A stretch of 64,000 nucleotides of DNA from an uncultured Bacilli bacterium (GTDB lineage Bacteria; Bacillota_I; Bacilli_A; RF39; UBA660): positions 17,120 to 81,119 of the forward strand of contig CANRPT010000002.1 in the NCBI GenBank assembly GCA_947632565.1. Reading direction: 5' to 3'. The notes beneath the pieces are model-generated. The model searched no databases. It had not been told where the DNA came from and saw only the letters and a list, made by a program, of their open reading frames with translations. Within the stretch, counting starts at the first letter, position 1. Each line of letters starts with the position of its first letter. This document shows, in pieces, positions 1 to 64,000 of this stretch. The position numbers were made by a program, and so were the translations under genes.

Positions 1-3000
1 AATATTAGTGCTAGGGATCAAGAATCTAAAGCCGAAGTATATTCAAACTATAAACAAAGTTTAATTAATGCTGCCAATAAGGAAAATATAAGCAAATCTG
101 TTTTGTAGGAAGCTAAGTAGAACATGATAGAATCAGGTTAGTATACTCCAGAACAGATATAGGATGACGATTATGTCTACGACTAGGTAATTGCAGATAG
201 AGTGAAGGTTAGTAATGTTAAATTCAATAAACTACGTATTAGTAACCTAAAAGGACTAAAGTCTCTATATATGGATAATATGGCTTTATCTGGAAGTGAT
301 ATTATATAGACTTTTCTAGAAGTTACTCCTCTACACAGTATGTTTAGAAGTGTAAGAGGACTTAAATTTGTTAGTAAATTAGTAGATACTAAAGCTGGAA
401 AAACTGTAGAGGCAATAGCCAACAAATATGGAACAGTAAAGGAACAATTAGCAGATAGAATTGACGATATAGTATCTTTCGGTATAGATAATGTTAATAA
501 ACTACCAAGATTAACAAGGAGAAAGCAAGTATTAGATATAGGGGGAAGAGTAGTAATAAGCAGCGCATTAGAAGGAGCAGAAGAAGGAACTCAATATATT
601 AAAGGACAGAGATACATAAATAGAGATTTTGATTCTGATCCAAACCTATTAAAAAGTTGGGCTAAAAACATAGGTACAGGCGCTAGATCTATTTTTGCGG
701 CTATAACTCCCTGGGATCCTGTATATTCTGATGACGAAGAGTTTTTAGAAAACTTTAAAGGAGGAGCACTACTTGGTGGAATAATGACTGGCGCTATTGG
801 TACTGCTACTTCTATTCAACCTGTTAATAGGCAGATATCAGGACAAAGATTTCTTGCAGGTTTATATGCAGATGGAATAGCTAGCAAGGATCAAGTACGT
901 AAAAATATTCAGTATAGTAAAAGTATACGTGAGGGAAAATGGGATGTACTTTATCAAGCCTTTGATGATTTAGAATAGGCTAACATAGACGGAATAGATT
1001 CTTCTGTAATACAAGAAGAAAAGAAAAGAGCTAATTAGTTTTATAATACATTCACTTCTAAGTAGACGTTACAGTAGGCTGCTAATATTGACATTGATCC
1101 TAGAACTGAAGATTATGATATATTTGTATCTTTAAAGCAGCATCATGACGAACAATACAAAGATGCTAGAGGGTTATATAGCGATTACGTATCTCAAGTA
1201 GATAATATATTATATAGTCCTGAAGTACAAGAACATATTCTTAACATAAATAAAGATTTAAGTATTGATCAACAGGCTAATATTAGAGCTCTAATAAAAA
1301 TATAGGCAGAATTAGAAGCATCTAAAAAATTAGTCAATGATGTATTTAATAGTTCTGATAAATTAGATGAAATTCAGAAATATACTGGAATTAAAGTAAA
1401 TAAATCTGACGTTAATTACTTTTCTAGAATGTTAAGTTAGCATATAAAAGATCTAGAAGAGCAATATAATGATCTTAGAAAATATTTACCAGATACTAAT
1501 ATAAAAGATGAATAGTTAGAAGTTCCTAAAGCACACTAGGATCTTAATGATGCATATGAAAAAACTATTCTAGCTAAATTAGATCTAGATAGAGCTTAGA
1601 ATGAATATTCTATCATGAACTCTACGGACGAAAAGTTGATTAAATCTAGAATAGATAGGTGGAAAGGAGTAGAAAATAGGGATGAAGAATTTGTTTAGAG
1701 GTTAAATGATTCTTACTCTGGAAAATAGGAAGAAAAAGTAATAGAAGAAAGTGAAGATATTAAAGCAGAACCTGTAGATAATACTACTGCTCCAGTAGAA
1801 GTTGAACCTATTAAACCAGAACAATAGAGAGAAACAGAACCTTAGTCTATCACTGATACTAGAAATGCTGCAGAGTGGATTCAGAGAAAATACTTCAAGT
1901 AGGAAAGAGATGAAAGAGGTAATAATAAGCAAGTATTAAATGCTGATAATATATATGGGCAAGCATATAATGAAGCTACAGAAGCGTTAAGAGAGGCATA
2001 TCATAAGATAAATCCAAACGCTAAGAAGTTTAATACTTTTTCTGCATCTATTATACTACAAGACCCTAAATTCTCTAAAGACGAAAGAGCTGATTTATGG
2101 GAGGATCTAATTAATACAAGAAATTAGTTAGAAGAAGAAGTATATTCTAACGGGAATTCATCTAGAGCAAAAGAACTAGTAAATTTAGTAAAAGAGAAGA
2201 TAGAAGCATTACAACTAGAAGAAGATATTATAACATCTTACAATGAATTTGTATCATCTAGTGAATAGTACATACATGAAAAAATGCTTCAAATCAAAGA
2301 TAAAGAACATAAGATAACAGAGCAACAAGATGCGTTGACTCCAGTTAATGTTCCAGAATCTCCAAAAGCAGAGCCTACTCAGAAATCTCAAGAAGAAGAA
2401 CCAGCTAAGATGGAAGACCTACCATCTCTTGGCTCTTTATTGGGAGGATTAATTGGTCAGGACGCTGCATAGGCCTTAGATACAGCTTATTCTGAACCAT
2501 AGACTCCAGAAGATACTTCTGCTTCTATTAGTGAGCCAGAACCAAAGACAAATAATGGTATTGCTAAAGATTTAACTTACGATCAATAGTTAGATCCATA
2601 TTCTCATGAACTCAATTATAGACTAAGTAATACTACCTAGGATGCAAATGGTAAGTGGACAGTAGTTACTTATAAAAAGTTCTAGGGTATGGAAGACTAT
2701 CTGAACAATGAAGACTTTTCTAAAGTAAGTGCTAATGATGACTTTCTGAAAGAGGTAGAAAATAGCGGGGTGTACTTTGAAGTTAAACCTTATACCAATC
2801 CTCAAGGATAGGTAGAAGATGCTATATATGCTATCTTTATTTATAAAGGAAAGAAGTATATTGCAGCAGTTAGAACTAGTAAGGGATTATATGCTAATAG
2901 ATCTGGTAGATTCAATAAATTACCATATAACCAACAGCAATATATAGTTAATAACTTGAATGATCTTAGAAATAAGATAACAGAACTATATAAACAAGTA

Positions 3001-6000
3001 TAGGCTAATCCTAATTTGCAAGTCGTTCCTACACAATTACGTAGAACTCCAGGTTCTATTGTTAATGAAAAAAATAGTGATAATAGCCCTAAAAATAGAC
3101 CATTAACTGAATCTAAGTGGTTAACGATAAAAGATCCATACGAAATAACTCCTGAAAATACTGAAGTAGGTATCACTACAGGTCCAGCAGGAAAAGGAAT
3201 AATAAGATTAAGAAATAGAGTATTGTCGTACAATGGTAGAGCTATGGGTAAACCTGCATGGATTATCAAAGCTACGAACTATGATGGTACAGTGTATGAT
3301 AAGCCAGTCATACTTAATTATAAGAAATTTTCTGATTCACCTAAAGTGGCTGATCTTATATTAGATTTAGTATTAAGTAATCAAAATCAATATACAGATG
3401 CAAATGGAGTACAAACACCTATTAATCCTAAAGAATTATTAAAATTCTTAGTTAATTTTGGCACACATACTATAGTTAATCCTAATAGTTAGATATACTC
3501 TCCAGAATAGATACAGCAAAGATTAACTAAACAATTCTTTGAAGATGAAAACGGAAACATTGTAATAGGGACCACTACTTATGTAGTAAATGACTTACTT
3601 ACTGATGAAACTATAAGAAATAAAGCTAAACAATATATAATGGATAATTTCCATTATAATATTGATGAAGACGGTCTTAATAAAAACTATTTAGGTGGTG
3701 ATTTGCAATCACAAGATAGAGACCCTCATTTTGAATAGTTATACTCTTACTTTAAAAATAGTGATGTAGAAAAGATAACTATTATACCTGGAGAATTAGA
3801 ATTTACTAGAAAAGATTTTGGACTAGAAGGTAATCCTAAAGGAATAAGTGTATTAGGTTGGTATATTAAACAAGGAATACTTTTGACTGATATAGCTGAT
3901 CAATTGCAAGATGCTAATATATATGTAGATGATGTTAGGCTTGTAGATAAGACTGTGAAACAAGTTCAATAGGAAGCCAACCAGAAATTGTAGGAATCTG
4001 TTAAAGATGATTTAAGAGAAAAGACTATAGAATATACTGATATTTCTGGTAATAAGGCTTCAATGAACTTAGCGGACATATACGCAATACTAGACGGTAA
4101 GAAGAGAAGAGGTCCTAATATGACAGTAGATGCTGACATTAACTGGAATATTGAGTATAACCAAGAAGATAAAATGGATGCACAACAAGCCAAAGAATGG
4201 ATATAGAAAACTCTTGGTATTACTCCAGATATAATAGATAATGTAATAGATGTTACTGAATCTGGAATGAATGTAGTAGGTAGAGTAACAGAAGATTCTA
4301 TCCTATTATACAATGAAGCTCCTAAAGGAACTGAATATCATGAAGCTTGGCATAGAGTATCTCAATTACTTATATCAGAAAAGAGTAGAAGAAAAATATA
4401 TGACAGATACAATCGTAAGAATAAATCTGCTTTGAAAGATTCACAACTAGATGAAATATTTGCAGAACAATTCAGAGAGTTTATGCTCAACGAATCTGGT
4501 AAATACGATTTCGATACTAAAAATTGGTTTAGAAGAATATTAGATTTTATAAAATTGTGGGCTAGAACTGGACAATATGCTATTGCGAAAATATATTCTA
4601 ACATTAATAGAGGAAAATATGCCGGTATAACTCCTAATCAGAGTAATATAGATAGATTTAGAAGTATTTATGGGGGAGAAGGGCCTAATTTTGAAATAAG
4701 TGGATATGAATTTAAAACTATAACTAAGTATAAACAATTTGACGATATTGTTAAGAGTCTTACTTATGCTTTCTTTAATGTAGCTTTTGCTGAAGGTAAA
4801 TATATAAATTATAGTGATCTCAATGAAAGCAAGCCTACGTTTGAAAGATTAAAACTAATAGTACAAGCTTAGGCAAATAAATTCCCATCTCCTACTATGA
4901 CAGAGGTAGTAGATACTTTTGATACTGTATTTGCACCGGTTATATCTACTAGGTTAAAACAATTAGGTATTAGAACTATAGATAGAAATTCTGAAGATCT
5001 AAGTGTAATAGAAGAAGTATAGGAAGGAATAGATGTAGCACAACATACTGTAGAAGGTATGAATATATCTATAAAAGATAATGCTCCAGCTGAAGTTAAA
5101 TTCTTCTTTCAAACAATACCGATGATGGAAAGAGGAAAAGACGGAAATTATCAAACTAAGATAGACGATGTTACACATTTTGCCAGTTTTGTAGATTCTA
5201 ATTAGGCTTGGAATAACGTATTAAAAGATTTATCTGGATGTCGTACTATAACTAATATATTCGATAAAGTAAACATACTATCATAGAATGACTCATTCTA
5301 TATGTCGTTATTGTTAAAACTAGGTAATGAGATATAGAAATCTAATTCAGATGATATAAGAATAGCAACTGACGCTGAAGCCTTACTCACCAAACTTGAA
5401 ACTGTAATAACTTCAGATATAAATAACTTTATTACTGCTAAGATAAGTAAAGATAAAGATACAGGATTCACTAAAGCATCTTTAGTAGACAATACTGTGG
5501 ATATTAAAGCTATAAAGTATCCTAAGGTATGGTCATAGGCACTATTTACTAATTCTGGATTATTCAAATACGATAAAGATGGTAAAATAGTGGCTGACCC
5601 AGATGCTAAAAAGTATTTAAAATTAGTAATAGATAATCTAACTACTATTAGAACTGCTTTTATGAATCGTAAAGGAATACTAAAGGTAGGAGATAGAGAT
5701 GTTGATTTACATATACCTATGAATCAAGAATGGCTAAAAGATAGAATAGTTTCTTATCTTCAGGCAGTAGGTATAGGAATAGATAAACCTACGATTAATA
5801 GAATGTTATTATCAGGGGATTATGGTAATCCTAGAGCAGATTCTTATACTCTATTAAATTCATTTGTTGTAAATATTAATAACTTTGGAGGTTTAGATAG
5901 GATCACGGAAGTATTAAATACTATAAATAATGCTATTAAATTCGATAATACATTATCAGATATAATAATTAGTGGTAAAACTGTATCTCCTAAGTCTATC

Positions 6001-9000
6001 TGGAGTAATGTAGGCTACGTGAAAACTTTGGCTAATTACTACGCTTATGTACATTCTACAGATAAAGGTTTAAGTAGTTATGGTCCCGATGGTAATACGT
6101 ATTACATGGTATCTTAGAATAACTTTGTAAAAGATAGAGTTCAGGAAATGATTACAGATCCGTAGGTACTATAGGATTTACGTTCTGTTAATTATAATCA
6201 ACACTCTATTGTACTGAATGCTATATCATAGGGTAATAAAAACATCTAGGTAGAAACTCTTATTAATTTCAAAGATGAAACTTCTTATGACGCTGGTAGA
6301 GATTACTTTGGTATTACAGATAGAGAAGACTACATAGCTAAAATGACTGCTGTGTTGAATGATAGAATAATATTTCCTACAGTAGCCGATAAAAAAACCT
6401 ATCATTTCTTACGTGGAATTAAATTACCACATGAACGCATAAATTTTACAGTTACTTCATAGGGTACTTACGCACAATATGGCGAATAGTCATTAGATAT
6501 TCTAATAGGTTACTGTTAGGATGAGTTAAGTCAAATAGAATTATGTCTTAGACAAATTGATGATGATCCAGCTCATTATGATAAGGAAAATAATATACAT
6601 TATAATGAAGATGGAACCATAAATAATGATTGGCTTGAACCGAATAGAAGAATAAAAAATTTTCATACTCCTAATACATACAAATATACAGATAAAGAAG
6701 GCAAAAAACATACAGTTAAATTAGAAGGAAATGGAGCTAGATTTTTATTCTTAACCGGTGTATATGCAAATGGGAAATTCATTAACTTCAATGATCCTAA
6801 AAAATCTGCTAAAGAATGTTTACAATTAGCAAAAGATTATTTCTTCAACGCACCTAAGGATGCTCAAAAAATGTTCTTAAGCGATTTAATAAATCGTAGA
6901 GTAAAAGAAGAAATAGAGACAGCTAAAAATTTAGGACTTATTACTGGTAATGATAATAATAGTATATGGAGTTTACGCAACTCATTGTTAGATGACAATG
7001 AGTTAATAGAACGTACAAAAGCATATACTAACATAGATCCTGATAATGCTGAAGGATATGCTATATTTGATATGATTGCTGACTATACTATTAATAGTAT
7101 AATATCTATAACTGAAATAGAAAAATTATTCAGTGGATCACCTGCATATTACAAAGTAAAATATGATGAAAATGGCATTATTGATTTATCGGTTGATAAA
7201 ATCAAACGTTTGGGCGCGTTAACTTCTACAGGATTAAACAACAGACTTGATTTTAATAATGATCCTATCAGATAGGAATACGTGGTAGCAGAATTAAAAG
7301 ATCATGAAATTCAAGACAAGTAGTATTATGAATTTGAGCGTCTATTTACTAGAGGTAATATAAAGGAAACCATACAAGAATTAGAAGGCGAAGAAGCGTG
7401 GAATAAAGTAAAACATTTAAGTATATAGGAGATAGAGAAAATATATCCTGATGCGGTTAAAGTTGCTAAACAAGCAGCAAAAGTAGAAGTAGCTGGTTAT
7501 AAGGAAGGAATAAATGTAGCTGATGCTGCTGTATATATTAGTCCTACTATGACTAGAGATCTTCTTAGAATGAGAGGAGAATGGTCTACAGAAGTAAAAG
7601 AAGCTTTTGATGTACTTACTAATGATAATACTGCCGATACTTGGGAATCTGATCCAGAATTATACGCTAAAGCTAATAAAGTTATATTAAATGCTATGAA
7701 ATACATGGCATTCGGTACTAGATTTAATGAGATAGATGGATTAGGTATACCGTACTTTAATAAGATGGCTTTATTTCCATTATTTAAATCTATTGCTACA
7801 GGTGATACTAAGGCTATGTACGATCGTATGATGGATCCAGAAAATCCTATAGATATGATTATGTTTGATTCTGCTGTAAAAGCAGGTTCTAGATCTCCTA
7901 TGAAAGCTTACAGAGAAGCCAAAGATAGTGAAATAGAACTTAAAGATGGTCAAACGGTATTGTCTGCTAGTGTAACAGATCAACTTATCAGTGGAGAAGG
8001 AAATACGTTAAATGATTTTAATAATCTGGTAACTTATAAGTAGAAATTTAAATATTTACGTCAACAATTAGCTACTAATCCTCATACGCACGAAGAACAA
8101 ATGGCAGGTACACAATTTATGAAAGTAAACTTGTCTAATATTCGTATGAATGATATGTACGGTAAGGAGGGAAATTAGGTGACTGGTAGAGATATTAAGA
8201 ATACAGTAATGGAATCTCTTAATAAGTTATCTGACATGGGTAAGCAATAGCTGGCATCAGAACTATTTACCAAAGATGGCAAAGTAAATATAACCAAATT
8301 AGGTACTATGCTTTATCAAGATGCTAAAGAATCTGATGCTAACGATAATGTATTAACAGGTCTACGTACTAAGGATGATGCTTTTGTAATACCTTTATCC
8401 GCATTATCTGACAATAAGTGGATAGAAAGTAGATTTATAGCTATGATCAATAAAATAATTATTGATGTGATGATGCCAGGAGGAGCATTTATTCAAAGAT
8501 CTGCTTTCGGTATAGAAGCTACTTCTACTAAAGTTATTACAACTAATATGATTAATGATGGTAGAGCCTTAAAGATGAACAACGAAGAAGGTTCTATGGA
8601 TTCTGTAGTAAGTATAAATTTATTTAAACATATTATACCTAACTACGAAAAAATGACATTTAGACAAGCAAGACGATGGTTAATTGATAAGAAGATAATT
8701 GGACCAGAATCTACAGCAAATGCAATAGGTTATCGTATTCCTACTCAATCTATTGCGTCTATATCTGCTCTTAGATTTGTAGACGTGTTCCCAGAAATAA
8801 TGGGTGATACTATTATGTTGCCAGAAGGATTTACTAAACTTACTGGTTCTGACTTTGATATTGATAAGCTATACGTAGCCAGATTTGCTTATAATAAATT
8901 AGGTGGAAAAATTACTAAAGGAACTGCATTAAAAGTTGATGAAGTCATTGATTCATATAAGAATGAAATATTAGACGCTTATATGAAAGTACTTCTTACT

Positions 9001-12000
9001 TAGGATAATTTCAATTCTTTAAAACTGTCTATTGATAATGCTACTGAAAATACTAAGGAAGTACTTAAAGACATAGAAAGTAATAGAGAAGTTCATTATG
9101 TTCAACCTTTTGAAGTGTATACTCCTACTTATCAAGAAGCTAGAAAAGCCGAATATACTGGCGGTAAAGCAGGTATTGGACCATTTGCATTGAACAATGC
9201 ACATCACATACTTACTCAACTTACTGGCTTAAAGATGGTCGATAATGAATTTACTAGAACGTTAGACCTAATAGATCTAGGAAGAATATATGATTATCCT
9301 ACAGCAGGAACTCCTAAAGGAAGACGTATTCTTGACTGGTTATCTGCTATGATTAATGGTTTTGTTGATATTGCTAAAGACCCATACATTGTAAGATTGA
9401 ATGTTAATTCTTGGACTTATAATATGGTAAACTTCTTATTACGTACTGGTAAAGGTAAATGGACATTCTATTTTGTAGGCCAACCTATATTTAAAGAAAT
9501 AGCAGAAGAAGTTGCTAAAACAAAAGGTAAGTATGGTGTAGATAGAACTAAAACTCCCTCTCAACTAGAGAAAGAAGCTATTAAAAAAGTGCTAGATAAA
9601 TACGATCCTACTGGAGGACACAGATCTAGATATTAGTATATAAATACTAAAACAAATTTAATGGCAGAAGAGTATAAAGATCTTTTTAAAACAGAAATAG
9701 TAGATGGTAAAGAGACCTCTTATACTAGAGAGCTACTATTACATCCTAATGACTTTGAATTTAATAGAGAGTAGATAAGGATGTATTATGCTTGGTTAGC
9801 TCTTAAACCATACGCTGATGGTCTAGCAGATCTTGTAAAATATTCTAAAGTAGATACTAAAAAAACTGGTAAATCTTTCGCTGAACAGCAGATATATTAT
9901 AATGGCATGAAAGATTTAACCAATAGTATGGTTTTTGAAGAAGGAGAGATCCAAAGATTTTATGATGAAACATTCATAGGAAGAAAGACTGAAAATAGTA
10001 TACCATTTGGAGCTAGTATATTCTCTAATCTATTATTCAGAAATACTGACACTTTCATAAAACAATATAACTCTGTATTATCCTTACTTGGAAGAAAGAA
10101 TAACGCTAATTCTAAGTTATTAAACCCTATCATATCTGGTATGGAATCTTAGATAAAAACAGAATTCTTTAATCAATTTGTGAAAGATAATGATATTGAT
10201 GTAGAAGGAATGTTTAGAGGAAATAATACTATAGCAAAACGTCTTAACAAATTTAAGACTATGATATTGAGAGGAGATGAACGTTATAAATACTTATTGA
10301 ATCCCAATGGTAGTATAAATAATGATTTCTTAGAATACTTAATACCAAATATAGATAATGAGAGTATAGACTTTGTAGATACATCAGAATTACTTAGTGC
10401 AGACCAAGCTCAAGCTAACAATCTTATAAATTACTGGAGAGAACTATTAGATGATCCTCTTCCAGAGGTTAAAAGATTGGCTAGGGATTTAGCAGTTTAT
10501 GCATTCTACACATCTGGAGATAATTTTACTATGAATTCGTTCTTCTAGTATCTACCAAATAGTTATAGACAAGAAATAGGTTATACTGATTTCGTACAAA
10601 ATAAATTAGAGCAGCTTATTAATGAATCTCAATTAGCTTATAAAGATAAGGCAGATTTATTCTTGAATAACTGGACAAATGATCTATTGGTTAAACCTGT
10701 AGAAATGGAAGGAGGAAAAAATAGAATGCCATTTATACAAGCCAAGTTAAACGAATAGGCTACTCCTAATATAATTGTTGGAAAAAGAGTAGGATCAGAA
10801 TATTCAGATATAAAACCAATAAATTGGGTTAAAGTATCTGTAGTAGATGCATTAGGTAATCCTGTAGTAATATCGTATCCTATGTTCCCACCATATATCA
10901 AAATGAGAGATGGTAAAGGTTTTGACACTAAGAATTGGCATGTATATACTCTAATAGGTTTTACTGATCAAGCAGAAGTAGATAAAAGTACTGGGAAATT
11001 TACAGGAAAAATGCAATATACTCCTATATATGGACTTGTTAGTAAAAAAGGATACAAACATAGGGGTCACACTATTGTTGAATATGGTAGAGAAACTCAA
11101 TTTGATTTCAATAAAGAAAATGAATGGGATTACAGAGAAGCTCTGAATAATCCTTTAGCACTAGCTGACATGGCTTCTGAATTCGATAAAACAGAATGGA
11201 ATAAAATAAGTAATTCTATACATTTAATAACATCTCTTCCTAGCTATTCTGACATGAATTATGCTATAGCTGAACAAGATAGAGTTTATATGGATGATTC
11301 TTCTACTTTAGAAGAAGATGAAGTAACTGGAGAAGTATTAGAAGAAAAAGAAGAACCAAACGGAATAGAACAGAATGGTGGTAGATTTAGTGATGTTGTA
11401 ACTACAGTTAGAGATACGCTTAAAGATGAGACATTCAATAACACTGAATCTACTAATAATGATCCAATAAATTTTGCTTCTAAAGAAGAAAGTATAAACA
11501 CAATACAGTCTAATAAAACTATATTAAGTAATAAAGAATTAATTAAATTAAGACCATATGCTGGAAATAGTCCTAGAATAGCAGTAGCGTCAGAGCATAC
11601 GGATCCTGTATTCTTTTCTAAAAAAATCATAGAGATACTAGATGGTAAACAAAGTGTACAAGATAAGTTTAGAAATACTTCCTATACAGGTAATGATTTT
11701 GCAGCACTATATCTTATCACTAAACACGACGGTCTTCCGTTGAAGAATCTACTTGAATATAAAATACCTAAATTGATTCATTTCAGTATTACTGGTTTAG
11801 GAGGTACTAAGTGGGAACCAGGTGTGATGCAGTACAATGATTTACTAGACAGAATATAGGAATTTATAAAACAAGGTTTGGATCCAGAAATGGTTACTGT
11901 ACGTATAGATCCTATAATTCCAGGAGTAACGCTAACTTCTGATGTAGAAAATATAGTTCGTAGAGCATCTGAAATGGGTATCAAAAATATTAGGTTCTCT

Positions 12001-14247
12001 GTTATGGATCAATATTCTACTACTAAGAAATTTATGGAAGAACTAGGTTACGATTACTCAAAGTATTACGATTGTAAAAGTTTGCATGCTAGACCTGAAA
12101 TATTGTAGAGTATTGAAAATAAAATGCTAGAACTTAAAAATAAATACAAAGTAAATATAAGTACATGCGCTGAGCCGTTTAATATCGAAGGTATCAGTAA
12201 AGAAGCTTGTTTATCTGTAGCTGCTATCAACAACATGTTAGGAACAAACATACCAGAAACATCTACTGGAAAACAAAGAGCCCTATGCTCATGCTATGGT
12301 GGTAAAACAGACTTACTAAGATATGATAATAAATGCGCATCATCTTGTATATATTGTTATGCTCATCACAACAACAATAAGAATCTTAACTACTATAATG
12401 AAGATGGCACTTTGAAAGATAATCCTTTCACTAGGACTACAGCTTAGACTAGTGTAAATGAGAATAAAACTTAGTATATTAACCATTCAGGTGGTGCGAT
12501 TGGTAGTGATACCATGTGGGATGAAATTGGTAAACAATATGGAGTAGTATCTAATCATTATTATCACGGTTCTAAGACTCCTAAAGGTAATATAGAAATA
12601 ACAGAAGAACAATTTGAAAGAGGTAAACAACGTGTACTCAAGGCTAATGAAACGTTACATAGAAGACCTGATAAGTACATGAACTTATTAGCTCGTAATT
12701 GGATGTAGGTAGAAAACTCTGATGCTATTTTTGCTATCGGTCATTTAAAAAATGGTGTAGTAGATGGTGGTACTGGTTGGGCAGTGCAAATGGCAATAGA
12801 TTATAATAAACCAGTATTTGTATTTGATCAAGAACGTAACAAATGGTATTCTAACATCAACGGTACTTGGTCCGAAACTAGTATTCCTAAACTTACTTCT
12901 AATTTTGCTGGTATAGGTACCAGAGAGATAAATCAAAACGGAATACAGGCTATCAGAAACGTATATGAAAATACATTCAATAATACTTATGAGAAAGTGT
13001 TGACTAAAGAGAATACTAAGAAATTAAACTTCGATGAAGTAGCTTCTAAAGTATTTGATTTGGTCAATAGATTAGGTATTTAGACAGTACTAGTAGACCC
13101 TAGTCAACTGGTTTAGAGAACTACTGCGGCACAGTATGATTCTGATAATAATCGCATATTACTACGAAACGATTATAAGTCTTATCTTGATAAGACTGGT
13201 ACGACCTTAAATCGTTTACTACTTCACGAATACATACATGTTATTACTTCCTATGCCATAGATAATGCAGATGAGATGCCTGCTGATGTTCAGACTGCAG
13301 TAAAAACAATAGAAGCTGCTTATAAGACATTATTGGAAAAAGAGAAAGGTAACTATATCGAATTTATGGGGAGTCTAATTTCAAACAGTGATGACTATTA
13401 CGGGCTTACATCTAAGTATGAGATGATTGCTGAATTGGCGAATCCTAATTTTAGGAAGATACTAAACAAACACAATTTACTAGATGGGTTAATTTCAAAT
13501 ATTAAAGACCTTATATTTAAGCTATTCGATAAATTTGGTATATCACATAATTCTACACTTGAAGATAGTTTAATTGCTAGTCTTAATACACTAGTTGATA
13601 ACTTTGATTCAACTGTCTACAACAATTGGAATAAAACCAGAACTGCACAAAGATGGTTCCGTGATAATATTCAACGAGTATCACTAAATGAATTTATTGG
13701 TAATAAGGTGATGGATCAAGTAAATAAATAGTTAGAAAACAAACCTTACGAAGAAGTTGCTGAAATTACCATAAATATCCCTATAAGTATAGCCGAGAAT
13801 ATATATAATTAGCTCGGTGGCTAGAACGCAAAGAATAAGCCGTTTGTATTATCATTTGATGGCGGATCCGTCGTGTTTGCAAGATTAACTGGTTTAAAGC
13901 CAAGTGATAAAAAGATGCAGGGAAAATATAGTGAACTTGACACGTATGATATGACGATAGAAACTCATCCAGAAATAATTCCAATCGAGGAATATGAGAA
14001 AGCTGGGAATCAGTATAGACCTCTTGCAGATGTAGGTTCTACTTAGGCTTTAACTGGTATTGATTTGGTATCGCTATACGACCAAGGAAATCGTAGAGTA
14101 TCTGAAGTATTAGATTAGCTAAGCGATCTAACACAAGAAGAGAGACAAACCTACTTGAATGAGTTTGCACAATACATGCGAGATAATAATGTCAACACTC
14201 AAGACAAATTAGAAGAAGCACTACGCAAGTTTATTTGTAACTTATAA
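1..14247 (+). CDS. Giant multidomain virion-associated protein, 5'-partial (at least 4,748 codons in window), with RNA-polymerase-like DPBB motif; TAG read as sense
   Basis: All 17 ORF-track fragments from 340 to 13731 lie in one frame (pos mod 3 = 1) and each ends in TAG. I read most inter-fragment gaps codon by codon and met only TAG, never TAA or TGA; the first TAA is 14245-14247. Motifs: RIPTQSIASISA...GSDFDIDK (DFDID 8851-8865), HEAWH 4339-4353, HEYIH 13225-13239. Confidence 0.8.
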
Positions 14248-14258
14248 TTCCAAATATT

Positions 14259-17200
14259 ATGTATAAATGCCCAAATAAAAATCTTCCAGAATGGAAGGAA
14301 CTTGAAAGAGTGGTACCAGAGGTTGCATACACTATCTGGGATATGAACAATGGTCATGGTATAGATAAGGCTCCGAATGGGGAGCCTTCTATCCTATTCT
14401 AGAATCTATTAGATTATTTTGATGGAAACAGAGATGAAGCTATAAGAGCAAAAGTAAAAATCTTTTCTATTCCATTTAAAAATTGGTTTGGTGATTGGAT
14501 TAACGATCCAAACGAATCTTCTAAAATAGTAGATAAAAATGGTGAGCCTTTAATTGTGTATCATTATAGTGACGCACAATTAACAGAATTTTCAACAGAA
14601 TATGACAATTATTTCTTTAAGTTTAAAGGAGGGACAAAATAGGCAATATTCTTTACTGCCAATCCAAGTCCTAAGAAAGGAACAGTATTAGATAGAAAAT
14701 ATAGAATACCTGTGTTCTTAAATGCTAGAAGCGTAATCGAGAAAACAGGTACTAAAGATGAAATTAGATAGTAGGGAGAAGATTTTGTATCTACTGTAAA
14801 TAGATCTGCTAAAGAAGCAGATGCTGCTATATTTCATAAATTTGATGATAATCAAGAGGTAAATCAAGAAATATATGTTGTTCACAAACCGAACAATATT
14901 AAATCTGTATAGGACAGTGGATATTTTACAGTAGATAATAATATTTACAGCCCTGTTGAATCCACTGTAGATTATTATTCTACAGAATTTAAAACATTTA
15001 GTGAAGACGAAATTAGAGTTTTAGAAGAAGTATCCAGTTTATATACAAAAATACAGAAGGGATTAAAAGATAGACTGAATGCTATCAAAAGATATTCTAG
15101 CAAAAATCCCAAAGTATGGAGAGATCTGCAAAACTTAATATAGAAATTATCTACATCAGAAACTGAACAAGGTATAATCCAATTTCTAGAACACGTTAGA
15201 GACTCCATAAACGATAGTAAGAATTTCTTAAGTAAGCCTATAGAAGAAATTAATGCTAAGTAGATACGACAACTATCTAATGATTATGTAGGGTTCTATA
15301 AACCTCTAATAGATAATATTCAATATATTGTTGATACTACAGATATATTTAAAGGAATAGATAACTATGATGATGTAATTAATCTAGTAGCAGAAATGTC
15401 CTAGTCTATAACTACTGTGAACAATAAATTTATAAATGTTCTCAAAAGTAAGGGGTATCAATATTTACGTCAATACCTTTCACAACAAGGCATGCCTGAT
15501 AGTTTCATTTAGGGTACTATTAATTGGCTAGATGATCCCAAACACGATTCAAGTATATTTATGAATTGGTTTGGAATGGCTACTAATAGTGATAATGCTG
15601 TTCAGCAAGCTATTGCTAAGATGTTGAATGATGTGAAGAACGCTACGGATAGACAAACTTTAGAAGTAGGCATTAGATTAGTAAAAGCACTGAATAAAGC
15701 AAAGGAAAAATATGGGAATGACGTATAGAAATTGCTTTATGAGAGAGACGATGATGGTAGTTATACTGGATATAGAGTAACTAGAATAAATTAGGGTAAG
15801 TATAATCGTACAAAGAAGCAATTCTTAGATAAACTTGCAAAACAATTAGGAATAACTAAAGATTCTAATGGTTAGTACGAATTACCACTAAATTAGGATA
15901 TATAGAAAAAGTGGTTTGATAGTATAAATAAATGGTACAATGATCACGCTGATAGAAAATATGTATCAGAATACTATACACTTAGAAATAAGATGTTGTC
16001 ATAGAAAACTAGAGATGCTCAATAGGAGATATAGAATTATATAGATAACATTACCAATCCTATTACTATAGATGGCATAGAATATGATAATCTATTAAGT
16101 GCATCCGAATATAATCAACTATAGGAATTGCGTAAACAAAAAAAGATGTTAGCAAATCCATATAATTTGGATGGAAGTGAAAAGACAGGTGATGACGCCC
16201 TAATAGCCAAAGAACTTATAGCTTTTAATGAAGAAGTATCAAAACATATCAAATATGATACAGATATATAGAAATATCAGGCAGATAGATCTAAAGTAGC
16301 TAAAAGATATGGCGATAATTCAGAATAGTTAAAATTGTGGGAAGAGCGTAATACTGTTGAAAGATATAATTAGGCTTTCTACGATAGAATAGATAGTTTA
16401 GACAAAACTCCATAGTCAGATACCTATGAACGTCTAAGAACTAGAAGAAGAAATTTATTATCTTTGTATAAAGATCCTAATACAGGTAAAATAAACACAG
16501 ATGCTATATCTGATGCTGAAAAGAGAGATCTGTTACAGCTAGATCAAGATATAGCTTCTTCATATTCTCCGAGTTAGGATACAGAAAGAAAAGGTCCTCG
16601 ATTGTCTGATTTTGCAGAAATAGCTACTACAGAGCAATATCATATAGATATGGAAAAAGCTAGAAACAATGGTACATTAGCATACAATGATTGGTTCAAC
16701 AGAAGTCACTATGAAGATGTTAGAGGATTTATGAGACCGGCATCATTTTATACTGAACTTAGACCATTACCACAATTTATGGATCAATATAAAGAAAGGG
16801 TTCCTTCTATAAAATACTCATCAATATCGCCCAGTTCTGATTGGTATAATTCTAACTGGGATCCAAATGGTCCGTCTATTTAGCCTAATAAAAAGTTGTA
16901 TGATAATAGTAAAGCTTATAATGCTGTATTGAATAAACCAGAAGTAAAACAACTATATGATGAGATAGAAGCTATTATGGACGAAGCTAACAAGTATGTA
17001 TCTTTTATGTAGTTTGCTAATGATCATAGAATGCCTCAAATACCTGCTAGATTTATGCAATCTTTGAGCCGTAAAGATGGTGTACTAGATAAATTAGGAT
17101 ATGTTTTTGAAGATTTTGCTACTACTAAAGATGATGACTTAGACTTCGTGAACGAATTTTCTACTATGCCTAATGGAGATCCAATTAAAGTAATACCTAC

Positions 17201-18818
17201 TAGATTTATAAAGATGTTAGATGATCCTAATATAATATCTACTGATGCTGTTGCAGCTGTAGTTTAGTATTATAATATGGCTGCTAATTATCGTAATATG
17301 TCAGAAAAATAGGATGACGTAGAAATGATGTTAAATCTACTGAAATAGGTATCTATTCGCACTAAAAAAGAACTTAAAGGCGCAGGATCTACAAATGTAT
17401 ATAAGTAGTCTTAGTTATTAGTAGATAGATTAATGTATGGAAGGAATAAATCTCCTATATTAATGAATGCATTTGGTAAAGAATTAAATGTAGGTAAAAT
17501 GTTAGACATAGTTAGAGGGTTTGTTACAAAAGTAAATCTATCTGGTAATCTATGGTCTATTGGAACCGGATTTTTTACTGATGTAACATATATCACTTTA
17601 GAGGCTAAAATGGGAAGATTTTTTGACTTAGAAGATCTTAGGTATGCTTAGACAGAATTTTCTAGAGAATTACCAAACATGTTATCTAACATAGGTAATC
17701 CAGATCCTAAAGGTAAATTACCATATTTATTAGCTCTTAATCAAGTAGTAAAAGATAATTAGGAACTATTTGACAGATTAGATGAAAGCTAGGTATTAAG
17801 ATCTATAAATTAGAATTTTTGGTTTGCAGGATATACTCAAGCAGACTATACTGTAAAAAGTCATACTCTTATAAGTATCTATCATAATTATCGTTTCGTT
17901 AAAGGAGATGGTTTTTTATCTAAATCATAGTATATAGGTAAATATTATCCTAACGATAGAAAAAGAGGAGAAGTAAATTTCAAATAGTTAGGTGTTACTT
18001 TATATGATGCATATATAGTACAGAATAATGGAGACGTTACAGTAGATACTAAGTATAAGGACTATATTACTGAAAAATTATTAAACGACGTAAAAAATAG
18101 AATACAAATAATAAGTAAGAGAATAGACGGTACTATACGTGAAGTAGATAAAGCGTAGGTTCATGCTAATTCTATAGCATCCTATACAGTCATGCATCGT
18201 AATTTTATGGTATCTGCTTTACACGATAGATTCAAAAGAAGGTAGTTTAATTTAGATTTAGGAGTAATAGAAGAAGGGTATTATAGAGTTACAGGTAGAT
18301 TTCTACAAAATGTTATAGGAAATAGACATTTCGCTTTAACTTAGTTATTAGCCGATTATGATAACATGAAGGAGTATGAGCAATATGCTGTTCGTAGAAC
18401 TTTAAATGAATTAATGTTAATAGCAGGATCTACTACAGTTGCTGTAATACTAGCTAGTATAGTAGACGGAGATGATGATTATGATACTTGGTTGACTTAG
18501 TCCGTAACTTATCTTGCAATGAGGTCTGCTTTTGAATTTCGAACTATGTATAATCCATTTGAATTAATGTCTCTAATTAAATCTCCTACAGCAGCTTTCA
18601 ATTGGTTTGATAATGCATCTAGTTTTATTAACTTAGTTAATCCATTTGCGTATACAGGTAATAAAACGCCATTTACTATAATTGATAGAGGAGTATACAA
18701 AGGCATGCCTGTAATACTAAGAAACATTATTAAAGTAACTCCATTTAAAAGTATGTTTGAAGCTCAAGATCCAAAATCGAAACGTAATTATTTACAAAAT
18801 CAATTGATGAACTTCTAA
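14259..18818 (+). CDS. Large virion/ejected-cargo-like protein (1,519 codons), TAG read as sense; hydrophobic segment near C-terminus
   Basis: ATG at 14259. ORF-track fragments 16602, 17031, 17433 and 18519 share this frame (pos mod 3 = 0). I counted 23 in-frame TAG between 14259 and 16600 and no TAA or TGA before TAA 18816-18818. Confidence 0.7.
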
Positions 18819-18864
18819 GTTTCTATTCAAATTATCAATTCGTTGAAATTACTGCAAAAAAGAA

Positions 18865-18888
18865 AAGCCTACTAGAAATAGTAGGCTT
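18865..18888. terminator. Bidirectional hairpin terminator between convergent operons
   Basis: AAGCCTACTA-gaaa-TAGTAGGCTT is a perfect 10-bp stem with an A-run upstream and T-rich sequence downstream. It sits between the + operon end (18818) and the - gene end (18887). Confidence 0.6.
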
Positions 18889-19411
18889 ATTTGTTATCTT
18901 TGTCTATTAGATCTAGATAACTATAATAGTCTTCTTCTGGTAATTCAGCCTCTATAGTTTCACCATTCCTATAATGAGGATAAAATAAACGTTTAGATAG
19001 TTCTGGAACTGGCACGTTAGTCCAGAATCTATTTATATCAAGCGTAGCTTCTAAACTAAATGTTTTACCATAATTTTTAAGACTATTAATATCTTTTTTG
19101 TACTTAGGATTACTGAAACAATAAATTGTATATGGCTTATTGTTTATAGTAATATATTTAATATTATAAATAGTATCAAGATTTTTAAGCTTACAGTATC
19201 TATCTAGAGATTCTCTAGTATTTACTGAACTATCGTATACAAGAAAGACCTTATCTTCTAAATAAGGTCTATTTTTGTCACTTGTATATGCATTTATAAA
19301 TCCACTTTCTACAGTTAAATCTCTCCAAGTTAGATTATCATCTAATAAAGGAACTATATATATACTTACATCATTTAAGGCTTTCAGTTCCATTTCCTTC
19401 GTAATATTCAC
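18887..19411 (-). CDS. Hypothetical protein
   Basis: Intact standard-code ORF (174 aa, TAA stop), packed against its neighbour. No motif recognised. Confidence 0.6.
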   Translation of the reverse strand: MNITKEMELKALNDVSIYIVPLLDDNLTWRDLTVESGFINAYTSDKNRPYLEDKVFLVYDSSVNTRESLDRYCKLKNLDTIYNIKYITINNKPYTIYCFSNPKYKKDINSLKNYGKTFSLEATLDINRFWTNVPVPELSKRLFYPHYRNGETIEAELPEEDYYSYLDLIDKDNK

Positions 19412-20360
19412 GAGTATGGTCCCAATTTCCTGTCTGATAATGGTATGAAATTTCTGTTAAAGTATCTGCTATTAGGTCTTTACGGTCTAATAACTCTTTT
19501 TCGTTTAACATATTAAATACTCTTACTTCATTATTACCATTGCTTTGAATTGCAATAATGTATGCTTCTAAATCAAATTCCTCTATATTATATCCTAGAT
19601 CAGACATATACCATGTAAGAGCTAAAATATAGAATGCAATTTGTCTATAGTAGTCATATTCTTCTACAGAATGCTTAAAATTATAAACATCTGCTGTAGT
19701 TTTTAAGTCTATAAGGATTATCTTCTTATTAACAAAATCAATTTTAACTCTGTCTAATAAGGACTTACAAGATACTCCTTGTTTTGTTGCTTCCCAGTTT
19801 ATATGAAACTCATTATTGCAGTCCCAACCAGGATTATTTGTAAGTAAATCTTTTGCTTTTTTGTGATTATTAATATTCTCTTCTATTCGTTTAAGCATAT
19901 TTAAATCAGCAAATGATATTACTGTAAATGTTTGATTTTTATCTAAAAATTCAATATACTCTGCAAACTTGAGTTGTAACTCTTTTGCTTTCTTTAACAT
20001 TGCATCTTTAGACATGTTATTACCAGAGTATGCAGATTTATATGCATCTAGTAATTTATCTTCTTCTAATAATTCTGTAGAATGAAAATAACGTTCACAA
20101 AATGCAATCTGCTGTGCTGTTTTAGGCTTCTCATAGTCAATAATCATATAATTATGCCAGAATTCATCTGGCTGAAGTAAGTACATGTGTATCATAGTAC
20201 CTTTTTCAAGATACTTTCCACTTATACCCTCTTCTTTACCGTCAAGCATATCCTTGAGGTAACGTGGTCCTTTTTTCAAGAACCACCCTATTGCACTATT
20301 GGAGATTCTTGATGAATCAGAGTAATATTCACAATCTATTATCATTCGTAATATCTCCAT
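19371..20360 (-). CDS. Putative PD-(D/E)XK (RecB/Cas4-like) nuclease
   Basis: 329-aa ORF with an IILIDLKTT core resembling the D...(D/E)xK motif. Located in the replication/recombination neighbourhood. Motif memory only. Confidence 0.5.
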   Translation of the reverse strand: MEILRMIIDCEYYSDSSRISNSAIGWFLKKGPRYLKDMLDGKEEGISGKYLEKGTMIHMYLLQPDEFWHNYMIIDYEKPKTAQQIAFCERYFHSTELLEEDKLLDAYKSAYSGNNMSKDAMLKKAKELQLKFAEYIEFLDKNQTFTVISFADLNMLKRIEENINNHKKAKDLLTNNPGWDCNNEFHINWEATKQGVSCKSLLDRVKIDFVNKKIILIDLKTTADVYNFKHSVEEYDYYRQIAFYILALTWYMSDLGYNIEEFDLEAYIIAIQSNGNNEVRVFNMLNEKELLDRKDLIADTLTEISYHYQTGNWDHTREYYEGNGTESLK

Positions 20361-20887
20361 TTAAAACCACAACAATGATTACGTTCTCCTTTACAACATT
20401 TTATTATATTAGAACTTTTAATATTATATTCGTTAGCAGCTTCTTTAATACTATTCCACCGCCTTAATTCATTCATGTCTAAATCATACTGAATTATTTT
20501 TCTAATAATATTATTCTTACTTCTTCTTAAATTAATACTTTTATAAGTATTATTATACTTATAACTGCACCATTCTAAGTTTTCTATATTATTATTAGTT
20601 TTATTTTCATCTTTATGATTTACGCATTGTAAATTATTAGGGTTATCTAAAAAGTGTTCTGCTACTAATCTATGAATTAATAATGTTTTATGTGTATTAT
20701 CTTTTGATAATACAACATATTCATAACCAGCTGTTGTAGTATTTGTTTTACGTATTTTTTCTCTGATCGTTTGAAAAGTATTCTTAACTTTAGAAGGTAC
20801 TTTTCTTTCAAGAGATTTTACTTTACCAGTATTGCTTATCTGATAACTATTTTCAAAACCTTTTATATCTTTCCAAATTTCCGTCAT
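20342..20887 (-). mobile_element. HNH homing endonuclease (NUMOD4-like N-terminus, HNH_3 core)
   Basis: EIWKDIKGFENSYQISNTGKVKS at the N-terminus, then HRLVAEHF...NHKDENKTNNNIENLEW. It is wedged between, and overlaps, flanking genes. Confidence 0.8.
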
Positions 20888-20943
20888 AAATCTTTTTTTC
20901 GTTTAATATCTATAACGTAATCTTTATAATAAGGTTTCTATTT

Positions 20944-21819
20944 TCATGCTGCTTCTTCTAATTCTACTTTAGGAGTATCTTCTTCCTCATCATAATCACT
21001 ACAGAAACTCCCAGAAGTATCCCATTCGTTATTGTCTTCTTCTAGGGCCTTTATAAATTCTTTCTGCATATCAAGAAGAGTATTACACTCTTCTAAAGTA
21101 AGAGGTTTATTTCCATTTAGTTTAAAATAGTCTCTTATAACAAGTCTTAAATACTCTATAAATTCGGTTTTTAATGTAATTTCTTCTTGTGTCATAAAAT
21201 CTAATGTTACTATATTTAAATCTTTTTTAAAGTTATAACTATTATCTAGTATAGAACAGTTATATTTTCTGTGATTTTTATTAGATACTCCTTCGTGCCA
21301 ATGTCCAAATAAATGAACTTTGGATTTACCAAAAGTATAATGTCCTAATGCGTTATTATAATTGGGATTATCATGAGTAATTAGTATATCACATTTTGGT
21401 ATCTTATTATATAGTTCATTATCTTGCAATTCAAATGCCCACCTTCCTTGCTGAAACAAAATAGGGTTTATCCAAGGTGTTCCGTAGAAACTAACTCCTT
21501 TATAAGTGTAAGACTCATCAATAAGCATTTCTACTTTATCATTAGTTATAGCTCTCATAAGTGCTTTAACTACTTCCCATGTTCCTTCAATATACATTCT
21601 TTCAAGATAGAAATCATGATTTCCAGGTACTATTATTACTTTATTGCACGGTAGATTATTTATCCATTTAATAAAGTCTTCAGTAAACCATTTATCAGAT
21701 TCTTTTATATCTCTCTGAATATTTAAAGGAACTATATCACCACAAATGCACAATACATCGCACTTAGGAATCTCATTATATAGATTCCCATGTATATCAC
21801 TAATTCCACATATTTTCAT
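20944..21819 (-). CDS. Calcineurin-like metallophosphoesterase
   Basis: Ordered motifs ISDIHGN, CGDIV, VPGNHD, GHWHE. Confidence 0.8.
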   Translation of the reverse strand: MKICGISDIHGNLYNEIPKCDVLCICGDIVPLNIQRDIKESDKWFTEDFIKWINNLPCNKVIIVPGNHDFYLERMYIEGTWEVVKALMRAITNDKVEMLIDESYTYKGVSFYGTPWINPILFQQGRWAFELQDNELYNKIPKCDILITHDNPNYNNALGHYTFGKSKVHLFGHWHEGVSNKNHRKYNCSILDNSYNFKKDLNIVTLDFMTQEEITLKTEFIEYLRLVIRDYFKLNGNKPLTLEECNTLLDMQKEFIKALEEDNNEWDTSGSFCSDYDEEEDTPKVELEEAA

Positions 21820-21870
21820 ATTGTAAGAATTTAGTAAGTTTATAAATAAGTATTGAATAAAATAGTATCA

Positions 21871-22719
21871 TTAGAATAGATCTTCAATTATTTCATCCTC
21901 ATCAGAAATATTAGTTCCTGTTCTTATTACTCCATTTAAGCTAAGATTCATATCTTTAACTAATTCATCTAATGGAATATCTTCGAAGAGAACAACTTCA
22001 TCTAAGAATGCTGAAATATTATCAAATGATTTAACTTCCATATGCTCGACAATGAAGTTCACGACTTCATCTATATTCTTTATTCCTTTATCTTCTGCCA
22101 TACAGCGTACAAATACAGAATTAGAGTTTGCTTTGTATTCTTTAAAATAACGAACACGTGAACAACGATCAAAGAAGTTATCGTCTATCTGATCTGTTTT
22201 GTTACAGGTCATCAATACTAGTTTTTTAGATGTAGCTTCCACACCGTCTAAGAATCCTAATAGATCCTTAGTTTCCCACCAATAAGTGTTTTTTTCAATC
22301 TCATCAAACATAACTACTACAGGAGTAGTAAAATGTTTAAAGAAACTAGTAAGTTTATTAGCAGGGTAGTCGTTTGCGACTATGATAATAGGTAAATTAC
22401 TTTCTAGGGCAATACGTTTAGAGAGCATTGTTTTGCCTGTACCTTTAGTACCTGCAAGCAATATACCGGTTGTCTTTCCAGAATTATCAGAATTAAAATA
22501 ACTTAATACACGTTTGATAAATTTATTATCTTCTTCTAGTTTGTATAATTTCTTTGGCATGTTCAAATCACCATTTTCTTTGAGATAAGATTTACCTTGC
22601 ATTCTATCATACTCTAGATCGTATACTTTGTTACTTATGAGTTCATAAGAAATACCTTCTAACTTAGGTTTAACTGTAATCTCATTTCCGATCTTAATAA
22701 ATTCTGCCATAATATTCAT
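21871..22719 (-). CDS. AAA+ ATPase
   Basis: Walker A LAGTKGTGKT and Walker B VVVMFDEIE. Confidence 0.75.
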   Translation of the reverse strand: MNIMAEFIKIGNEITVKPKLEGISYELISNKVYDLEYDRMQGKSYLKENGDLNMPKKLYKLEEDNKFIKRVLSYFNSDNSGKTTGILLAGTKGTGKTMLSKRIALESNLPIIIVANDYPANKLTSFFKHFTTPVVVMFDEIEKNTYWWETKDLLGFLDGVEATSKKLVLMTCNKTDQIDDNFFDRCSRVRYFKEYKANSNSVFVRCMAEDKGIKNIDEVVNFIVEHMEVKSFDNISAFLDEVVLFEDIPLDELVKDMNLSLNGVIRTGTNISDEDEIIEDLF

Positions 22720-22722
22720 TTT

Positions 22723-23103
22723 TTATGTTTTCAACTTGCTGATTAACTCATCAACTTGTTTCTGTGTATGTACCACATAAAACGCTGTATTAGGTTCATG
22801 TGTGTACAAATAGTAGTTAAATAACTTTTCACGTAAAGGCCAAGCTTCATTAGGAAAGCCTTTACATTCAATCACAAAACCTTTACCAACAAAGTCTGGT
22901 AAATAGGTTATTGCTCTATATTTTTTGTTGTTAAAAGTAAAAGCTGGAAGTAGTTCGTATCTATATATTTCATAATCTGCTATGATATTTGCTTCTTTCA
23001 GCTTTTTGTATGTATATGTTTCAAGTTTACTTCGAAATTTAATTCCGTCATATTCATTAGGGGTTGTATTTCGAACTCTACCTTGTTTTTTCTATTTCTT
23101 CAT
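22723..23103 (-). CDS. DUF1064-type (PD-(D/E)XK-like, resolvase-like) nuclease; TAG at codon 4
   Basis: Not in the ORF track. Reads MKK-TAG-KKQGRVRNTTPNEYDGIKFRSKLE...RAITYLPDF...VIECKG...REKLF, and I verified every codon. The only start in frame is ATG 23101-23103, followed by TAG at 23092-23094. Overlaps the primase 3' end by 26 nt; TAA stop at 22723-22725. Confidence 0.6.
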
Positions 23104-24058
23104 ATAACCAATTTTTTACTTTTTCAAATCCATTAGCTTTAATAGCATCAGAAATGTCTTTTGCTTTAAACTTTTTATGGACTAGCATGCCTTCTAAACC
23201 TGTTTTCTGGCTCATTTTGCGAAGGTATCTTACTCCAGCTTCATCTCTATCGAATAGTATAATAATGCGCTTAAAACGTTTCTTAAGTCTATCTAATACC
23301 TTTTCAGGTATAAAAGTTGATTCTGAAGACGGAGATATTGCTGGTATCCCCATTTCGTATAAACACATGACGTCTTTCATACTCTTTGTAATAATGAGTA
23401 TATCTCCAGTCTTAGGTAACTGTTTATAACCTTGAATATCTAATTCAGTTAGGTTATTACGCCATTTTGTATATTTGTCTGCTAAAGGTTTATATATCTT
23501 AAAATGATTATAAACTTTATATGCATACATTGGATTATCTTCTTTGTAAACGCTTTTTACTATGCCGTTGCATAGGTAGTACTTTATACTACTTACTCCA
23601 AACTTCTTTAAAGTATCTACCGTAATATTAAAATGCTTCCAGTAATTGATGTCAGTATCAGTGAAATTCTGACGTACTACACCAATTACTGTTTCAGTTG
23701 ACGGTATATATTGCTTAGAGCTAACTAATTGCGTATCTTTAGTAATTTTAAGTTTCTGAATAATATCCTTAAGTATATCATTATAATTTGTTAATCCAGT
23801 ATAAATACTTACAAATTTAATAACGTTACCGCATTCTCCAGTTCCATGATCTTTAAACATTAACTGTTTACTAGTTCTACTATAGAAACATCCAAATGAT
23901 GGGTTTCTATCTTTACGAAACGGACTATTGTAAATCATTCCTACTTTAAAATTACCTATATACGCAGCATATATATCATACTCCGTTACTTTAGAAAGTA
24001 TATAATCTAAAGTAATATTATCATTATCGTTTATTATTTTCGTTGTATCGTAAATCAT
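23078..24058 (-). CDS. DnaG-like DNA primase (TOPRIM)
   Basis: Degenerate CHC2-like SPFRKDRNPSF and TOPRIM DxD motif IILFDRDEAG. Ends in TAG, which is used as a stop here. Confidence 0.75.
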   Translation of the reverse strand: MIYDTTKIINDNDNITLDYILSKVTEYDIYAAYIGNFKVGMIYNSPFRKDRNPSFGCFYSRTSKQLMFKDHGTGECGNVIKFVSIYTGLTNYNDILKDIIQKLKITKDTQLVSSKQYIPSTETVIGVVRQNFTDTDINYWKHFNITVDTLKKFGVSSIKYYLCNGIVKSVYKEDNPMYAYKVYNHFKIYKPLADKYTKWRNNLTELDIQGYKQLPKTGDILIITKSMKDVMCLYEMGIPAISPSSESTFIPEKVLDRLKKRFKRIIILFDRDEAGVRYLRKMSQKTGLEGMLVHKKFKAKDISDAIKANGFEKVKNWLYEEIEKTR

Positions 24059-24074
24059 ATGATATATTTTTTAG

Positions 24075-24161
24075 TAGGAGTATAGAGATTCGAACTCTAT
24101 AACAAATAAGAAATATATCTTTTTCTTATTTATACCATGTCCTAGAATATCTAGAACTCCT
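24075..24161 (-). tRNA. tRNA-like element with the anticodon arm replaced by a 12-bp AT-rich hairpin
   Basis: On the minus strand: acceptor AGGAGT/ACTCCT, T-arm TAGAG-TTCGAAT-CTCTA, D-like stem CTAG-ATATT-CTAG. The central hairpin is ATAAATAAGAAA-AAGATATA-TTTCTTATTTGT. No readable anticodon. Confidence 0.4.
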
Positions 24162-24168
24162 ATTTAAA

Positions 24169-24283
24169 AACGTAGGTTGTGTACTATTTTCAGTCTATGC
24201 ATTTTGCGCCTCCGACACACCTTACTTACAAGGTATTACCCCCGTTAGTTACTTGCTCACATAGTGGTACACTAACCTACGTA
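24169..24283. other. Structured intergenic element closed by a long-range helix
   Basis: ACGTAGGTTGTGTAC (24169-24183) pairs with GTACACTAACCTACGT (24268-24283) with a 1-nt bulge, enclosing about 85 nt that looks G+C-richer by eye. Confidence 0.3.
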
Positions 24284-24330
24284 TTCCTAGCTTATGCTCT
24301 AGGTAGCAACTATTATTTTATTTTTCTTCT

Positions 24331-24933
24331 TTAAAAAGGAAGATCACCTGCTGAATCAGAAGATGTTTCCATTAGAGGATTAGTATCCTTAGTTTCTACA
24401 TCTGCTATTACAGGTTTAGTAAATTGGTCTATACTCAATTCTGCAATTTTACTCTTTTCTCCTTCAGGAAGATTCATCGGTTCGATAAAAGTAAATTTAC
24501 AATAATTAGGCAATGTAGTATATCCCTTTTTATTATATACTATCTTTACTCTAAGTAAAATATTCTTGTTTGCTGCATTTAGCATCATAGCAACCCAATC
24601 AACAAAGTCTTTATAAGAAGAACCAGCAAATACTAGCGCTTCTTTAGGATAGAAACATTCAAGAATTTGCATAATTCTTTTAACTTGTTTACTACCTCTA
24701 GTTTGACATTCCTCATCAGACTCTCCAGGTTTCTTAGTAGATTCCCATTCTGTATGAGTTAAATCTTGTCCTTCTTTAGTAAATTTTACTTCAAGAAAGA
24801 TATTTTCGTTAATAGACTTGTCAACTTTTGCTCCTACAAGCTGTACGTCTTCATGGATACCTGCTTCCAAGTATTTACTTTTTAAAACGTCTGTAGTCTC
24901 TATTTTGTTTGCTAATTCTGTGCTATAAATCAT
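24331..24933 (-). CDS. Putative single-stranded DNA-binding protein
   Basis: 200-aa ORF with an acidic C-terminal tail ending SSDSAGDLPF, like SSB C-terminal tips. Adjacent to a RecA-like ATPase. Confidence 0.5.
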   Translation of the reverse strand: MIYSTELANKIETTDVLKSKYLEAGIHEDVQLVGAKVDKSINENIFLEVKFTKEGQDLTHTEWESTKKPGESDEECQTRGSKQVKRIMQILECFYPKEALVFAGSSYKDFVDWVAMMLNAANKNILLRVKIVYNKKGYTTLPNYCKFTFIEPMNLPEGEKSKIAELSIDQFTKPVIADVETKDTNPLMETSSDSAGDLPF

Positions 24934-24947
24934 AACTTAATCATTTT

Positions 24948-25688
24948 TTATTCAGGTAAATAAATTTTGTCCCAATAAGTAGTAATTACATTATCTGCAT
25001 CACTTTCTGCTACTACTATATTCTTTCCTCTTAGATGAGGTGCTCTTGCTTCTCTTACAGAATTATCTCCTCCTTCAAAAGAAATATGAGTTTCATTCTT
25101 TTTTCTATATACATAGCCTACTGCATCCGCTTCACCACATATAATATTTGCAAGTTTACCTACTAAATCAAGAGACATTTCAGATAATTCTTCTCCTTCT
25201 TTATTAATCATCTTATCTTTTAAATGACCAATTAGGATTAGATTATCGCATAGTTCTTTAAACATATCTATTACTTTTCTTACAGCTTGTTGTAAATATA
25301 AGTAACCAGATCCATTTGGCAGTGTTCTAACATCAGAACCAGTATAGCCTTTCCCCATTGGAGTAGCCTTATACAATTGTACTGCAAAACTCATGCACAT
25401 TTCTTCTAATCTAGAAGCATTATCTATAGTAATATACTTATAAGGTTTCTTACCTGTTTGCTTAATTTCTTCTTTAATAGCACTAGCTATATCTCCTAAA
25501 TCCTTTACAGATCTAGCTTGTATAGCTAATGCTTCCAAAAACTCTGATCCTCCTTCTAAGTCTATAATTAGATTATTATCTAATCTAGATACTAAGGTAG
25601 TTTTACCAGCTTTTGGTTTGCCAAATAGTATTAAAAATCTAGGATTTTCTACCTTGGCTTTTATCTTTTCTTTTGGTAATACAATCAT
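24948..25688 (-). CDS. RecA-like/Sak4-like (AAA_24-type) ATPase
   Basis: Walker A FGKPKAGKTT and a hydrophobic strand LILIGHL. Size and context fit phage recombination ATPases. Confidence 0.6.
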   Translation of the reverse strand: MIVLPKEKIKAKVENPRFLILFGKPKAGKTTLVSRLDNNLIIDLEGGSEFLEALAIQARSVKDLGDIASAIKEEIKQTGKKPYKYITIDNASRLEEMCMSFAVQLYKATPMGKGYTGSDVRTLPNGSGYLYLQQAVRKVIDMFKELCDNLILIGHLKDKMINKEGEELSEMSLDLVGKLANIICGEADAVGYVYRKKNETHISFEGGDNSVREARAPHLRGKNIVVAESDADNVITTYWDKIYLPE

Positions 25689-25711
25689 AAAGCTTATTTA
25701 TGTTATATTCC

Positions 25712-25741
25712 TCTGATAAGTTTCTGATAAGTTTCTGATAT
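25712..25741. repeat. Tandem TCTGATAAGTT repeats (2.7 copies) upstream of the ATPase gene
   Basis: tctgataagtt tctgataagtt tctgatat lies 24 nt upstream of the minus-strand start at 25688. Confidence 0.6.
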
Positions 25742-25758
25742 ATGGAATAATTATTTTA

Positions 25759-26274
25759 TTAGAATAAACCACGATTTTTAATCTTAATCGTGATATTGAT
25801 AATAGTTTTCTTAGTTTTAGGTTTCAAATGGTTCAATGAACCCGGCATGATTGGAATAATATCGTATCCAATCTGTACGAAATTATCGAAGATCTTAATA
25901 GGGGTACCAAATTCGTCTTCAAAGTCATAATCTTTCTCAAATGGATAATTTTCTTTAGCAAATATATCAAGAGCATTAATTGCTTTAAAGAACTCTTTCT
26001 CAAGATCGAAATTAATAGTATCTTCGTTCCAACACTTAAACGGACAGTTAGCGCATTCTTTAGGAAGCCAGCTAACTTTATGAGTATTGCTTAAGCCAAG
26101 AGTAATAATATCTCCTGCAGATGCATACTCTACACCATTATTAGAATATGGATAATCAAATTTACTATCTACTGTCAACCAAGGGTAGGCAGTGATTACT
26201 TGTTTCAACAAATTATCTTTATAAATTTTTGCAGTATCTTCTTTCTTCGGTAATGTAATTGTATATGTTTTCAT
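25759..26274 (-). CDS. Hypothetical protein
   Basis: Intact 171-aa ORF in the operon. No motif recognised. Confidence 0.6.
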   Translation of the reverse strand: MKTYTITLPKKEDTAKIYKDNLLKQVITAYPWLTVDSKFDYPYSNNGVEYASAGDIITLGLSNTHKVSWLPKECANCPFKCWNEDTINFDLEKEFFKAINALDIFAKENYPFEKDYDFEDEFGTPIKIFDNFVQIGYDIIPIMPGSLNHLKPKTKKTIINITIKIKNRGLF

Positions 26275-26289
26275 AATTTTCAGCCTTTT

Positions 26290-27276
26290 TTAATTGTTAT
26301 TACTAAACGAAAATTTCTTTGCTGGTTCTTCGTCTCGTACTGTTTCAATTAAATTATTGTATTTTAGATCGTTATCAAACTCTAATATTGAACATTCGCC
26401 TGCATCTCTGTTTTTTAGTATATGCAGATAGACTTTGTTCTTAACTAGTAAACGATTCGGTCCATATTGTTGTATATTGAGTAGTTCTGGTCTATGAATA
26501 CAAATAACATAATCAGAAGCATGAAATATTGTATCAGCAGAAGAAATATCACTACGCATTGGATAATGCATAGAAGGATTGTTAATTCTATCAGGAGCTT
26601 CAATGTTTCGGTTCATCTGTGATAACTGAATTATAGTAGTATTAGGGTATTTTTTTACCTTAATAAATAGTTTCTGTAAATCCGAAATCACTTGCAAGGC
26701 AGAAGCTTGACCTTCAACAAGTAATGTATGATCTAATATAATCACAAATCTCTTGCCTTTAGCCTTGTTCTCATAGAAGTAATCTATAGTAGAAGCTATA
26801 TTGTCAACTGTTCCCGGTGTATCTACATAATATATCGGATATGACTTTATCTGTTGAGTTGTTTCTTCAACATTCTCTAATAATTCGTCTGTAAGACTAT
26901 CATTAGCGCTATATAGCTCAGCAGTAGTTTGCCTTAACTTACTGCTTATTTTTCTACCTACTTGCCTAGAACTTAGCATCTCAAAAGAGAAATTAAGTAC
27001 TATAACATCCTGATCAGAATTGAGATCTATTAAATCGTTTTCTAACGTATTCACAAATGAAGACTTTCCACTACCAGATATACCTACTATAGTATAAATA
27101 GTATTGGGTTCAATTCCTCCCATACATTGAGTATTGAACTTCTTCCACCTTGTCTTAAGAGATTCAATCTCATGATTTTTTCTCTTCTTTATATATTCTA
27201 CTGCTTCTATAGCTGCAGAAGATATATGACGAAATGTAAGTGTATTAGTAGATATCTGTTCCATAATTATTTTCAA
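26290..27276 (-). CDS. DnaB-like replicative helicase (RecA-fold domain)
   Basis: Walker A GISGSGKSSF and Walker B FVIILDHT. Position between the PolB and primase modules. Confidence 0.7.
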   Translation of the reverse strand: MKIIMEQISTNTLTFRHISSAAIEAVEYIKKRKNHEIESLKTRWKKFNTQCMGGIEPNTIYTIVGISGSGKSSFVNTLENDLIDLNSDQDVIVLNFSFEMLSSRQVGRKISSKLRQTTAELYSANDSLTDELLENVEETTQQIKSYPIYYVDTPGTVDNIASTIDYFYENKAKGKRFVIILDHTLLVEGQASALQVISDLQKLFIKVKKYPNTTIIQLSQMNRNIEAPDRINNPSMHYPMRSDISSADTIFHASDYVICIHRPELLNIQQYGPNRLLVKNKVYLHILKNRDAGECSILEFDNDLKYNNLIETVRDEEPAKKFSFSNNN

Positions 27277-27811
27277 TTAATGGTTGTTCTACTTTCATTT
27301 GCTCTTCATAGGTTTCCCACTCATGTTGAGTGAGCCATTTCCACATAGTTTTCATATAACCTATTTTTCCAGTAAGCATTTTATTCTCTATCTCAAATTT
27401 AAGACAGTTGCATATATGCTGATGCATAGCTTTACTTTTGCCTACTATACGATTATATTCCTTTCTACATTTGTTTATATTAGCTCTTAAGAAACCTTTG
27501 GTTCCGTCAGGTCTTATAACATAAACTGGAAATAGGTCATAAAATTCATCAAACATAGATTTATCTTCTTTTAGAAGTTCAATTAATTTTGATGTTTTAC
27601 TTATGACTTGGTTACTATCAGATTTTGTGATAGTTATTAAACCTTGATTTTCTAACTCTTGTATTTCTTCTTCATTAACTAGGCTGAGAAGTCTCTGAAT
27701 GTCTTGATTGATGGTTTGATTATCATTCAATACTAGGGTTAGGAATACTAACTGATTAATAGATAAATTTTCAATCCGTTCAAGGATTGAGGTGTCTATT
27801 TCTAAAATCAT
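27245..27811 (-). CDS. Hypothetical protein (possible helicase loader/initiator by position only)
   Basis: Intact 188-aa ORF overlapping the helicase start. Confidence 0.5.
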   Translation of the reverse strand: MILEIDTSILERIENLSINQLVFLTLVLNDNQTINQDIQRLLSLVNEEEIQELENQGLITITKSDSNQVISKTSKLIELLKEDKSMFDEFYDLFPVYVIRPDGTKGFLRANINKCRKEYNRIVGKSKAMHQHICNCLKFEIENKMLTGKIGYMKTMWKWLTQHEWETYEEQMKVEQPLIENNYGTDIY

Positions 27812-27869
27812 ATTCTCATATTTTTTATATGAGCTATGTTTTTTCTGAAATATATTTGATAAGTCTTTG

Positions 27870-29819
27870 TTAATCCCATAGACTCATTTGTAACGGTTTT
27901 AATTCACGGATTATTTTATAGGCTTCCATAATATAGTACCTATAATTAATCTTTCTCTCTTCAATTGGTTTATCATCTAAGTAATTTAATAAAGTAACAC
28001 CTGATGCAGTAAGCATATTCTGATACTGTTTTTCTGTAGGACATGGAATACTTATATCAAAACGATTAGTATCTTTTTCCTTCCATTTCCATAGATAAGC
28101 ACCATTAGTACTTGCATAGAAACGATTAGTCCTTTGTTGTTCTTTATTATTATACTCAACATGCCATTGTTTACCAGTTTTTTCAGCCATTAGAAAATCT
28201 CTAATATCTTGGCAACCTTTTATAGTTTCTTCTACTGGTACTCCGTTCTTAAAAAAGTTTATTACTGCTTTCGGTATGATCTTCGGAGTTAAACCTTTCC
28301 CTAATTTCACAGTAGTAATAAACATACCCTTTTCTTTTACTTTATCATCTTCAGTAATAGCAAAGTAGTCATTTATAGCATATTGATACATAGCCTTAAA
28401 ACGTTCCTCTTCTAAAGTAAGTTTAGTAAGTTGTTCCCATTCTCTACATACTTTGTTTACACTGTCATATACAGATTTTTTAAGTAATACAAACAAACCG
28501 TCTGTATTAGCTTGGATGATTCGGCATCCTAATTGGGTTAGTTTTTCAGCTAGCATTAGTAATAGTAACTGTCCATTTATACGTATTTGCATTACTGCAA
28601 ATGGACTATAACAGAAATTGTGTGGATTCTGTAAGTTACCTGATAATCCATTGAGAGCAAGCTTTAAGGTTTCGTTTTTAACCTTATTGCCATTGTGTTT
28701 AGCTTCGATACGCTCATCTTTAATTTGCTTATATACTTCTAAGAACTCAGGTCCTAAATGTTTAGGATAGAATTCATATTCTATTAGCATACTTGGATAT
28801 AGTGATGCAACATCTATATCAATGAGCATTTCATCTTCTTTTGGTATAACTATTTCAGGATCATTTACTGAATGAATTCCTCCAACTCCTACAGAGTATC
28901 TTAGTCCTTCAAATATGAATTTATTTTCATATCCTTTTCTTCCTGGGGATACTATTTGGCTTTTCATATCATCTAATACCTTTTGAAGTATAGGACTATC
29001 ATACTTAATAAATGGTAGTATTACCTTATTTAATGGTATTACATCCATTGGAGATCTTAAATCTTTAATATCATACCAGGTTTGACCTGTTTTTTCAAGA
29101 TATTTCCGCGTTAAAATCTTCATTCCAATGTTTACTCCGTCTTTACTAAGTACTCTTACTCCGTATTCATCTTCAATAGCTAACCTTAAATCTACATCTT
29201 TTTTACATCTATTGAGTAATTCCTCAGTAGAATTAACATCATTAATATTATATTCAATCATTGAATCTATCTGATTTTCAGGTAAATCTGCCTGCCAATC
29301 TGCAACAAATTCTTGTACATTTTTGTATTGCATTGTTACTTGAATCTCTTTCAAACCTACTCTTAACTTATTACTATAAAGCATAGTAAGAATATCAAAC
29401 GAATCAAAACAGATCATATATTTCCATTTACTCCATGCTCTAATATCGTCTTCGCTAGAAGTAGTAATTACTTTACTTAAATTAAATATAGATCTACATA
29501 TATCTCTATATCCTTTGTATTTCATTATAATATAATAATCTATTATGTAATTTATAATAGGATTATCGTAATGAAGATTATTATAACCACAAAATAATTT
29601 ATCAGTATTTAACTGAATTTTCGTAGTATATAAATCTCCGAAAGTATAATCTGTATCAACGGTATGAAAGAAATTAACTAATTCATCTAATTGATTTCTT
29701 CTGCAAGATATTTCAAATTTATGCAACTCACCTGTTTCTGTATTTTTTACAGTACAATGGAAAACATTGGGGAATACCTCAATATCATATACATAAACAA
29801 TCTTATCTCGTATAATCAT
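27870..29819 (-). CDS. Family B DNA polymerase
   Basis: Exo motifs VYDIEVFPN, YNNLHYDNPII and EYNINDVNS. Pol motifs DVASLYPS, KLALNGLSGN and QANTDGLFV. Confidence 0.9.
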   Translation of the reverse strand: MIIRDKIVYVYDIEVFPNVFHCTVKNTETGELHKFEISCRRNQLDELVNFFHTVDTDYTFGDLYTTKIQLNTDKLFCGYNNLHYDNPIINYIIDYYIIMKYKGYRDICRSIFNLSKVITTSSEDDIRAWSKWKYMICFDSFDILTMLYSNKLRVGLKEIQVTMQYKNVQEFVADWQADLPENQIDSMIEYNINDVNSTEELLNRCKKDVDLRLAIEDEYGVRVLSKDGVNIGMKILTRKYLEKTGQTWYDIKDLRSPMDVIPLNKVILPFIKYDSPILQKVLDDMKSQIVSPGRKGYENKFIFEGLRYSVGVGGIHSVNDPEIVIPKEDEMLIDIDVASLYPSMLIEYEFYPKHLGPEFLEVYKQIKDERIEAKHNGNKVKNETLKLALNGLSGNLQNPHNFCYSPFAVMQIRINGQLLLLMLAEKLTQLGCRIIQANTDGLFVLLKKSVYDSVNKVCREWEQLTKLTLEEERFKAMYQYAINDYFAITEDDKVKEKGMFITTVKLGKGLTPKIIPKAVINFFKNGVPVEETIKGCQDIRDFLMAEKTGKQWHVEYNNKEQQRTNRFYASTNGAYLWKWKEKDTNRFDISIPCPTEKQYQNMLTASGVTLLNYLDDKPIEERKINYRYYIMEAYKIIRELKPLQMSLWD

Positions 29820-29839
29820 AATATAATAATGTTAGTTTG

Positions 29840-29956
29840 TTCCCTATTTCGGATTTGAACCGACGACCTCCCCTAACATATACGAATATATAGTAATACG
29901 AATATTACATCAATATATACGAATTACAGGATGCTCTACCACTGAGCTACTAGGGA
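29840..29956 (-). tRNA. tRNA-like gene with a 51-nt insertion inside the anticodon stem
   Basis: Minus strand: TCCCTAG-TA-GCTC-AGTGGTA-GAGC-A-TCCTG-[51 nt]-TAGGG-...-GTCGG-TTCAAAT-CCGAA-ATAGGGA-A. The insert (29876-29926) holds the perfect hairpin GTAATA-TTCG-TATTAC (29893-29908) and three ATTCGTAT repeats. Confidence 0.5.
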
Positions 29957-29965
29957 TCCATGAAA

Positions 29966-30577
29966 TTATGCTGCAAGCAATTTTGACTTAGTATAATATA
30001 TAATATTATTATCTTTACTATCCTGGATTCTAATACCAGTTACATCATCATTGTCTGCATATTTTTTAGCTATTTTCATAGCTTTATTTTTAGCGTCTTC
30101 ACGAGAAGATGCTTTAAAATAGTCTGTCAAAAAATCATAATCTCTTTGTGGATTATCTTCTGACTTTTTCTGTACTACATACTGAAATGTACGTATATCA
30201 GTTTTTTCTTTCACTGATAATTCAGCAGCAGTATACCCTTTCTGAATCTTTTTGTTGACGAATTCAGAAATATGTTTGCGCTCTTTAAGCAGTTGTTCTC
30301 GTAATCCTTGCTTAATTCTAATACGCTCCTTTATCTGTTCTTTAGTTAACGTAACAGGTTTTGGTTTTTCAAATAATTTGTTTTTTACAATACGTGTAAA
30401 TTTACGTTTTTCCTTACTAGTATACTTGATAGTAGGATCATATCCTGCTTCTTTAAGTATTTGTTTAATGCGTTCTTTCTTAGAAAGCTTAGCATTTTTA
30501 TTCTCATTACGAGATTCTGTTGCTATTTTTGTTGTATATTCTGCTTGACGCTTATCTATATAAATGACTTTTTCCAT
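29966..30577 (-). CDS. Hypothetical lysine-rich protein
   Basis: Intact 203-aa ORF, highly basic. Confidence 0.6.
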   Translation of the reverse strand: MEKVIYIDKRQAEYTTKIATESRNENKNAKLSKKERIKQILKEAGYDPTIKYTSKEKRKFTRIVKNKLFEKPKPVTLTKEQIKERIRIKQGLREQLLKERKHISEFVNKKIQKGYTAAELSVKEKTDIRTFQYVVQKKSEDNPQRDYDFLTDYFKASSREDAKNKAMKIAKKYADNDDVTGIRIQDSKDNNIIYYTKSKLLAA

Positions 30578-30591
30578 AATCTTGATAATTT

Positions 30592-30795
30592 TTATTCTTT
30601 ATTACTTGTTAAGTAAAATCCTTGTATTTTCTTAGGAGACTTAACGTTATTATTCTCTTTGTACATTATACCTACACAATTATAACCTAATACAATATGT
30701 TCTATATTTGTACAAGCATTAAGAGCATCGTTTACACGACGCTCAAATGCTTTATTAGTTTCAAATAAACTTTTTCTAATATATTTAGCTTTCAT
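30592..30795 (-). CDS. Hypothetical small protein
   Basis: Intact 67-aa ORF. Its start overlaps the upstream gene's stop by 1 nt. Confidence 0.5.
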   Translation of the reverse strand: MKAKYIRKSLFETNKAFERRVNDALNACTNIEHIVLGYNCVGIMYKENNNVKSPKKIQGFYLTSNKE

Positions 30796-31304
30796 TATGC
30801 AACTAAGGCTATAGGAGCAGATTCAATATTTAGTTCTGCACTATTGTTGAAATCTTCAAGTTCCTTATTAAGTTTATTAATTTCTAATTGTAATTTATTT
30901 TTTAAGTTTGTTATATATGCAGAAGTAAGTTCTTCTGTAATATTTAATCCTTTCTTACTCTTAGCTCGTTTGATCTTAGGATCAATAGTACGTACCTTAG
31001 TAAGATGAAATAGTTGTTCAGATTTCTCACTTAGTGAGAAAATAGTAAAATAGTTATTACTAGTAGGAAGCTCTGAAAACTTTTTATATCCCATATTAAT
31101 ACATTGCAGATATAGCTTCATTAGAATGCGTTCTTCTGCCATTTCTTCAATTTTTGTTAAAAGCACCTTCAAATCAAAATTGCGAGTTGCTTCTTTAGAT
31201 ATAACATTTTCATTTTTAATAATATTCCAGTACTTAGTAATTTCTTTACTTAACTCGTCACGACGAGTTTTTGCATATTTAGATGTAATTGATTTCATAT
31301 TCAA
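30795..31304 (-). CDS. Hypothetical protein
   Basis: Intact 169-aa ORF. Confidence 0.6.
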   Translation of the reverse strand: MNMKSITSKYAKTRRDELSKEITKYWNIIKNENVISKEATRNFDLKVLLTKIEEMAEERILMKLYLQCINMGYKKFSELPTSNNYFTIFSLSEKSEQLFHLTKVRTIDPKIKRAKSKKGLNITEELTSAYITNLKNKLQLEINKLNKELEDFNNSAELNIESAPIALVA

Positions 31305-31353
31305 GTGATTTGTTTTTTAAGTTAATACTTGACCGAAATCGTTTACTAGTTTG

Positions 31354-31420
31354 TCATGCATGACAGGCTCAAACTGCCGTCTCTATTAAATAGCGCTCTA
31401 ATCAACTAAGCTAATGCATG
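31354..31420 (-). tRNA. 67-nt mini tRNA-like element with a truncated anticodon arm
   Basis: Minus strand: perfect 7-bp acceptor CATGCAT/ATGCATG, TA, D-arm GCTT-AGTTGATTA-GAGC, T-arm GGCAG-TTTGAGC-CTGTC. Only 15 nt (CTATTTAATAGAGAC) sit where the anticodon and variable arms belong. Confidence 0.35.
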
Positions 31421-31426
31421 AGAATT

Positions 31427-31478
31427 AAAAACTACCCAATTCAGCAGTTTTTATAAAAAAGTACCCAATTCAGTACTT
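31427..31478 (-). terminator. Two tandem hairpin terminators sharing the loop core CCCAATTCAG
   Basis: AAAACT...AGTTTT (31427-31450) and AAGTAC...GTACTT (31459-31478). Each is followed by a T-run on the minus strand, downstream of gene 31505-32083. Confidence 0.5.
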
Positions 31479-31504
31479 AGAAATGTTTAATCATTAGGTC
31501 CAAT

Positions 31505-32083
31505 TCAACCTTTTCTGATTTTAACAATTTTGTTGTTTAGCTTTCCGATGATCGGTAATATCCGTCCACCACCGAGATCTACACCTACGCCAATCTCAAC
31601 ATCATCGTCAAGACTGTACTCGTGTTTATACTGTTCACGTTGTTCTTCTGCATATTTTTTTGCATTTTCCTGATTGATATATTTAGAATGTAGTTCCCCG
31701 TCTGAACAATTCCTCATACTATCAAACAAAATATCTACTACGCAGTCGAAGTCACGTTCTTTTACAGCTTTATCAAGAATACTTTTAGTAATTCCGTCAA
31801 AAGCAACATCATTTCTGGATCCATTAGATCCAGTAATTGCGTCTGCTATACGAATTGATGCATCTATAATACTTACCGATTCATAAGAATTACAGCATCT
31901 TTGCCACCAAATTGGCCCACGCCCATAATAAAAATAGACGGTTCCATTCTCTTTAATTTGAACCTTTTTAGGAGTTTCAATTACAGCTCCGTTCCGAATC
32001 TGAACTTTGCTGAGAATTGTTGGCTCTGAGCAAATAAGTATTCGCAGAAGCTCTACTCTTATAGGAGAAATTCTGCTATTCAT
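31505..32083 (-). CDS. Hypothetical protein
   Basis: Intact 192-aa ORF. Composition looks G+C-richer than the replication module (by eye). Confidence 0.6.
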   Translation of the reverse strand: MNSRISPIRVELLRILICSEPTILSKVQIRNGAVIETPKKVQIKENGTVYFYYGRGPIWWQRCCNSYESVSIIDASIRIADAITGSNGSRNDVAFDGITKSILDKAVKERDFDCVVDILFDSMRNCSDGELHSKYINQENAKKYAEEQREQYKHEYSLDDDVEIGVGVDLGGGRILPIIGKLNNKIVKIRKG

Positions 32084-32090
32084 AACTTAC

Positions 32091-32738
32091 TTATCCCTGG
32101 GCTTGTTCGATAGTTACGTTTACTTCTACTTGATCTTCGTTAGTGATCCCACACTGCCGTAAGTACTCTACTTGAGCACGATCCTGTTGGTCCATAATGT
32201 TCCGGACAGTTTCTGCAAGTTGCATGTTTTTACGGGCTTGTTCCTCATAGAAATTCAGAATAGATGAGTTATGCATCTTTAAGCATGTATTCAACTGCGG
32301 AAGTTCAGAAGGACCAAAGAAAATAGGTCTTGTAGGATTTGTTGGATCGTTCGGCTTGGTTAATGTTGCAATACAGGCCATTACACTTTCTCGGGTTGCT
32401 TTCTGGAAATTCGGTTCAGCAAGATCAAATACCAGTGATGGATCCTGAGACTTCGGATTCAGAATTACCTTTGGATGACCGTCAAAGTCCTTTTCACAAA
32501 GTTCAATACCTGTAATATCAATAGGCTTGACTATAAAAATCCGGACATCCTTCCGTAATGTGTTCTTGTCATTCTGAACGTCTTCTTTCCACTTCAGATC
32601 CGGGTTGTGCGATACAATCGTATAGATCTGGCTACTAAAGTATTCTCCATACTTTTTGCAAACTTGCCGATAACGAGCCATAATAGAAGCTAACTCCGTG
32701 TTAGGAGTAACCATTTGTATTTTACTATTTTGTTCCAT
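32091..32738 (-). CDS. Hypothetical protein
   Basis: Intact 215-aa ORF. Confidence 0.6.
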   Translation of the reverse strand: MEQNSKIQMVTPNTELASIMARYRQVCKKYGEYFSSQIYTIVSHNPDLKWKEDVQNDKNTLRKDVRIFIVKPIDITGIELCEKDFDGHPKVILNPKSQDPSLVFDLAEPNFQKATRESVMACIATLTKPNDPTNPTRPIFFGPSELPQLNTCLKMHNSSILNFYEEQARKNMQLAETVRNIMDQQDRAQVEYLRQCGITNEDQVEVNVTIEQAQG

Positions 32739-34907
32739 AAAAAATGTTCCCTTCTTGATTCCGTACTTGATATACCAATACGGATCATTTTTAGTTTTTA
32801 AGTTAATAATAAGTTAATGCTCTCTACTGTTCGATTATTTTATAGTATTACAATAATGGTAATAGTGAATTCAATCACATAATCTACTAAGTATATTTGA
32901 TAATAAATGTTAATTTATTCGAAAATATCTTTTGATAAATTCTCTGATAAATTTTCTGATAATATGCTTTAACGTCCCGTTTCGACGGTTAAGATTCAAT
33001 TTTTTCGATGCTTAACGCACCCCTCACCGTTATTTTATATCGCTATTAGTTGCAATATAAAAGACACAGATCATCGACTAAGTAAGTCTACCTGGTATTT
33101 CCGTATTATCGAAATTCATAGAATTACGGTCGTTTATCTAACGTTACCAACTCATGAGCTCATTGCTTAAAGCATGACCCACTCATACCATGCATAGGAT
33201 TTGTTGTTTATAACTGCGCGAACACGAGGATTTCCACCTCTCATCGTCTCCTTGTTGCTTGATTGTTATTACGATCAAGTTAAATACTTCGTCCTTTAAT
33301 CTACCGAGACAGGGTGATAGACGACAGGTTATTAACGAATCAGCGTTCTCTTTACGTATATATTTGCGATATATACTTTATGAGTTTCTAATGTCAGCGA
33401 TAACGGTTGGCAGTCTGGGGGTGACTTATACTCCATACGGTCTGTCTTACAAATGACAATTTGCTACTTCTGTACTATCATTGGACTTCCCCAATTTCTA
33501 TGTGACTCATAGCCTTCCTACACTATGCAGTCTGATTAATAATATTAATTTATTCCCTTAGAACAGATTTAACTAGGCCGGTTCTATTCGGCATTAACTT
33601 TCAGATGCAGTAAAGTAACATCATCTGTTACAGTCCTACCTCTCTGGTTCCAGGGTTCTAAGCTGGAGCAGCTTGGCTCTTACTTGTTAATCTATTGTTT
33701 TTGACTACTACTAATATCTCCTACTCTGGAATGAGTGTGATAATCTAGTAATACACCTTTTACATATCTTGAAAGGTATAAGCTCTGCTGTTTTTTAGAA
33801 GGAGTACCAAGACTCTCCTTTGTTTATTATTTTATGTCATAATCGTACTTGCTAAAGGTACGTGACAACTAGAATCAGGGTTATTGCGCCCTCAAACCGC
33901 TTAGACATCTTTGTCTATTCATTCCTCATTCAATTATACTCACACGAACGAATAAGCACGTGAGTCACTTTAGACTTGAAAGACGGTATCAATCTCATAT
34001 ACCTCATCCCTTATACGTAAATTCTTTTGCGGCACGCTAGTTACGGTAGCGCACAGGATTGGCTCCTGCTCCCTGGTAATCAGTCGGATCATGGATCTGC
34101 ACGTAGCTTCACTCCCCGGATCATTGCATGTCCAGCCTTCATATCTTTACTTTGTATAAGTATGTACCATAACACGGTTATCCTTACATTAGTATCAGTA
34201 ATTACTCCCTTTATATTATGAACCAGTTATCATAAAAACACTAGAGTTAGCCTATTTTTCCAATCAGGACGTATAATTACGCTTTTGTATGAAGCGAGGT
34301 TGGAGCTCGCTTGTTGCGTTAGTCAGCCATAATATTATTCAATAATCCTTTTCCAAGGGATTATTCAAGAGCCCTTTGCTCTTGTTTCAGCATCGTGTTC
34401 ATATTCCTTCTTGAGTCACATCTTGATTGACGCATACGAATATAGAGATTTCGTTCTCTTTTTGAGGATTAAGGACTTTATCTTTTACAGTTTTATTTGT
34501 TTATTGCTGCGATTCAGTCTCCTCTTGTTTGAATTAATTTGTAACTAGGGTATCTTCTTGTTGCTCCTATATTACGGGTTCTTCACTATTAAATCACCAG
34601 ACGGTTCTCATATTAACAGCGCAGGCTATTCACCCTCTCCTGCTTTCTTATACCTTTTTCACCAGCATAAGTTATTATCCTACCTTTTGAGTATCTTACG
34701 GTGTTAGCCGCTACGAAGCATCTCATAACTACTTCTTACATATTCTCGGATTCTGTCTTTTTTCGGGCTATGTATAAATGAATACAAACTCCCTGACGCA
34801 GTAGTACTTAAAAACTTCCTCCTGTGACTGCCGGAGTGATTTACGCTACAGTTTTACTCCTCTCGAACTATGATATAATTATAGTATTTATATAGCGGTT
34901 ATTATCA
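32739..34907 (-). other. 2,169-nt ORF-free, hairpin-dense island (candidate large structured RNA or RNA array); strand assumed from flanking genes
   Basis: No minus-strand ORF of 60 aa or more. Sampled minus-strand frames contain TAA, TAG and TGA. Perfect hairpins at 34292-34312, 34341-34365 and 34366-34384. Looks G+C-enriched by eye. Confidence 0.45.
32897..32964. promoter_or_regulatory. Cluster of TGATAA(A/T) repeats upstream of gene 32091-32738
   Basis: tttgataataaatg (32897-), tgataaat (32933-40), ctgataaat (32944-52) and ctgataata (32956-64), with roughly 12-nt spacing. Confidence 0.4.
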
Positions 34908-35336
34908 TTAACTTTTTTCCGCTGAGGGTTTATCTTCCCCTACACTAAGTTGCTTCGGTTTTATACAGAAAATTTCTCCTGAAGATAAGTTAATATTTGC
35001 AACTATTTTCTTACCTCTGCATATATCTACTATGCCGTTTTTTATATCATTACTACTGATATAATCAACTGGATCCATTTGTCCTGGGTCAAAACCGTCC
35101 AAGCGAACACAAATCTCACTTACAGACGAACGTAAGTACTGCTCTACGAATAAGATATTCTCGCAACTAGCTTTAGCTTGTACCTGAATTAAGTTAGTAC
35201 TTTGTCCTTGCACAATAAAGTAGTTTGATTGGTCTATTACGAAATCTAAATTTCGTCTAGCTTCTTTAATGTTACGTATGATACGCGATAGACGTGCCAT
35301 ACTGTTTAACATAATGCAATTTTTCTTATTCATCAC
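34908..35336 (-). CDS. Hypothetical protein
   Basis: Intact 142-aa ORF. Confidence 0.55.
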   Translation of the reverse strand: MMNKKNCIMLNSMARLSRIIRNIKEARRNLDFVIDQSNYFIVQGQSTNLIQVQAKASCENILFVEQYLRSSVSEICVRLDGFDPGQMDPVDYISSNDIKNGIVDICRGKKIVANINLSSGEIFCIKPKQLSVGEDKPSAEKS

Positions 35337-35724
35337 TATTATTTTTAGTAAAAGGAGAAAGTGGTTTTACATCTTCTGGTAGGTTAGCTATACTACTTAC
35401 CTTTGGAAATCCTGTATTTACTTCTTTTACTTTGGTTCTGTATTTAACTATAGGTTTTATTTCTCCTGTAGTTGTTACATTTACAATTGCGTCCGTTGTT
35501 CCATTTACGGATACTTCGTGGGTACTAATATCTACTGATACATTAATTGTATCTATACCCGCGGACTTTTTCTCTTCTGTTTTAGAATGTGTCATAGACA
35601 TTAATTCTAAATATGAAGGAATAACAGGCTGAGCCTGTACTACTTCAGTAGTATTTACTAAATTCCAGCCAATATAAATACTTGCAAAGAACATTAGTAC
35701 TACTGATACGATTCTACTATTCAT
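35326..35724 (-). CDS. Hypothetical protein with N-terminal signal/TM segment
   Basis: N-terminus reads MNSRIVSVVLMFFASIYIGWNLV. Confidence 0.55.
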   Translation of the reverse strand: MNSRIVSVVLMFFASIYIGWNLVNTTEVVQAQPVIPSYLELMSMTHSKTEEKKSAGIDTINVSVDISTHEVSVNGTTDAIVNVTTTGEIKPIVKYRTKVKEVNTGFPKVSSIANLPEDVKPLSPFTKNNSDE

Positions 35725-35791
35725 TTTGATGATGATTTAGTGAATAACTTTCTAAAGGTAATAATTTGTTTCCAAACTTTAAGGATCCAGC

Positions 35792-37315
35792 TTAGCTTTT
35801 TTTTTCAACCTTATCCTCTTTTGGAGGAAACTCTCCTGTAGTAGGAGTAATTATGCCTTCTTCGTATTCTGCAAGACGATCCATAGGATCACGATACAGA
35901 TTAATAATCTGACCTATCTTCATACGAACTTCATCTTTAGATGGATGTTGTCCTTCTGGAAAATAGTTCTGACTTACGAGATCAAACTGCTTTTTTGCAA
36001 GTTTAAGTGCTTCTTGTTGTTCACTGTAGTCTTTATCTCCTGGTTTAGATGTTACACCGGCAGAAATAGTATTGAATAAATCATCAATATACTTTCTACC
36101 AACATTTCCAATTACTGCTTGAAGTGCTTTATCGTCAGTTGCCTTCAAATTTTCATCACTCTTAAGCTTATAACGGAAGTTTTCTTGCAACAATACCTTT
36201 AAAGTACTTGCGATCTGTTCTTCACTCCAACCACATGGTGCCATATGTTTATGTAGTAAGGAATGAGCGGAGACCGGAGAACCTTGTGCAGCAGTATATA
36301 AATACACTGTACGTCCAAGACCATTCATTAGCGGAACACTATTGATAATACGGAAGATCTCTTCAATCCACTCTGCTACAGTACGATTGTCAAGTTCAAT
36401 CTTCTTTTCCGCATTATCTTCTTTGTTAATACAGTATACACGATACCATTCAACTGTGTTAACAATATTAGTTGCGATATTGCGATCTTTACGCATAAGG
36501 TGATCTAGGACAGCAGCTAATTCTTCAAGAGAATTGATGTCCTTAGGATCAAGCGAGATAGGTTTTGCAGGAGCCTCAGCTTTGTTTTCCTTTAACTCAT
36601 CAGGAATTTTAGTATCCGGAGAATTGAAATCAATTGCTAATTGACCTTCATTCTCTTTTCCTGGAAGTGCTTTAGGTTCAGCTAAGGTAATACCAAGAGA
36701 GTCTGCAATGTCCTGCAATCGGAAGATCTGTTCAGCTGGTAGCTTACATACGAACTCACCAGCAGCAGATCGTTCTGCAAATTCATTCTTGATATCAATC
36801 ATTCCAAGCAACCACACTGCATCGATAGATCGAGCTGTATTTGCATATGATTCTGGACTTTGGTTCTTATACTCTTCATTATTAATGAATCGTTGATAAC
36901 CAACATATGCAAGCATTGCTTTCGCATCAGCAGAAGAGCGATTAGATCCAATAGGGATTCCATTTCCTATCGCTGGAATTTTACCAACTTTTTCTTCCAC
37001 TTCTGGAATTATTGTAGGAATCTTTGGACTCTTCTTTCCTTTATCAGCCGTTTGTTGGGTAGGCTTCTTTTCTTCCTTCTTCTCCTCTTTCTTAGTTTCT
37101 TTCTTAGAAACTTCCTGATTCTTTTCCTGTTTAGGGTTTGCTGCAGGTTTTGGAGCTGGTTTCTTCTCCTGGGTTGCTGAAGTATTATCAGCTACTTGCT
37201 GAGTATCCTCAGTTTTACTGTTCTCTGATTTAGCATCAGCTGATTTTTTGTCAGCTAGACTTACTTTTGCAGTTGCAACTTTTGCTGCATTTTCTCCTTT
37301 ATTTTTCTTTGACAT
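35792..37315 (-). CDS. Hypothetical protein with K/E/P-rich disordered N-terminus
   Basis: Intact 507-aa ORF. The start is preceded by the conserved 16-mer TTAAAACATTATCAAA. Confidence 0.65.
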   Translation of the reverse strand: MSKKNKGENAAKVATAKVSLADKKSADAKSENSKTEDTQQVADNTSATQEKKPAPKPAANPKQEKNQEVSKKETKKEEKKEEKKPTQQTADKGKKSPKIPTIIPEVEEKVGKIPAIGNGIPIGSNRSSADAKAMLAYVGYQRFINNEEYKNQSPESYANTARSIDAVWLLGMIDIKNEFAERSAAGEFVCKLPAEQIFRLQDIADSLGITLAEPKALPGKENEGQLAIDFNSPDTKIPDELKENKAEAPAKPISLDPKDINSLEELAAVLDHLMRKDRNIATNIVNTVEWYRVYCINKEDNAEKKIELDNRTVAEWIEEIFRIINSVPLMNGLGRTVYLYTAAQGSPVSAHSLLHKHMAPCGWSEEQIASTLKVLLQENFRYKLKSDENLKATDDKALQAVIGNVGRKYIDDLFNTISAGVTSKPGDKDYSEQQEALKLAKKQFDLVSQNYFPEGQHPSKDEVRMKIGQIINLYRDPMDRLAEYEEGIITPTTGEFPPKEDKVEKKS

Positions 37316-37374
37316 TTTGATAATGTTTTAAATTGTTAGTAAATAAGTTAATTTTAATAGTGTTTTTAGAGAGG

Positions 37375-37749
37375 TCAACTATCATCCTCTATATCAGGTG
37401 AATCTCGTCCCTTAGTGATATGATTGCTAACTAATATATCTGACATAAACGGTTCAGTAAATAATGCAATGTAACTCACAGCTCCTGAACGGCTAGTAGA
37501 ACCTTCTGTCACTGTTACTACGCACTGTGTGCATGCATCATTTCCGTTGTCAACAATATCAATTAGCTGAGTAATGGAAGCTGTTACTCCTGTCTTTTTG
37601 GACTGTTTTACAGCCTCTTTACTCAACATACCTACTAATAGACCAGCCATAATGGCAGACATAAATATCCACCACATTTTTGTACTACGAAAAATTCGAG
37701 TACATACAAATGCTACTATAAGTAGCACAATAATCCATGCTGCTGTCAT
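37375..37749 (-). CDS. Small membrane protein (two N-terminal TM helices); possible anti-sigma partner by position only
   Basis: AAWIIVLLIVAFVCTRIF and WWIFMSAIMAGLLVGML. Lies immediately downstream of the sigma factor gene. Confidence 0.5.
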   Translation of the reverse strand: MTAAWIIVLLIVAFVCTRIFRSTKMWWIFMSAIMAGLLVGMLSKEAVKQSKKTGVTASITQLIDIVDNGNDACTQCVVTVTEGSTSRSGAVSYIALFTEPFMSDILVSNHITKGRDSPDIEDDS

Positions 37750-37761
37750 AATTAGTAAATT

Positions 37762-38328
37762 TTAGTTATTGTTTAATAATTGTTTTAGTTTATCTCTAGC
37801 TTTATTAAGCTGAGACTTTACTTGAGACTCAGAAAGTCCCAATTGTTCAGAGATTTCTTTGTAAGACAAACCTTGAACAGTTCGTAGTTCAATTATATTT
37901 CTGTACTTAAATCGAAGTCGTGACAAGGCATTATCTAGAGCATCACTTGTCTCTGCAAAGACATAATCGTCTTCTGGAGAGTAACTGGCCTGGTTACTCA
38001 ATTGCAAAGAGTTGGCATCGTCGTCAATCCAATAGTTCGCTTTTTCTTTTTTCATACGCCTGATATAATCAATACTACTATTTATAGCTATAGTTTTTAA
38101 CCACATTTCAAATGAAATATTGTTAACATAACTATCTAGCTTACTAAAGGCTTTAATAAATGTAACAGATAATAAATCATCTGCTACATCTCTATTCTTT
38201 ACTATATTGTATATAGTAAGATATATAGTTCTTTCAAACCTATTATAAAGCCTTGTAAAGGCAGATTGTTTGCCTTCTCTCGCCTGTTTGATCAGTTCAA
38301 AAATCTGTTGTTTTTCTAAATCTGTCAT
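37762..38328 (-). CDS. ECF-type sigma-70 family RNA polymerase sigma factor
   Basis: Region 2-like AFTRLYNRFERTIYLTIYNIVKNRDVADDLLSVTFIKAF...WLKTIAINSSIDYIRR. Region 4 HTH GLSYKEISEQLGLSESQVKSQLNKARDKL. Confidence 0.8.
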   Translation of the reverse strand: MTDLEKQQIFELIKQAREGKQSAFTRLYNRFERTIYLTIYNIVKNRDVADDLLSVTFIKAFSKLDSYVNNISFEMWLKTIAINSSIDYIRRMKKEKANYWIDDDANSLQLSNQASYSPEDDYVFAETSDALDNALSRLRFKYRNIIELRTVQGLSYKEISEQLGLSESQVKSQLNKARDKLKQLLNNN

Positions 38329-38345
38329 AATTACGGGCTTTAGTA

Positions 38346-38373
38346 GGTATAAGTTCGATCAAAAACTTATACC
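38346..38373. other. Perfect 10-bp hairpin with 8-nt loop CGATCAAA
   Basis: GGTATAAGTT-cgatcaaa-AACTTATACC, in the leader region of the sigma factor gene. Confidence 0.5.
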
Positions 38374-38485
38374 TTTAGAGACAATAGGATTCGCGCGCAT
38401 CTCCTATTGGTATCAGGCAGCTCAAGCAATTACTATCTCGCGAGCACTTAAGGGAATCTCACCCACATCCTTTATCTCTTAGTGA

Positions 38486-38511
38486 ATATAGGGCTAATCA
38501 AAGCCCTATAT
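38486..38511. other. Perfect 9-bp hairpin with 8-nt loop TAATCAAA (possible terminator or stability element)
   Basis: ATATAGGGC-taatcaaa-GCCCTATAT, directly after the TAG stop of gene 38513-38896. Confidence 0.5.
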
Positions 38512-38512
38512 C

Positions 38513-38896
38513 CTAGAATGGTACACCTACAATCCAGCGGCAGTACCAATCTATATAGCTTTGATAGAATTGCTTATAAGAATCCCATATACACTCCATA
38601 AATTCTCTTTTTAAATCAGGAGATAGAGTATTAGGTGATATCTTATTAATCATTCCACAAACTATTCTTATTCTCACGTCTAAAGTAGATTTTTTTTCAC
38701 AGTTTATTTTACATAATACATTAGTATCGAACCAATATATTATATGATTAATTGGTTTAGTATCTCTGAAAGTTTTGTTCTTAACTTCTTTATCTCCAAG
38801 GTTAAGAAAAATTCTCCAGCTTTCTCTCCAATTAAACTTTTTGTACTGTGTTCCCCAAGGAGTATATGCTCGATTAGTTAAACTATATGCGACCAT
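38513..38896 (-). CDS. Hypothetical protein
   Basis: Intact 127-aa ORF ending in TAG. Confidence 0.55.
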   Translation of the reverse strand: MVAYSLTNRAYTPWGTQYKKFNWRESWRIFLNLGDKEVKNKTFRDTKPINHIIYWFDTNVLCKINCEKKSTLDVRIRIVCGMINKISPNTLSPDLKREFMECIWDSYKQFYQSYIDWYCRWIVGVPF

Positions 38897-39341
38897 GTTT
38901 CCTTAGTTTATTGATAATCTGTAACACAATAACGTGAGCTTGTGGTATAGACCATTCTGTTTTACTTACGATATACATTTTAGTTGCCCATATTCCTTTG
39001 CCAGGAGTACGAGCATCTTCAATATATCTTTGTGTGAAATCCTCAAATTGTTCATCAGTTATATCTGGCATTTTAACTCCACGAGTTGATTTACGACGAG
39101 AGGGTAGATCACAAACCTCTGAGTATTCATATTCAAAGAATATGAATTTATCAGGTTCTGTTAATACTGCTTGAATCTCATAAGATTCTTCAGTAACCAC
39201 ATGAAATAATCCTTTTTGAATAAGGTCATTCATTACTAACGCATTTGGTATACGTAGCATTGGAGCTTCACCAATAACATTTGCGAGAAGTTCAAAATCT
39301 TCTCCTATGATACGGTAAATTCCAGGATGATTTAGTTTCAT
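38883..39341 (-). CDS. Hypothetical protein
   Basis: Intact 152-aa ORF ending in TAG. Confidence 0.55.
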   Translation of the reverse strand: MKLNHPGIYRIIGEDFELLANVIGEAPMLRIPNALVMNDLIQKGLFHVVTEESYEIQAVLTEPDKFIFFEYEYSEVCDLPSRRKSTRGVKMPDITDEQFEDFTQRYIEDARTPGKGIWATKMYIVSKTEWSIPQAHVIVLQIINKLRKHGRI

Positions 39342-39523
39342 AGTTTATTCAATTCTTTTCTAAAGTTATCTACTACACCTGCTACTTCATATTGTTTAAG
39401 TTCAGGATATAATTTCATAATCTTGGCAATTGCCTCGATGTCTGAGCGGCAAGAGTTTAATAATTTGATAAACTCTGTTTTTTCATGTTTGGATTCAAAC
39501 CAAGCAAAATATCTTATCTGCAT
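39338..39523 (-). CDS. Hypothetical small protein
   Basis: 61-aa ORF with 4-nt overlap coupling to its neighbour. Confidence 0.45.
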   Translation of the reverse strand: MQIRYFAWFESKHEKTEFIKLLNSCRSDIEAIAKIMKLYPELKQYEVAGVVDNFRKELNKL

Positions 39524-39792
39524 GCTTCTATGTATTCTTTGATTTTATCATCTAATACCTTCCATTTATTTAAATCAATATCTGTTGCATCTACTAAATA
39601 GTATATTGCACAAGTTGATCTAAATACACTACGAATGTAGTTTATTCCCTCTTTATAATGATATTTATTCTTATAAATTCTGGGAACATTTGCATGTAGA
39701 CGAGTTATTAACTCTGTCTTCATCTTCAGTTCAGTTGCGGCTTTCTCCCAAGATTCTGGTAGATTAGCTCTAATAAAGTTCATTAATCCCAT
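39514..39792 (-). CDS. Hypothetical protein
   Basis: Intact 92-aa ORF. Confidence 0.5.
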   Translation of the reverse strand: MGLMNFIRANLPESWEKAATELKMKTELITRLHANVPRIYKNKYHYKEGINYIRSVFRSTCAIYYLVDATDIDLNKWKVLDDKIKEYIEACR

Positions 39793-39828
39793 TTCAAATT
39801 AATTTATTGATTAAACTTAATTTAATTG

Positions 39829-39908
39829 TAATAAGGAGCAGATTCGAACTGCTCTCCTCTAACTTCATCAGTGTTAGCGCTTCTAATTCCATATAAAGCT
39901 ACTTATTT
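39829..39908 (-). tRNA. tRNA, isotype unresolved (9-nt anticodon loop)
   Basis: Minus strand: AAATAAG-TA-GCTT-(13-nt D-loop with GG)-AAGC-G-CTAAC-ACTGATGAA-GTTAG-AGGAG-AGCAG-TTCGAAT-CTGCT-CCTTATT-A. The acceptor register is off by one at one end. Confidence 0.55.
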
Positions 39909-40261
39909 CCATTTAGTTTTATATCTATTAGATACTATGAGGCGACTGTCACTATTTCTAGTGCTAAAGTCTATTTCACAACCCCGTCATTAGTAACAGT
40001 TTCTCTTTAAATAAAGAGTTGTTAACTAGGATACTGCATGCTCCCCTAGGGATATATCACGCTACTAAGCGTGTATAATCCATTACATAACTTGTATTGC
40101 CAGTTATCTGCTTATTGACCTATTCTACTTCACATTGTTGCAATCAAAACCATAATACCCCGAATCTACCGTTCTAAGATTTAAGAACTTGGCGCACGGT
40201 AGAACACGATCAAATACCCTAGTTCTTTTCCTTAGTATTGCTTTGAAGCTCTAGGTGAGCG

Positions 40262-40286
40262 TGGAGTATGAGGGAGTCGAACCCTC
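40262..40286 (-). ncRNA. Orphan tRNA/tmRNA-like 3' module (T-arm plus 3' acceptor strand)
   Basis: Minus strand reads GAGGG-TTCGACT-CCCTC-ATACTCC-A. No complementary 5' acceptor strand found within about 500 nt. Confidence 0.35.
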
Positions 40287-40323
40287 GTCTTACAACTGAT
40301 TCATAGACCTAACAGTCAATTGT

Positions 40324-40353
40324 GGCTATGTAGGCGACCAAACCTACATAGCC
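40324..40353. other. Perfect 11-bp hairpin with 8-nt loop CGACCAAA
   Basis: GGCTATGTAGG-cgaccaaa-CCTACATAGCC. Its loop is related to those at 38346-38373 and 38486-38511. Confidence 0.5.
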
Positions 40354-40768
40354 TTTGGTCTTTTAAATTATTTTACTTATAAGTTTTGATAACTGATCAT
40401 TTATAGACTAGTACAGAAGTATTACTACTCAACATTTGCTATAATGTTTGCCGATTTGATATCATAAGAATGCTATTTGCATAATATACTCTTTGAGTAT
40501 AGATTCAATACTATATATTGCGCAATTATTATAATACATCCTCACGATCTTAGGCACTTGATCAGTGGCACGTTTTCTAGTCCAACTCCAGTATTGAATA
40601 GTTCTCACTATCGTACATTTGTTTGTTTCCTGTCAATTCAGGATGAAGCTGCTTATTATAGGATACCGATGTACATGGATCTCACCATTTGCTTTCAATC
40701 TTCTTCGGATTCTCTATAGAATTAATATCTCTATTATTCAAGTATCTTTCCTGGACCTTGTGTGGCTA

Positions 40769-41233
40769 TTATCTTCCGACGATTGCATCGTCATAACGCC
40801 AACTGTATCTTGCTTCCGGATACTGGTTGTCGAGTGCATTACAGGTTTCCTCATACCATTTGTCATTTTCACGCAATGCTTTTACTGCAATGTTTTTGGC
40901 TTCTGTTGCCTGTTTCTGGAACTCAGTAGTAGACAGAGTTGCATTTCCGGATTTGAGATCTTCTACCAGAGCAGTATACTTCTTTAAGTATTCTACTTTG
41001 ATATTTGCCTCTTTCTTTGTCTTTTTCATAGACAATACCATACGCTTGTGCGTATAATCAGCCTTGTTTACAATTGAAATTAACTCTTTCGTTAACTGCT
41101 CTTTCTTTGCTTCTGCAACCTTCTTTGCAGCTGCTTCTGCAATTTCAGCAGTTACTACTGCACCATTTTTGATAACATCCTCGATGTTTTCAGTAGACAG
41201 AACATCTGCTACTTTTACTTCTTCTTTTGCCAT
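40769..41233 (-). CDS. Hypothetical protein (helical, K/E/A-rich)
   Basis: Intact 154-aa ORF. The start is preceded by a variant of the conserved leader (TTAAACATTATCAAAAA). Confidence 0.6.
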   Translation of the reverse strand: MAKEEVKVADVLSTENIEDVIKNGAVVTAEIAEAAAKKVAEAKKEQLTKELISIVNKADYTHKRMVLSMKKTKKEANIKVEYLKKYTALVEDLKSGNATLSTTEFQKQATEAKNIAVKALRENDKWYEETCNALDNQYPEARYSWRYDDAIVGR

Positions 41234-41471
41234 TTTTTGATAATGTTTAAAGATTGATACTATTATTAATTAACACTAAGTTTTAAATTAAAAAAGAACT
41301 GTTCTGTATATTTATATCTCTTATTCTACAGATAACCCCTATCCTTCTCTCCCTTTATCTGTAAATCTACAGATTGCCGTTGAATAGCCGTTACATAATG
41401 ATATGTATTAGGGTTTTGGTATATTTACAGTTCTTTTGGGTTGATTGGAATCCACCATACTAACAATTTAA

Positions 41472-41624
41472 TTAGTAATATATAACAGCGGGCAGAGGCT
41501 CTGGTGGAACCTCTTGCTTGTTATTCGTTGCCATTCTGAGTTTACACTCAAGATCACATTCACTACAGTTGATAATATTATCTCGTGTAGGACATTCGTT
41601 AGAAATCGAATTTGAAGTCTTCAT
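41472..41624 (-). CDS. Small Cys-rich protein (start taken at the internal ATG)
   Basis: MKTSNSISNECPTRDNIINCSECDLECKL..., with two CxxC-like pairs. The ORF-track version (to 41654) overlaps the upstream gene more deeply. Confidence 0.4.
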   Translation of the reverse strand: MKTSNSISNECPTRDNIINCSECDLECKLRMATNNKQEVPPEPLPAVIYY

Positions 41625-42006
41625 GATTATCTCGACCAAATAAGTATTTGACAATCATAGGCTTACATATTCTTACAAATTCTTTTGCTGTATCTTTGTC
41701 TTTGAATTCCAAAGAAGTACCGACATGGGCACCAGCACGGCCAAGCGCACTGCTAGAACACAAATAGATCAAACCGGAAGGTTTTCTGTTATCTGTATAA
41801 TTCCAACCCCATACGTAATATCTTACCTCTCTTGGATCCATTGTTGTAGGTTTCCAGCCTTCATTTAAAGCTTTTGCAATGGTTTCTAACTTGATGAAAT
41901 TCCTAGTTTCATCTGTTAATTTATAGCTTTTATAATTAGCTACAGGATGAAGACCTAGTATTTTACATGCGTCTTCATAAGGTTTTTCTTTACTTAATTT
42001 AATCAT
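41599..42006 (-). CDS. Hypothetical protein
   Basis: Intact 135-aa ORF. Confidence 0.55.
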   Translation of the reverse strand: MIKLSKEKPYEDACKILGLHPVANYKSYKLTDETRNFIKLETIAKALNEGWKPTTMDPREVRYYVWGWNYTDNRKPSGLIYLCSSSALGRAGAHVGTSLEFKDKDTAKEFVRICKPMIVKYLFGRDNHEDFKFDF

Positions 42007-42102
42007 GCCTTTTTACGATTATAAGGTTCCATTTTCTTATGCTTAGGACGTTTTTTATATTCCGTCTTAGTTTTTACTTCTTTCTCCTTATCTTTTCCCA
42101 TA

Positions 42103-42588
42103 TTAAACAAGTTCTACTACGTCGTTGATTTCTTTTATATACTTACCTATATTCTCTAGATGAAAATCTTTTAGAACATTTATTACAACTGATTTGTTAG
42201 TTTTTACTCCTACTCTTTTTACTAAGTAAGTTATGACTTCTTTATGATCAGTTCTAAACGTACTGTCATTTACAAAATACTTGATAAACTCAAGTTTAAA
42301 GTCTTCATCAGTATGAAACAACATTGGATCTCCAACTGTTTCATGTATCTTATTACAGAAGGATATCAATTTGTTTTTAAATGTATCTACGCCTTTAAAT
42401 GTGTTATCATCTATATTAGGCATCATTAACTTAAGTAAATCAGTTTCATCGTATGTCTTTACATTAAGAGCATTTGCTCCTTCAGCATCTGTATTAGTAC
42501 ACACAGTAGATATGATATCTTTAATCAAATCTTCTTCATGTTTATTACTTCGGTAATTACCATTGATTAAAATTAATACTGCTTTCAT
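42103..42588 (-). CDS. Hypothetical protein
   Basis: Intact 161-aa ORF. Confidence 0.55.
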   Translation of the reverse strand: MKAVLILINGNYRSNKHEEDLIKDIISTVCTNTDAEGANALNVKTYDETDLLKLMMPNIDDNTFKGVDTFKNKLISFCNKIHETVGDPMLFHTDEDFKLEFIKYFVNDSTFRTDHKEVITYLVKRVGVKTNKSVVINVLKDFHLENIGKYIKEINDVVELV

Positions 42589-42590
42589 AA

Positions 42591-42836
42591 TTATTGATTA
42601 ATTATTGTTATTTCTATCTCATATTCATCTAACTGATTTTTAATTTCATCAGTAGATAATTCTGAGTTAATTTTAAAGTGTGGATTTAACTCCACTGTTA
42701 CACCTGGTTTGCTTCTAGCTATAGGTTTAGCTATGCTTATAGGCATTCCTAGTATGCTTTTTAATCCTAATAGGATTGCCAGAAATTGGTCACTATGCTG
42801 TGTTACAGAAGTGACATACCTCTTGTTTTTATTCAT
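42591..42836 (-). CDS. Hypothetical small protein
   Basis: Intact 81-aa ORF. Confidence 0.5.
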   Translation of the reverse strand: MNKNKRYVTSVTQHSDQFLAILLGLKSILGMPISIAKPIARSKPGVTVELNPHFKINSELSTDEIKNQLDEYEIEITIINQ

Positions 42837-43333
42837 TTTACATAGGCTTTAAATTGTTAGTTAATAAAATTGATGACGTTACTCTAGGGTATTCTAGAGT
42901 AAGAAACACATCTGTTAATGAATGATTCAAGTTATAATACCATAACTTTGAGACTAATACTAAAATGATTTCAAATGCACTTAACGCTTTGTGTTAATAA
43001 AGAAAATCAAATTTTAACATTACTTGTTAGAGTTTTATTCTATGACTCTCACATGTTTTAGGATTACTCCAGAGTACAAGCAGAAAAGGCTGTCAAACCT
43101 AATCTTATCACTCACCTGATTTTAACGTCCGCACGATCGTAGTATTTGCAATTATCAGTACTAATTAGAGCAATTGCCACCCTTCTTCTCCCGCTTAAAA
43201 ATACTACTTACGCCCCACAGGCTTGTCATCTTCTGAAGACTAACCTATTCTCACGAACTAATTAGCTATAAATTCACGTTTAACCATTAATCTTAATAAA
43301 TCTTTGTTAAATACTACTATGCATATACTTTCT
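42837..43333 (-). other. 497-nt ORF-free island
   Basis: No ORF on either strand. Contains a 9-bp hairpin TTACTCTAG-ggtatt-CTAGAGTAA near 42884-42907. Confidence 0.35.
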
Positions 43334-43783
43334 CTAACGCTTTAGAGAATCACGAGGATTCTTCACAGAATCTGTTGGGGTAATTATATCACGTTGAATA
43401 ACTGCGCCTTTAAGTATATCTTTAAAATGAGATTTGTTTGATTCATATATGGTAACTATGTCTCTATTTGACAATGATGTACCATGAGTCATTAAAATAT
43501 CAATTAAGATTGCATCTGGCATTGCTAAAAATATACTATCAATGCGCATTCCCTCTTTTACGTCTTCTCTAAATTTGAGAACTTCCTGTATAGTTAATAC
43601 AGGTTCTACTGCTTTCACAGTATCAATGCAAACTGATTCGTCTTCTGACGTAACAATTTTAGCAATAGGTTCATGACACATAAACACTATTACTCCAGTA
43701 GCGATTACAGCTGCAATAGCTACTAATAACCACCAAAATCCCTTTGATGATTTTCTTAATACTGGATATTGATTATCTTCCAT
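43334..43783 (-). CDS. Hypothetical membrane-anchored protein
   Basis: TM segment FWWLLVAIAAVIATGVIVFM. Ends in TAG. Confidence 0.55.
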   Translation of the reverse strand: MEDNQYPVLRKSSKGFWWLLVAIAAVIATGVIVFMCHEPIAKIVTSEDESVCIDTVKAVEPVLTIQEVLKFREDVKEGMRIDSIFLAMPDAILIDILMTHGTSLSNRDIVTIYESNKSHFKDILKGAVIQRDIITPTDSVKNPRDSLKR

Positions 43784-43969
43784 TTATCCCTCCGTTTCTT
43801 CGTATAATGATTGAACAACTTGGATACTTTCGGTTACTACAAATATTCTATCTGAAGCACCTATTTCAGTATTTCCGTCACATACTTCTGCGTAACAGAA
43901 TCCGTCACTAGCAATGAGAATTTCTTCTCCTGTCTCTTTGTCATGTACAATAAAACTTTTCTTTTTCAT
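43784..43969 (-). CDS. Hypothetical small protein
   Basis: 61-aa ORF. The start is preceded by the exact 16-mer TTAAAACATTATCAAA. Confidence 0.5.
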   Translation of the reverse strand: MKKKSFIVHDKETGEEILIASDGFCYAEVCDGNTEIGASDRIFVVTESIQVVQSLYEETEG

Positions 43970-43995
43970 TTTGATAATGTTTTAATAGTTAATAA

Positions 43996-44295
43996 TTATT
44001 TAATAGTATCACCAACAAAGTATACATTCATATATAAGTAATCTGTAACGTATACTTTATATTCTTGATCAGTAACTGGATTTACTAAACGAAATACATA
44101 GTCAGTTTCACTTTCTTGAAATTTATCTGAGACTATATAATGTTTATACCGTATTTGCAAATCCACAAAGTTATATGGATCTTTAGGAACATATTCTTTA
44201 AACATATAACAAATAATTATAATAGTTATAGATACTATTAATAATTTACTTATTCTGTTAAGAATATCAAAGTGACTTTTTACGCGTACTACCAT
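43996..44295 (-). CDS. Hypothetical membrane protein
   Basis: TM segment LLIVSITIIIICYMF. Confidence 0.5.
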   Translation of the reverse strand: MVVRVKSHFDILNRISKLLIVSITIIIICYMFKEYVPKDPYNFVDLQIRYKHYIVSDKFQESETDYVFRLVNPVTDQEYKVYVTDYLYMNVYFVGDTIK

Positions 44296-44376
44296 ATTAT
44301 TTATTTATTTCTTTCCATAACATAATACATTCATACACTACAACTACTACTACTACAATAGTAGCTACAATAGTTA

Positions 44377-44655
44377 TTATTGCGAACCACATTTATCACA
44401 GATTTCATTATAGATATCTTCCCAGAATTTAAAACCTTCTTTAGTATACATCCAAGGAAATGAGCATATTAGTATTCTACTTATTGGTCTAATACTAAAA
44501 AACCTAATCGCGTTATCATTATAATTTGTAGTAATTTCTCTCTTAATAATTAAGTTAGAGATATAAGAGGATAATGCATTATTTCTAATTAATGTAATTA
44601 ATAGTAAATAAGGCATATTGACTACAATAAGATGTCTTTTACTGTTTTTCTTCAT
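44377..44655 (-). CDS. Hypothetical protein
   Basis: Intact 92-aa ORF. Confidence 0.45.
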   Translation of the reverse strand: MKKNSKRHLIVVNMPYLLLITLIRNNALSSYISNLIIKREITTNYNDNAIRFFSIRPISRILICSFPWMYTKEGFKFWEDIYNEICDKCGSQ

Positions 44656-45369
44656 ATATACTTTGATTATTGATTAATACTCTTAAATAATTTAAATACA
44701 TTAGCTTCACATGCAAACTAGGAAGGTTTGTTTTTTAACATGTTACTAGACTCTATCACCACGATGAGGTTGTATTTATTGATAGAGAATACTACTACAA
44801 TACCTTATTAGCACGGATTTTACATGTAGTAGCTGGAATACGTGACATCCCTATATAATTTTTAGTTAGTAATCAAATAAAATAAAGTAAGCGCATTAAT
44901 ATAATAACTAGATATAAGATATATTAGATATCTCATTTGAAAAAGTTATTATAAGCTATGCTAAGAGCTATCTAGGATTAGGTATATAAGACATATTGAA
45001 TATCTTACTTGAAGATCTCATTTTCTCTTACTTTAAATGATACTTATTGTTCAGTTAGTATCAGACTGTCAAGCACATTATAGAGTTATCTCTATGTATT
45101 AATGTTAATACCTATTTCTCTATTACTTGCTTAGGATTGGTTACTTTCTATAAGGGTTGCACATCACAGTGAACCTAACTGTGACCCTCTTTACCACGTG
45201 GATTATTAATTATTAAATATCCAATAATTTAATGTGCATATAAATTAAGGATAAATAATAATTAATTACTTTGACTCTGCATTGTCCACCGACTTGTCAC
45301 GGCCTTCTTTGGTTGCATTAAAGTAGTAATACATGTGGAATTACACTATCTTCACAGACCGTGTAATTG
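44656..45369 (-). other. 714-nt ORF-free island
   Basis: No ORF of 60 aa or more. Local hairpins, for example CACAG-tgaacctaa-CTGTG. Confidence 0.35.
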
Positions 45370-45498
45370 TTAGTTTAATTTTTCAGAAAATCTCTTGCAT
45401 TTTACACCTATATCAGTACTTACTTCATACTGTTTGTTAATAGCTTCGTTACTGTTGATTGTTGTTGTATGTCCGTCTGACCAAATTATTGTATCCAT
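45370..45498 (-). CDS. Possible small protein (42 aa)
   Basis: MDTIIWSDGHTTTINSNEAINKQYEVSTDIGVKCKRFSEKLN. Below the ORF-track cutoff. Confidence 0.3.
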   Translation of the reverse strand: MDTIIWSDGHTTTINSNEAINKQYEVSTDIGVKCKRFSEKLN

Positions 45499-45582
45499 TT
45501 ATTCTTTTTCTTTTAAATAATAGTATATAATTATACATATTATGATTATTCCTCCTGCAAATTGTATCTGTGACCATTCCAT
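45499..45582 (-). CDS. Possible small TM peptide (27 aa)
   Basis: MEWSQIQFAGGIIIICIIIYYYLKEKE. Abuts the next small ORF. Confidence 0.3.
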   Translation of the reverse strand: MEWSQIQFAGGIIIICIIIYYYLKEKE

Positions 45583-45636
45583 ATTAATGAAAGTTTCTAT
45601 TTTAATTATGAGTTGTTATGGATAATAAAAAAGAAA

Positions 45637-45654
45637 GCCACTCCGAAGAGTGGC
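45637..45654 (-). terminator. Rho-independent terminator after gene 45664-46380
   Basis: GCCACTC-cgaa-GAGTGGC, with a T-run on the minus strand (TTTCTTTTTT). Confidence 0.6.
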
Positions 45655-45663
45655 AATCTTTTA

Positions 45664-46380
45664 TTAAACCATAGCTCCCTGTGGTGCAGTTTGCGGTTGT
45701 ACAAATGTTGGCTGCTGTTGTGGTGCAGTTTGCGGTTGTACAGTGGTTTGTACTGGTTGCTGAACTGTTGTGTCTCCCATTACATCATCTTGTGGTGCAA
45801 TTACTGGTGCAGTTTGCGGTTGTACATACTCACAATAATTGCTGAACTGAGCTACGCCTAGTTCATTTACACTGAATCCTGGACGATAAACTATTTCGTT
45901 GCCTAAGTCTTCGTCTCTTCCGAATATTGTAAATACACGGATAGATGTGTAAATAACTGGTGTAGAACCGTCTGCATTCATTACTTTATGACCTGCTGGA
46001 TAAGCTGGTCTACCTTGTGGTGCTAGTGCAGTTGGTTTACGTGCTGCAACTCCTACAAGATATTTCTTGTAAAAAGGTGCAGGTGCAATCCATTCAGCCC
46101 ATGCTCCATTAAGATATGCTAACTCATCAGGTAATGGTTGGTCTGCTTGTGCAATTCCTCCATTCTGTTGAGATAGCAATGGTTCATACATTCTGATGAT
46201 TGCTTCATCAAATACTGGTGGTAATGAGCCAGCTGCTGCTGCCCATACACCTGCTGTTGGTATTAATGATGCGGTCATAAAACGACGTTTTCCGTCTGGA
46301 TTAATAGTTGCATCAATTGTACCGTCGGGTTTTTGTCCAACTTTCTTAATTTGAACATTCATTAATTTGTAACGTGCCAT
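45664..46380 (-). CDS. Hypothetical protein, paralog of 46613-46993, with Q/P/T-rich repeat tail
   Basis: Shared N-terminus MA(R/K)Y(K/R)...V and the (I/K)VYRPG(F/Y) motif. C-terminal VQPQTAP repeats. Confidence 0.6.
   Translation of the reverse strand: MARYKLMNVQIKKVGQKPDGTIDATINPDGKRRFMTASLIPTAGVWAAAAGSLPPVFDEAIIRMYEPLLSQQNGGIAQADQPLPDELAYLNGAWAEWIAPAPFYKKYLVGVAARKPTALAPQGRPAYPAGHKVMNADGSTPVIYTSIRVFTIFGRDEDLGNEIVYRPGFSVNELGVAQFSNYCEYVQPQTAPVIAPQDDVMGDTTVQQPVQTTVQPQTAPQQQPTFVQPQTAPQGAMV
45682..45826. repeat. Three perfect 22-nt direct repeats inside the coding sequence
   Basis: tggtgcagtttgcggttgtaca at 45682-45703, 45721-45742 and 45805-45826. Confidence 0.8.
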
Positions 46381-46566
46381 AATAAATATATTTATTGGTG
46401 AATAATCGAAAAGCTATATATTAGTCTGGATGACTAAATGAGAGACGAGGAAAAGGAAGGAAAAGAGTGATGAGATGGATAGTACAATCACAAGTAACAT
46501 GACCGAACTCCGATAACTACACTATCAACTCTCCTTTATTCCTCCCCTTTCATGCGTCCCCAATTC

Positions 46567-46588
46567 TTGGTAGGTGTGCTTGACTTGC
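46567..46588. promoter_or_regulatory. Bipartite motif TTGGTAGGTG-N5-GACTTGC (copy 1)
   Basis: Same two half-sites with the same 5-nt spacer as 47434-47455. Lies about 190 nt upstream of the start of gene 45664-46380. Confidence 0.45.
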
Positions 46589-46612
46589 CCCTGTGCGCAG
46601 CTTTAAGCTAGC

Positions 46613-46993
46613 TTATACAGGTTGCATACTGTAATATTTATCCGGATTATCAGCTACATACTTACACATTAACTCATGTGGAGCATAACCTGGACGATAT
46701 ACTTTGTTACCGGACTCATCTTCACCATATATTGCGAATACTGGTACTACGTCTCCATATGGAGTAGGTACATCTATATGCTCTCCCATGAAGTATTTTA
46801 AATCGTCTGTCCAATAATCTCTCATGTATATTTGTGCTAATACTGAGCATGTACTTGCACTGGCTTCTTCAGTAAACGTGACGACATCAGATTCATCATC
46901 TGTATTGATTGCTGTAATTGTCATGTTAAACTCTATACAGTGAGTTCTTTTCTTAGCACAAAACTGAACACTAGTTACTCTATACTTTGCCAT
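46613..46993 (-). CDS. Hypothetical protein, paralog of 45664-46380
   Basis: MAKYRVTSVQF... and KVYRPGYAPHEL. Confidence 0.6.
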   Translation of the reverse strand: MAKYRVTSVQFCAKKRTHCIEFNMTITAINTDDESDVVTFTEEASASTCSVLAQIYMRDYWTDDLKYFMGEHIDVPTPYGDVVPVFAIYGEDESGNKVYRPGYAPHELMCKYVADNPDKYYSMQPV

Positions 46994-47027
46994 AATTATA
47001 TAATTTGATGTTAATAATCATAATAAA

Positions 47028-47049
47028 GGGCAGCCGCTAAGGACTGCCC
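47028..47049 (-). terminator. Hairpin terminator
   Basis: GGGCAG-ccgctaagga-CTGCCC, followed on the minus strand by TTTATTAT. Confidence 0.45.
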
Positions 47050-47115
47050 AAGACTAAAGGGTTCGTAGTTTCCCAAATATCGGCAACAGAGGCTGAAATG
47101 CCCCTGTTAGCCATG

Positions 47116-47193
47116 TTACTCAAAGTCGAACCAAGAGTCTACATAATCGTAGTCTTGTTCAGTAGGTTCGAAGATACAATCAGATAATCCCAT
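47116..47193 (-). CDS. Possible 25-aa acidic peptide
   Basis: MGLSDCIFEPTEQDYDYVDSWFDFE. It is the first minus-strand ORF after the divergent region. Confidence 0.25.
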   Translation of the reverse strand: MGLSDCIFEPTEQDYDYVDSWFDFE

Positions 47194-47433
47194 AATTGTA
47201 TAAATTAAAAGTTAAACATCCAATAATAGAAATACTGAGGCTTGAATTGCCTCAGTATTCTAAATATAACTCGACAGTGTAGTCGAGATTATCTTTAAGG
47301 ACATACTTGTCAATGTAATCATGCAAACTTAATTGAGATTTACTAGATGCCCAGCTTCTGATAATGGCTTTGATGTAGATGTTCATGATTTTAAATGGTT
47401 TTAATTAATGATGGCGGGGACTTCCCGCAGTTT

Positions 47434-47455
47434 TTGGTAGGTGGGGATGACTTGC
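47434..47455. promoter_or_regulatory. Bipartite motif TTGGTAGGTG-N5-GACTTGC (copy 2)
   Basis: In the divergent intergenic region, preceded by the GC hairpin GCGGG-gactt-CCCGC. Confidence 0.45.
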
Positions 47456-47522
47456 TGTACGCCTCCTCACACGCACAACCCCTCTCTAAATTTTTATCCC
47501 CCAAAATTTTTATAATATTTTT

Positions 47523-47584
47523 TGTTAAATAATGTTAAATTTCTGTAGTTAAATAGCTTTAAACATTGTTAATAAATGTTAAAG
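47523..47584 (+). promoter_or_regulatory. Array of five (T/A)GTTAA(A/T) boxes upstream of the first plus-strand gene
   Basis: Boxes start at 47523, 47533, 47547, 47567 and 47577, mostly at spacings that are multiples of 10 nt. Confidence 0.45.
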
Positions 47585-47717
47585 GAATGGGAACCAAACG
47601 TATATATGAGACGTTATAAGGGGAGTAAGAGGGGTAGTAGTACTTACTAGTTACTGTAATCTAAAGTAAGAGTAATAGTTTTTAACTACTATCATACCTT
47701 TACTTTAATAAACACAT

Positions 47718-47954
47718 ATGGAAGATATAAAATATAGATTTATTAATTTAAATAGTATATCTACAAAAGTACACAATAAACAGATACCTAAATACTTACC
47801 TTTTAATGAAGCTTATAACTTATACCAAAGAGCTAAGCATATAGGTAGAACAGATGATGGTTGGGCTCACATTATAGAAGTAAATAATTCACATTATCAT
47901 GTTACTTTAGATAGTGGGCATGTTTATATGACAGAAATAGAAATACTAAAGTAA
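47718..47954 (+). CDS. Hypothetical protein
   Basis: 78-aa ORF. Its stop overlaps the next start. Confidence 0.55.
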   Translation: MEDIKYRFINLNSISTKVHNKQIPKYLPFNEAYNLYQRAKHIGRTDDGWAHIIEVNNSHYHVTLDSGHVYMTEIEILK

Positions 47955-48238
47955 TGAATACAAAAGTAACTAGAAAACAAGTAGAAGAAGCTAGAAATTA
48001 CTTATATAACATTAATACACAATTAGGTATGACACTATACGATCCAGAATTAGCAGAGATAATCAAGAATAGAGAAGTAGTAGAAATTCAAGGTAAAAGA
48101 TACCATATAGAGAGTTCTCCTCTAGGTAATTGTGATGGTTGTTGCTTTATGGGTAAACAATGCCCACAAAGAGCTGTAACATATTGTACTTCAAACGGAG
48201 GAAATATTATAGTAGAAGCAGAACCAAATAAGAAATAA
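47954..48238 (+). CDS. Hypothetical Cys-rich protein
   Basis: Contains GNCDGCCFMGKQCPQRAVTYC. Confidence 0.55.
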   Translation: MNTKVTRKQVEEARNYLYNINTQLGMTLYDPELAEIIKNREVVEIQGKRYHIESSPLGNCDGCCFMGKQCPQRAVTYCTSNGGNIIVEAEPNKK

Positions 48239-48270
48239 TACGTTATAGTTAGAAACTAAGTAAAAAGAAT

Positions 48271-48621
48271 ATGGAAGATAAAGTACTAGAAACAGTAGTC
48301 AATGGAATAGGATGGGGTATGTTGAAAGATGTTTTAATTAAACCCCTTCCACCTACTATGGTTACTAAAGAGTTTACAGAACAAATACCTAATGGTAAAG
48401 TAGATGAGAATGGATTTAATGAGTATGATACTAAGACTGAGACTAAGGAAGTAGAATCTGATTGGGCTACAGGTATTGTACTACAGATTCCTTCACACTT
48501 AACAGATGTTAAATTTAAGGTTGGTGATACAGTTGCTTATAATAAAAAATTTGCAATGTATTTTGATCTGGTAAAAGATACCCAATTAGTGAAACCTTAT
48601 GACATTATTGCCGTTAAGTAA
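48271..48621 (+). CDS. Possible GroES/gp31-like co-chaperonin
   Basis: Pattern VLIKPL...GIVLQIPS...KVGDTVAYNKKF...YDIIAV resembles Cpn10. Weak call from memory. Confidence 0.35.
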   Translation: MEDKVLETVVNGIGWGMLKDVLIKPLPPTMVTKEFTEQIPNGKVDENGFNEYDTKTETKEVESDWATGIVLQIPSHLTDVKFKVGDTVAYNKKFAMYFDLVKDTQLVKPYDIIAVK

Positions 48622-48678
48622 TATAAATTAAGTTTTCATAAAGATAAAAAATTAGTTCGTTTGCAACATTACTAGAAG

Positions 48679-48705
48679 GCTCGACTTAGGTCGGGCTTTC
48701 TTTTT
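48679..48705 (+). terminator. Rho-independent terminator
   Basis: GCTCGAC-ttag-GTCGGGC, followed by TTTCTTTTT. Confidence 0.6.
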
Positions 48706-48708
48706 ATA

Positions 48709-48737
48709 TGTTAATTAATTGTTAACAAATGTTAAAA
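48709..48737 (+). promoter_or_regulatory. Three phased TGTTAA boxes
   Basis: Boxes start at 48709, 48720 and 48730, directly after the terminator and before the next genes. Confidence 0.45.
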
Positions 48738-48776
48738 GCTATTAACAATTATTCACAACTAACGTTTTATAGGCAT

Positions 48777-48860
48777 ATGGAAAAATTAATAGTAATGGGT
48801 CTCTGCTTTTCCATGATATGGCTTGCCGTATGGGGACTCAGTGATAAAAATAAGAAATAA
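48777..48860 (+). CDS. Possible 27-aa TM peptide
   Basis: MEKLIVMGLCFSMIWLAVWGLSDKNKK. Confidence 0.3.
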   Translation: MEKLIVMGLCFSMIWLAVWGLSDKNKK

Positions 48861-48861
48861 T

Positions 48862-49242
48862 ATGGAATATACATTTAAGAAAGATTTCGGCTTTTTCAAA
48901 GCAAACGATGTACTTACTTGGAATGAAGATATTGATGCCTTTACTATGGATGTAGAGGATGGTAATAGTTTTAGATCCGCAATGATTGATGAACGTACTG
49001 TTGAAGATCTGCGTTTGGAAGGTTTGCTGGTAGCTAATGCTGAACCTGAAAATGATAAGATCAATACTACTGTTGAATTCATTGATTCTTTACTTAAACA
49101 ATACGAAGATGATTACAAAGAAGTAACACAGAAGTATAAAGAAGGCAAAGTTCAACCGTGTGTTAAAGTAGAAGCTGAAACAGTTTATTTTAACCTTACT
49201 AAGGTATTAAATAAGATTAAAGAGGAATTGACGAATGAATAA
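48862..49242 (+). CDS. Hypothetical protein
   Basis: ATG 48862 lies within ORF-track entry 48823-49242. TAA stop. Confidence 0.55.
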   Translation: MEYTFKKDFGFFKANDVLTWNEDIDAFTMDVEDGNSFRSAMIDERTVEDLRLEGLLVANAEPENDKINTTVEFIDSLLKQYEDDYKEVTQKYKEGKVQPCVKVEAETVYFNLTKVLNKIKEELTNE

Positions 49243-49627
49243 ATTGGTTAAGAAAGTATCTAAAACCGATTTGTATAAAGAATTCTTAAAAAGCCTTAAT
49301 GGTATATTAGACCTTACTAATAGGGAGTTAGAATTATTAGCTACGTTTATAGACTTAGATATTAATACTCCTAAACTCCCTAATATTAGTAAGAATGTAA
49401 TAAGCGCTGAAAATAGGAAGTACATTAAGCGTACTCTAGGTATTACTCCCGATAATTTGAGCAGATATATAGCTAAATTTAAAAGTTAGGGTATACTAGT
49501 AAAAGGTGAAATAGAAGACGAGGTAAAAGTAAATAAAGTATTAATACCTGAGATAATCGGCGATAGAGTACAAATTACAATCATATTAAGATTAAATAAA
49601 GATGAAAATGAGATCATTCCTGCTTGA
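49235..49627 (+). CDS. Putative winged-helix DNA-binding protein; one in-frame TAG (49487-49489)
   Basis: Readthrough gives ...NLSRYIAKFKS-Q-GILVKGEIEDEV..., ending at TGA 49625-49627. The junction reads like a wHTH recognition helix plus wing. Confidence 0.5.
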
Positions 49628-49988
49628 GGCAGGAACAATAATAGCATGGAAGAAGTATCCGTATATCAAGAAACTATGGAGTAAGGTTAGGGGTAGACAG
49701 CTACCGTTTAACATGTTTACTATAGTACCTAGTCGAACAGAGTTGCTTACTTCAGATGATATGAGGGATATAGAAATATATGAACCTATACGTAAGTATA
49801 ATAAACAAGAACAATCTAAGATAAGTATCCTTGCTAAGGACACTTTATATAGTAGCGATTGGGTAGATGTAGCATCACTAATAAATATAGTAAGACCTAA
49901 CACGTTATTAGGGTCTATTACATTAGCTACATGTAAATATTATAAGAAAGTAGAATGGAATGAGAAATTAGACGAGTATATATACTAA
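49602..49988 (+). CDS. Hypothetical protein
   Basis: Intact 128-aa ORF. Confidence 0.5.
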   Translation: MKMRSFLLEAGTIIAWKKYPYIKKLWSKVRGRQLPFNMFTIVPSRTELLTSDDMRDIEIYEPIRKYNKQEQSKISILAKDTLYSSDWVDVASLINIVRPNTLLGSITLATCKYYKKVEWNEKLDEYIY

Positions 49989-50166
49989 ATTAAGTAACAA
50001 GTATAACATTCCATATCAAGTTATTGAAGTGATATGTAATAGCCCGTTTAAATTTACTAATCAGATCATAACAGATTTAGATCCTAAACCGGTAATGTTT
50101 GCTTACTTAGGGAAGATCAAGATAAAGAAGAGATATGAAGAAGACGCCAAAAATAGACATGTATGA
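49960..50166 (+). CDS. Hypothetical protein visible only with TAG as sense (68 codons)
   Basis: ATG 49960, TAG at 49969-49971. Then TSIYTKLSNKYNIPYQVIEVICNSPFKFTNQIITDLDPKPVMFAYLGKIKIKKRY..., ending at TGA 50164-50166. Confidence 0.45.
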
Positions 50167-50569
50167 TCCTCAGATATACCCTAGAAGACTATACGTAGCG
50201 GTAGAAGTTGAAGACTTACAGGAGCATTTCAAGGTATTAAGTACAGATGGTAAAGTTGAATTTACTGATGAGGAGGCTAAAGTAGACTTCTACGGTAGTA
50301 ACTATGCAATGGTGACTCGTTCTGTAATAAACAAGGAAGATGGCAAATATGGTGTATTAATTCAAGTACCTGATTTAGATGAGATGCAACAGTCTGATAT
50401 ATCACACGAGGCAGTACATGCTGCAGACTATATATATCAAGAACTAGGAATGTATACAGAAGATTTCAAGGATGGTAACGAAGGTTATGCTTACTTAGTA
50501 GGATGGATAGCTGGTTGTGTTAGTAAGAGTATAATTAAAGCAAAACAAAATGACAATAGAAGAGAGTAA
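50135..50569 (+). CDS. Hypothetical protein with HExxH (HEAVH) motif
   Basis: DISHEAVHAADYIYQELG suggests a possible small zincin. Confidence 0.45.
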   Translation: MKKTPKIDMYDPQIYPRRLYVAVEVEDLQEHFKVLSTDGKVEFTDEEAKVDFYGSNYAMVTRSVINKEDGKYGVLIQVPDLDEMQQSDISHEAVHAADYIYQELGMYTEDFKDGNEGYAYLVGWIAGCVSKSIIKAKQNDNRRE

Positions 50570-50954
50570 GGCGATGTGGAACATCGAGAAGAGTAATGTT
50601 GACCAAGTTAACTTTACTAAAGGTATGAAGGCTTTATATAAAGCCGTAGATAAAGTTATCGAAAATGGTATTATTACTTATGAAGACTTCACTAACGATA
50701 CTATTGATGAACTTACTACCCTAATGGTGCAAGAAGGTAAAGGAGAAATTGATACTGTAGATAGAGTAGAACAAATAGATCTAATGTGTAAGCGTTTAAC
50801 TAAGAGATATGAAGAAAAATATAACGCCAGAGAGCTTGGAACAGGAATTACAGAACTTTCAACAGATAGTGCAGAAGTATCAGACCCTGAAAAACTACAC
50901 GAATCCGAATGTATCACTGAGGAGAGCGTTAGCGATAATACAGAGGTTAAATAA
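50550..50954 (+). CDS. Hypothetical acidic protein
   Basis: Intact 134-aa ORF. Confidence 0.5.
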   Translation: MTIEESKAMWNIEKSNVDQVNFTKGMKALYKAVDKVIENGIITYEDFTNDTIDELTTLMVQEGKGEIDTVDRVEQIDLMCKRLTKRYEEKYNARELGTGITELSTDSAEVSDPEKLHESECITEESVSDNTEVK

Positions 50955-50987
50955 AGAGAAGTATTTAGGTTATAGAATTGATTGATT

Positions 50988-51359
50988 ATGGTAAAATATT
51001 GTGCAAAAGTAAATAATGCTAATATCTACAAAGTAGATTTTGAGAAAGAAGAATTCGAGTCTGTTAGTCACTTCAGTAGTGTTGACTATAGTTATATTAT
51101 GCCAGAGGATGGTATTTTAGAGATAACTGATAAGAATGGTAATAAGAAAACTATCGAAGTAAAACAGTATGATGTGTTACTTAGGATGTACAGTACTACT
51201 GGTGACTATGACGATAAAGAGTTCATAGTGATAGATAATCCAGAATTGAAGGACTATTATCGTAGAAGAATTGAGAGACTGGAAGCTGATAGAAAAGAAA
51301 GAGAAGCAGCAATGAATGAGAAATGTTGTTGTAATTGTGAATCTGTAGGAGCAGCATAA
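50988..51359 (+). CDS. Hypothetical protein
   Basis: ATG 50988 lies within ORF-track entry 50982-51359. Confidence 0.5.
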   Translation: MVKYCAKVNNANIYKVDFEKEEFESVSHFSSVDYSYIMPEDGILEITDKNGNKKTIEVKQYDVLLRMYSTTGDYDDKEFIVIDNPELKDYYRRRIERLEADRKEREAAMNEKCCCNCESVGAA

Positions 51360-51664
51360 TGGAAAAGATACTAGTAAATAGATATGGAGAAGCTATTAGT
51401 TTTAACACTGATCTAAATGCTATTACTCCAATGTTAGCCAACATTGATTGCCATATATACAAAGCTGAAACAGACGGGCAAGTAATTACTTCAGATGAAG
51501 TAATAGACATTAAAAAAGGAGAATTCGCTCTTGTTTGTGTATGCTGGAATAATGGTAAGAATGTTGTAAAAGCCATTGTAATATCAGATCCGGCAGCCAT
51601 ACACGACTTAGGAGAATGGTACGAATTTGAATTAAATAAGTATAAGTCAAATGAATCTCGTTGA
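51359..51664 (+). CDS. Hypothetical protein
   Basis: Intact 101-aa ORF with a stop/start overlap. Confidence 0.5.
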   Translation: MEKILVNRYGEAISFNTDLNAITPMLANIDCHIYKAETDGQVITSDEVIDIKKGEFALVCVCWNNGKNVVKAIVISDPAAIHDLGEWYEFELNKYKSNESR

Positions 51665-52184
51665 TATAGTAGGAGGTAAGGTTGTAATACACCCAGATCT
51701 GTATTTCATACCAGCATTCAAAAGACTATACGAACATGATACTTCGGAAGACAAAGTTCATCAAGAGCTTGTTATTACTTATATAGTACTTATGCATAAG
51801 TGGAGTAGCCCATATAAGAAGAGTATGGATGCTCATACTAGGGAAATAAGACTCAAAGAACAGGTATTCGAAGATCCAAACTATGAACTTACTGAAGAAG
51901 AAAAGGTAGCTGAACAGGAGTACATAGATTGGCAAAATACTAGAATACTAAAGATGCTAGATGCTCAAATGAACAAATTAGACTCAGTTACTAAGTGGTA
52001 TGAAGAGTCATTAGATGATTGTTTGGATGAGAAGAAGATCAAAGATCTACTAGCTGGAATGGGTTCTACAGCTAATACTATTAAGAGTATAGAAGCATTA
52101 AAATCTATGGTTCAAGCTGAGGAATTAACTATGGGTAAAGTAAAGGGGGATGCCAAGGTTAATCCTTATGAGTTGGCAGGATAA
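51651..52184 (+). CDS. Hypothetical protein
   Basis: Intact 177-aa ORF. It is the last sizeable gene before the tRNA/HNH/TerL cluster. Confidence 0.5.
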   Translation: MNLVDIVGGKVVIHPDLYFIPAFKRLYEHDTSEDKVHQELVITYIVLMHKWSSPYKKSMDAHTREIRLKEQVFEDPNYELTEEEKVAEQEYIDWQNTRILKMLDAQMNKLDSVTKWYEESLDDCLDEKKIKDLLAGMGSTANTIKSIEALKSMVQAEELTMGKVKGDAKVNPYELAG

Positions 52185-52243
52185 TACAGTTAAAGACAAC
52201 CAAAATTAAACAATACGTTTATAATAATATAATTTTGAATAAA

Positions 52244-52384
52244 ATGAAAAAGCAAGTAAATATTGTAATTGATATGAATAAAACCCAAGAAGAAGTATGG
52301 CAGCAGATGGAAGAAGCATATGCAGTTTTACATAAACTTGGTCAAAGAAAACCTTGGTATAAGAGACTGTTCTCTTGGTTTTGA
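52244..52384 (+). CDS. Possible 46-aa protein
   Basis: MKKQVNIVIDMNKTQEEVWQQMEEAYAVLHKLGQRKPWYKRLFSWF, with TGA stop. Confidence 0.3.
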   Translation: MKKQVNIVIDMNKTQEEVWQQMEEAYAVLHKLGQRKPWYKRLFSWF

Positions 52385-52429
52385 TATTTAAAAGTCTGAC
52401 AGGGACAGACATTAAATATTCCCTGGCAC

Positions 52430-52533
52430 GGGAGAGTGGCGGAATTGGTATACGGCAGTAGATTGACGGAAGCGCCCTAAAGTCGTCGTTAACAAAGCTC
52501 TTGGGTTTGAAAGTTCGAATCTTTCCTCTCCTG
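52430..52533 (+). tRNA. 104-nt tRNA-like element (Leu-like D-arm, canonical T-arm, no canonical anticodon arm)
   Basis: GGGAGAG-TG-GCGGAATTGGTATACGG..., then TGACG-[15-nt loop GAAGCGCCCTAAAGT]-CGTCG, then ...GAAAG-TTCGAAT-CTTTC-CTCTCCT-G. I tested every 5+7+5 window and none pairs. Confidence 0.4.
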
Positions 52534-52541
52534 CTTAATAT

Positions 52542-52620
52542 TCTCCTGTAGTGTATGAGATGCTTAGCACACAACTCTCTAAAAGTTGAGGATCTGGAGC
52601 AGAACCGGACGGGAGGACCA
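52542..52620 (+). tRNA. Candidate amber suppressor tRNA, anticodon CUA
   Basis: TCTCCTG-TA-GTGT-(12-nt loop)-GCAC-A-CAACT-CTCTAAA-AGTTG-AGGA-TCTGG-AGCAGAA-CCGGA-CGGGAGG-A-CCA. All four stems pair (two G-U in the acceptor). The anticodon loop CUCUAAA is canonical and the CCA end is encoded. The D and T loops are non-canonical. Confidence 0.6.
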
Positions 52621-52637
52621 ATTAATTTTATTTTATT

Positions 52638-53195
52638 ATGATAAAACCAGAAGAATTAGCCCTTATTAAGGGTTACACTGTTACAAAAGATGGAATTCTT
52701 TTAAACAGAAATGGAGTACAAGTAAAAGGTAGGATAAAAGATCGTAAGAGAGATTACTACAATTTCGATATAAGAATAGGACCTAGAAGAGAAAATAAGA
52801 AGGTACATTGTATGATTCACAGGTTACAAGCATATCAAAAGTTTGGTGATAAAATTTATGAAGATGGAATAGTAGTAAGACACTTGAATGGAGATAGATA
52901 TGATAATTCTTACGACAATATAGGAATAGGAACTATTAAAGACAATAAACACGACATTCCAAAAGAACTGATATCTATTAATTGCGGTCAAATACGTAGA
53001 AAATACTCTGCAGATATAGTAGAAAATATAAGAAAAGATAGAGAATCTGGTTTTACATATACTCAGTTAATGAATAAATATAATATATCTAGTAAAGGAA
53101 CTATGCATTATATTATATATAAAGAAGATACTCTATATAAAAGATACCCTAAAAGATACAGGTTAAGTAATTCACAAGATGGTAGACTTCAATAA
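52638..53195 (+). mobile_element. HNH homing endonuclease
   Basis: HCMIHRLQAYQKFG...VVRHLNGDRYDNSYDNIGIGTIKDNKHD. Free-standing, immediately upstream of TerL. Confidence 0.75.
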
Positions 53196-56100
53196 GTAGA
53201 TAAAAAACAGCGATAAGTTTAGACAGCCGGCTCTGAGGTTCCTCGAAGTCGGCTCTTATTGTTAGTACCCAGAAGGTACTTCAGAATATTATAAGTATTG
53301 GGATGAACAGATGGATAGATGTAAGAATGGTTATACAGCGGATGATGGAGATTTCATCAGTGGGTATAACTATTTTTATTTAAACTTCTGTCCTATTCAA
53401 AGAATTATCTATACTACTATAAACAATCCAGATGGATCTACTAAGATAAAAAAGACACGTGATCTATAGTTTCCAGACTTCTATGATTACGACTATTACT
53501 TCTTTCAAGCAGTAGAAGATGCTGAAGGAGAAGGTAAACATTTGTGTGCATTGAAGAGTCGACGCAAGGGTTACTCATATAAGAACGCTTCTATGGCATG
53601 CCGTAACTACTACTTATTCCCAGGTAGTAAGACATATATATATGCTAGTAATAAGCAGTATTTAACAGAAGACGGGATTCTTACTAAAGCATGGGACTAT
53701 ATGGACTTTATAGATAAGAATACAGCCTGGGGTAAAAAGAGGTCTGTTAATACTCAGATGCGTAAACGTGCCGGATTCTTTACTAAAGATGAGTATGGTA
53801 ATGAGATAGAATTAGGTTTCAAGTCAGAAATAATAGGTGTTACTCTAAAAGATAACCCTGACGTAGTTCGTGGTAAAGCTGGTAAGTTAATTATCTTTGA
53901 AGAAGCTGGTTCATTCTCAGAACTAGGTGCCGCATGGCAGATTGCTAGACCATCTGTAGAACAAGATGGTATGGCGTTCGGAACAATGATTGCATTTGGT
54001 ACAGGCGGTGACGAAGATAGCCATTTTGAGACTCTTAAAGATATGTTCTATAATCCTGATGGTTATAACTGTATAGGATTTGATAACATATGGGATGAAA
54101 CTCCATCAGACAAGAAGTGTGGATTCTTTATACCTCAGTATACTAATATGGACTTCCGTGACGATGCTGGTAACAGAATATACATGGATAATGATGGAAA
54201 TACGTTACGTAGAAAGTCCGTAGAGTATATATTAACTGAGCGTAGAAAAGTAATAGAAAATGCTACTAACTCTGTAGCAGTAGATAGATACGTTGCAGAA
54301 CACTGTTTAGACGGTGATACTTGGATTAGTACAGAAGATGGAGTAACAAGAATAAAGGATAATCCTAAAGCGTGGATATCGGGTGTAAAGGATGTATACA
54401 GATTAACTACAGAAGATGGAACGGAACTGTTACTTACAGACAATCATAAAATATTTGATGGTAAATAGTATAGGGAATTAAAAGATTACAAAGTAGGAGA
54501 TCCAATTAAATATTATAATACCGAATTCTCTGAAGTATATCAACACGTTTCTGTTCCTGGATTGATTCCTGCAACTAATACTTCTATATTGATAGATGAA
54601 GACTGGGGTAGATTTTTAGGATTATTTATGGGAGATGGGTTCTTTTATGGTCCAAGCGGAGCAATAGGATTAGTATTCGATAAATAGGATATAGACTCTA
54701 TAAAATGGGCAGAGGCTTTTTTCAATCTTAATTTTGGAGGTTGTAATAAAACTGAAATTGGAAAATTAAAAGGAGGAATAGAGTTACGGGTATCTAGAAA
54801 AGGATCTATAGAAATCTTTAAGGCTTTACAGTTGTTACGTTCTAATTCTAATGGTAATCTAATGAGAAGAGTATATATTCCTGAATATATATTAAAATCA
54901 CCGAAATCTGTAGTTTCTGCATTTTTATCTGGCCTATTTGATTCTGACGGATATTCTTCTAAAGATGGTAATCATGTAGGTTTCTTTAGCAAAGAAAAAT
55001 AGGTATTGTTAGATATGTAGTTCTTATTGAGAGGTTTTGACATTCACGCTTCTGTTAAATCTAGAAACTCTATAAATGGAAATGGATACACGTATATAGA
55101 AAACAAGTTAAACATACGAAAGATAGATATACCTAAGTTTAGAGAATAGATCGGATTTATAAGTTATAGAAAGAATGAGCACATCAAAGATACCAAACCT
55201 TCTAAGTCAATGCGTGATTACTCATATGGTAAAATAGTATCAATTGAATACATAAAAACTGATAAAGTGTGGGATATTAATACTATCACACACGCCCTAT
55301 CTGCTAATGGTGTTTGGGTACATAACTGTATAACGCCCTAGGAAGCATGTTTGGAGTTTGGTGGTAACATATTCCCTAAGAAAGAGTTATAGGAATAGTT
55401 AGCTACTATACGTACTAATAAACACTTAAGTAATCATAAATAGATTGGAGACTTGATATGGGAAAAAGATGGCACACTAAAGTGGGTGATTAAAAAAATT
55501 GGAGATATAACTCATTATCCATTAAAAAAGGACGATAATCCAACAGGAAGTATAGTTATATGGGAACATCCAGTTAAAGATGCTCCTATAGGTTTATATA
55601 TACTAGGCGTTGACCCTTATGATCATGATCAATCTGGTACTAATTCGTTGGGATCTACATTTGTTTATAAACGCTTTCAAGACTTCGAAAACTATTATGA
55701 TATTATTGTTGCTGAGTATACTGGCCGCCCATCTACAGCTGAAGAGTATTACGAAAATTTACGCAAGTTAGCCGTATATTATAATGGCAGAATCATGTAC
55801 GAGAATGAGCGCAAAGGCTTGTTCCCTTATTTTACTGCTAAGCATTGCGACTATTTGCTGGCTGACCAACCCGATATTATTTCCGATGTAGTTAGTAATT
55901 CCAAAGTACAAAGAAAAAAAGGTTGCCACATGAATAAATAGATCAAGCAATGGGGAGAAGGCTTGATTAAAGACTGGTTAAATGAAGAATAGGCTCCTGG
56001 TAAAAAGAACCTGCACAACATATTGTCAGAGCCGCTATTAGAAGAGCTTATAAGCTATAATGATACAGGAAACTTTGATAGAGTCATGGCGTTGATGCAG

Positions 56101-56253
56101 GTGATGATTTATAGAGAGTAGCTCTATAATGTGAAGGTTAAAGAGAAGAAAAAAGAGAATAAAAATAGGGTACTATTCGAAGGTCCTATTTTTACTCAAG
56201 AATGGTATCGTGACGACGATACTATTGATAATATAAAAGCATATATGTTTTAA
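53179..56253 (+). CDS. terL: Terminase large subunit, interrupted by an intein; TAG read as sense (start uncertain)
   Basis: Walker A-like ALKSRRKGYS, Walker B LIIFEEAG, AFGTGG, nuclease GVDPYDHD. Single frame (pos mod 3 = 1) from ATG 53179 to TAA 56251-56253, interrupted only by TAG codons. Confidence 0.8.
53225..53254 (+). other. 13-bp near-perfect hairpin in the predicted TerL 5' region
   Basis: AGCCGGCTCTGAGG-TT-CCTCGAAGTCGGCT. Confidence 0.5.
54304..55326 (+). mobile_element. Intein (341 codons) with LAGLIDADG homing endonuclease, inserted in TerL
   Basis: Begins with Cys in AEH|CLDGDTWIS and ends VWVHN|C. LAGLIDADG blocks GRFLGLFMGDGFF and VSAFLSGLFDSDGY. In frame with both exteins; contains 5 in-frame TAG. 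Confidence 0.8.
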
Positions 56254-56255
56254 CT

Positions 56256-58775
56256 ATGAAAAATATCAATCAATTTCCACTATAGAAACTACCTATGTCT
56301 AAAAAGACAGAAGACTGGAAGAAAAGTTGTGTAGACTATATAATTGGTAAAAGTCAAGGTGGTTCTAGAAATGGTAACAATAGAACTCGTAAAGAAGAGA
56401 TGTAGACATACTATGATTTGTATAATAGTATATACAATGAAAAAGATTTAAAGTATGTTACAAATCCATTTAAACAATAGGACGGGTTTCCAGCTATGGC
56501 TTAGGATTATAATATAATCAAACCCAAGATAGACCTGTTACTTGGAGAAGAGACTAAAAGACCATTTAATTTCAGAGTAGTTCGTACTAGTGAAATAGCT
56601 ACTAGTGAAATGCAAGATAAAGCTAAACAAATGTTGATAGACTATATTCAGGCTACTATTATGAGTAAACTGGGGCCAGAAGAACAAGCTAGATATCAAC
56701 AAGCTTTAGAGTCTGGAGAGATTATGCCTCCAGAATAGATACAAAAGTATATGAGTAAAGACTATAAGGATATTGCCGAAATAACTGCATACCATAGTCT
56801 AAATTATTTAAAGAATAAGTTAAATATTACTCATGAGTTCTTCAAAGGTTGGAAAGATGCCTTAATAGGAGGAGAAGAAATCTATTATGTAGGTATATTA
56901 AATGGAGAACCTTGTTTAGAACGAATCAATCCTCTGTATTTTGATTATGATACTGAAACATCAGATCTAGAATTTATTCATGATGCACAGTGGTGTGTCT
57001 ATGAAATGAAACTATCTGTTACTGACATATACGATAGATATTATGATAAATTGTCTGAAAAACAATTAAACGAGCTTCTAGATCTCATGAGTGACTCAGC
57101 AAAAGGAGGAGTTAATCCTGAGGTACGTAAAACTTCATTAGATTATCCTCATATTAAAACCCACACCATTAATGGTTTTAGTACTAATCCTTTTGAGGAC
57201 GGGAGTAACATAAGCGTATGGCATACATGTTGGCAAGGTTTTAAGAAAATAGGTTTCGTTACTATAACTGATCCAGAAACTGGAGAGCCTGTAGAATATG
57301 TAGTAGATGAGACTTACAATGTTACTGGTATGGAGTTAAATGTAGAATGGAAATGGATTATAGAGACATATGAAGGATATAGAGCTGGAGAAGATCTATA
57401 CTTCGGGATGGGTCCTATAGAATATCAATTTATATCAGCCGATAATCCCAATGCTTAGAGATTACCATATACTGGAGTGATATACAATAATACTAATAGT
57501 AAACCTAGATCTTTAGTAAGCATGATGAAACCATTACAGTATATGTATATTGTACTATGGTACCGTCTAGAATTAGCGATGGCTAGAGATAAAGGCAAAG
57601 TAGTGAATATGGATATTACTCAGATACCAAAGTCTATGAATATAGATGTATCCAAATGGATGCATTATTTGTCAGCTCTAGGGGTTAATTTTATCAACCC
57701 ATATGAAGAAGGTTGGGACATACCGGGTAGGGAAGGTGGTAAGCCTGCTCAATTTAATCAGATTACAGCGTTGGATCTTACTATGGCTAATACTATTAAT
57801 CAGTATATTATGTTAATGGATAAGATAGAATCTATGTTATCTGAAATATCTGGAGTAAGTAAGCAAAGGGAAGGTAGTATATCCTCTAATGAATTAGTAG
57901 GCAACGTAGAAAGATCTGTAGTATAGTCTGCTCATATTACTGAACCGTGGTTCTGGACTCATAATCAAGTAAAGAGAGAAGCCATTAGTATGCTTTTAAA
58001 CACTTCTAAGTGGGCTTGGAAAGATAATAAGACAAATCTATAGTACATATTAGATGATGCCACCAGGGCCTTTATAACATTGTCAGACAGCTTCTTCTAT
58101 GAGGATTATGACGTATTTGTTGAAGATACTACTAAAAATCAACAACAAATAGACGCACTTAAGAACCTCATGCAACCAGCTATGCAAAATGGAGCTAGCT
58201 TATTAGATATCACTGAAATCATTACTATGGATAATGTAACAATGATTAAAAATAAGCTTGAAGAAATTGAATAGAAGAGAATGGAACAACAACAAGCTAT
58301 GGAACAACAACAAGCCGAACGTGAACAATAGATGTTGCAGATGCAGAATGAGGTTAAAGAAGAAGAACTTATGCTTAAAGAAGCTGAAATGGATCTTAAG
58401 AAATATGAAATTGATTCTAACAATGCAACTAAGATTACTGTAGCTCAATTGAACGCTTATAGAGGTGCAGAGAACATGGATTAGGATAATGACGGTCAAA
58501 TTGACGTAATTGAAATTGGTAATTAGGCTTTACAGCAATAGAAAATTAATTCAGATGCAGCAAGTAAATAGCTGGAATTAAACAATAAGGCTAGAGAAGC
58601 TAAAATGAAGAAAGAAATAGAAGATAAAAAATTACAGCTAGAGAAAGATAGAATGAAACATGAAACAGAACTGCAAAAGCAAAAAGATGCAGAAGCATAT
58701 AAACGTGAACAACTTAAAGCCAAGACTGCATTAAAAAATAAAACTAACGCTGAAGCAGCTAGAAGTAAAAAATAA
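56256..58775 (+). CDS. Portal protein (839 codons), TAG read as sense
   Basis: ATG 56256. ORF-track fragments 56751, 57477 and 58080 share the frame. TAA at 58773-58775. Placed immediately after TerL, with a coiled-coil K/E/Q-rich C-terminus. Confidence 0.7.
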
Positions 58776-58833
58776 TTCTTATGAAAGAAGAATGGCGAAC
58801 AATTAAAGGGACGGATGATAGGAGAGAAGTAAT

Positions 58834-59250
58834 ATGAAAAAGATTTGGAAGTCTATTAAGAACACAGTATCATATATTTGGTAGCTACCTCAAAATATAT
58901 TAGGTGCAATACTCTGTTATATTTATTGTAGTGATGGAGATATATATGATTGGAATAAAGCTACTAGCGATGTGAAGGTAAACTGCTATTCTAAAAAGAT
59001 GAGAGGAGGAATCACATTAGGTAAATATATAATTATTGGAGACGCTAGTTATGCTTATCACGAATTTGGACATACTATCCAAAGTAAGATACTAGGTCCT
59101 TTGTATTTACTAGTGATAGGATTACCTTCTATAATTCATGCCGCATTACACAAACATGTATGCAAGAATAAAGACTACTATCACTTTTGGACTGAAAAGT
59201 GGGCTAATAACTTAGTAGATAAACATTATAAGAAGTTAAAGGAGGATTAA
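58834..59250 (+). CDS. Small hydrophobic protein with HExxH (HEFGH) motif; one in-frame TAG
   Basis: MKKIWKSIKNTVSYIW-Q-LPQNILGAILCYIY...AYHEFGHTIQSKILGPLYLLVIGLPSIIHAAL. Confidence 0.55.
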
Positions 59251-59298
59251 TTATGGGATGCAAGAAAGGCGGAAAGAAACCTGTAAAGAAATAAGGTT

Positions 59299-60828
59299 AT
59301 GGATAGACAAGCATTTAGAAATAGAATGCAATAGTTGAAGTAGTACCGGGAGTAGAATCCCGGTAAAACTTACCTTGATTGGAAAAATTCATTACCAAGT
59401 AATTTATAGGACGAGAGTAATTATAATCTACGTAGAGCTTATGAGCTTGGATATGAACCGGAATGGAATGAAGATGATAAGTCTTATCACCTACCTACTA
59501 GAGATAGTGAAACTGGAGAAATACTTAAGAAGCCATGGCATCCTACATTTCTGATAGGATTACAAGAAGATGCCAAATTAGGTTATTATCCATAGATTAA
59601 AAACGGCACTATGTATACTACTACATGGGAAGGTAATGAGAATCCTATCTATAAGTACGCAGATGGTGGTGAAATACCACCCAATAATAAACCAATAATT
59701 CCTGAATAGCCTCAACTGTATAAAGGTAAATTATATAAAGATAGATACGGTCGTAAGTATACGGAAGATCAGTTGGCTGATTATTATGACAATAGCAGTG
59801 ATGAGATTGATAGATTTACTGGTAAACCGTTCATTAGAGGTTTGAAACCGATGGTAGATATTGAAGATGCTGCAAATGTAACTCCTATTGGTGATGCCAT
59901 ATCTATATATGATACTTACGAAGCTTTAAGAAATAAAGATTGGGGAAATGCAGGATTAGCTGCTTTAGGTCTAGTTCCTTTTATGCCTAGATTTGGGGGA
60001 GTTGCTGTTAAATCTTCTAAGAAAATTAGTAAACCTAAGAGTACTTATATTCCTAAAGTGGATCCTAACTATAAATAGAATGTTATAGATAAGGCTCTAC
60101 ATGAGCAGAAAAGTTATTCAGATATGTCATTAAGCCTGGTTGAAGAGATAAATGATCAACGTAATAGAACATACGATTTAATGCAGGAACCATATGCTAG
60201 AGAAAGAGCAAAAGCTGTGGATCAACAGTATGGTACAGATTATCTGAAGGTATATGATAGCATGTTAGAGAAATATGTTGATATTGATGAGTATTTCCAA
60301 CTTCCAGAACCGAAATATAAGAAGATGGAAAGACCTACTATTGGAGCACAAGTTACTCCTTCAGAAGGAAATACAATATATTTCAATAGAGACATGATCA
60401 AAGTACCAGAAGATATTCCAAATAGTGTAGTGCTTCATGAAATGGGTCACTTGGTAGATGGTGCAACTGGTATGAATAATGAGTTCTTAAGAAAACTTGG
60501 AGATAAGAGCAAATTTGTCCCATTCAATTAGGCTAAAACTATGTATCCTAATATGACCAGAGATATGTATAATAATATATTGCAGGGCACTGAAATCAAG
60601 AGTTACATGAATCAGTTTAGGAATTACTTAGATCAGAAAGGTAAGCTAAATAGAGGAAACTACACAGGTAGCTATAAGAATTTGAAGAAGGAGATAATTG
60701 ATGCTCCTAGAGAAAGCTTTAACAACATTAAAGCAATCTTCAATCTTTATAGAAGCCCTAAGTTATTCAATAAGGACTTTTAGATGATTCCTATAGTAAA
60801 TAATAATGATAATAATACTATAGTATAA
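59299..60828 (+). CDS. Structural-block protein (509 codons) with HExxH (HEMGH) motif; TAG read as sense
   Basis: ATG 59299. Fragments 59773, 60124 and 60541 share the frame. Contains VVLHEMGHLVDG. TAA at 60826-60828. Confidence 0.6.
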
Positions 60829-61067
60829 TGGATAATTCATATCAAATAGACATGGCGCTGATAATGCCAGAATATCCAATTCCTAAGTATAAGGATGGTG
60901 GCATACATATCAAGAAAAAGAATAGAGGTAAGTTTAATTCATTAAAGAAACGTACTGGTAAAAGTACTGAAGAACTTACGCATAGCAAGAACCCATTGAC
61001 TCGTAAGAGAGCTATCTTTGCTTAGAACGCTAAGAAATGGAAACACAAAGGAAGAAAGAAAAAATAA
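60828..61067 (+). CDS. Small basic protein (79 codons), one in-frame TAG
   Basis: ATG overlaps the upstream TAA. The KYKDGG motif echoes KYADGG in the upstream protein. Confidence 0.45.
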
Positions 61068-61085
61068 ATCTAATTATATATAATT

Positions 61086-62264
61086 ATGGAAAAAGAAACA
61101 TTAAACGGTTTTGAAATATTTGAAGATTTCATGCCAGGAGCTAATGTATTTACTAAAACAGAAATCAAGCAACCTGGCGAAGATGCTGAGGTAGATGATA
61201 CTAAGGTAGATGAAGATGCTATAACAGAAGAGTTAACTGACGAAGAACTGGAAGGATTGCGTAATCCTAAAAAGGACAAGAAAGATGATAATTCGACTAA
61301 AGAGGATGAAGAGTAGGACACGCCTATTAAAAAGAAAACCGGAAAGGATAAAGAAGTTGAAGAAGATGATGATTCAACTAGAGAAGACGAAGGAAGTACA
61401 AAGACTGAAGAAACTGATGATGACACTAATGCAGTAAGTGCATTCTTTGGAGTAATGGCAGAAAAAATGGGCTGGGATCTTGATGAAGAAGAGGAAGTTC
61501 CTTCTACTCCTGAGGAGCTCGTTGACTATTTTCAATCAGTAATTGAAGAGAATTCAGTACCTCAATATGCCAGTGAAGAAGTAGAGGCACTGGATAATTT
61601 TGTTAAGAATGGTGGTAATTTAAGAGACTATTTCGAAATTGATGGCGAACTTGATCTTGAAGAAATTAGTATTGAAGAAGATGAAACAAATCAAAAACTT
61701 GTATTGAAAGAATTCTTAAAGGAAAAAGGTTTTAATAGCAAACAAATAGAGAAAAAGTTAACTAAGTACGAGGATGCAGGTTTACTTGAGGATGAAGCTG
61801 AAGATGCCTTGGAAGCCTTGAAAGAGATAAGAGAACAAAAGAAACAACAGCTATTGAAAGATCAAGAAAACCAAGCTAAGGCGGCTCAGAAGCGTCAACA
61901 GGAATACTTTTAGAACGTTGTCAACGAAATAAAAGGCATGGATAATATACGCGGTATTAAGATACCTGAAAAAGATAAAAAGGTATTACTAGAGTATATA
62001 TTTAAACCTGACGCTGACGGTATGACCAGATTTCAAAAAGATTGGTCTAAGAGCGTAAAGAACTTACTTGAGTCTGCTTACTTTACTATGAAGGGAGACA
62101 CGTTGTTAAAAGCTGCTAAAAGTGAAGGTTCTAATAATGCTATTAGTAGATTCAAAAACAGTTTAAGTAAAACAGGAGTAAGTAGGAAGACTAAAAAACA
62201 GGAAATCTCTAATGAAGATACTACTTTATGGAGTTCCTTTGCACGACAATTACGTGTAGATTAA
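61086..62264 (+). CDS. Acidic coiled-coil protein, scaffold-like by position; TAG read as sense
   Basis: Fragments 61086, 61455 and 61938 share the frame. D/E-rich. Lies directly upstream of the capsid gene. Confidence 0.45.
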
Positions 62265-62301
62265 TAATAAAACTAAATAAATAAAAAATTACTAGTATTT
62301 T

Positions 62302-63774
62302 ATGGATAATAATATTCTAAATAACTTAGTACTATACAAAGGTAAATGGTTTTCAGACTTGATTGATACTGCTAAAATTTCAGCAGCTTCACAATAGAAT
62401 CCGTATCAGGTTGCTACCGTATTGTCTTATGTATTTGGTACTAAAGATAATGGTTACAACACTTCTTTAGATATGCTTACTGGTGGTCTTGGTAATGTAA
62501 TGACCATTGATCAGCCCAGTTGGGAGTGGAATGTAATGATTGATGCTGATAGAGCAGTAACAATTAGAGATGCTAAATGGAATGGTGCAGCTATCACAGA
62601 TTCTTCTACAGCTGGTTTGGGTAATACTCCAATCATGTTGTGGTTAGAAGATAATTGGTTCGGACCTACCGCTGTATTGGAATTTGATAACAAGGACTTC
62701 CAAGTACGCGTTGCAGGTGCTCCTTACCAAGATGGTAATCTGTGGGTTTATACCTGTTATATTGCAGACGGCCAGCCTACTTCTTATATTCCTGCTGAAT
62801 ACCTGAAACCTGGTTGCCAAGTGTCACGTCTAGCTTCTGCTGTAGAAGAATATAGTGAAGAAGGTGATATCCTGAACTATAATACTGCATTTAAGATGCG
62901 TAATTATTTAACTACAATTCGTATCAATTATGATATTACTGGTTCAGCTTATTCTACAGTAATGGCTATTGCATTGCAGGATCCTAAGACAGGTAAGAAA
63001 TCTTATCTGTGGGCAGACTACCAAGAATGGGTTGCTATGAGAGAGTGGTATAAGAGATGTGAAAGAATGTTGGTTTACATGAAGAACAATGTAAACAAAG
63101 ATGGTACTTGTAATCTGAAAGGTACTAATGGGCGTCCTGTATTTATGGGTGCTGGTTTGTTGGAACAGATTGCTCCGTCTAACAAACGTTACTATACTAG
63201 ACTTACTGCAGAATTGTTGGAAGACTTCTTATTTGATCTGTCATATAATGTACTTGGTACTAATGAACGTAAGTTTGTTGCATTGACCGGTGAGATGGGT
63301 ATGAGAGAATTTGATAGAATTCTGAAAGAAAAGATGGTTAACATGAATCTTATTGACACAGTATTTGTTACAGGTTCTGGCGATAATCTTACTTTTGGTG
63401 GTCAGTTTAAGACTTACAAAATGACTAATGGTATTGAATTGACTCTGAAGTACTTCCCGTTGTATGATGATGTTACTTATAATCGTCAATTACATCCTGT
63501 TACGTTGAAACCTCTAGAATCATATCGTATGACATTCTTAGATCTTGGTAGACGTGATGGTGAGGCTAACATCGTAAAAGTAGTTCGTAAAGAACGCGAG
63601 TTTGTTACTTGGTATACTGGTGGTGCAGTTGCTCCGTCTGGTTATGCAAACTCTAAGAATACTCTGAGATCTAATGGTAAGGATGGTTATACTGTATTCT
63701 TCCTTGGAGAAATGGGAATAATGTTAAGGGATCCACGTGCGTGTGGAGAATTGATCATGGACGCACAAGACTAA
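62302..63774 (+). CDS. Major capsid protein (490 codons), one in-frame TAG at 62395-62397
   Basis: ATG 62302 extends ORF-track entry 62422-63774 in frame. Size and position after portal and scaffold-like genes fit a crAss-like MCP. Confidence 0.6.
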
Positions 63775-63843
63775 TAAAATTCTTAAACTAATATTGAAAC
63801 CTTATTAATAATATATCGTTACTAATATAAAAAATATTATTAT

Positions 63844-64000
63844 ATGAAAAGTAACGAAGTATATAAGATAACTAATAAGGTAACTAATAAAGTTTATATT
63901 GGTATAACCAATCAAGGTTCTGGTGCGAGATATCGCCATCATTGGTATGAATCTCGCATCGGAGAACCTTCTCCCATTCATCGTTCAATGGCAAAATATG
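63844..64000 (+). mobile_element. GIY-YIG homing endonuclease, 3'-truncated by the window end
   Basis: MKSNEVYKITNKVTNKVYIGITNQGSGARYRHHW... shows the GIY...YIG spacing and conserved Arg. Confidence 0.65.

Follow-up and report, generated by a model that had tools for sequence, protein, structure and literature searches.

Phage phi14:2 carries a virion RNA polymerase (RNAP), gp66, which transcribes the early genes; the adjacent gp65 and gp67 also belong to the virion (Drobysheva et al.). In PhicrAss001, gp47, gp49 and gp50 have been detected in virions by mass spectrometry, and a model has been proposed in which they are ejected by partial unfolding (PMC10172136). Each block (gp65/gp66/gp67 and gp47/gp50/gp49, respectively) closes the structural operon and consists of three individual proteins of about 150-277 kDa: one with a zincin domain, a two-barrel RNAP bearing a DFDxD motif, and a third protein. 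The idea of fusion and cleavage is already in print: such fusions have been proposed to be cleaved, with a self-inhibited RNAP possibly activated by proteolysis (Drobysheva et al.). Multidomain injected proteins, including the N4 vRNAP, have been described as polyvalent proteins (Iyer et al. 2017, PMC5512222). The 64,000-nucleotide stretch of DNA analysed here (the window) has a similar block in the same operon position, with homologues of the zincin domain, the two-barrel RNAP and the third protein, but its first two proteins are joined in a single chain to which enzyme domains have been added, and identity is only 23-29%. Very probably, this chain is a virion 'polyvalent' protein of about 5,019 aa in which a gp47-like part and an RNAP are fused and followed by a variable enzyme tail, and which is the product of a single late gene in a Buchavirus-like crassvirus with TAG recoded to glutamine.

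One late gene with TAG read as glutamine

The window derives from a gut phage, a Buchavirus-like crassvirus (Crassvirales, Suoliviridae); the first-pass annotation had likewise read it as crAss-like. The RefSeq phages cr109_1 and cr113_1 are 91-92% identical to it in DNA over window positions 5-11359, and share gene order, TAG recoding, 93% protein identity over the aligned part and a backbone of gp47-like part, zincin, RNAP, SLOG and tail. Their giant 4,328-aa Buchavirus CDSs (KNV50_gp53, YP_010112503.1, in cr109_1 and KNV54_gp38, YP_010112838.1, in cr113_1) are named 'DprA-like DNA recombination-mediator protein' in RefSeq.

1..14247, + strand: one late gene, of which the window contains the 3' part of about 95% (4,748 codons and the TAA), with the ATG placed by homology 271 codons upstream
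52430..52533, + strand: tRNA-like gene, syntenic with the cr109_1 tRNA(CTA) suppressor

With TAG taken as sense, frame 1 had been described as uninterrupted up to the TAA at 14245-14247, and this holds: ahead of that stop it has 4,748 sense codons, 73 of them TAG, and neither TAA nor TGA. The other two forward frames contain 260 and 628 TAA/TGA codons across 1-14247, which excludes a frame open by chance. As frame 1 is open at base 1, the gene is 5'-incomplete in the window. In an IMG/VR relative the frame continues upstream for 148 codons, and the homologue in cr109_1 and cr113_1, a single annotated CDS of 12,987 nt, begins 271 codons ahead of the window edge, hence the length of about 5,019 aa given for the complete product. 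Third-position and synonymous changes predominate in every 250-codon bin compared with cr109_1. In cr118_1, which uses the standard code, the colinear protein is one 4,946-aa ORF with an ATG start, no TAG and an uninterrupted zincin/RNAP junction, and other Suoliviridae homologues span 4,491 to 6,386 aa. All 14.2 kb of the frame belong to one genuine gene.

TAG is read as Gln in the late genes of this phage. Window TAG codons align in cr109_1 with TAG (42), CAA/CAG (18) or other codons (5); conversely, where cr109_1 TAGs are changed in the window, 19 of the 22 codons are Gln codons, and this interchange bears out the earlier reading of TAG as a sense codon. In homologue fragments that were called under the standard code, 43 of 74 TAG positions of the window are also matched by Q. 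The giant CDS of cr109_1 contains 70 in-frame TAGs, and in the window TAG accounts for 34% of Gln-type codons in the giant ORF and 51% in the gene after it, against 0% in seven early genes. cr109_1 has a tRNA with anticodon CTA. A search for a canonical suppressor tRNA across the window found none; the tRNA-like gene listed above has a long hairpin in place of the anticodon arm, with CUA inside the loop, and its putative part in TAG decoding is unproven.

The fused gp47-like and RNA polymerase backbone

760..807, + strand: Gly-rich hydrophobic segment GGALLGGIMTGAIGTA, aa 254-269 (hydropathy scan, motif coordinates)
898..2580, + strand: charged helical region, aa about 300-860, non-repetitive and kept only within the Buchavirus-like clade
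2428-2457, + strand: second Gly-rich hydrophobic segment, LGSLLGGLIG (hydropathy scan, motif coordinates)
4156..4680, + strand: zincin-type domain 1, aa 1386-1560, with HEAWH at 4339-4353 and DEIFAEQF at 4450-4473
4800..11292, + strand: virion RNA polymerase module, aa about 1600-3764, N-terminal boundary approximate (about +/-150 nt)
14259..18818, + strand: next gene, gp49/gp67-like, 1,519 aa with 40 in-frame TAG and a C-terminal hydrophobic helix

The two hydrophobic segments of the gp47-like part are possibly membrane-active. Coiled-coil-like repeats had been suggested for about 1000-2500, and this was not borne out: the region is charged, Gly/Pro-poor and helix-favouring (41-46% E/K/Q/D/R), neither tandem repeats in its DNA nor internal protein repeats were found, and a crude heptad screen returned one short candidate segment, aa 719-754. 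The HEAWH motif noted at 4339 lies in a zincin-type domain that is conserved across Crassvirales (tblastn), including the pattern HEAxH...ExxAExF, and that is the counterpart of the C-terminal end of the PhicrAss001 gp47/phi14:2 gp65-like protein; it aligns to residues 2105-2267 of the Kehishuvirus 2,310-aa protein, with HExxH at 2157. Its PDB matches are sub-threshold (E about 0.2), all to PPEP-1/Zmp1 and covering both motifs, and AF2 models of this and the second HExxH stretch, at pLDDT 48 and 43, were too poor for use.

The RNAP module is of the two-barrel type, and its catalytic DFDID (8851-8865) falls inside the segment 8728-8871 previously assigned to an RNAP. It matches PDB 6VR4 (phi14:2 gp66) with E = 1.9e-28, window aa 1560-3177 aligning to gp66 101-1681. 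The Kehishuvirus 2,412-aa DFDVD protein aligns to window aa 2504-3545, the Kehishuvirus gp47-like protein to aa 1400-1558 and its gp49-like protein to the downstream gene, where the 1,349-aa protein aligns to aa 828-1500 of the product. In Kehishuvirus (PhicrAss001-like), the zincin-bearing 2,310-aa and DFDVD 2,412-aa proteins are encoded by separate genes on opposite strands, the gp47-like gene lying on the opposite strand to the gp50-like and gp49-like genes. Relative to Steigviridae, one chain is therefore a fusion of the gp47/gp65-like and gp50/gp66-like virion proteins. The suggestion that several usually separate genes had been fused stands for these two, which map colinearly, and fails for the third protein of the block, which remains its own gene. 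The latter has an ART-PolyVal-like insertion of roughly 140 aa (about 14532-14915; PF18760, E = 2.4e-6, 28.8 bits, below the cut-off of 31.2) that is missing from cr109_1 gp52.

Variable cassettes at the C-terminal end

11293..11358, + strand: acidic linker DDSSTLEEDEVTGEVLEEKEEP, where DNA similarity to cr109_1/cr113_1 stops (window 11359)
11359..12459, + strand: in-frame insertion relative to cr109_1, aa 3787-4153, with DUF1848 (gap structure against cr109_1)
12466..12993, + strand: predicted SLOG-superfamily Rossmannoid domain, aa 4156-4331, with GGAIGSD at 12490-12510 and GGTGWA at 12766-12783
12994..14049, + strand: second in-frame insertion relative to cr109_1, aa 4332-4683, an HExxH domain (HExxH-2) plus a helical C-terminal half, with HEYIH at 13225-13239 and YEMIAELANP at 13417-13446
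14050..14247, + strand: conserved 65-aa C-terminal tail (…EEALRKFICNL) plus TAA stop, common to cr109_1 and the relatives P0116, P0117 and L017-L019 (75-98% identity)

All three domains that the first-pass annotation had named in this region were recovered. DUF1848 (PF08902) covers aa 3864-4121 (nt 11590-12363) with E = 2e-23 and 84 bits against a Pfam curated cut-off of 30.5; its Cys cluster CSC...CX3CX2C lies at 12286-12357, CX3CX2C (CASSCIYC, 12334-12357) being a radical-SAM-type motif, and the insertion gives a weak NCBIfam rSAM_PA0069 match. Membership of the GGAxGxD domain in SLOG is supported by a match to PHROG 768 'DprA-like' (E = 1.6e-12) and by sub-threshold matches of three of three aligned members to cpYpsA, DprA, LDcluster4 and Nuc_deoxyrib_tr. 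The domain shares just 64% identity with its cr109_1 counterpart, and 54% with a segment inserted into the N4-like vRNAP of Klebsiella phage Pylas. SLOG and NADAR domains of viruses have been predicted to counter NAD+/ADPr-derived immune signals (PMC9503650).

The HEYIH motif likewise belongs to a conserved zincin-type domain, with 119 remote homologues, most of them within proteins of 2,000-6,000 aa. HExxH is retained in 106 of 108 homologue segments, HExIH...YG...ExxAExxN is invariant and the next Pro nearly so; 13 of 17 members give an SprT-like match, and the Pfam MPTase-PolyVal model was reached by neither HExxH domain. The HExxH-2 profile also matches an internal domain of podovirus ejectosome proteins, which are stored in the capsid and then ejected, namely PhiM1 gp48 (8VB2, a tetrameric T7 gp16 analogue; E = 1e-8), the 'internal virion protein' 9SFN_G and 'gp10' 23SG_S (E = 1e-8 to 2.6e-7 for the three), with HExxH and YG...E[FM] aligned. 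In PhiM1 gp48 the matching region has been read as endolysin/exotransglycosidase-like, with a proposed role in peptidoglycan degradation. Only this one domain is in common, and the hub and helical parts of those proteins were not detected in the window protein.

The insertions sit in a region where close relatives carry differing cassettes on near-identical backbones, and the 65-aa tail is retained regardless of what precedes it. cr109_1 has SLOG only; L017, whose RNAP end is 95% identical to the window, has HExxH-2 only; and L018, L019 and P0117 have other inserts. The same fused backbone is found in cr272_1 (Buhlduvirus, 6,386 aa) and, under the standard code, in cr118_1 (Besingivirus). The cr272_1 protein also has DUF1848 followed directly by SLOG (36.7% identity), but adds NADAR and DUF7831, whereas that of cr118_1 ends in a RecD-like SF1 helicase (AAA_30, E = 3e-26; UvrD_C_2); tblastn found the HExxH-2 module in neither. 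Like the polyvalent proteins of phages and conjugative elements, among them N4-type vRNAPs with MPTase, ART and lysozyme domains, the window protein is a very large chain that combines a polymerase, zincin-type metallopeptidases and putative effectors, and such proteins are believed to accompany the DNA into the host. Its HExxH-2 homologues co-occur with the 'large polyvalent protein' domains LPD38 and LPD23, and SLOG is common to it and the Pylas vRNAP. In contrast, its polymerase core is of the crAss two-barrel type and not the T7-like N4 type, and the text of PMC5512222 mentions neither DUF1848 nor SLOG.

Proposed role and alternative readings

If it behaves like its phi14:2 and PhicrAss001 counterparts, the protein would be synthesized late, once TAG is decodable, packed in the capsid and, at infection, extruded through the tail in a partly unfolded state. 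The RNAP part would then transcribe the early genes of the opposite strand. During ejection, the probable target of the HExxH domains is the cell envelope or the cargo itself, and SLOG, DUF1848 and, in the next protein, the ART-like domain would be delivered as ready-made host-manipulating or counter-defence enzymes. We infer packaging, ejection and chain integrity by extrapolation from Steigviridae and phi14:2, and the enzymatic roles of the domains are likewise putative. The need of a radical-SAM-type domain for an Fe-S cluster fits poorly with unfolded delivery through a narrow tail. It is easier to imagine such an enzyme at work in the producing cell's cytoplasm, where the accessory domains might act, there or in the particle, without being injected effectors, tethered to the RNAP for co-expression; DUF1848 and SLOG might work on phage DNA or nucleotides before packaging, and the HExxH domains as assembly or maturation factors. 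We consider this unlikely: a 54%-identical SLOG is inserted between flexible linkers in the otherwise unrelated N4-type vRNAP of Pylas, the trait common to the carriers being ejection; cassette turnover on 95%-identical backbones resembles arms-race variation; and the partner domains seen in relatives, namely NADAR, a RecD-like helicase and ART-like, typically serve early or host-directed functions.

A true polyprotein, cut by its own zincins or another protease at assembly or after ejection into a gp47-like piece, an RNAP and free effectors, is possible though somewhat doubtful, and it would supplement the ejected virion protein proposed above without excluding it. Two HExxH domains with conserved metal-ligand motifs, the first directly preceding the RNAP module, an acidic linker between RNAP and cassettes, and the cleavage and proteolytic activation proposed by Drobysheva et al. 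all point this way. However, zincin domain 1 is just as well conserved in Steigviridae, where it terminates an unfused gp47-like protein, so that cutting a fusion is not its ancestral job and autoprocessing is weakened as a dedicated role, and HExxH-2 homologues occur in ejection proteins such as PhiM1 gp48, read there as peptidoglycan-degrading. That the frame is not one gene, with some TAGs being true stops at gene boundaries or the two extra domains assembly chimeras, is close to refuted. The window is without a canonical suppressor tRNA and standard-code gene callers cut the region into pieces of 300-870 aa, but neither domain junction contains a TAG (the nearest are at aa 1402 and 1624, and at aa 3586 and 3953), the colinear cr118_1 protein is TAG-free, and TAG and Gln codons interchange between relatives. 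Moreover, in-frame TAG density in the inserted domains equals that of the rest of the frame, the HExxH-2 module and tail recur in independent contigs at 79-90% identity, and the DUF1848-SLOG pair is found again in cr272_1.

Giant proteins of this kind are already known, being annotated in RefSeq at 4,328 to 6,386 aa. This phage is distinguished by three domains inserted in frame when compared with cr109_1, namely DUF1848, HExxH-2 and the ART-like insert in the next gene.

The TAG-recoded giant frame

Positions 1-14247 had been described in the first-pass annotation as one uninterrupted frame with TAG as a sense codon, and this description stands. Frame 1 of the plus strand runs from base 1 to the TAA at 14245-14247 over 4,748 codons, with 73 in-frame TAG codons and neither TAA nor TGA, and the remaining plus-strand frames over 1-14247 contain 260 and 628 TAA or TGA codons. 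Long ORFs cover 49% of the window with TAG as stop and 75% with TAG as sense. The motif coordinates given in that annotation were re-checked and are correct; its 'coiled-coil-like repeats' were not recovered, a tandem-repeat search and an internal protein-repeat search both being negative, and the stretch so named is charged and helix-favouring.

Positions 5-11359 are 91-92% identical at the DNA level to the RefSeq phages cr113_1 and cr109_1, both from human faeces and assigned to Buchavirus (Loutivirinae, Suoliviridae, Crassvirales), and synteny with cr109_1 extends over the remaining sequence. The homologous region in both phages is a single annotated CDS of 12,987 nt (4,328 aa), which in cr109_1 begins with ATG and contains 70 in-frame TAGs. 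Since window residue 1 pairs with cr109_1 residue 272, the start is expected 271 codons upstream of the window, giving a product of ~5,019 aa. A 50-mer scan of IMG/VR returned one relative (94.6% identity), whose 444 upstream bases (148 codons) keep the frame open; an exact-protein look-up with the first TAG-free ORF gave no match. Annotated homologues in other Suoliviridae measure 4,491 aa in cr4_1, 4,645 aa in cr53_1, 5,443 aa in cr7_1 and 6,386 aa in cr272_1.

The proposal that TAG is a sense codon is borne out by comparison with cr109_1, which has TAG at 42 of the compared window TAG positions, CAA or CAG at 18 and other codons at 5; in the reverse comparison, 19 of the 22 changed cr109_1 TAG positions are glutamine codons in the window. 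In homologue fragments predicted with the standard code, Q is the aligned residue at 43 of the 74 TAG positions of the window. TAG accounts for 34% of the glutamine-type codons in the giant ORF, for 51% in the next gene (14259-18818, plus strand) and for none in seven early genes. Third-position and synonymous changes relative to cr109_1 predominate in each 250-codon bin, which places the frame as a whole under purifying selection in this register. The objection that some TAG codons might coincide with gene boundaries was checked at the domain junctions, none of which carries a TAG, the nearest being at aa 1402 and 1624 and at aa 3586 and 3953. Together, the codon comparisons indicate that TAG is glutamine and that the giant frame is one gene. 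The most decisive evidence is the Besingivirus phage cr118_1, whose colinear protein of 4,946 aa starts from ATG, uses no TAG codon and is uninterrupted across the zincin/RNA polymerase junction.

Long TAG-containing ORFs are confined to two plus-strand late blocks, 1-18818 and 53167-64000, and in-frame TAG is nearly absent from the minus-strand block at 18.9-47 kb (0 in most genes, 1 or 2 in a few). The cr109_1 genome encodes a tRNA with anticodon CTA. A canonical suppressor tRNA was not found in the window, either by ARAGORN or by looking for the cr109_1 tRNA 3' half with up to 3 mismatches; the window leaves ~35 kb of the genome uncovered. Two tRNA-like genes were observed. The one at 52430-52533 (plus strand; Rfam tRNA, 31.8 bits) is syntenic with the cr109_1 tRNA(CTA) suppressor and has good acceptor, D and T arms, with a 32-nt insertion that turns the anticodon arm into a long hairpin with CUA in its loop. 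The other, at 29840-29956 (minus strand; Rfam tRNA, 33.8 bits), has a ~44-nt insertion in the anticodon region and adjoins a 653-aa ORF (27870-29831). With introns allowed, ARAGORN makes implausible Val and Ile calls on these two genes.

The early region also carries a cluster of structured RNAs (40546-45266, minus strand), each above the Rfam gathering score:

40546-40643, minus strand, RAGATH-20
41292-41448, minus strand, RAGATH-9
43114-43240, minus strand, Hatchet ribozyme
45038-45266, minus strand, RAGATH-7

An ARAGORN 'tmRNA*' call at 39966-40351, beside this cluster, is probably spurious. G+C is 0.36-0.37 at 32001-38000 and 40001-42000, against about 0.30 elsewhere in the window. The large terminase ORF (53167-56253, plus strand; 1,028 aa, 15 in-frame TAG) contains a ~1-kb in-frame insertion relative to cr109_1 at ~54309-55325, which reads as a putative intein with LAGLIDADG motifs (C...LGLFMGDGFF...LFDSDGY...VHNC).

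The virion RNA polymerase module and its fusion

In a phmmer search of the PDB, the sole match to the whole protein is 6VR4, the phi14:2 virion RNA polymerase gp66 (E = 1.9e-28), with window aa 1560-3177 pairing with gp66 residues 101-1681. The catalytic DFDxD motif is present as DFDID at aa 2951-2955 (nt 8851-8865), within the best-aligned stretch, and a Kehishuvirus protein has DFDVD at the aligned position. The module is followed by an acidic linker (aa 3765-3786). The gp66 enzyme of phi14:2 is carried in the virion and, once inside the cell, transcribes the early genes; in the crystal it is self-inhibited. The products of the neighbouring genes, gp65 and gp67, are virion proteins too. Their PhicrAss001 counterparts, gp47, gp49 and gp50, are virion cargo present at ~6 copies each and thought to exit via the tail partly unfolded (PMC10172136).

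The first-pass annotation had also suspected a fusion of genes that are usually separate, and the PhicrAss001-like Kehishuvirus proteins support this suspicion. A 2,310-aa gp47-like protein with HExxH at residue 2157, near its C-terminus, corresponds to window aa 1400-1558 and the 2,412-aa DFDVD protein to aa 2504-3545, so that both map onto the giant frame, and a 1,349-aa protein corresponds to the gene downstream of it. Because the Kehishuvirus gp47-like gene lies on the strand opposite to the gp50-like and gp49-like genes, the fusion in the window lineage is a real one, with its junction near aa 1600. The giant gene is syntenic with the virion-protein block of crAss-like phages, for which packaging and early-gene activity are known from phi14:2 and PhicrAss001. 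Judged by homology and synteny, the window gene is a fused gp47-like and RNA polymerase member of this block, in a late TAG-recoded operon. A Cys within the last 3-12 residues recurs as a weak pattern in the giant proteins (window 14224-14244) and in the Kehishuvirus gp47-like and gp50-like proteins (L010), examples being RKFICNL, KKHCKN, MKHCKGE, AIRCS and DKICGA.

Two HExxH domains and the question of cleavage

The first HExxH domain, zincin-1, is conserved throughout Crassvirales, with a nearly invariant HEAxH followed by ExxAExF. Its PDB matches are weak (E about 0.2), all of them to PPEP-1/Zmp1 gluzincins, and cover both motifs. The second module, HExxH-2, was searched exhaustively with HMMER from its TAG-free core (aa 4373-4576), which gave 119 homologues, mostly within proteins of 2,000-6,000 aa, with HExxH retained in 106 of 108 homologue segments. 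In a 17-sequence alignment the family signature is HExIH...YG...ExxAExxNP, its named residues being invariant and the final Pro nearly so; the invariant positions are H37, E38, H41, E102 and E106. In a word-indexed database of standard-code protein fragments, 13 close matches were found for zincin-1 and only 2 for HExxH-2. As hhalign gives a probability of 8% profile against profile and of 6% against a single sequence, the two domains are treated as different families. AF2 models of the two TAG-free HExxH stretches, built on shallow alignments, have pLDDT values of 48 and 43.

The HExxH-2 profile matches the tetrameric ejection protein gp48 of PhiM1 (8VB2; E = 1e-8), over a region read in PhiM1 as the part of the ejectosome that degrades peptidoglycan (PMC11440229), as well as two further PDB chains, which bear the names 'internal virion protein' and 'gp10'. 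The match is confined to gp48 residues 377-509, which argues for a shared domain and not for membership of the T7 gp16/PhiM1 gp48 family, and the profile revealed no homology to the hub and helical body of the PhiM1 gp48-type ejection protein. Similarities to peptidases include weak SprT-like matches in 13 of the 17 members (best E = 2.5e-5), lethal factor (E = 0.011) and thermolysin (E = 0.58). One of the 'large polyvalent protein' domains LPD38 and LPD23 is present in each of two remote HExxH-2 homologues.

Drobysheva et al. described the fusion, with its zincin-like domain, as a 'single huge polyprotein, likely cleaved'. In Steigviridae, zincin-1 is the end of an unfused gp47-like protein, and its conservation there disfavours polyprotein cleavage as its original function. 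The targets of the HExxH domains may be the envelope or the cargo.

DUF1848, SLOG and the C-terminal cassettes

Towards the C-terminus, the window protein is ordered as the acidic linker, DUF1848, a putative SLOG domain, the second HExxH module and a 65-aa tail. DUF1848 (PF08902) is matched at E = 2e-23 (84 bits, the gathering cut-off being 30.5) over model positions 5-262 of 262, and its C-terminal Cys cluster, CSC...CX3CX2C, lies at aa 4096-4119. When the protein was searched against PHROGs in seven chunks, six had no match and the SLOG/DUF1848 chunk alone scored, the SLOG-type domain matching PHROG 768, 'DprA-like' (E = 1.6e-12). Matches to the Pfam SLOG-clan families cpYpsA, DprA and LDcluster4 are consistent with this assignment, each under its cut-off (best E = 0.0022), and GGAIGSD and GGTGWA are invariant among three aligned members. 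The DUF1848 plus SLOG sequence has no match in the PDB; a search there with the SLOG profile gave spurious 'Pizza' designer-protein repeats and weak matches to nucleoside 2-deoxyribosyltransferases, none of them significant.

The composition of this region differs between relatives. The cr109_1 protein lacks two in-frame segments, aa 3787-4153 (DUF1848) and aa 4332-4683 (HExxH-2), and shares SLOG (64% identity) and the C-terminal tail (about 73%). Its gp52 also lacks a ~140-aa insertion found in the window's next gene (especially 14532-14915), which resembles ART-PolyVal (PF18760; E = 2.4e-6, 28.8 bits, just under the cut-off of 31.2). In the close relative L017, whose RNA polymerase end is 95% identical, the linker leads directly into HExxH-2, without DUF1848, SLOG or the ART insert. 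Two further relatives, L018 and L019, have unrecognised domains ahead of HExxH-2, for which Pfam gave nothing at E below 0.01, and the next gene of L018 has a different insert of ~320 aa at the site of the ART-like insertion. In P0117, another domain is joined to the second half of the HExxH-2 module. Among more distant members of the family, the C-terminus of cr118_1 is a RecD-like SF1 helicase and that of the Buhlduvirus phage cr272_1 consists of NADAR, DUF7831, DUF1848 and SLOG. Across the window and these relatives the cassettes comprise DUF1848, SLOG, the HExxH ejection-protein domain, ART-like, NADAR and RecD-like helicase domains and others that are unrecognised.

SLOG also occurs in the N4-type virion RNA polymerase of the Klebsiella phage Pylas (L006, NC_049444.1; 3,819 aa, CDS 9109-20568), as an insert at 11950-12660. 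This insert (~aa 965-1168) is 54% identical to the window SLOG over ~175 aa and is flanked on both sides by Ser/Thr/Pro/Glu-rich linkers. Many jumbo phages have weaker copies of SLOG, as does an annotated RNA polymerase gene of an Alteromonas phage.

A tentative and somewhat doubtful reading of these differences is that closely related crassviruses, with RNA polymerase ends up to 95% identical, exchange in-frame enzyme cassettes at a hot-spot spanning the end of the giant gene and the start of the gene after it, and that SLOG has moved between unrelated virion RNA polymerases, namely this predicted two-barrel enzyme of a Bacteroidota phage and the T7-like enzyme of an N4-like Klebsiella phage. 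Such a history would make SLOG, together with its radical-SAM-like partner DUF1848, a candidate for counter-defence in the first minute of infection, with NAD+/ADPr-derived immune signals as one conceivable target, and on the hot-spot reading the cassettes would be pre-made effectors carried into the host by the ejected polymerase.

For the giant protein itself, the most probable mode of action is that it would be translated only after TAG decoding begins, then packaged and then ejected, upon which the polymerase would transcribe the standard-code early block. SLOG, DUF1848 and the ART-like domain of the next gene may serve as pre-made host-directed enzymes. Viral SLOG and NADAR domains have been predicted to counter NAD+/ADPr-derived immune signals (PMC9503650), and a host-directed role for these domains would agree with that prediction and with the concept of 'polyvalent proteins' (PMC5512222). 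As in the polyvalent proteins of Iyer et al. (2017), several domains are combined in one frame, here the RNA polymerase, two zincin-type domains, DUF1848 and SLOG; among the hallmarks of that group, neither MPTase-PolyVal nor an LPD domain is matched by the window protein in Pfam.

The core of these observations has been reported before. Yutin et al. (2021; PMC7886860) dealt both with TAG recoding and with giant multidomain proteins in the transcription block, a cleaved polyprotein has been proposed in print and RefSeq contains near-identical annotated genes, so that the main finding is ordinary for the phage family and the window adds a member with a cassette set of its own. Annotation obscures the family in two ways. 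Standard-code gene calling shreds the giant gene into dozens of fragments, as seen in the 300-870-aa pieces of the protein database and the small CDSs of Bohxovirus PV686213.1 (L011). Intact RefSeq homologues (cr109_1, cr118_1, cr52_1 and others) are named after whichever accessory domain was recognised, as 'DprA-like', 'exonuclease V', 'DNA helicase' or 'nuclear pore complex protein-like' and never as RNA polymerase, which hides their identity as virion RNA polymerases.

Worth following up, as far as can be judged from sequence, are the proposed hot-spot of cassettes, the pairing of DUF1848 with SLOG and the presence of a similar SLOG domain in an N4-like virion RNA polymerase. DUF1848 is essentially without literature, and its fixed place beside SLOG on a polymerase predicted to be ejected yields concrete hypotheses for both domains, to which the occurrence of SLOG in N4-like virion RNA polymerases adds. 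The variable C-terminal cassettes offer a short, testable list of effectors that may be injected by the phages most abundant in the human gut.

Follow-up and report, generated by a model that had tools for sequence, protein, structure and literature searches.

Why would a phage keep, directly upstream of its DNA polymerase gene, an element with the body of a tRNA in which 51 nt stand in place of the 7-nt anticodon loop? The element occupies positions 29840 to 29956, on the minus strand, of a stretch of 64,000 nt that was analyzed as a whole and is here called the window. The window belongs to a crAss-like gut phage and shares 98% identity with cr56_1 (Suoliviridae, Buchavirus). In the human gut, crAss-like phages are more abundant than any other viruses. 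A sequence-only reading had presented the element as a tRNA-like gene split by an insert, and as one of five in the window that have abnormal anticodon arms. We found that a tRNA-like gene with an abnormal arm is indeed present and is conserved across relatives, and we refer to it and its counterparts at other sites as tRNA-like modules (TLS).

The element is 117 nt long, including the discriminator A at 29840, and all its parts lie on the minus strand. The 5' strand of the acceptor, UCCCUAG (29950 to 29956), faces AUAGGGA (29841 to 29847), with six of the seven pairs formed and a mismatch at G7.A66. U8 and A9 are present, the D arm GCUC-AGUGGUA-GAGC (29933 to 29947) contains G18 and G19, the variable region is GAGGUC, and the T arm GUCGG-UUCAAAU-CCGAA (29848 to 29864) has a loop of the T-Psi-C type. 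These three arms had been called ordinary, and both the sequence and the RNAfold minimum-free-energy structure, a cloverleaf with an extended anticodon arm, agree. The 5-bp anticodon stem is likewise as described, UCCUG (29927 to 29931) pairing with UAGGG (29871 to 29875), but the 51 nt that it encloses (29876 to 29926), which do contain three copies of ATTCGTAT and the hairpin GTAATA-TTCG-TATTAC, are an extended arm folded as a rod rather than a loop. A 7-nt loop with U33, an anticodon at positions 34 to 36, and a purine at position 37 is absent, and the anticodon arm of this element cannot decode.

Gene finders treat the element inconsistently. ARAGORN in default mode called no tRNA across the whole window, while the Rfam tRNA model scored the element at 33.8 bits (gathering score 29; E = 0.003 for the window), with 56 nt assigned to the anticodon-loop segment, for which 11 are expected. 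Chance matches overwhelmed a loose regular-expression search for such modules, and we used stricter scans. A scanner requiring an acceptor, U8, a D arm with a GG loop, and a T arm found two matches in the window, compared to 0.165 expected from 200 Markov shuffles. A covariance model of the tRNA top half (acceptor, D, and T arms) is unable to span long insertions and gives fragmented matches; at E < 0.1 it marked six places in the window and none beyond them, namely the five TLS sites and the tRNA-like domain of the phage tmRNA, a separate gene at 39966-40351.

The recovery of these places shows that the four other elements of the sequence-only reading are tRNA-like modules, and the wider pattern stands: the window holds five modules, each syntenic with tRNA-like variants in relatives. 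On the minus strand, the TLS before the DNA primase gene (24075 to 24161) has a 12-bp hairpin at the anticodon position, a noncanonical D region, and a fold z-score of -4.0; the TLS at 31354 to 31420 has its anticodon arm cut to a 4-bp stub (covariance model E = 0.015); and the TLS downstream of the tmRNA (39829 to 39908) combines a 9-nt anticodon loop, ACUGAUGAA, with a 6-bp acceptor stem. On the plus strand, the TLS at 52430 to 52533 carries a structured insertion of about 32 nt in the anticodon arm and scores 31.8 bits with the Rfam tRNA model. The window also holds a conserved, ORF-free structured block of about 2.2 kb (2.17 kb), and the genome holds many homing endonucleases.

At the polymerase site, all 59 distinct upstream sequences (from 77 of 80 polymerase relatives fetched) bear a tRNA or a tRNA-like element. 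Distant relatives have a canonical tRNA-Met(CAU) there, lineage L082-84 has a 3' half alone, and an armless form of 58 nt has no anticodon arm; other forms have an anticodon arm with a GNRA tetraloop, a 5-nt loop, or a 12-nt loop. The span between the D and T arms, which in a normal tRNA holds the anticodon arm and variable loop, is 8, 21 to 23, 29 to 30, 68 to 69, 73, or 87 nt. Because some relatives have no anticodon arm at all, the module at this site cannot decode. In two phages whose flanks are 97 to 99.8% identical, one has the armless form and the other the rod form, which indicates that the content of the anticodon arm is dispensable for whatever role the site has. The same pair speaks against the proposal that the element is a decoy for anticodon nucleases, since the armless form offers such a nuclease nothing to bind.

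The 3' side of the module is more uniform. Polymerase-site elements end 18 to 21 nt before the ATG (24 nt in one type-D variant), and a C opens the trailer in all polymerase-site homologues; in the window, the trailer is the 20-nt CAAACUAACAUUAUUAUAUU (29820 to 29839), between the discriminator and the polymerase ATG (29817 to 29819). The first trailer nucleotide is also C at nearly every other site and in nearly every type, canonical phage tRNAs included, with a few primase-site parses being ambiguous. This near-universal C suggests a shared context of 3'-end processing. The trailer motif ACTAA(C/A) recurs upstream of other early genes, including genes that lack a TLS; if this motif is promoter-like, the TLS could instead end the upstream transcript at its 3' side.

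Covariation across related phages, which had been suggested as a check, strongly supports the acceptor, D, and T stems. In 25 polymerase-site homologues, these stems comprise 16 pairs, and 97.8% of the cells are paired, compared to 72.6% in shuffles. Changes on both sides occur in 14 of the 16 pairs, in forms whose D and T arms are 8 to 87 nt apart, and the covariation score is 0.777, compared to 0.26 in shuffles and at most 0.195 in slid controls. Two-sided changes affect all seven acceptor pairs, three of the four D-stem pairs (where 100% of cells are paired), and four of the five T-stem pairs. The tertiary-contact residues U8, A14, G18, G19, T54, T55, C56, and A58 are invariant among the homologues. 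G.U pairs are confined to the gene-sense strand, which points to a structure maintained at the RNA level.

The rod is conserved as well. In it, 29915-29921 pair with 29877-29883 as a 7-bp helix, and 29893-29908 form the 6-bp hairpin GUAAUA-UUCG-UAUUAC; at least 16 distinct variants of the element, from IMG/VR and metagenomes, attest to its conservation. Relatives show compensatory A-U to G-C changes at three rod pairs, affecting both helices and seen for one pair in two sequence backgrounds, and a U.G to C.A change at a fourth position; the loop sequences are nearly invariant across variants. The anticodon stem beneath the rod is paired in 92.7% of cells, with one-sided changes between U.G and C-G and between G.U and G-C. 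Judging from these comparisons, the insert is a helical unit in its own right, supported by covariation, that prolongs the anticodon stem and ends in a UUCG cap. Each genome has a single copy of the hairpin pattern, located exclusively in the polymerase-site TLS (21 IMG/VR contigs), and we rejected a dispersed mobile mini-element on the grounds of this single copy and single location; 10 other metagenome matches to a looser version of the pattern are unrelated chance matches.

The remaining sites vary in a similar manner. All 80 relatives examined at the primase site have a TLS there, 42 to 136 nt long and ending 16 to 23 nt before the ATG. The smallest of these forms consist of an acceptor, a GG-loop, and a T arm, which is the classical minimum that RNase P and the CCA-adding enzyme accept as a substrate. 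At the 31354 site, the stub covaries (CUAU/AUAG, CUC/GAG, CUUU/AAAG), and cr4_1 has a canonical tRNA-Arg(UCU) of 65.3 bits. The site at 39829-39908 is represented in cr52_1 by a minimal form of about 45 nt. The stem of the 52430 insertion covaries from GACG/CGUC to GAUG/CAUC, as does acceptor pair 1-72. Half-tRNAs at some sites adjoin HNH genes or follow replacement of the upstream sequence, and lineages with a 3' half alone indicate that the module is not indispensable.

The TLS at 52430-52533 ends 8 nt upstream of a candidate amber-suppressor tRNA (52542 to 52620, plus strand), which has the loop CUCUAAA, an encoded CCA, and an unusual T loop, AGCAGAA. ARAGORN scores this tRNA at 90.3, below its threshold, with anticodon cta. 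TAG is read as sense on the plus strand, where the late genes are TAG-recoded, and the tRNA at 52542-52620 is likely the real decoder for these genes. On the subject of detection, Yutin et al. 2021 (PMC7886860) go no further than saying that suppressors may escape it. The same place in cr56_1, annotated as tRNA-Gln, is occupied by a different tRNA/TLS cassette. We rejected a TAG-suppressor identity for the element at 29840-29956, because relatives lack the arm and the phage has another tRNA with a CUA anticodon; in addition, the single CTA of the insert follows A rather than U33.

The element upstream of the polymerase gene fills its gap, beginning after a 9-nt spacer from the stop codon TAA (29966-29968) of the upstream ORF (spacer and stop codon together, 29957 to 29968) and lying on the same strand as the flanking genes. 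The upstream gap leaves no space for a terminator or promoter, and we infer from this that the TLS is co-transcribed with the early operon. Other gaps of the same operon contain a self-cleaving hatchet ribozyme and RAGATH RNAs; the early operon is rich in RNA-processing elements. We searched the relatives' loci examined for a ribozyme in place of a TLS at a syntenic site and found none. The hatchet site keeps its hatchet and the TLS sites keep their TLS, which makes the idea of interchangeable modules a speculation. A Pfam scan of ten neighboring proteins for tRNA-processing or repair enzymes returned just primase and HNH domains.

Given this setting, we propose that the TLS are non-decoding tRNA relics, co-transcribed with the early operon, that act as substrates of RNase P, RNase Z, and the CCA-adding enzyme and punctuate the transcript; we regard this proposal as about equally likely to be right or wrong. 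Each module would descend from a phage tRNA gene that lost its anticodon loop. The half retained, a 7-bp acceptor stacked on a 5-bp T stem together with the elbow of D loop and T loop, would be what maturation enzymes recognize; RNase P, RNase Z, and the CCA-adding enzyme require just the acceptor/T minihelix and elbow. The TLS before the polymerase gene would be transcribed as a part of the early (replication) operon on the minus strand, where a hypothetical gene precedes it and the DNA polymerase gene follows. Host RNase P would cut at its 5' end, 9 nt past the upstream stop, and RNase Z or an equivalent would cut near the discriminator, which 20 nt separate from the start codon of the polymerase gene. 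These two cuts would punctuate the polycistronic RNA and give the polymerase mRNA a short defined leader, with a presumed benefit to replication-gene expression. The rod would be a lineage-specific filler whose self-folding keeps the tRNA-like fold undisturbed, and the small RNA that is cut out might serve a purpose of its own or none.

Of the roles floated by the sequence-only reading (mini-intron, anticodon-nuclease decoy, and RNA-processing handle), the handle fits the evidence best, and the presence of the same top-half pattern at the primase, 31354, and 39830 sites supports it. Several observations count against it, among them the lineages with a 3' half alone, the constrained insert, and the occurrence of ACTAA(C/A) before genes that lack a TLS. 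In the sub-lineage of the window, G.A mismatches occur at 7:66 and 49:65, at the junction of acceptor and T stem. A C right after the discriminator may disfavor RNase Z, as work in B. subtilis indicated. Finally, the TLS appears as a short island of divergence within near-identical flanks, a pattern more typical of diversifying pressure or homing-endonuclease-driven conversion than of a passive processing signal.

The same data can be set against readings in which the element is a working tRNA or has no function as RNA. That it is a decoding tRNA whose 51-nt insert is spliced by some pathway, for example a phage nuclease plus a ligase, was already disfavored and appears extremely improbable, even though the tRNA body is intact and above the Rfam tRNA threshold and a phage that recodes TAG needs unusual tRNAs. 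No single contiguous deletion produces a 7-nt loop with U33, as had been observed; position 33 is A every time. With introns allowed, ARAGORN made no call for the window copy, and its calls in close relatives (Ile-tat, Asn-gtt, and His-atg, scores 100 to 104) disagree and have shifting boundaries, so that there is no consistent intron-bearing tRNA. The catalytic core of a group I intron (P3-P9) typically exceeds 200 nt, compared to 51 nt here, and no Intron_gpI match was found in the window at E <= 1, whereas a comparable search does detect one in cr4_1. The bulge-helix-bulge of archaeal and eukaryal introns, two 3-nt bulges flanking a 4-bp helix, is absent, the predicted junction being an asymmetric 5-nt/1-nt internal loop. 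The insert is a covarying, UUCG-capped helix, relatives at the same site are armless or capped by GNRA or UUCG, TAG has a candidate decoder of its own in the CUA tRNA at 52542-52620, and the cr56_1 annotation includes no RNA ligase or kinase. A decaying tRNA, or a DNA-level target of homing endonucleases or recombination with no function as RNA, was also disfavored already, and we think it very unlikely. It would account for the canonical tRNAs at the same sites in other lineages, the half-tRNAs beside HNH genes, the many homing endonucleases of the genome, and the anticodon-arm position as a hot spot for indels. The canonical tRNA-Met of distant relatives is indeed what would be expected if the window copy were a pseudogene, but this copy is not a lone decayed one: non-decoding versions occur in many lineages, with their stems kept by compensatory change. 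Two-sided changes in forms that do not decode, covarying insert helices, strand-specific G.U pairs, and the persistence of elements at four or five sites in all relatives sampled all argue against decay.

Two further readings grant the module a function as RNA and place it elsewhere. The excised tRNA-like RNA might itself be the product, a stable small RNA that RNase P, RNase Z, and the CCA-adding enzyme mature and that acts as a decoy or sponge for host factors binding the acceptor/elbow half of tRNAs, or as a cargo-bearing "tRNA scaffold," with mRNA processing as a by-product. We consider this unlikely. The insert at the polymerase site is conserved and constrained, its helices kept by compensatory change and its loops nearly invariant, and the 52430 insertion is likewise conserved; an excised RNA or cargo hairpin could thus have a function of its own. 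Cassette-like replacement of the TLS within flanks 97 to 99.8% identical, and the difference between the suppressor-locus cassettes of the window and cr56_1, fit diversifying selection, and the always-encoded C74 would allow completion to CCA. Possible targets would include toxins that modify tRNA 3' ends; to our knowledge, however, no defense directed at tRNA ends has been described for the presumed Bacteroidales host. Cargo is missing from the armless and minihelix versions, a trans-acting RNA has no need of a fixed short distance before a given start codon, and the acceptor has no G3.U70 or other obvious identity element. If instead the TLS stays on the polymerase or primase mRNA, it might be a shield against decay (an RNase P-made 5' structure opposing 5'-end-dependent decay), a ribosome platform (a standby site in a host lacking Shine-Dalgarno initiation), or an operator for a phage protein, for which T4 gp43 autoregulation is a model. 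This is slightly less likely still in our estimation. The spacing to the ATG is constant within the polymerase and the primase site, the genes served are replication genes, and the C after the discriminator might block 3' cleavage. Between sites, however, the spacing varies (about 20, 36, and 55 nt, and 8 nt to another tRNA), and the conserved tRNA-specific tertiary residues are not required of a generic protective hairpin.

Processing by RNase P and RNase Z, our preferred reading, could also be combined with release of a product. In Loutivirinae crAss-like phages, the relics, hatchet ribozymes, and RAGATH RNAs would be alternative cis-cleavage modules, and the TLS would also be released as stable CCA-tailed small RNAs with exchangeable cargo at the anticodon position under diversifying selection; we offer this as a doubtful conjecture. 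If true, it would amount to a natural "tRNA scaffold" and a new class of phage counter-defense or regulatory RNA, the cargo perhaps serving as a sponge for host defenses that target tRNA ends or for tRNA-maturation enzymes. If the modules are RNase P/Z handles, they would represent tRNA punctuation in a bacterial virus, and they would give a testable function to the kind of neighborhood that first yielded hatchet ribozymes and RAGATH RNAs. The syntenic series from canonical to tetraloop-capped to armless or minihelix forms is a natural dissection of the parts of a tRNA needed for a non-decoding function. For annotation, an entire group of conserved RNAs derived from tRNAs goes unnoticed by tRNA finders in these genomes, and Rfam-based pipelines would wrongly label them tRNAs; in recoded phages, a real amber suppressor can fall under the ARAGORN threshold while higher-scoring "tRNAs" are non-decoding.

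Our literature search found no prior description of crAss-phage tRNA-like elements, of armless phage tRNA-like elements, or of RAGATH or hatchet RNAs together with tRNAs. Plant mitochondrial t-elements and mascRNA come closest to the phage TLS. The t-elements are tRNA-like mRNA-processing signals that are cut by RNase P and RNase Z and set mRNA ends (PMC1920247). Like these and like mitochondrial tRNA punctuation generally, the phage TLS are non-decoding relics of tRNA genes that lie between coding regions and conserve an acceptor/T mimic while decoding features are absent. Unlike t-elements, they occur in a dsDNA bacterial phage, their cleavage is inferred, some lineages have structured insertions at the anticodon position, and the D arm and elbow are usually fully kept. 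The mascRNA and MEN-beta RNAs (MALAT1, NEAT1) and the TMERs of MHV68 are tRNA mimics that are not aminoacylated and that serve as RNase P/Z handles on longer transcripts. TMERs resemble the rod form in being virus-encoded and in coupling a tRNA-like unit to hairpins; their hairpins lie 3' of that unit, whereas the hairpin of the phage TLS lies inside the anticodon arm. Both mascRNA and TMERs are eukaryotic nuclear or herpesviral, whereas the phage TLS belongs to a bacterial mRNA operon.

Among bacterial and phage RNAs, the tRNA-like domain of tmRNA, with its acceptor, T arm, and D-loop analogue, is armless like the 42- to 48-nt primase-site and cr52_1 forms; unlike that domain, the element at 29840-29956 has C3-G70 rather than G3.U70 and no tag frame or pseudoknots. 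Species 1 and 2 of phage T4 (rnaC and rnaD) are non-decoding tRNA-like small RNAs processed by RNase P along with the tRNA cluster in which they sit, whereas the phage TLS sits singly before replication genes. We know of no series from canonical to armless forms at syntenic sites described for rnaC and rnaD. The bacterial Y RNA YrlA has a module that imitates the acceptor, T, and D arms and has no anticodon loop (PMC4201824). YrlA ends at the helix that replaces the anticodon stem and its "acceptor" is closed by a loop, whereas the phage TLS ends at the acceptor, like a true tRNA. Viral tRNA-like structures of the TYMV type differ in forming the 3' terminus of an RNA genome and in having a pseudoknotted acceptor and a terminal CCA; the phage TLS is internal and intergenic in a dsDNA genome, with an ordinary acceptor helix and no encoded CCA. 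In the engineered "tRNA scaffold," a foreign RNA replaces the anticodon stem-loop, and the tRNA body gives processing and stability. Its topology is that of the rod form, with the difference that the scaffold is a laboratory construct and the rod form is carried by a phage.

The window comes from a crAss-like phage; over positions 27000-33000 it shares 98.4% identity with NC_055890 (cr56_1; Crassvirales, Suoliviridae, Loutivirinae, Buchavirus faecalis). On the minus strand, the ~19-47 kb stretch uses the standard code for its early and replication genes (DNA polymerase, ScpB-like protein, helicase, primase). The plus-strand late genes (1-18818 and 53167-63774) form long ORFs only with TAG as sense, which turns 1-14247 (plus strand) into a single frame of 4748 codons.

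Upstream of the DNA polymerase gene, on the minus strand at 29840-29956, lies a tRNA-like module (the main TLS). From 5' to 3', it consists of acceptor UCCCUAG, U8 A9, D arm GCUC-AGUGGUA-GAGC, A26, stem UCCUG, and 51 nt, followed by UAGGG, GAGGUC, T arm GUCGG-UUCAAAU-CCGAA, AUAGGGA, and discriminator A. The sequence-only reading had described a split tRNA-like gene here, and the description was correct, with only the strand left unstated; three ATTCGTAT copies and a GTAATA-TTCG-TATTAC hairpin were confirmed within the element. The Rfam tRNA model spans it end to end (33.8 bits, gathering score 29), although the anticodon-loop segment of the alignment is 56 nt compared to the 11 expected by the model. 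A strict scanner for the tRNA top half (acceptor, D arm, and T arm) returned 2 matches in the window versus 0.165 expected by chance; ARAGORN in default mode reported zero tRNAs across the whole window. Because the element fails the anticodon loop test, it lies outside the decoding-tRNA family. In structure it qualifies as a tRNA-like processing signal, for which the defining cleavage is predicted.

The 51 nt that replace the 7-nt anticodon loop had been described as a loop, with a mini-intron among the speculative roles, but RNAfold and compensatory changes indicate a helical rod instead. Folding of the single sequence gave a cloverleaf in which the anticodon arm runs on via internal loops into more helices with a UUCG cap. 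We gathered 16 distinct variants of the rod-bearing form from IMG/VR and metagenomes and computed pairing on 11 of them, among which the 7-bp helix (29915-29921 with 29877-29883) was 98.7% paired and the 6-bp hairpin stem was 100% paired. Three rod pairs showed A-U to G-C double changes, one such change being present in five sequences and one recurring in two different sequence backgrounds, and the rod also showed an isosteric U.G to C.A change. Each genome has a single copy of the rod hairpin, always within this element, so a dispersed repeat was ruled out.

To compare relatives, we fetched 80 loci whose polymerases are related at 74-99% amino-acid identity and inspected the 200-300 nt preceding the start codon. 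Each contained a tRNA or tRNA-like element that stops 18-21 nt short of the ATG (24 nt in one variant), reduced to its 3' half in lineage L082-L084, with radical differences among lineages in the stretch between D arm and T arm. The most distant relatives carry a canonical tRNA-Met(CAU) (form F, ARAGORN 119-122). Form B, found in cr52_1, cr109_1, cr113_1, cr60_1, and many contigs, is armless and 58 nt long (acceptor, D arm, 8-nt linker, T arm) and scored 35-49 bits with the Rfam tRNA model. Form D has a 5-bp stem with a 5-nt loop, CUAUG (GNRA tetraloop GUAA in locus L036), and is labelled by RefSeq and ARAGORN as 'tRNA-His', with an AUG anticodon that is implausible. Form E (cr4_1 type) has a 5-bp stem and 12-nt loop, form A is the rod-bearing form of the window, and forms C and G have other insertions (73 and 87 nt). 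Two loci with different TLS alleles, one armless (L032) and one rod-bearing (L034), have upstream flanks that are 97% identical (583/599) and downstream flanks that are 98-99.8% identical (599/600; 1964/2000). This comparison indicates that the armless and rod-bearing forms are exchangeable at the polymerase site and that the TLS is a small divergence island.

The main TLS had been placed within a wider pattern of four further elements, and a T-arm scan and a top-half covariance model converged on all four, as well as on the main TLS and the tRNA-like domain of the tmRNA. Upstream of primase (24075-24161, minus strand), a TLS is present in 80/80 relatives and ends 16-23 nt before the ATG. Elements could be parsed at 68 of these loci (41 distinct sequences): the shortest is 42 nt (acceptor, AAUGGUUAAU, and T arm), those of 47-48 nt consist of acceptor, D arm, and T arm without a linker, and the longest reaches 136 nt through nested insertions of hairpins; acceptor and T stems vary in sequence by lineage, with pairing kept. 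Directly upstream is a conserved structured RNA (~24168-24310, minus strand), in which a small hairpin, CCUAG-AGCAUAAG-CUAGG, precedes a long stem, ACGUAGGUU/AACCUACGU (GCGAUACGUGAGUAG...CACUCACGU in a second lineage), around a hypervariable 10-110-nt apical domain; no Rfam match was found for it. Where the window has the minus-strand TLS 31354-31420, a canonical tRNA-Arg(UCU) (65 bits) occupies the site in cr4_1, and Buchavirus genomes have a covarying 3-4-bp stub (CUAU/AUAG, CUC/GAG, CUUU/AAAG). Upstream of this TLS (~31430-31515, minus strand) are 2-3 tandem hairpins with covarying 4-5-bp stems and a conserved 8-nt loop, UGAAUUGG, which is UGAAUGGGG or UGAACUGG in relatives. The TLS at 39829-39908 (minus strand) has a 9-nt loop in the window and cr4_1 and a ~45-nt minimal form in cr52_1.

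The plus-strand TLS at 52430-52533 carries a structured insertion, and the insertion stem shows covariation (GACG/CGUC to GAUG/CAUC). A pseudoknot-like element lies upstream of it (52394-52426, plus strand), in which the loop of the hairpin GUCUG-ACAGGGA-CAGAC base-pairs with a UCCCUG located 11 nt downstream; relatives show covariation in both helices (e.g., CGGGGA/UCCCCG). Eight nucleotides downstream of the TLS is a tRNA (52542-52620, plus strand) with a perfect anticodon loop, CUCUAAA (CUA), an encoded CCA, and an atypical T loop, AGCAGAA. It was missed by ARAGORN default mode and by Rfam and is likely an amber suppressor for the TAG-recoded late genes. At the same locus, cr56_1 (98% identical) has a different, canonical CUA tRNA (record 92120-92199) and lacks the adjacent TLS; therefore, the tRNA cassette has been swapped there. 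Half-tRNAs (3' half only) also occur: cr53_1 (L003, 6190-6286 and 2707-3327) has one with an adjoining HNH endonuclease gene at the 31354-31420 site, and lineage L082-L084 has one upstream of polymerase, with the upstream sequence replaced. The cr53_1 DNA polymerase gene is also interrupted by an HNH gene. Insertion or replacement of sequence, endonuclease genes included, seems to be concentrated at tRNA and TLS sites.

We aligned only the top half of 25 distinct elements. Standard pairs filled 97.8% of cells, whereas shuffles gave 72.6% and slid controls 29-49%; 14/16 pairs showed both-sided changes, and the covariation score was 0.777 versus 0.26 for shuffles. The invariant positions were U8, A14, G18, G19, T54, T55, C56, and A58, the residues that form the tRNA core and elbow. 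The top half is thus under structural selection, and whatever role the TLS play requires the acceptor/T stack and elbow, not an anticodon. The base following the discriminator is C at almost all sites, where CCA is unencoded, and the same holds for canonical phage tRNAs.

In the early-operon region, RNA cleavage and structured RNAs between genes form a clear theme. Intergenic gaps of the operon that includes the main TLS contain RAGATH-20 (40546-40643), RAGATH-9 (41292-41448), a hatchet self-cleaving ribozyme (43114-43240), and RAGATH-7 (45038-45266), all on the minus strand, with syntenic sites kept in cr60_1, cr52_1, and cr4_1 and three hatchets in cr4_1; these metagenome-derived families are now placed in Loutivirinae crAss-like phages. 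A phage-encoded permuted tmRNA (39966-40351, minus strand; ARAGORN-predicted tag GNTSYVMDYTRLVA*) scored 32 bits, under threshold, with Rfam tmRNA_permuted and is annotated as SsrA in cr60_1, cr52_1, and cr115_1. The region of cr4_1 (L113) syntenic to this tmRNA/RAGATH cluster has a group I intron (2421-2710, 75 bits) that is absent from the window. Many minus-strand ORFs are preceded by the motif ACUAA(C/A), often UUACUAAC or AACUAAC (e.g., at 37316-37345, 42837-42866, 29820-29839); it lies ~12-25 nt before early-gene start codons whether or not a TLS is present and could be a leader/initiation or promoter-like signal. A 2.17-kb ORF-free block (32739-34907, probably minus strand) has a GC content of 0.365 compared to ~0.30 in its flanks and a length kept at 2106-2169 nt in five genomes of three genera (window, cr109_1, cr52_1, cr53_1, cr4_1). 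It had no long ORF in any code and no codon (3-nt) periodicity in its substitutions; in Rfam, nothing matched at E<=1, and a single weak match (E=3.2) was at chance level. The RNAalifold consensus energy was -249 versus -62 to -77 for column-shuffled controls, with 98 compensatory pairs versus 17-25. Unannotated in most RefSeq relatives, the block appears to encode one or more very large structured phage ncRNAs and is worth separate study.

RNase P, RNase Z, and the CCA-adding enzyme recognize the 12-bp acceptor/T stack and elbow and accept minihelices; the features conserved in the TLS are exactly those recognized by these enzymes. The stop codon of the upstream ORF (29966-29968) lies 9 nt before the main TLS, and the polymerase ATG lies 20 nt past the discriminator. 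Because this gap leaves no space for a terminator and promoter, transcription of the main TLS as part of the operon RNA is almost certain. We give about an even chance to the reading that the TLS are nondecoding, operon-embedded tRNA relics kept as processing sites, at which we infer cleavage. In this reading, which is the most economical one, operon-embedded phage tRNA genes would always have doubled as tRNAs and processing sites; once decoding was dispensable, the anticodon arm would be free for deletion, capping, or filling, with the processing half kept. A rod would be obliged to fold on itself, leaving the module undisturbed, which would explain its compensatory changes.

The excised RNA could instead be functional in itself, as a decoy, sponge, or cargo scaffold; insert conservation and cassette-like replacement both fit this alternative, which we consider unlikely. 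Slightly less probable still is a cis role in the 5' UTR, with the TLS staying on the mRNA. The covariation disfavors a neutral pseudogene or DNA-level target, which we regard as improbable. Least credible is an intron-containing decoder: as had been noted, no single excision from the main TLS yields U33 and a 7-nt loop, and no group I intron core was found in it. With introns allowed, the ARAGORN calls for close relatives were Ile(tat), Asn(gtt), or His(atg), at differing boundaries and threshold-level scores, and the window copy was not called. The main TLS belongs to no intron-bearing tRNA class.

In full-text literature searches, we came across no account of tRNA-like modules lacking an anticodon, whether in crAss-like or in other phages; on this point, Yutin et al. 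2021 (PMC7886860) state only that suppressor tRNAs may go undetected. In plant mitochondria, tRNA-like 't-elements' set mRNA ends (PMC1920247). The systems nearest to the TLS are these t-elements and tRNA punctuation, mascRNA, the MHV68 TMERs, the tRNA-like domain of tmRNA, and the T4 species 1 and 2 RNAs.

Follow-up and report, generated by a model that had tools for sequence, protein, structure and literature searches.

A putative, very large structured noncoding RNA locus conserved across crAss-like phages of the family Suoliviridae

GOLLD, a very large structured noncoding RNA of phages and prophages, combines many covarying helices with one universally conserved part and one less conserved part and lies in genome regions rich in RNA genes (PMC12286853). 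Its members are >800 nt long, occur beside tRNA arrays in Lactobacillales, marine bacteria, and Mycobacterium, and have a pseudoknotted long-range architecture with palindromic loops that form multimers. ROOL, also a phage-borne ornate RNA, is without a known protein partner, occurs in gut and rumen samples, and uses multiple pseudoknots to form an octameric cage (PMC12286853). Typical of crAss-like phages are RAGATH-7, -9, and -20 and the hatchet ribozyme (for hatchet, bioRxiv 10.64898/2026.03.07.710320), each 100 to 230 nt long and each a curated Rfam family. Introns are common in delta-group crAss-like phages, which carry group I introns in core genes (PMC7886860).

Here we describe a tract on the minus strand of a crAss-like phage (positions 32739 to 34907 of the 64,000-nt stretch of DNA that was analyzed, referred to here as the window) that we judge, from comparison of related sequences, to be a new, family-wide, very large structured noncoding RNA locus. 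It shares with GOLLD a wealth of covarying helices, the division into universally conserved and less conserved parts, and a genome region rich in RNA genes: RAGATH-7, -9, and -20, the hatchet ribozyme, and a tmRNA-like gene are found by Rfam models in the same genome and on the same strand, with the RAGATH/hatchet island in the same early/middle block 6 to 10 kb upstream. The tract is ~2.3 times longer than GOLLD, however, and is flanked by protein genes; the nearest tRNA-like gene (29840 to 29956, the only one that Rfam at the gathering threshold found in the window) lies 2.8 kb downstream, and the tRNA-island location of GOLLD and ROOL is thus not seen here. At ~580 nt, ROOL is also much shorter than the tract. 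No pseudoknotted long-range architecture was detected in the tract and no covarying palindromic loops were noticed in it by eye, and it occurs in crAss-like phages of gut Bacteroidota. ARAGORN found no tRNA in the window and no tRNA or tmRNA in the tract, and a tRNA or tmRNA array was rejected on these grounds.

A first, sequence-only reading of this DNA had proposed a cmscan search against Rfam. With permissive filters, all 4,227 families of Rfam 15, and both strands of positions 32400 to 35300, this search yielded no family match at an E value of ≤10, the sole match within that limit being a 19-bit frameshift site that we attribute to chance. The models without a match in the tract thus include those for GOLLD (with its conserved 3′ region and pseudoknots), ROOL, the RAGATH RNAs, rRNA, tmRNA, 6S, and SRP. 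At the gathering threshold, a search of the window placed nothing inside the tract. Three Oafivirinae-like phages, searched over their homologous gaps at an E value of ≤0.05, likewise matched no family, ROOL included. The analogy to GOLLD and ROOL is one of kind and not of homology. We found no description of the tract in the literature on noncoding or structured RNA, RAGATH, GOLLD, and ROOL in crAss-like phages, Suoliviridae, or Crassvirales; Yutin et al. 2021 speak of ORF-poor regions and stop-rich stretches in a general way, without reference to this tract.

The longest ORF within the tract is 40 aa on the minus (gene) strand and 65 aa on the plus strand, in agreement with the earlier statement that the strand of the flanking genes holds no ORF of ≥60 aa. 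Also correct was the claim that no stop reassignment makes the tract coding: TAA, TAG, and TGA are all frequent in its six frames, and when TAA, TAG, or TGA is read as sense, at most 132 codons are opened. The result is informative, since three further large gaps of the window (979 to 2840, 13732 to 16601, and 16884 to 18518) do open fully when TAG is read as sense, as it is in late genes of the same phage. Stop reassignment opened no frame in the homologous gaps of other subfamilies either. Substitutions in the tract show no codon periodicity (P = 0.72; the flanking genes gave 1e-17 and 6e-33) and amount to 1.13 per nt versus 1.8 and 2.5 in the flanks; the tract evolves more slowly than the genes beside it.

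These observations bear on the idea that a decayed gene lies here, or one masked by recoding, by frameshifts, or by a self-splicing intron that lacks an ORF and connects the flanking ORFs. TAG recoding in late genes, the introns of delta-group phages, and the antisense ORFs annotated here in some records all speak for such a gene, and in being long, structured, free of ORFs, and set within a block of phage genes, the tract does resemble a group I or II intron. The antisense ORFs of those records are not conserved, however, and the ORFs on either side are unrelated to each other and complete, since in all relatives each has a stop and a start of its own. Models of group I and II introns gave no match at an E value of ≤10 in the tract or ≤0.05 in three relatives. 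Of group II features, neither domain V/VI, the D1 to D4 models, nor a 5′ GUGYG inside a host gene was found; of group I features, there was neither a P3 to P9 core nor an insertion in a conserved gene, and no gene is split. The tract also lacks an intron-encoded protein. Moreover, it is ORF free in every relative across five subfamilies and thus not the result of a recent loss. Decayed genes, one of the alternatives listed in the sequence-only reading, are therefore excluded by the ORF-free relatives and the missing codon periodicity, and an ORF-less group I or II intron found no support; we regard the probability of any decayed or hidden gene as negligible.

The case that the tract differs from chance rests on comparative evidence and not on single-sequence features. 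The shift toward G+C that had been seen by eye is real (36.5% in the tract and 32.3% in the window, with a peak of 44.7% at 33850 to 34149), but the neighboring coding stretch at 31900 to 32650 also reaches 40 to 41%, so that G+C content is by itself no mark of the tract. The tract has 5 perfect hairpins of ≥7 bp, against 0.9 ± 0.9 in dinucleotide shuffles; since 2.17-kb tiles elsewhere in this genome carry 1 to 7 of them, the "hairpin-dense island" stands out from shuffled sequence but not from its surroundings. Nor is the genome uniformly tightly packed, as had been assumed: it has several other ORF-free gaps of 0.7 to 1 kb, some of which contain Rfam RNAs. Single-sequence thermodynamics does not set the tract apart, the mean folding-energy z score (150-nt windows) being −0.5 inside and −1.2 outside in flanking coding sequence. 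Folding energy no better than that of shuffled sequence had been named beforehand as an outcome that would count against a structured RNA, and it is what we found; this criterion is weak and is outweighed by covariation. The only internal repeat or duplication in the tract is a 12-nt repeat (2.5 copies) at the 3′ end, and the conserved 5′-end string AAATACTATAATTATA does not recur elsewhere.

All five subfamilies of Suoliviridae, in human, pig, macaque, and lemur samples, have a syntenic ORF-free gap of 1.9 to 2.5 kb. It measures 2,015 to 2,181 nt between anchors in 23 Loutivirinae representatives and is retained in 30 further diverse representatives. Between Loutivirinae genera, the RNA is 75 to 91% identical, whereas the adjacent 507-aa protein is only 39 to 47% identical; between subfamilies, the neighboring proteins are 22% identical or undetectable. 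Two universal cores (~34870 to 34595 and ~33500 to 33205) were nevertheless recovered by profile searches in four of the five subfamilies, and both retain helices between subfamilies through compensatory changes. The Uncouvirinae gap is recognized by synteny only, no sequence similarity to the tract having been detected in it. Among 185,579 species genomes, there were eight matches, all of them ~100-kb phage contigs misbinned into metagenome-assembled genomes of unrelated taxa, and no cellular homologue; these matches give no clue to the host. The tract is phage specific.

Alignment of the homologous regions revealed strong base pair covariation. RNAalifold proposed 407 pairs, of which 94.5% of cells were canonical (86.1% in shuffles and 36 to 43% with slid partners) and 884 cells were compensatory (293 ± 15 in shuffles). 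A structure-blind scan of 85 sequences found 19 covarying helices with spans of 6 to 60 nt and 5 with spans of 60 to 250 nt, compared to 1 in each class in a parallel-orientation control. For spans of >250 nt, there was no excess (7 versus 4). RNAalifold had also proposed long-range helices, among them a 13-bp helix (34251 to 34236 with 32832 to 32819) closing a 1.4-kb domain, which has mismatches in relatives and would span a promoter-like repeat; these long-range helices were dropped because the structure-blind scan performed no better than its control at such distances.

Watson-Crick covariation alone fits RNA hairpins and extruded DNA hairpins alike, and with iteron-like direct repeats and an inverted repeat at its 3′ end, the tract could in principle be a DNA-level element, that is, a replication origin, a packaging site, or a set of DNA hairpins serving, as they do in phage N4, as promoters for a virion RNA polymerase. 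The strands are not equivalent, however. When G-U pairs were allowed on the gene-sense strand, 20 supported helices (102 bp) were recovered, and when they were allowed on the antisense strand, 11 (55 bp), an asymmetry unexpected for duplex DNA, and the consensus folding energies were −485 and −442, respectively. Cumulative GC skew runs straight across the tract with no turning point, the tract is enriched in G+C rather than AT rich except in its last 250 nt, and internal loops, a pseudoknot, and a closed 200-nt domain are features of RNA architecture. A DNA-level element is thus very unlikely, and the replication or packaging cis-element suggested earlier is disfavored by the G-U asymmetry. 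With coding signal absent and compensatory pairs well above controls, the tract is, with high probability, a functional structured RNA locus that acts as RNA rather than as a protein gene or a DNA site. The main proposal of the sequence-only reading, an unusually long structured RNA locus that may be without precedent in a phage, is supported by the ORF-free relatives, the covariation, conservation above that of the flanks, and the lack of an Rfam family.

The RNA structure starts inside the upstream ORF. An H-type pseudoknot (34870 to 34923, minus strand, as are all features below) straddles the stop codon (34910 to 34908) of the upstream 142-aa ORF, with S1 pairing 34923 to 34919 with 34898 to 34894 and S2 pairing 34908 to 34903 with 34875 to 34870. 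All 165 cells are standard pairs (17 to 58% are paired in slid controls), both sides have changed in 8 of the 11 pairs (a result matched in 0 of 500 shuffles), and the structure-blind scan found the pseudoknot as well. Universal core 1, the 5′ domain (34595 to 34872), is supported by nhmmer matches and cross-subfamily covariation. Its invariant strings are GUUCGAGAGGAG (Loutivirinae only), CCGAGAAUAUGU (34749 to 34738), CAAAAGGUAGGAU (34689 to 34677), and GAGAACCGUCUGG (34609 to 34597); a helix AUCC/GGAU joins 34751 to 34748 with 34680 to 34677, and several hairpins covary. An nhmmer search with a Loutivirinae profile recovered core 1 in Oafivirinae-like phages with E values down to 5e-23, in Bearivirinae with 1e-26, and in Boorivirinae with 2e-21 and 4e-11. 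In the cross-subfamily alignment, 92.2% of cells were paired (71.0 ± 1.4% in shuffles), and 93 cells were compensatory (29 ± 5 in shuffles; reached in 0 of 500).

Downstream of core 1 lies a cluster of short hairpins with invariant loops (34260 to 34458), which includes GGAACGAAAUCC (34458 to 34445). The back-to-back hairpins that had been flagged from the single sequence, 34384 to 34366, 34365 to 34341, and ~34312 to 34292 (loop CUCCAAC), belong to this cluster and are indeed present, their stems being kept by compensatory changes; stems in the cluster have two to five such pairs each. The central block (33836 to 34201) is the part most conserved within Loutivirinae, at ~90% identity between genera, and its conservation is not detectable in the other subfamilies. 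It contains GGAGCAGGAGCCAAUCCUGUGC, AUAUGAGAUUGAU, the GAGGGCGCNAUAACCCUGA hairpin (33893 to 33875), the CCUUUAGCAAG loop (33858 to 33848), and covarying stems at 34052 to 34034, 34003 to 33985, 33955 to 33915, and 33862 to 33844; in a pattern scan, at least 120 viral contigs matched its pattern TGAGGGCGCNATAACCCTGA. Next comes a variable mosaic module (33440 to 33820), alternative versions of which are swapped between otherwise nearly identical phages: cr56_1 (NC_055890, 12566 to 14713) and the window are 98 to 100% identical on either side of the module and 47 to 69% identical inside it. Hairpins at 33670 to 33645, 33592 to 33577, and 33586 to 33559 covary within the module.

Universal core 2 (33205 to 33500) is closed by a helix GACUG/CGCAGU (33415 to 33411 with 33218 to 33213), in which pairing is kept through C-G to G-C (four Oafivirinae-like phages), G-C to A-U (two Loutivirinae), and C-G to U-A (cr6_1) changes. 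It contains GGGAAGUCCAAUG (33491 to 33479), GACUGCCAACCG (33415 to 33404), AGAACGCUGA (33349 to 33340), a covarying hairpin at 33376 to 33356, and the GGUGGAAAUCC hairpin (33238 to 33228), and 13 of its 17 predicted pairs show compensatory changes. E values in nhmmer went down to 2e-11 in Oafivirinae-like phages, 6e-20 in Bearivirinae, and 1e-8 in Boorivirinae. One core 2 string, GGAAGUCC, recalls CR-I of RNase P, which we take to be a resemblance only, as no RNase P model matched the tract at an E value of ≤10. The 3′ hairpin domain (32973 to 33187), conserved between Loutivirinae genera, has hairpins at 33187 to 33153, 33143 to 33131, 33062 to 33033 (11 bp), 33021 to 33007, and 32988 to 32973, with two to seven covarying pairs per stem, and is probably the 3′ part of the structured RNA.

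Beyond this point, an AT-rich stretch holds three tandem copies of TTATCA(G/A)A(G/A) with a period of 12 (32930 to 32962). The same triple repeat (TATCAGAAAC TTATCAGAAAC TTATCAGAG) occurs 20 to 45 nt upstream of the start of the ORF at 24948 to 25688. We read it as promoter- or operator-like; the structured RNA probably ends here and gives way to the control region of the downstream gene. A 25-mer, UAGUAGAUUAUGUGAUUGAAUUCAC (32865 to 32889), with the inverted repeat GUGA-N6-UCAC, is unique in the window, is nearly invariant among 24 Loutivirinae representatives, and is a candidate operator or RNA hairpin. Finally, 21 nt separate an 11-bp hairpin, UCCGUAUUGGUAUAUCAAGUACGGA (32760 to 32784), from the ATG (32738) of the 215-aa ORF downstream. 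Sequence conservation of this hairpin extends across subfamilies (the Oafivirinae consensus in the same place is ATCGTT.G...AATCAA..ACG); it is mostly invariant and showed no covariation. The profile also matched the 3′ end of the tract in cr6_1. The last 230 nt (32962 to 32739), with the triple repeat, the operator-like palindrome, and the pre-start hairpin, may form a separate control region for the downstream gene.

The two ends of the tract raise the question of whether it is a giant cis-acting untranslated region (the 3′ untranslated region of the upstream operon or the leader of the 215-aa gene) that has no function in trans and that would time or gate downstream genes through transcription pausing, processing, RNA stability, or translational coupling. 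Ribosomes that terminate at the upstream stop codon must remodel the 5′ pseudoknot, which overlaps this codon, and the conserved hairpin before the downstream start codon would also suit such a role. The tract always lies between the same two gene sets, is co-oriented with both neighbors, and has no detectable promoter or terminator of its own, a scan for both being at chance level. On the other hand, 2 kb of RNA with >20 maintained helices and many invariant loops far exceeds what any known bacterial or phage leader needs, a start of its own for the downstream gene is suggested by the promoter-like repeat that separates it from the structured part, and the tract is better conserved than the genes that it would regulate. 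We consider a purely cis-acting role improbable.

We propose instead that the tract is cotranscribed with the early/middle genes that lie upstream of it on the minus strand and that the transcript folds over ~1.95 kb (~34923 to 32973) into mostly local, independently stable hairpin domains, as the covariation shows. Cores 1 and 2 would carry the conserved function, and the ~1 kb between them would be a lineage-specific periphery that has been partly exchanged by recombination. The invariant A-rich loops on covarying stems may be surfaces by which the RNA contacts a protein partner or packs in tertiary or quaternary fashion. Such domains and loops would point to a large RNA or RNP scaffold that acts in trans during infection, as phage-borne GOLLD and ROOL may do. 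For the proposal as a whole, a Suoliviridae-wide structured noncoding RNA locus that serves as a trans-acting scaffold and is followed by a separate 3′ control region, we see the chances as evenly balanced.

Since no covarying helix spans >250 nt, one 2-kb RNA is indistinguishable from a fixed tandem of modules, and an array of separate structured RNAs (e.g., core 1, the hairpin cluster, the central block, core 2, and the 3′ domain), cotranscribed and then cut apart much like the upstream RAGATH/hatchet island, is a possible though not a favored reading; an array of hairpin RNAs was also among the alternatives of the sequence-only reading. It would account for the purely local (≤250-nt) helices with covariation support, for the ~1 kb of subfamily-specific sequence between the universal cores, and for a module swapped by recombination with its neighbors undisturbed, and the small-RNA island of the same genome does contain a self-cleaving ribozyme. 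Promoters, terminators, and known self-cleaving ribozymes are, however, absent from the interior of the tract; the subfamilies share the order, the spacing, and the total length (2.0 to 2.5 kb); and no module was seen to be lost, duplicated, or moved. The missing long-range covariation is, in addition, weak evidence, because candidate long-range partners are nearly invariant. The stronger version of our proposal, that 34923 to 32973 is one ~2-kb, Suoliviridae-wide RNA forming a higher-order RNA or RNP particle needed in infection, is offered only tentatively; such a particle might, for example, capture ribosomes or translation factors during the switch to TAG-recoded late genes.

The neighboring proteins name no partner. 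Five flanking proteins had no match in Pfam, PHROGs, or PDB, and the only Pfam/PHROGs match among the neighbors was an ECF-type sigma factor three genes upstream. Sequence searches of PDB gave no match for the 215-aa protein and only nonsignificant ones (E value of ≥0.065) for the 507-aa protein. The latter has 114 homologues, of which a single one carries Pfam domains, as a weak partial match; its AlphaFold model (pLDDT of 65), with a disordered K/E-rich N terminus followed by an all-alpha domain, had no fold match.

The locus takes up 2% of each of these genomes, evolves more slowly than the adjoining proteins, and has no Rfam counterpart. Were it one RNA, it would be the largest structured noncoding RNA known in a phage or bacterium apart from ribosomal and intron RNAs, would extend the size range of natural nonribosomal structured RNAs more than 2-fold, and would be an obvious target for cryo-electron microscopy after GOLLD, ROOL, and OLE. 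Few such phages are known to have been cultured. The tract offers a concrete handle on the early/middle biology of Suoliviridae, which PMC7886860 describes as the largest crAss-like group of the human gut virome. The combination of CCGAGAATATGT, 22 to 52 nt, and CAAAAGGTAGGAT provides a conserved nucleotide marker for the family. In every deposited annotation examined, the tract was either blank or filled with spurious ORFs.

The window derives from a crAss-like phage belonging to the Loutivirinae, a subfamily of the Suoliviridae (delta group), and its nearest record is cr56_1 (Buchavirus), which is 91% identical over the ORF-free tract at 32739-34907. Genes around the tract lie on the minus strand. 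The sequence-only reading had denied the tract any coding capacity, and this was borne out: the longest minus-strand ORF was 40 aa, TAA, TAG, and TGA were all frequent in all six frames, and any single stop reassignment yielded at most 132 codons. The test was able to detect recoding, since reading TAG as sense turned three other apparent ORF gaps under the standard code (979-2840, 13732-16601, and 16884-18518, plus strand) each into one ORF of 545 to 787 codons; the tract failed it. The late genes at 1-24 kb, on the plus strand, require TAG as sense, and in this phage TAG recoding affects late genes only. In cr7_1 (NC_055895), the CDS annotated at 10043-10651, just downstream of the homologous gap, has an in-frame stop codon, which suggests that recoding there may not be limited to late genes. 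In the two flanking ORFs, substitutions across eight aligned genomes concentrated at the third codon position (P = 1e-17 and 6e-33), whereas those in the tract were even over the three codon phases (P = 0.72); the flanks had 1.8 and 2.5 differences per nucleotide, compared with 1.13 in the tract. Identity between Loutivirinae genera was 75 to 91% for the tract and 39 to 47% for the neighboring 507-aa protein. Judged by these substitution patterns, the tract is neither coding nor decaying, and a hidden or decayed gene has a negligible chance of being the explanation.

All 23 of 23 Loutivirinae representatives, drawn from at least 120 IMG/VR contigs matching one 19-base loop motif, had a gap of 2015 to 2181 nt between fixed anchors. 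Tracing through neighboring genes in GenBank located the gap in other subfamilies as well: Oafivirinae (cr7_1, cr272_1 from pig, and cr131_1 from macaque), Boorivirinae (cr10_1 and cr1_1), Bearivirinae (cr6_1), and Uncouvirinae (cr118_1), together with Dulem virus 42 (lemur), which is unclassified below class in GenBank. The family-wide gene order is a sigma factor, a small ORF, an ORF of ~470 to 570 aa, an ORF of ~130 to 190 aa, the ORF-free gap of 1.9 to 2.5 kb, and two ORFs of ~170 to 210 aa. Recoding opened no frame in the gaps of these other Suoliviridae records, whose deposited annotation is either blank or made up of short or antisense ORFs without conservation. A two-anchor pattern run over 185,579 species genomes matched only eight contigs, mostly ~100 kb and mis-binned into unrelated MAGs; by this search, the element is confined to phages.

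Single-sequence measures do not make the tract exceptional. The G+C shift noted earlier by eye was present but modest (36.5% versus 32.3% for the window, with a peak of 44.7%), and a neighboring gene reaches 41%. Three hairpins named in the sequence-only reading were found in place, but hairpin density did not serve as the marker it had been taken for: the tract has 5 perfect hairpins (0.9 ± 0.9 in dinucleotide shuffles), and other genome tiles have 1 to 7. Folding-energy z-scores were no better inside the tract (mean, -0.5) than outside (mean, -1.2).

Base pairing was then assessed from alignments. RNAalifold, run on 24 Loutivirinae representatives, placed 407 pairs. In this structure, 94.5% of cells held standard pairs, compared with 86.1 ± 0.2% in column shuffles and 36 to 43% with slid partners; both partners changed in 152 pairs (shuffles, 102 ± 4; slid, 32 to 40), and there were 884 compensatory cells (shuffles, 293 ± 15; slid, 69 to 117), a result that upholds the earlier proposal of structured RNA. 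Because the structure came from the same alignment as its counts, we added a structure-blind scan of 85 distinct sequences for antiparallel runs, each ≥4 columns long, ≥93% paired, and with ≥2 covarying pairs, using the same scan in parallel orientation as the control. It returned 19 runs versus 1 in the control at spans of 6 to 60 nt, 5 versus 1 at 60 to 250 nt, and 7 versus 4 beyond 250 nt; a second scan agreed.

A DNA profile built from the Loutivirinae alignment and searched against other subfamilies matched two collinear blocks, core 1 (~34870-34595) and core 2 (~33500-33205). The respective E-values were down to 5e-23 and 2e-11 in Oafivirinae-like sequences, 1e-26 and 6e-20 in Bearivirinae, and, within Boorivirinae, 2e-21 and 1e-8 in cr1_1 and 4e-11 and 4e-4 in cr10_1; in Uncouvirinae the profile had no match. 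The ~1 kb between the cores is conserved inside subfamilies but not across them, and on this evidence two domains of the tract are universal and its middle is variable. Within this middle part, segment 33820-33440 is mosaic: cr56_1 is 47 to 69% identical to the window within it and 98 to 100% identical on both sides, a confined drop that indicates recent recombinational exchange of one RNA module between phages. Across subfamilies, core 1 was 92.2% paired (71.0 ± 1.4% in shuffles) and held 93 compensatory cells (29 ± 5), with 0 of 500 shuffles as high. Its helix AUCC/GGAU connects the two most conserved strings, and pairing is maintained through a change of U-A to C-G in one phage and of C-G to U-A in another. 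In core 2, 13 of 17 pairs showed compensatory change across subfamilies; in the closing helix GACUG/CGCAGU (33415-33411 with 33218-33213, minus strand), C-G became G-C in 4/4 Oafivirinae-like sequences, G-C became A-U in two Loutivirinae, and C-G became U-A in cr6_1. At the 5' end, an H-type pseudoknot of two helices (34923-34919 with 34898-34894 and 34908-34903 with 34875-34870, minus strand) pairs in every cell and covaries in 8 of 11 pairs. Its second stem begins at the stop codon (34910-34908) of the upstream ORF; the structure begins inside that ORF, which suggests that the two are co-transcribed.

Consensus energy favored the gene-sense strand (-485 versus -442 kcal/mol), and supported helices, with G-U allowed and a 97% threshold, numbered 20 (102 bp) in sense and 11 (55 bp) in antisense. 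This is moderate evidence that the RNA is read from the minus strand. The G-U asymmetry also counts against a role as duplex DNA, and we consider a DNA element very improbable. A promoter/terminator scan of the tract gave no candidate that stood out. On the 3' side, the structured part ends near 32973 and is followed by an AT-rich stretch that contains, on the minus strand, a triple repeat TTATCA(G/A)A(G/A) (32962-32930). Beyond this stretch lie an almost invariant 25-mer (32889-32865) containing an inverted repeat and an 11-bp hairpin (32784-32760) 21 nt before the next start codon. The triple direct repeat, TTATCAGA(A/G) (period, 11 to 12 nt), occurs at two places, 32930-32962 and 25711-25745 (minus strand), the latter preceding the start of ORF 24948-25688 by 20 to 45 nt, and is a candidate phage promoter or operator/regulator site. 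An RNAalifold helix spanning these 3' elements (34251-34236 with 32832-32819) was not accepted, because it is mismatched in relatives and lacks covariation. That the tract is purely a cis-acting giant UTR strikes us as improbable, if less so than a DNA element.

In the cmscan comparison proposed earlier, Rfam 15 (4227 families) gave no match in the tract at an E value of ≤10 and none at ≤0.05 in three distant homologues. At other places in the window and in relatives, the same searches readily found RAGATH-7, -9, and -20, hatchet, and a tmRNA-like gene; GOLLD, ROOL, an intron, RNase P, rRNA, and a RAGATH family are therefore excluded as the identity of the tract. It contains no tRNAs and no internal repeats. 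For crAss-like phages, recoding, introns, and regions poor in ORFs have been described (Yutin et al. 2021, PMC7886860), but this element is absent from that account, and full-text literature searches found no description of it. GOLLD and ROOL are phage-borne, lie near tRNA islands, have no known function, and assemble as 14-mer and octameric cages, respectively; GOLLD members exceed 800 nt and are conserved in the 3' region and variable in the 5' region (Kretsch et al. 2025, PMC12286853). The tract belongs with these to a recognized kind, large structured RNAs of phages without an assigned function, and has no homology to any described family. It differs from the described families in length (more than twice that of the largest), in its apparent architecture of local domains with two cores, and in its host phage group.

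The flanking proteins offer no functional clue. The third gene upstream encodes an ECF-type sigma factor, and the five flanking proteins had no family and no PDB relative. The 507-aa protein (35792-37315, minus strand), conserved at the second gene position upstream of the RNA in examined relatives from all five subfamilies, had no Pfam, PHROG, PDB-sequence, or fold match; its residues 1-125 are K/E-rich and predicted to be disordered, and the remainder is modeled as an all-alpha domain (pLDDT, 80 to 90).

On comparative grounds, the tract is noncoding, strongly conserved, and present throughout the family, and RNA-type base pairing on the gene-sense strand constrains its sequence; we are confident of its identity as a functional structured RNA locus. 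The fuller account, in which the locus would be transcribed together with the upstream genes and would serve as a large trans-acting RNA or RNP scaffold, we hold to be an even call. That the tract would form one molecule, a single giant RNA, is a tentative reading within that account; its main rival, a fixed tandem of separate RNAs, we hold just as tentatively.

Elsewhere on the minus strand, a known small-RNA island (40546-45324) holds the Rfam matches RAGATH-20 (40546-40643), RAGATH-9 (41292-41448), hatchet ribozyme (43114-43240), and RAGATH-7 (45038-45266), with a weak type-P1 twister (45269-45324; 27.6 bits, below gathering) immediately 5' of RAGATH-7. Three further ORF-free gaps of 0.7 to 1 kb (46994-47953, 42589-43333, and 44656-45663) were not rescued by recoding; two hold Rfam RNAs, each filling less than a quarter of its gap, and 46994-47953 carries no annotation whatever. 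ARAGORN placed a permuted tmRNA-like gene at 39966-40351 (minus strand; tag peptide GNTSYVMDYTRLVA), which scored 32 bits with Rfam tmRNA_permuted, under the 47-bit cutoff; its homologue in cr7_1 (3510-3745) scored 66 bits, above it, and RefSeq annotates a tmRNA in cr7_1, cr131_1, and cr10_1. A 117-nt tRNA-like gene (29840-29956, minus strand; Rfam tRNA, 33.8 bits), missed by ARAGORN, carries ~45 nt of inserted sequence following the anticodon-arm region; it may be a tRNA with an intron and is possibly the suppressor needed for TAG recoding.
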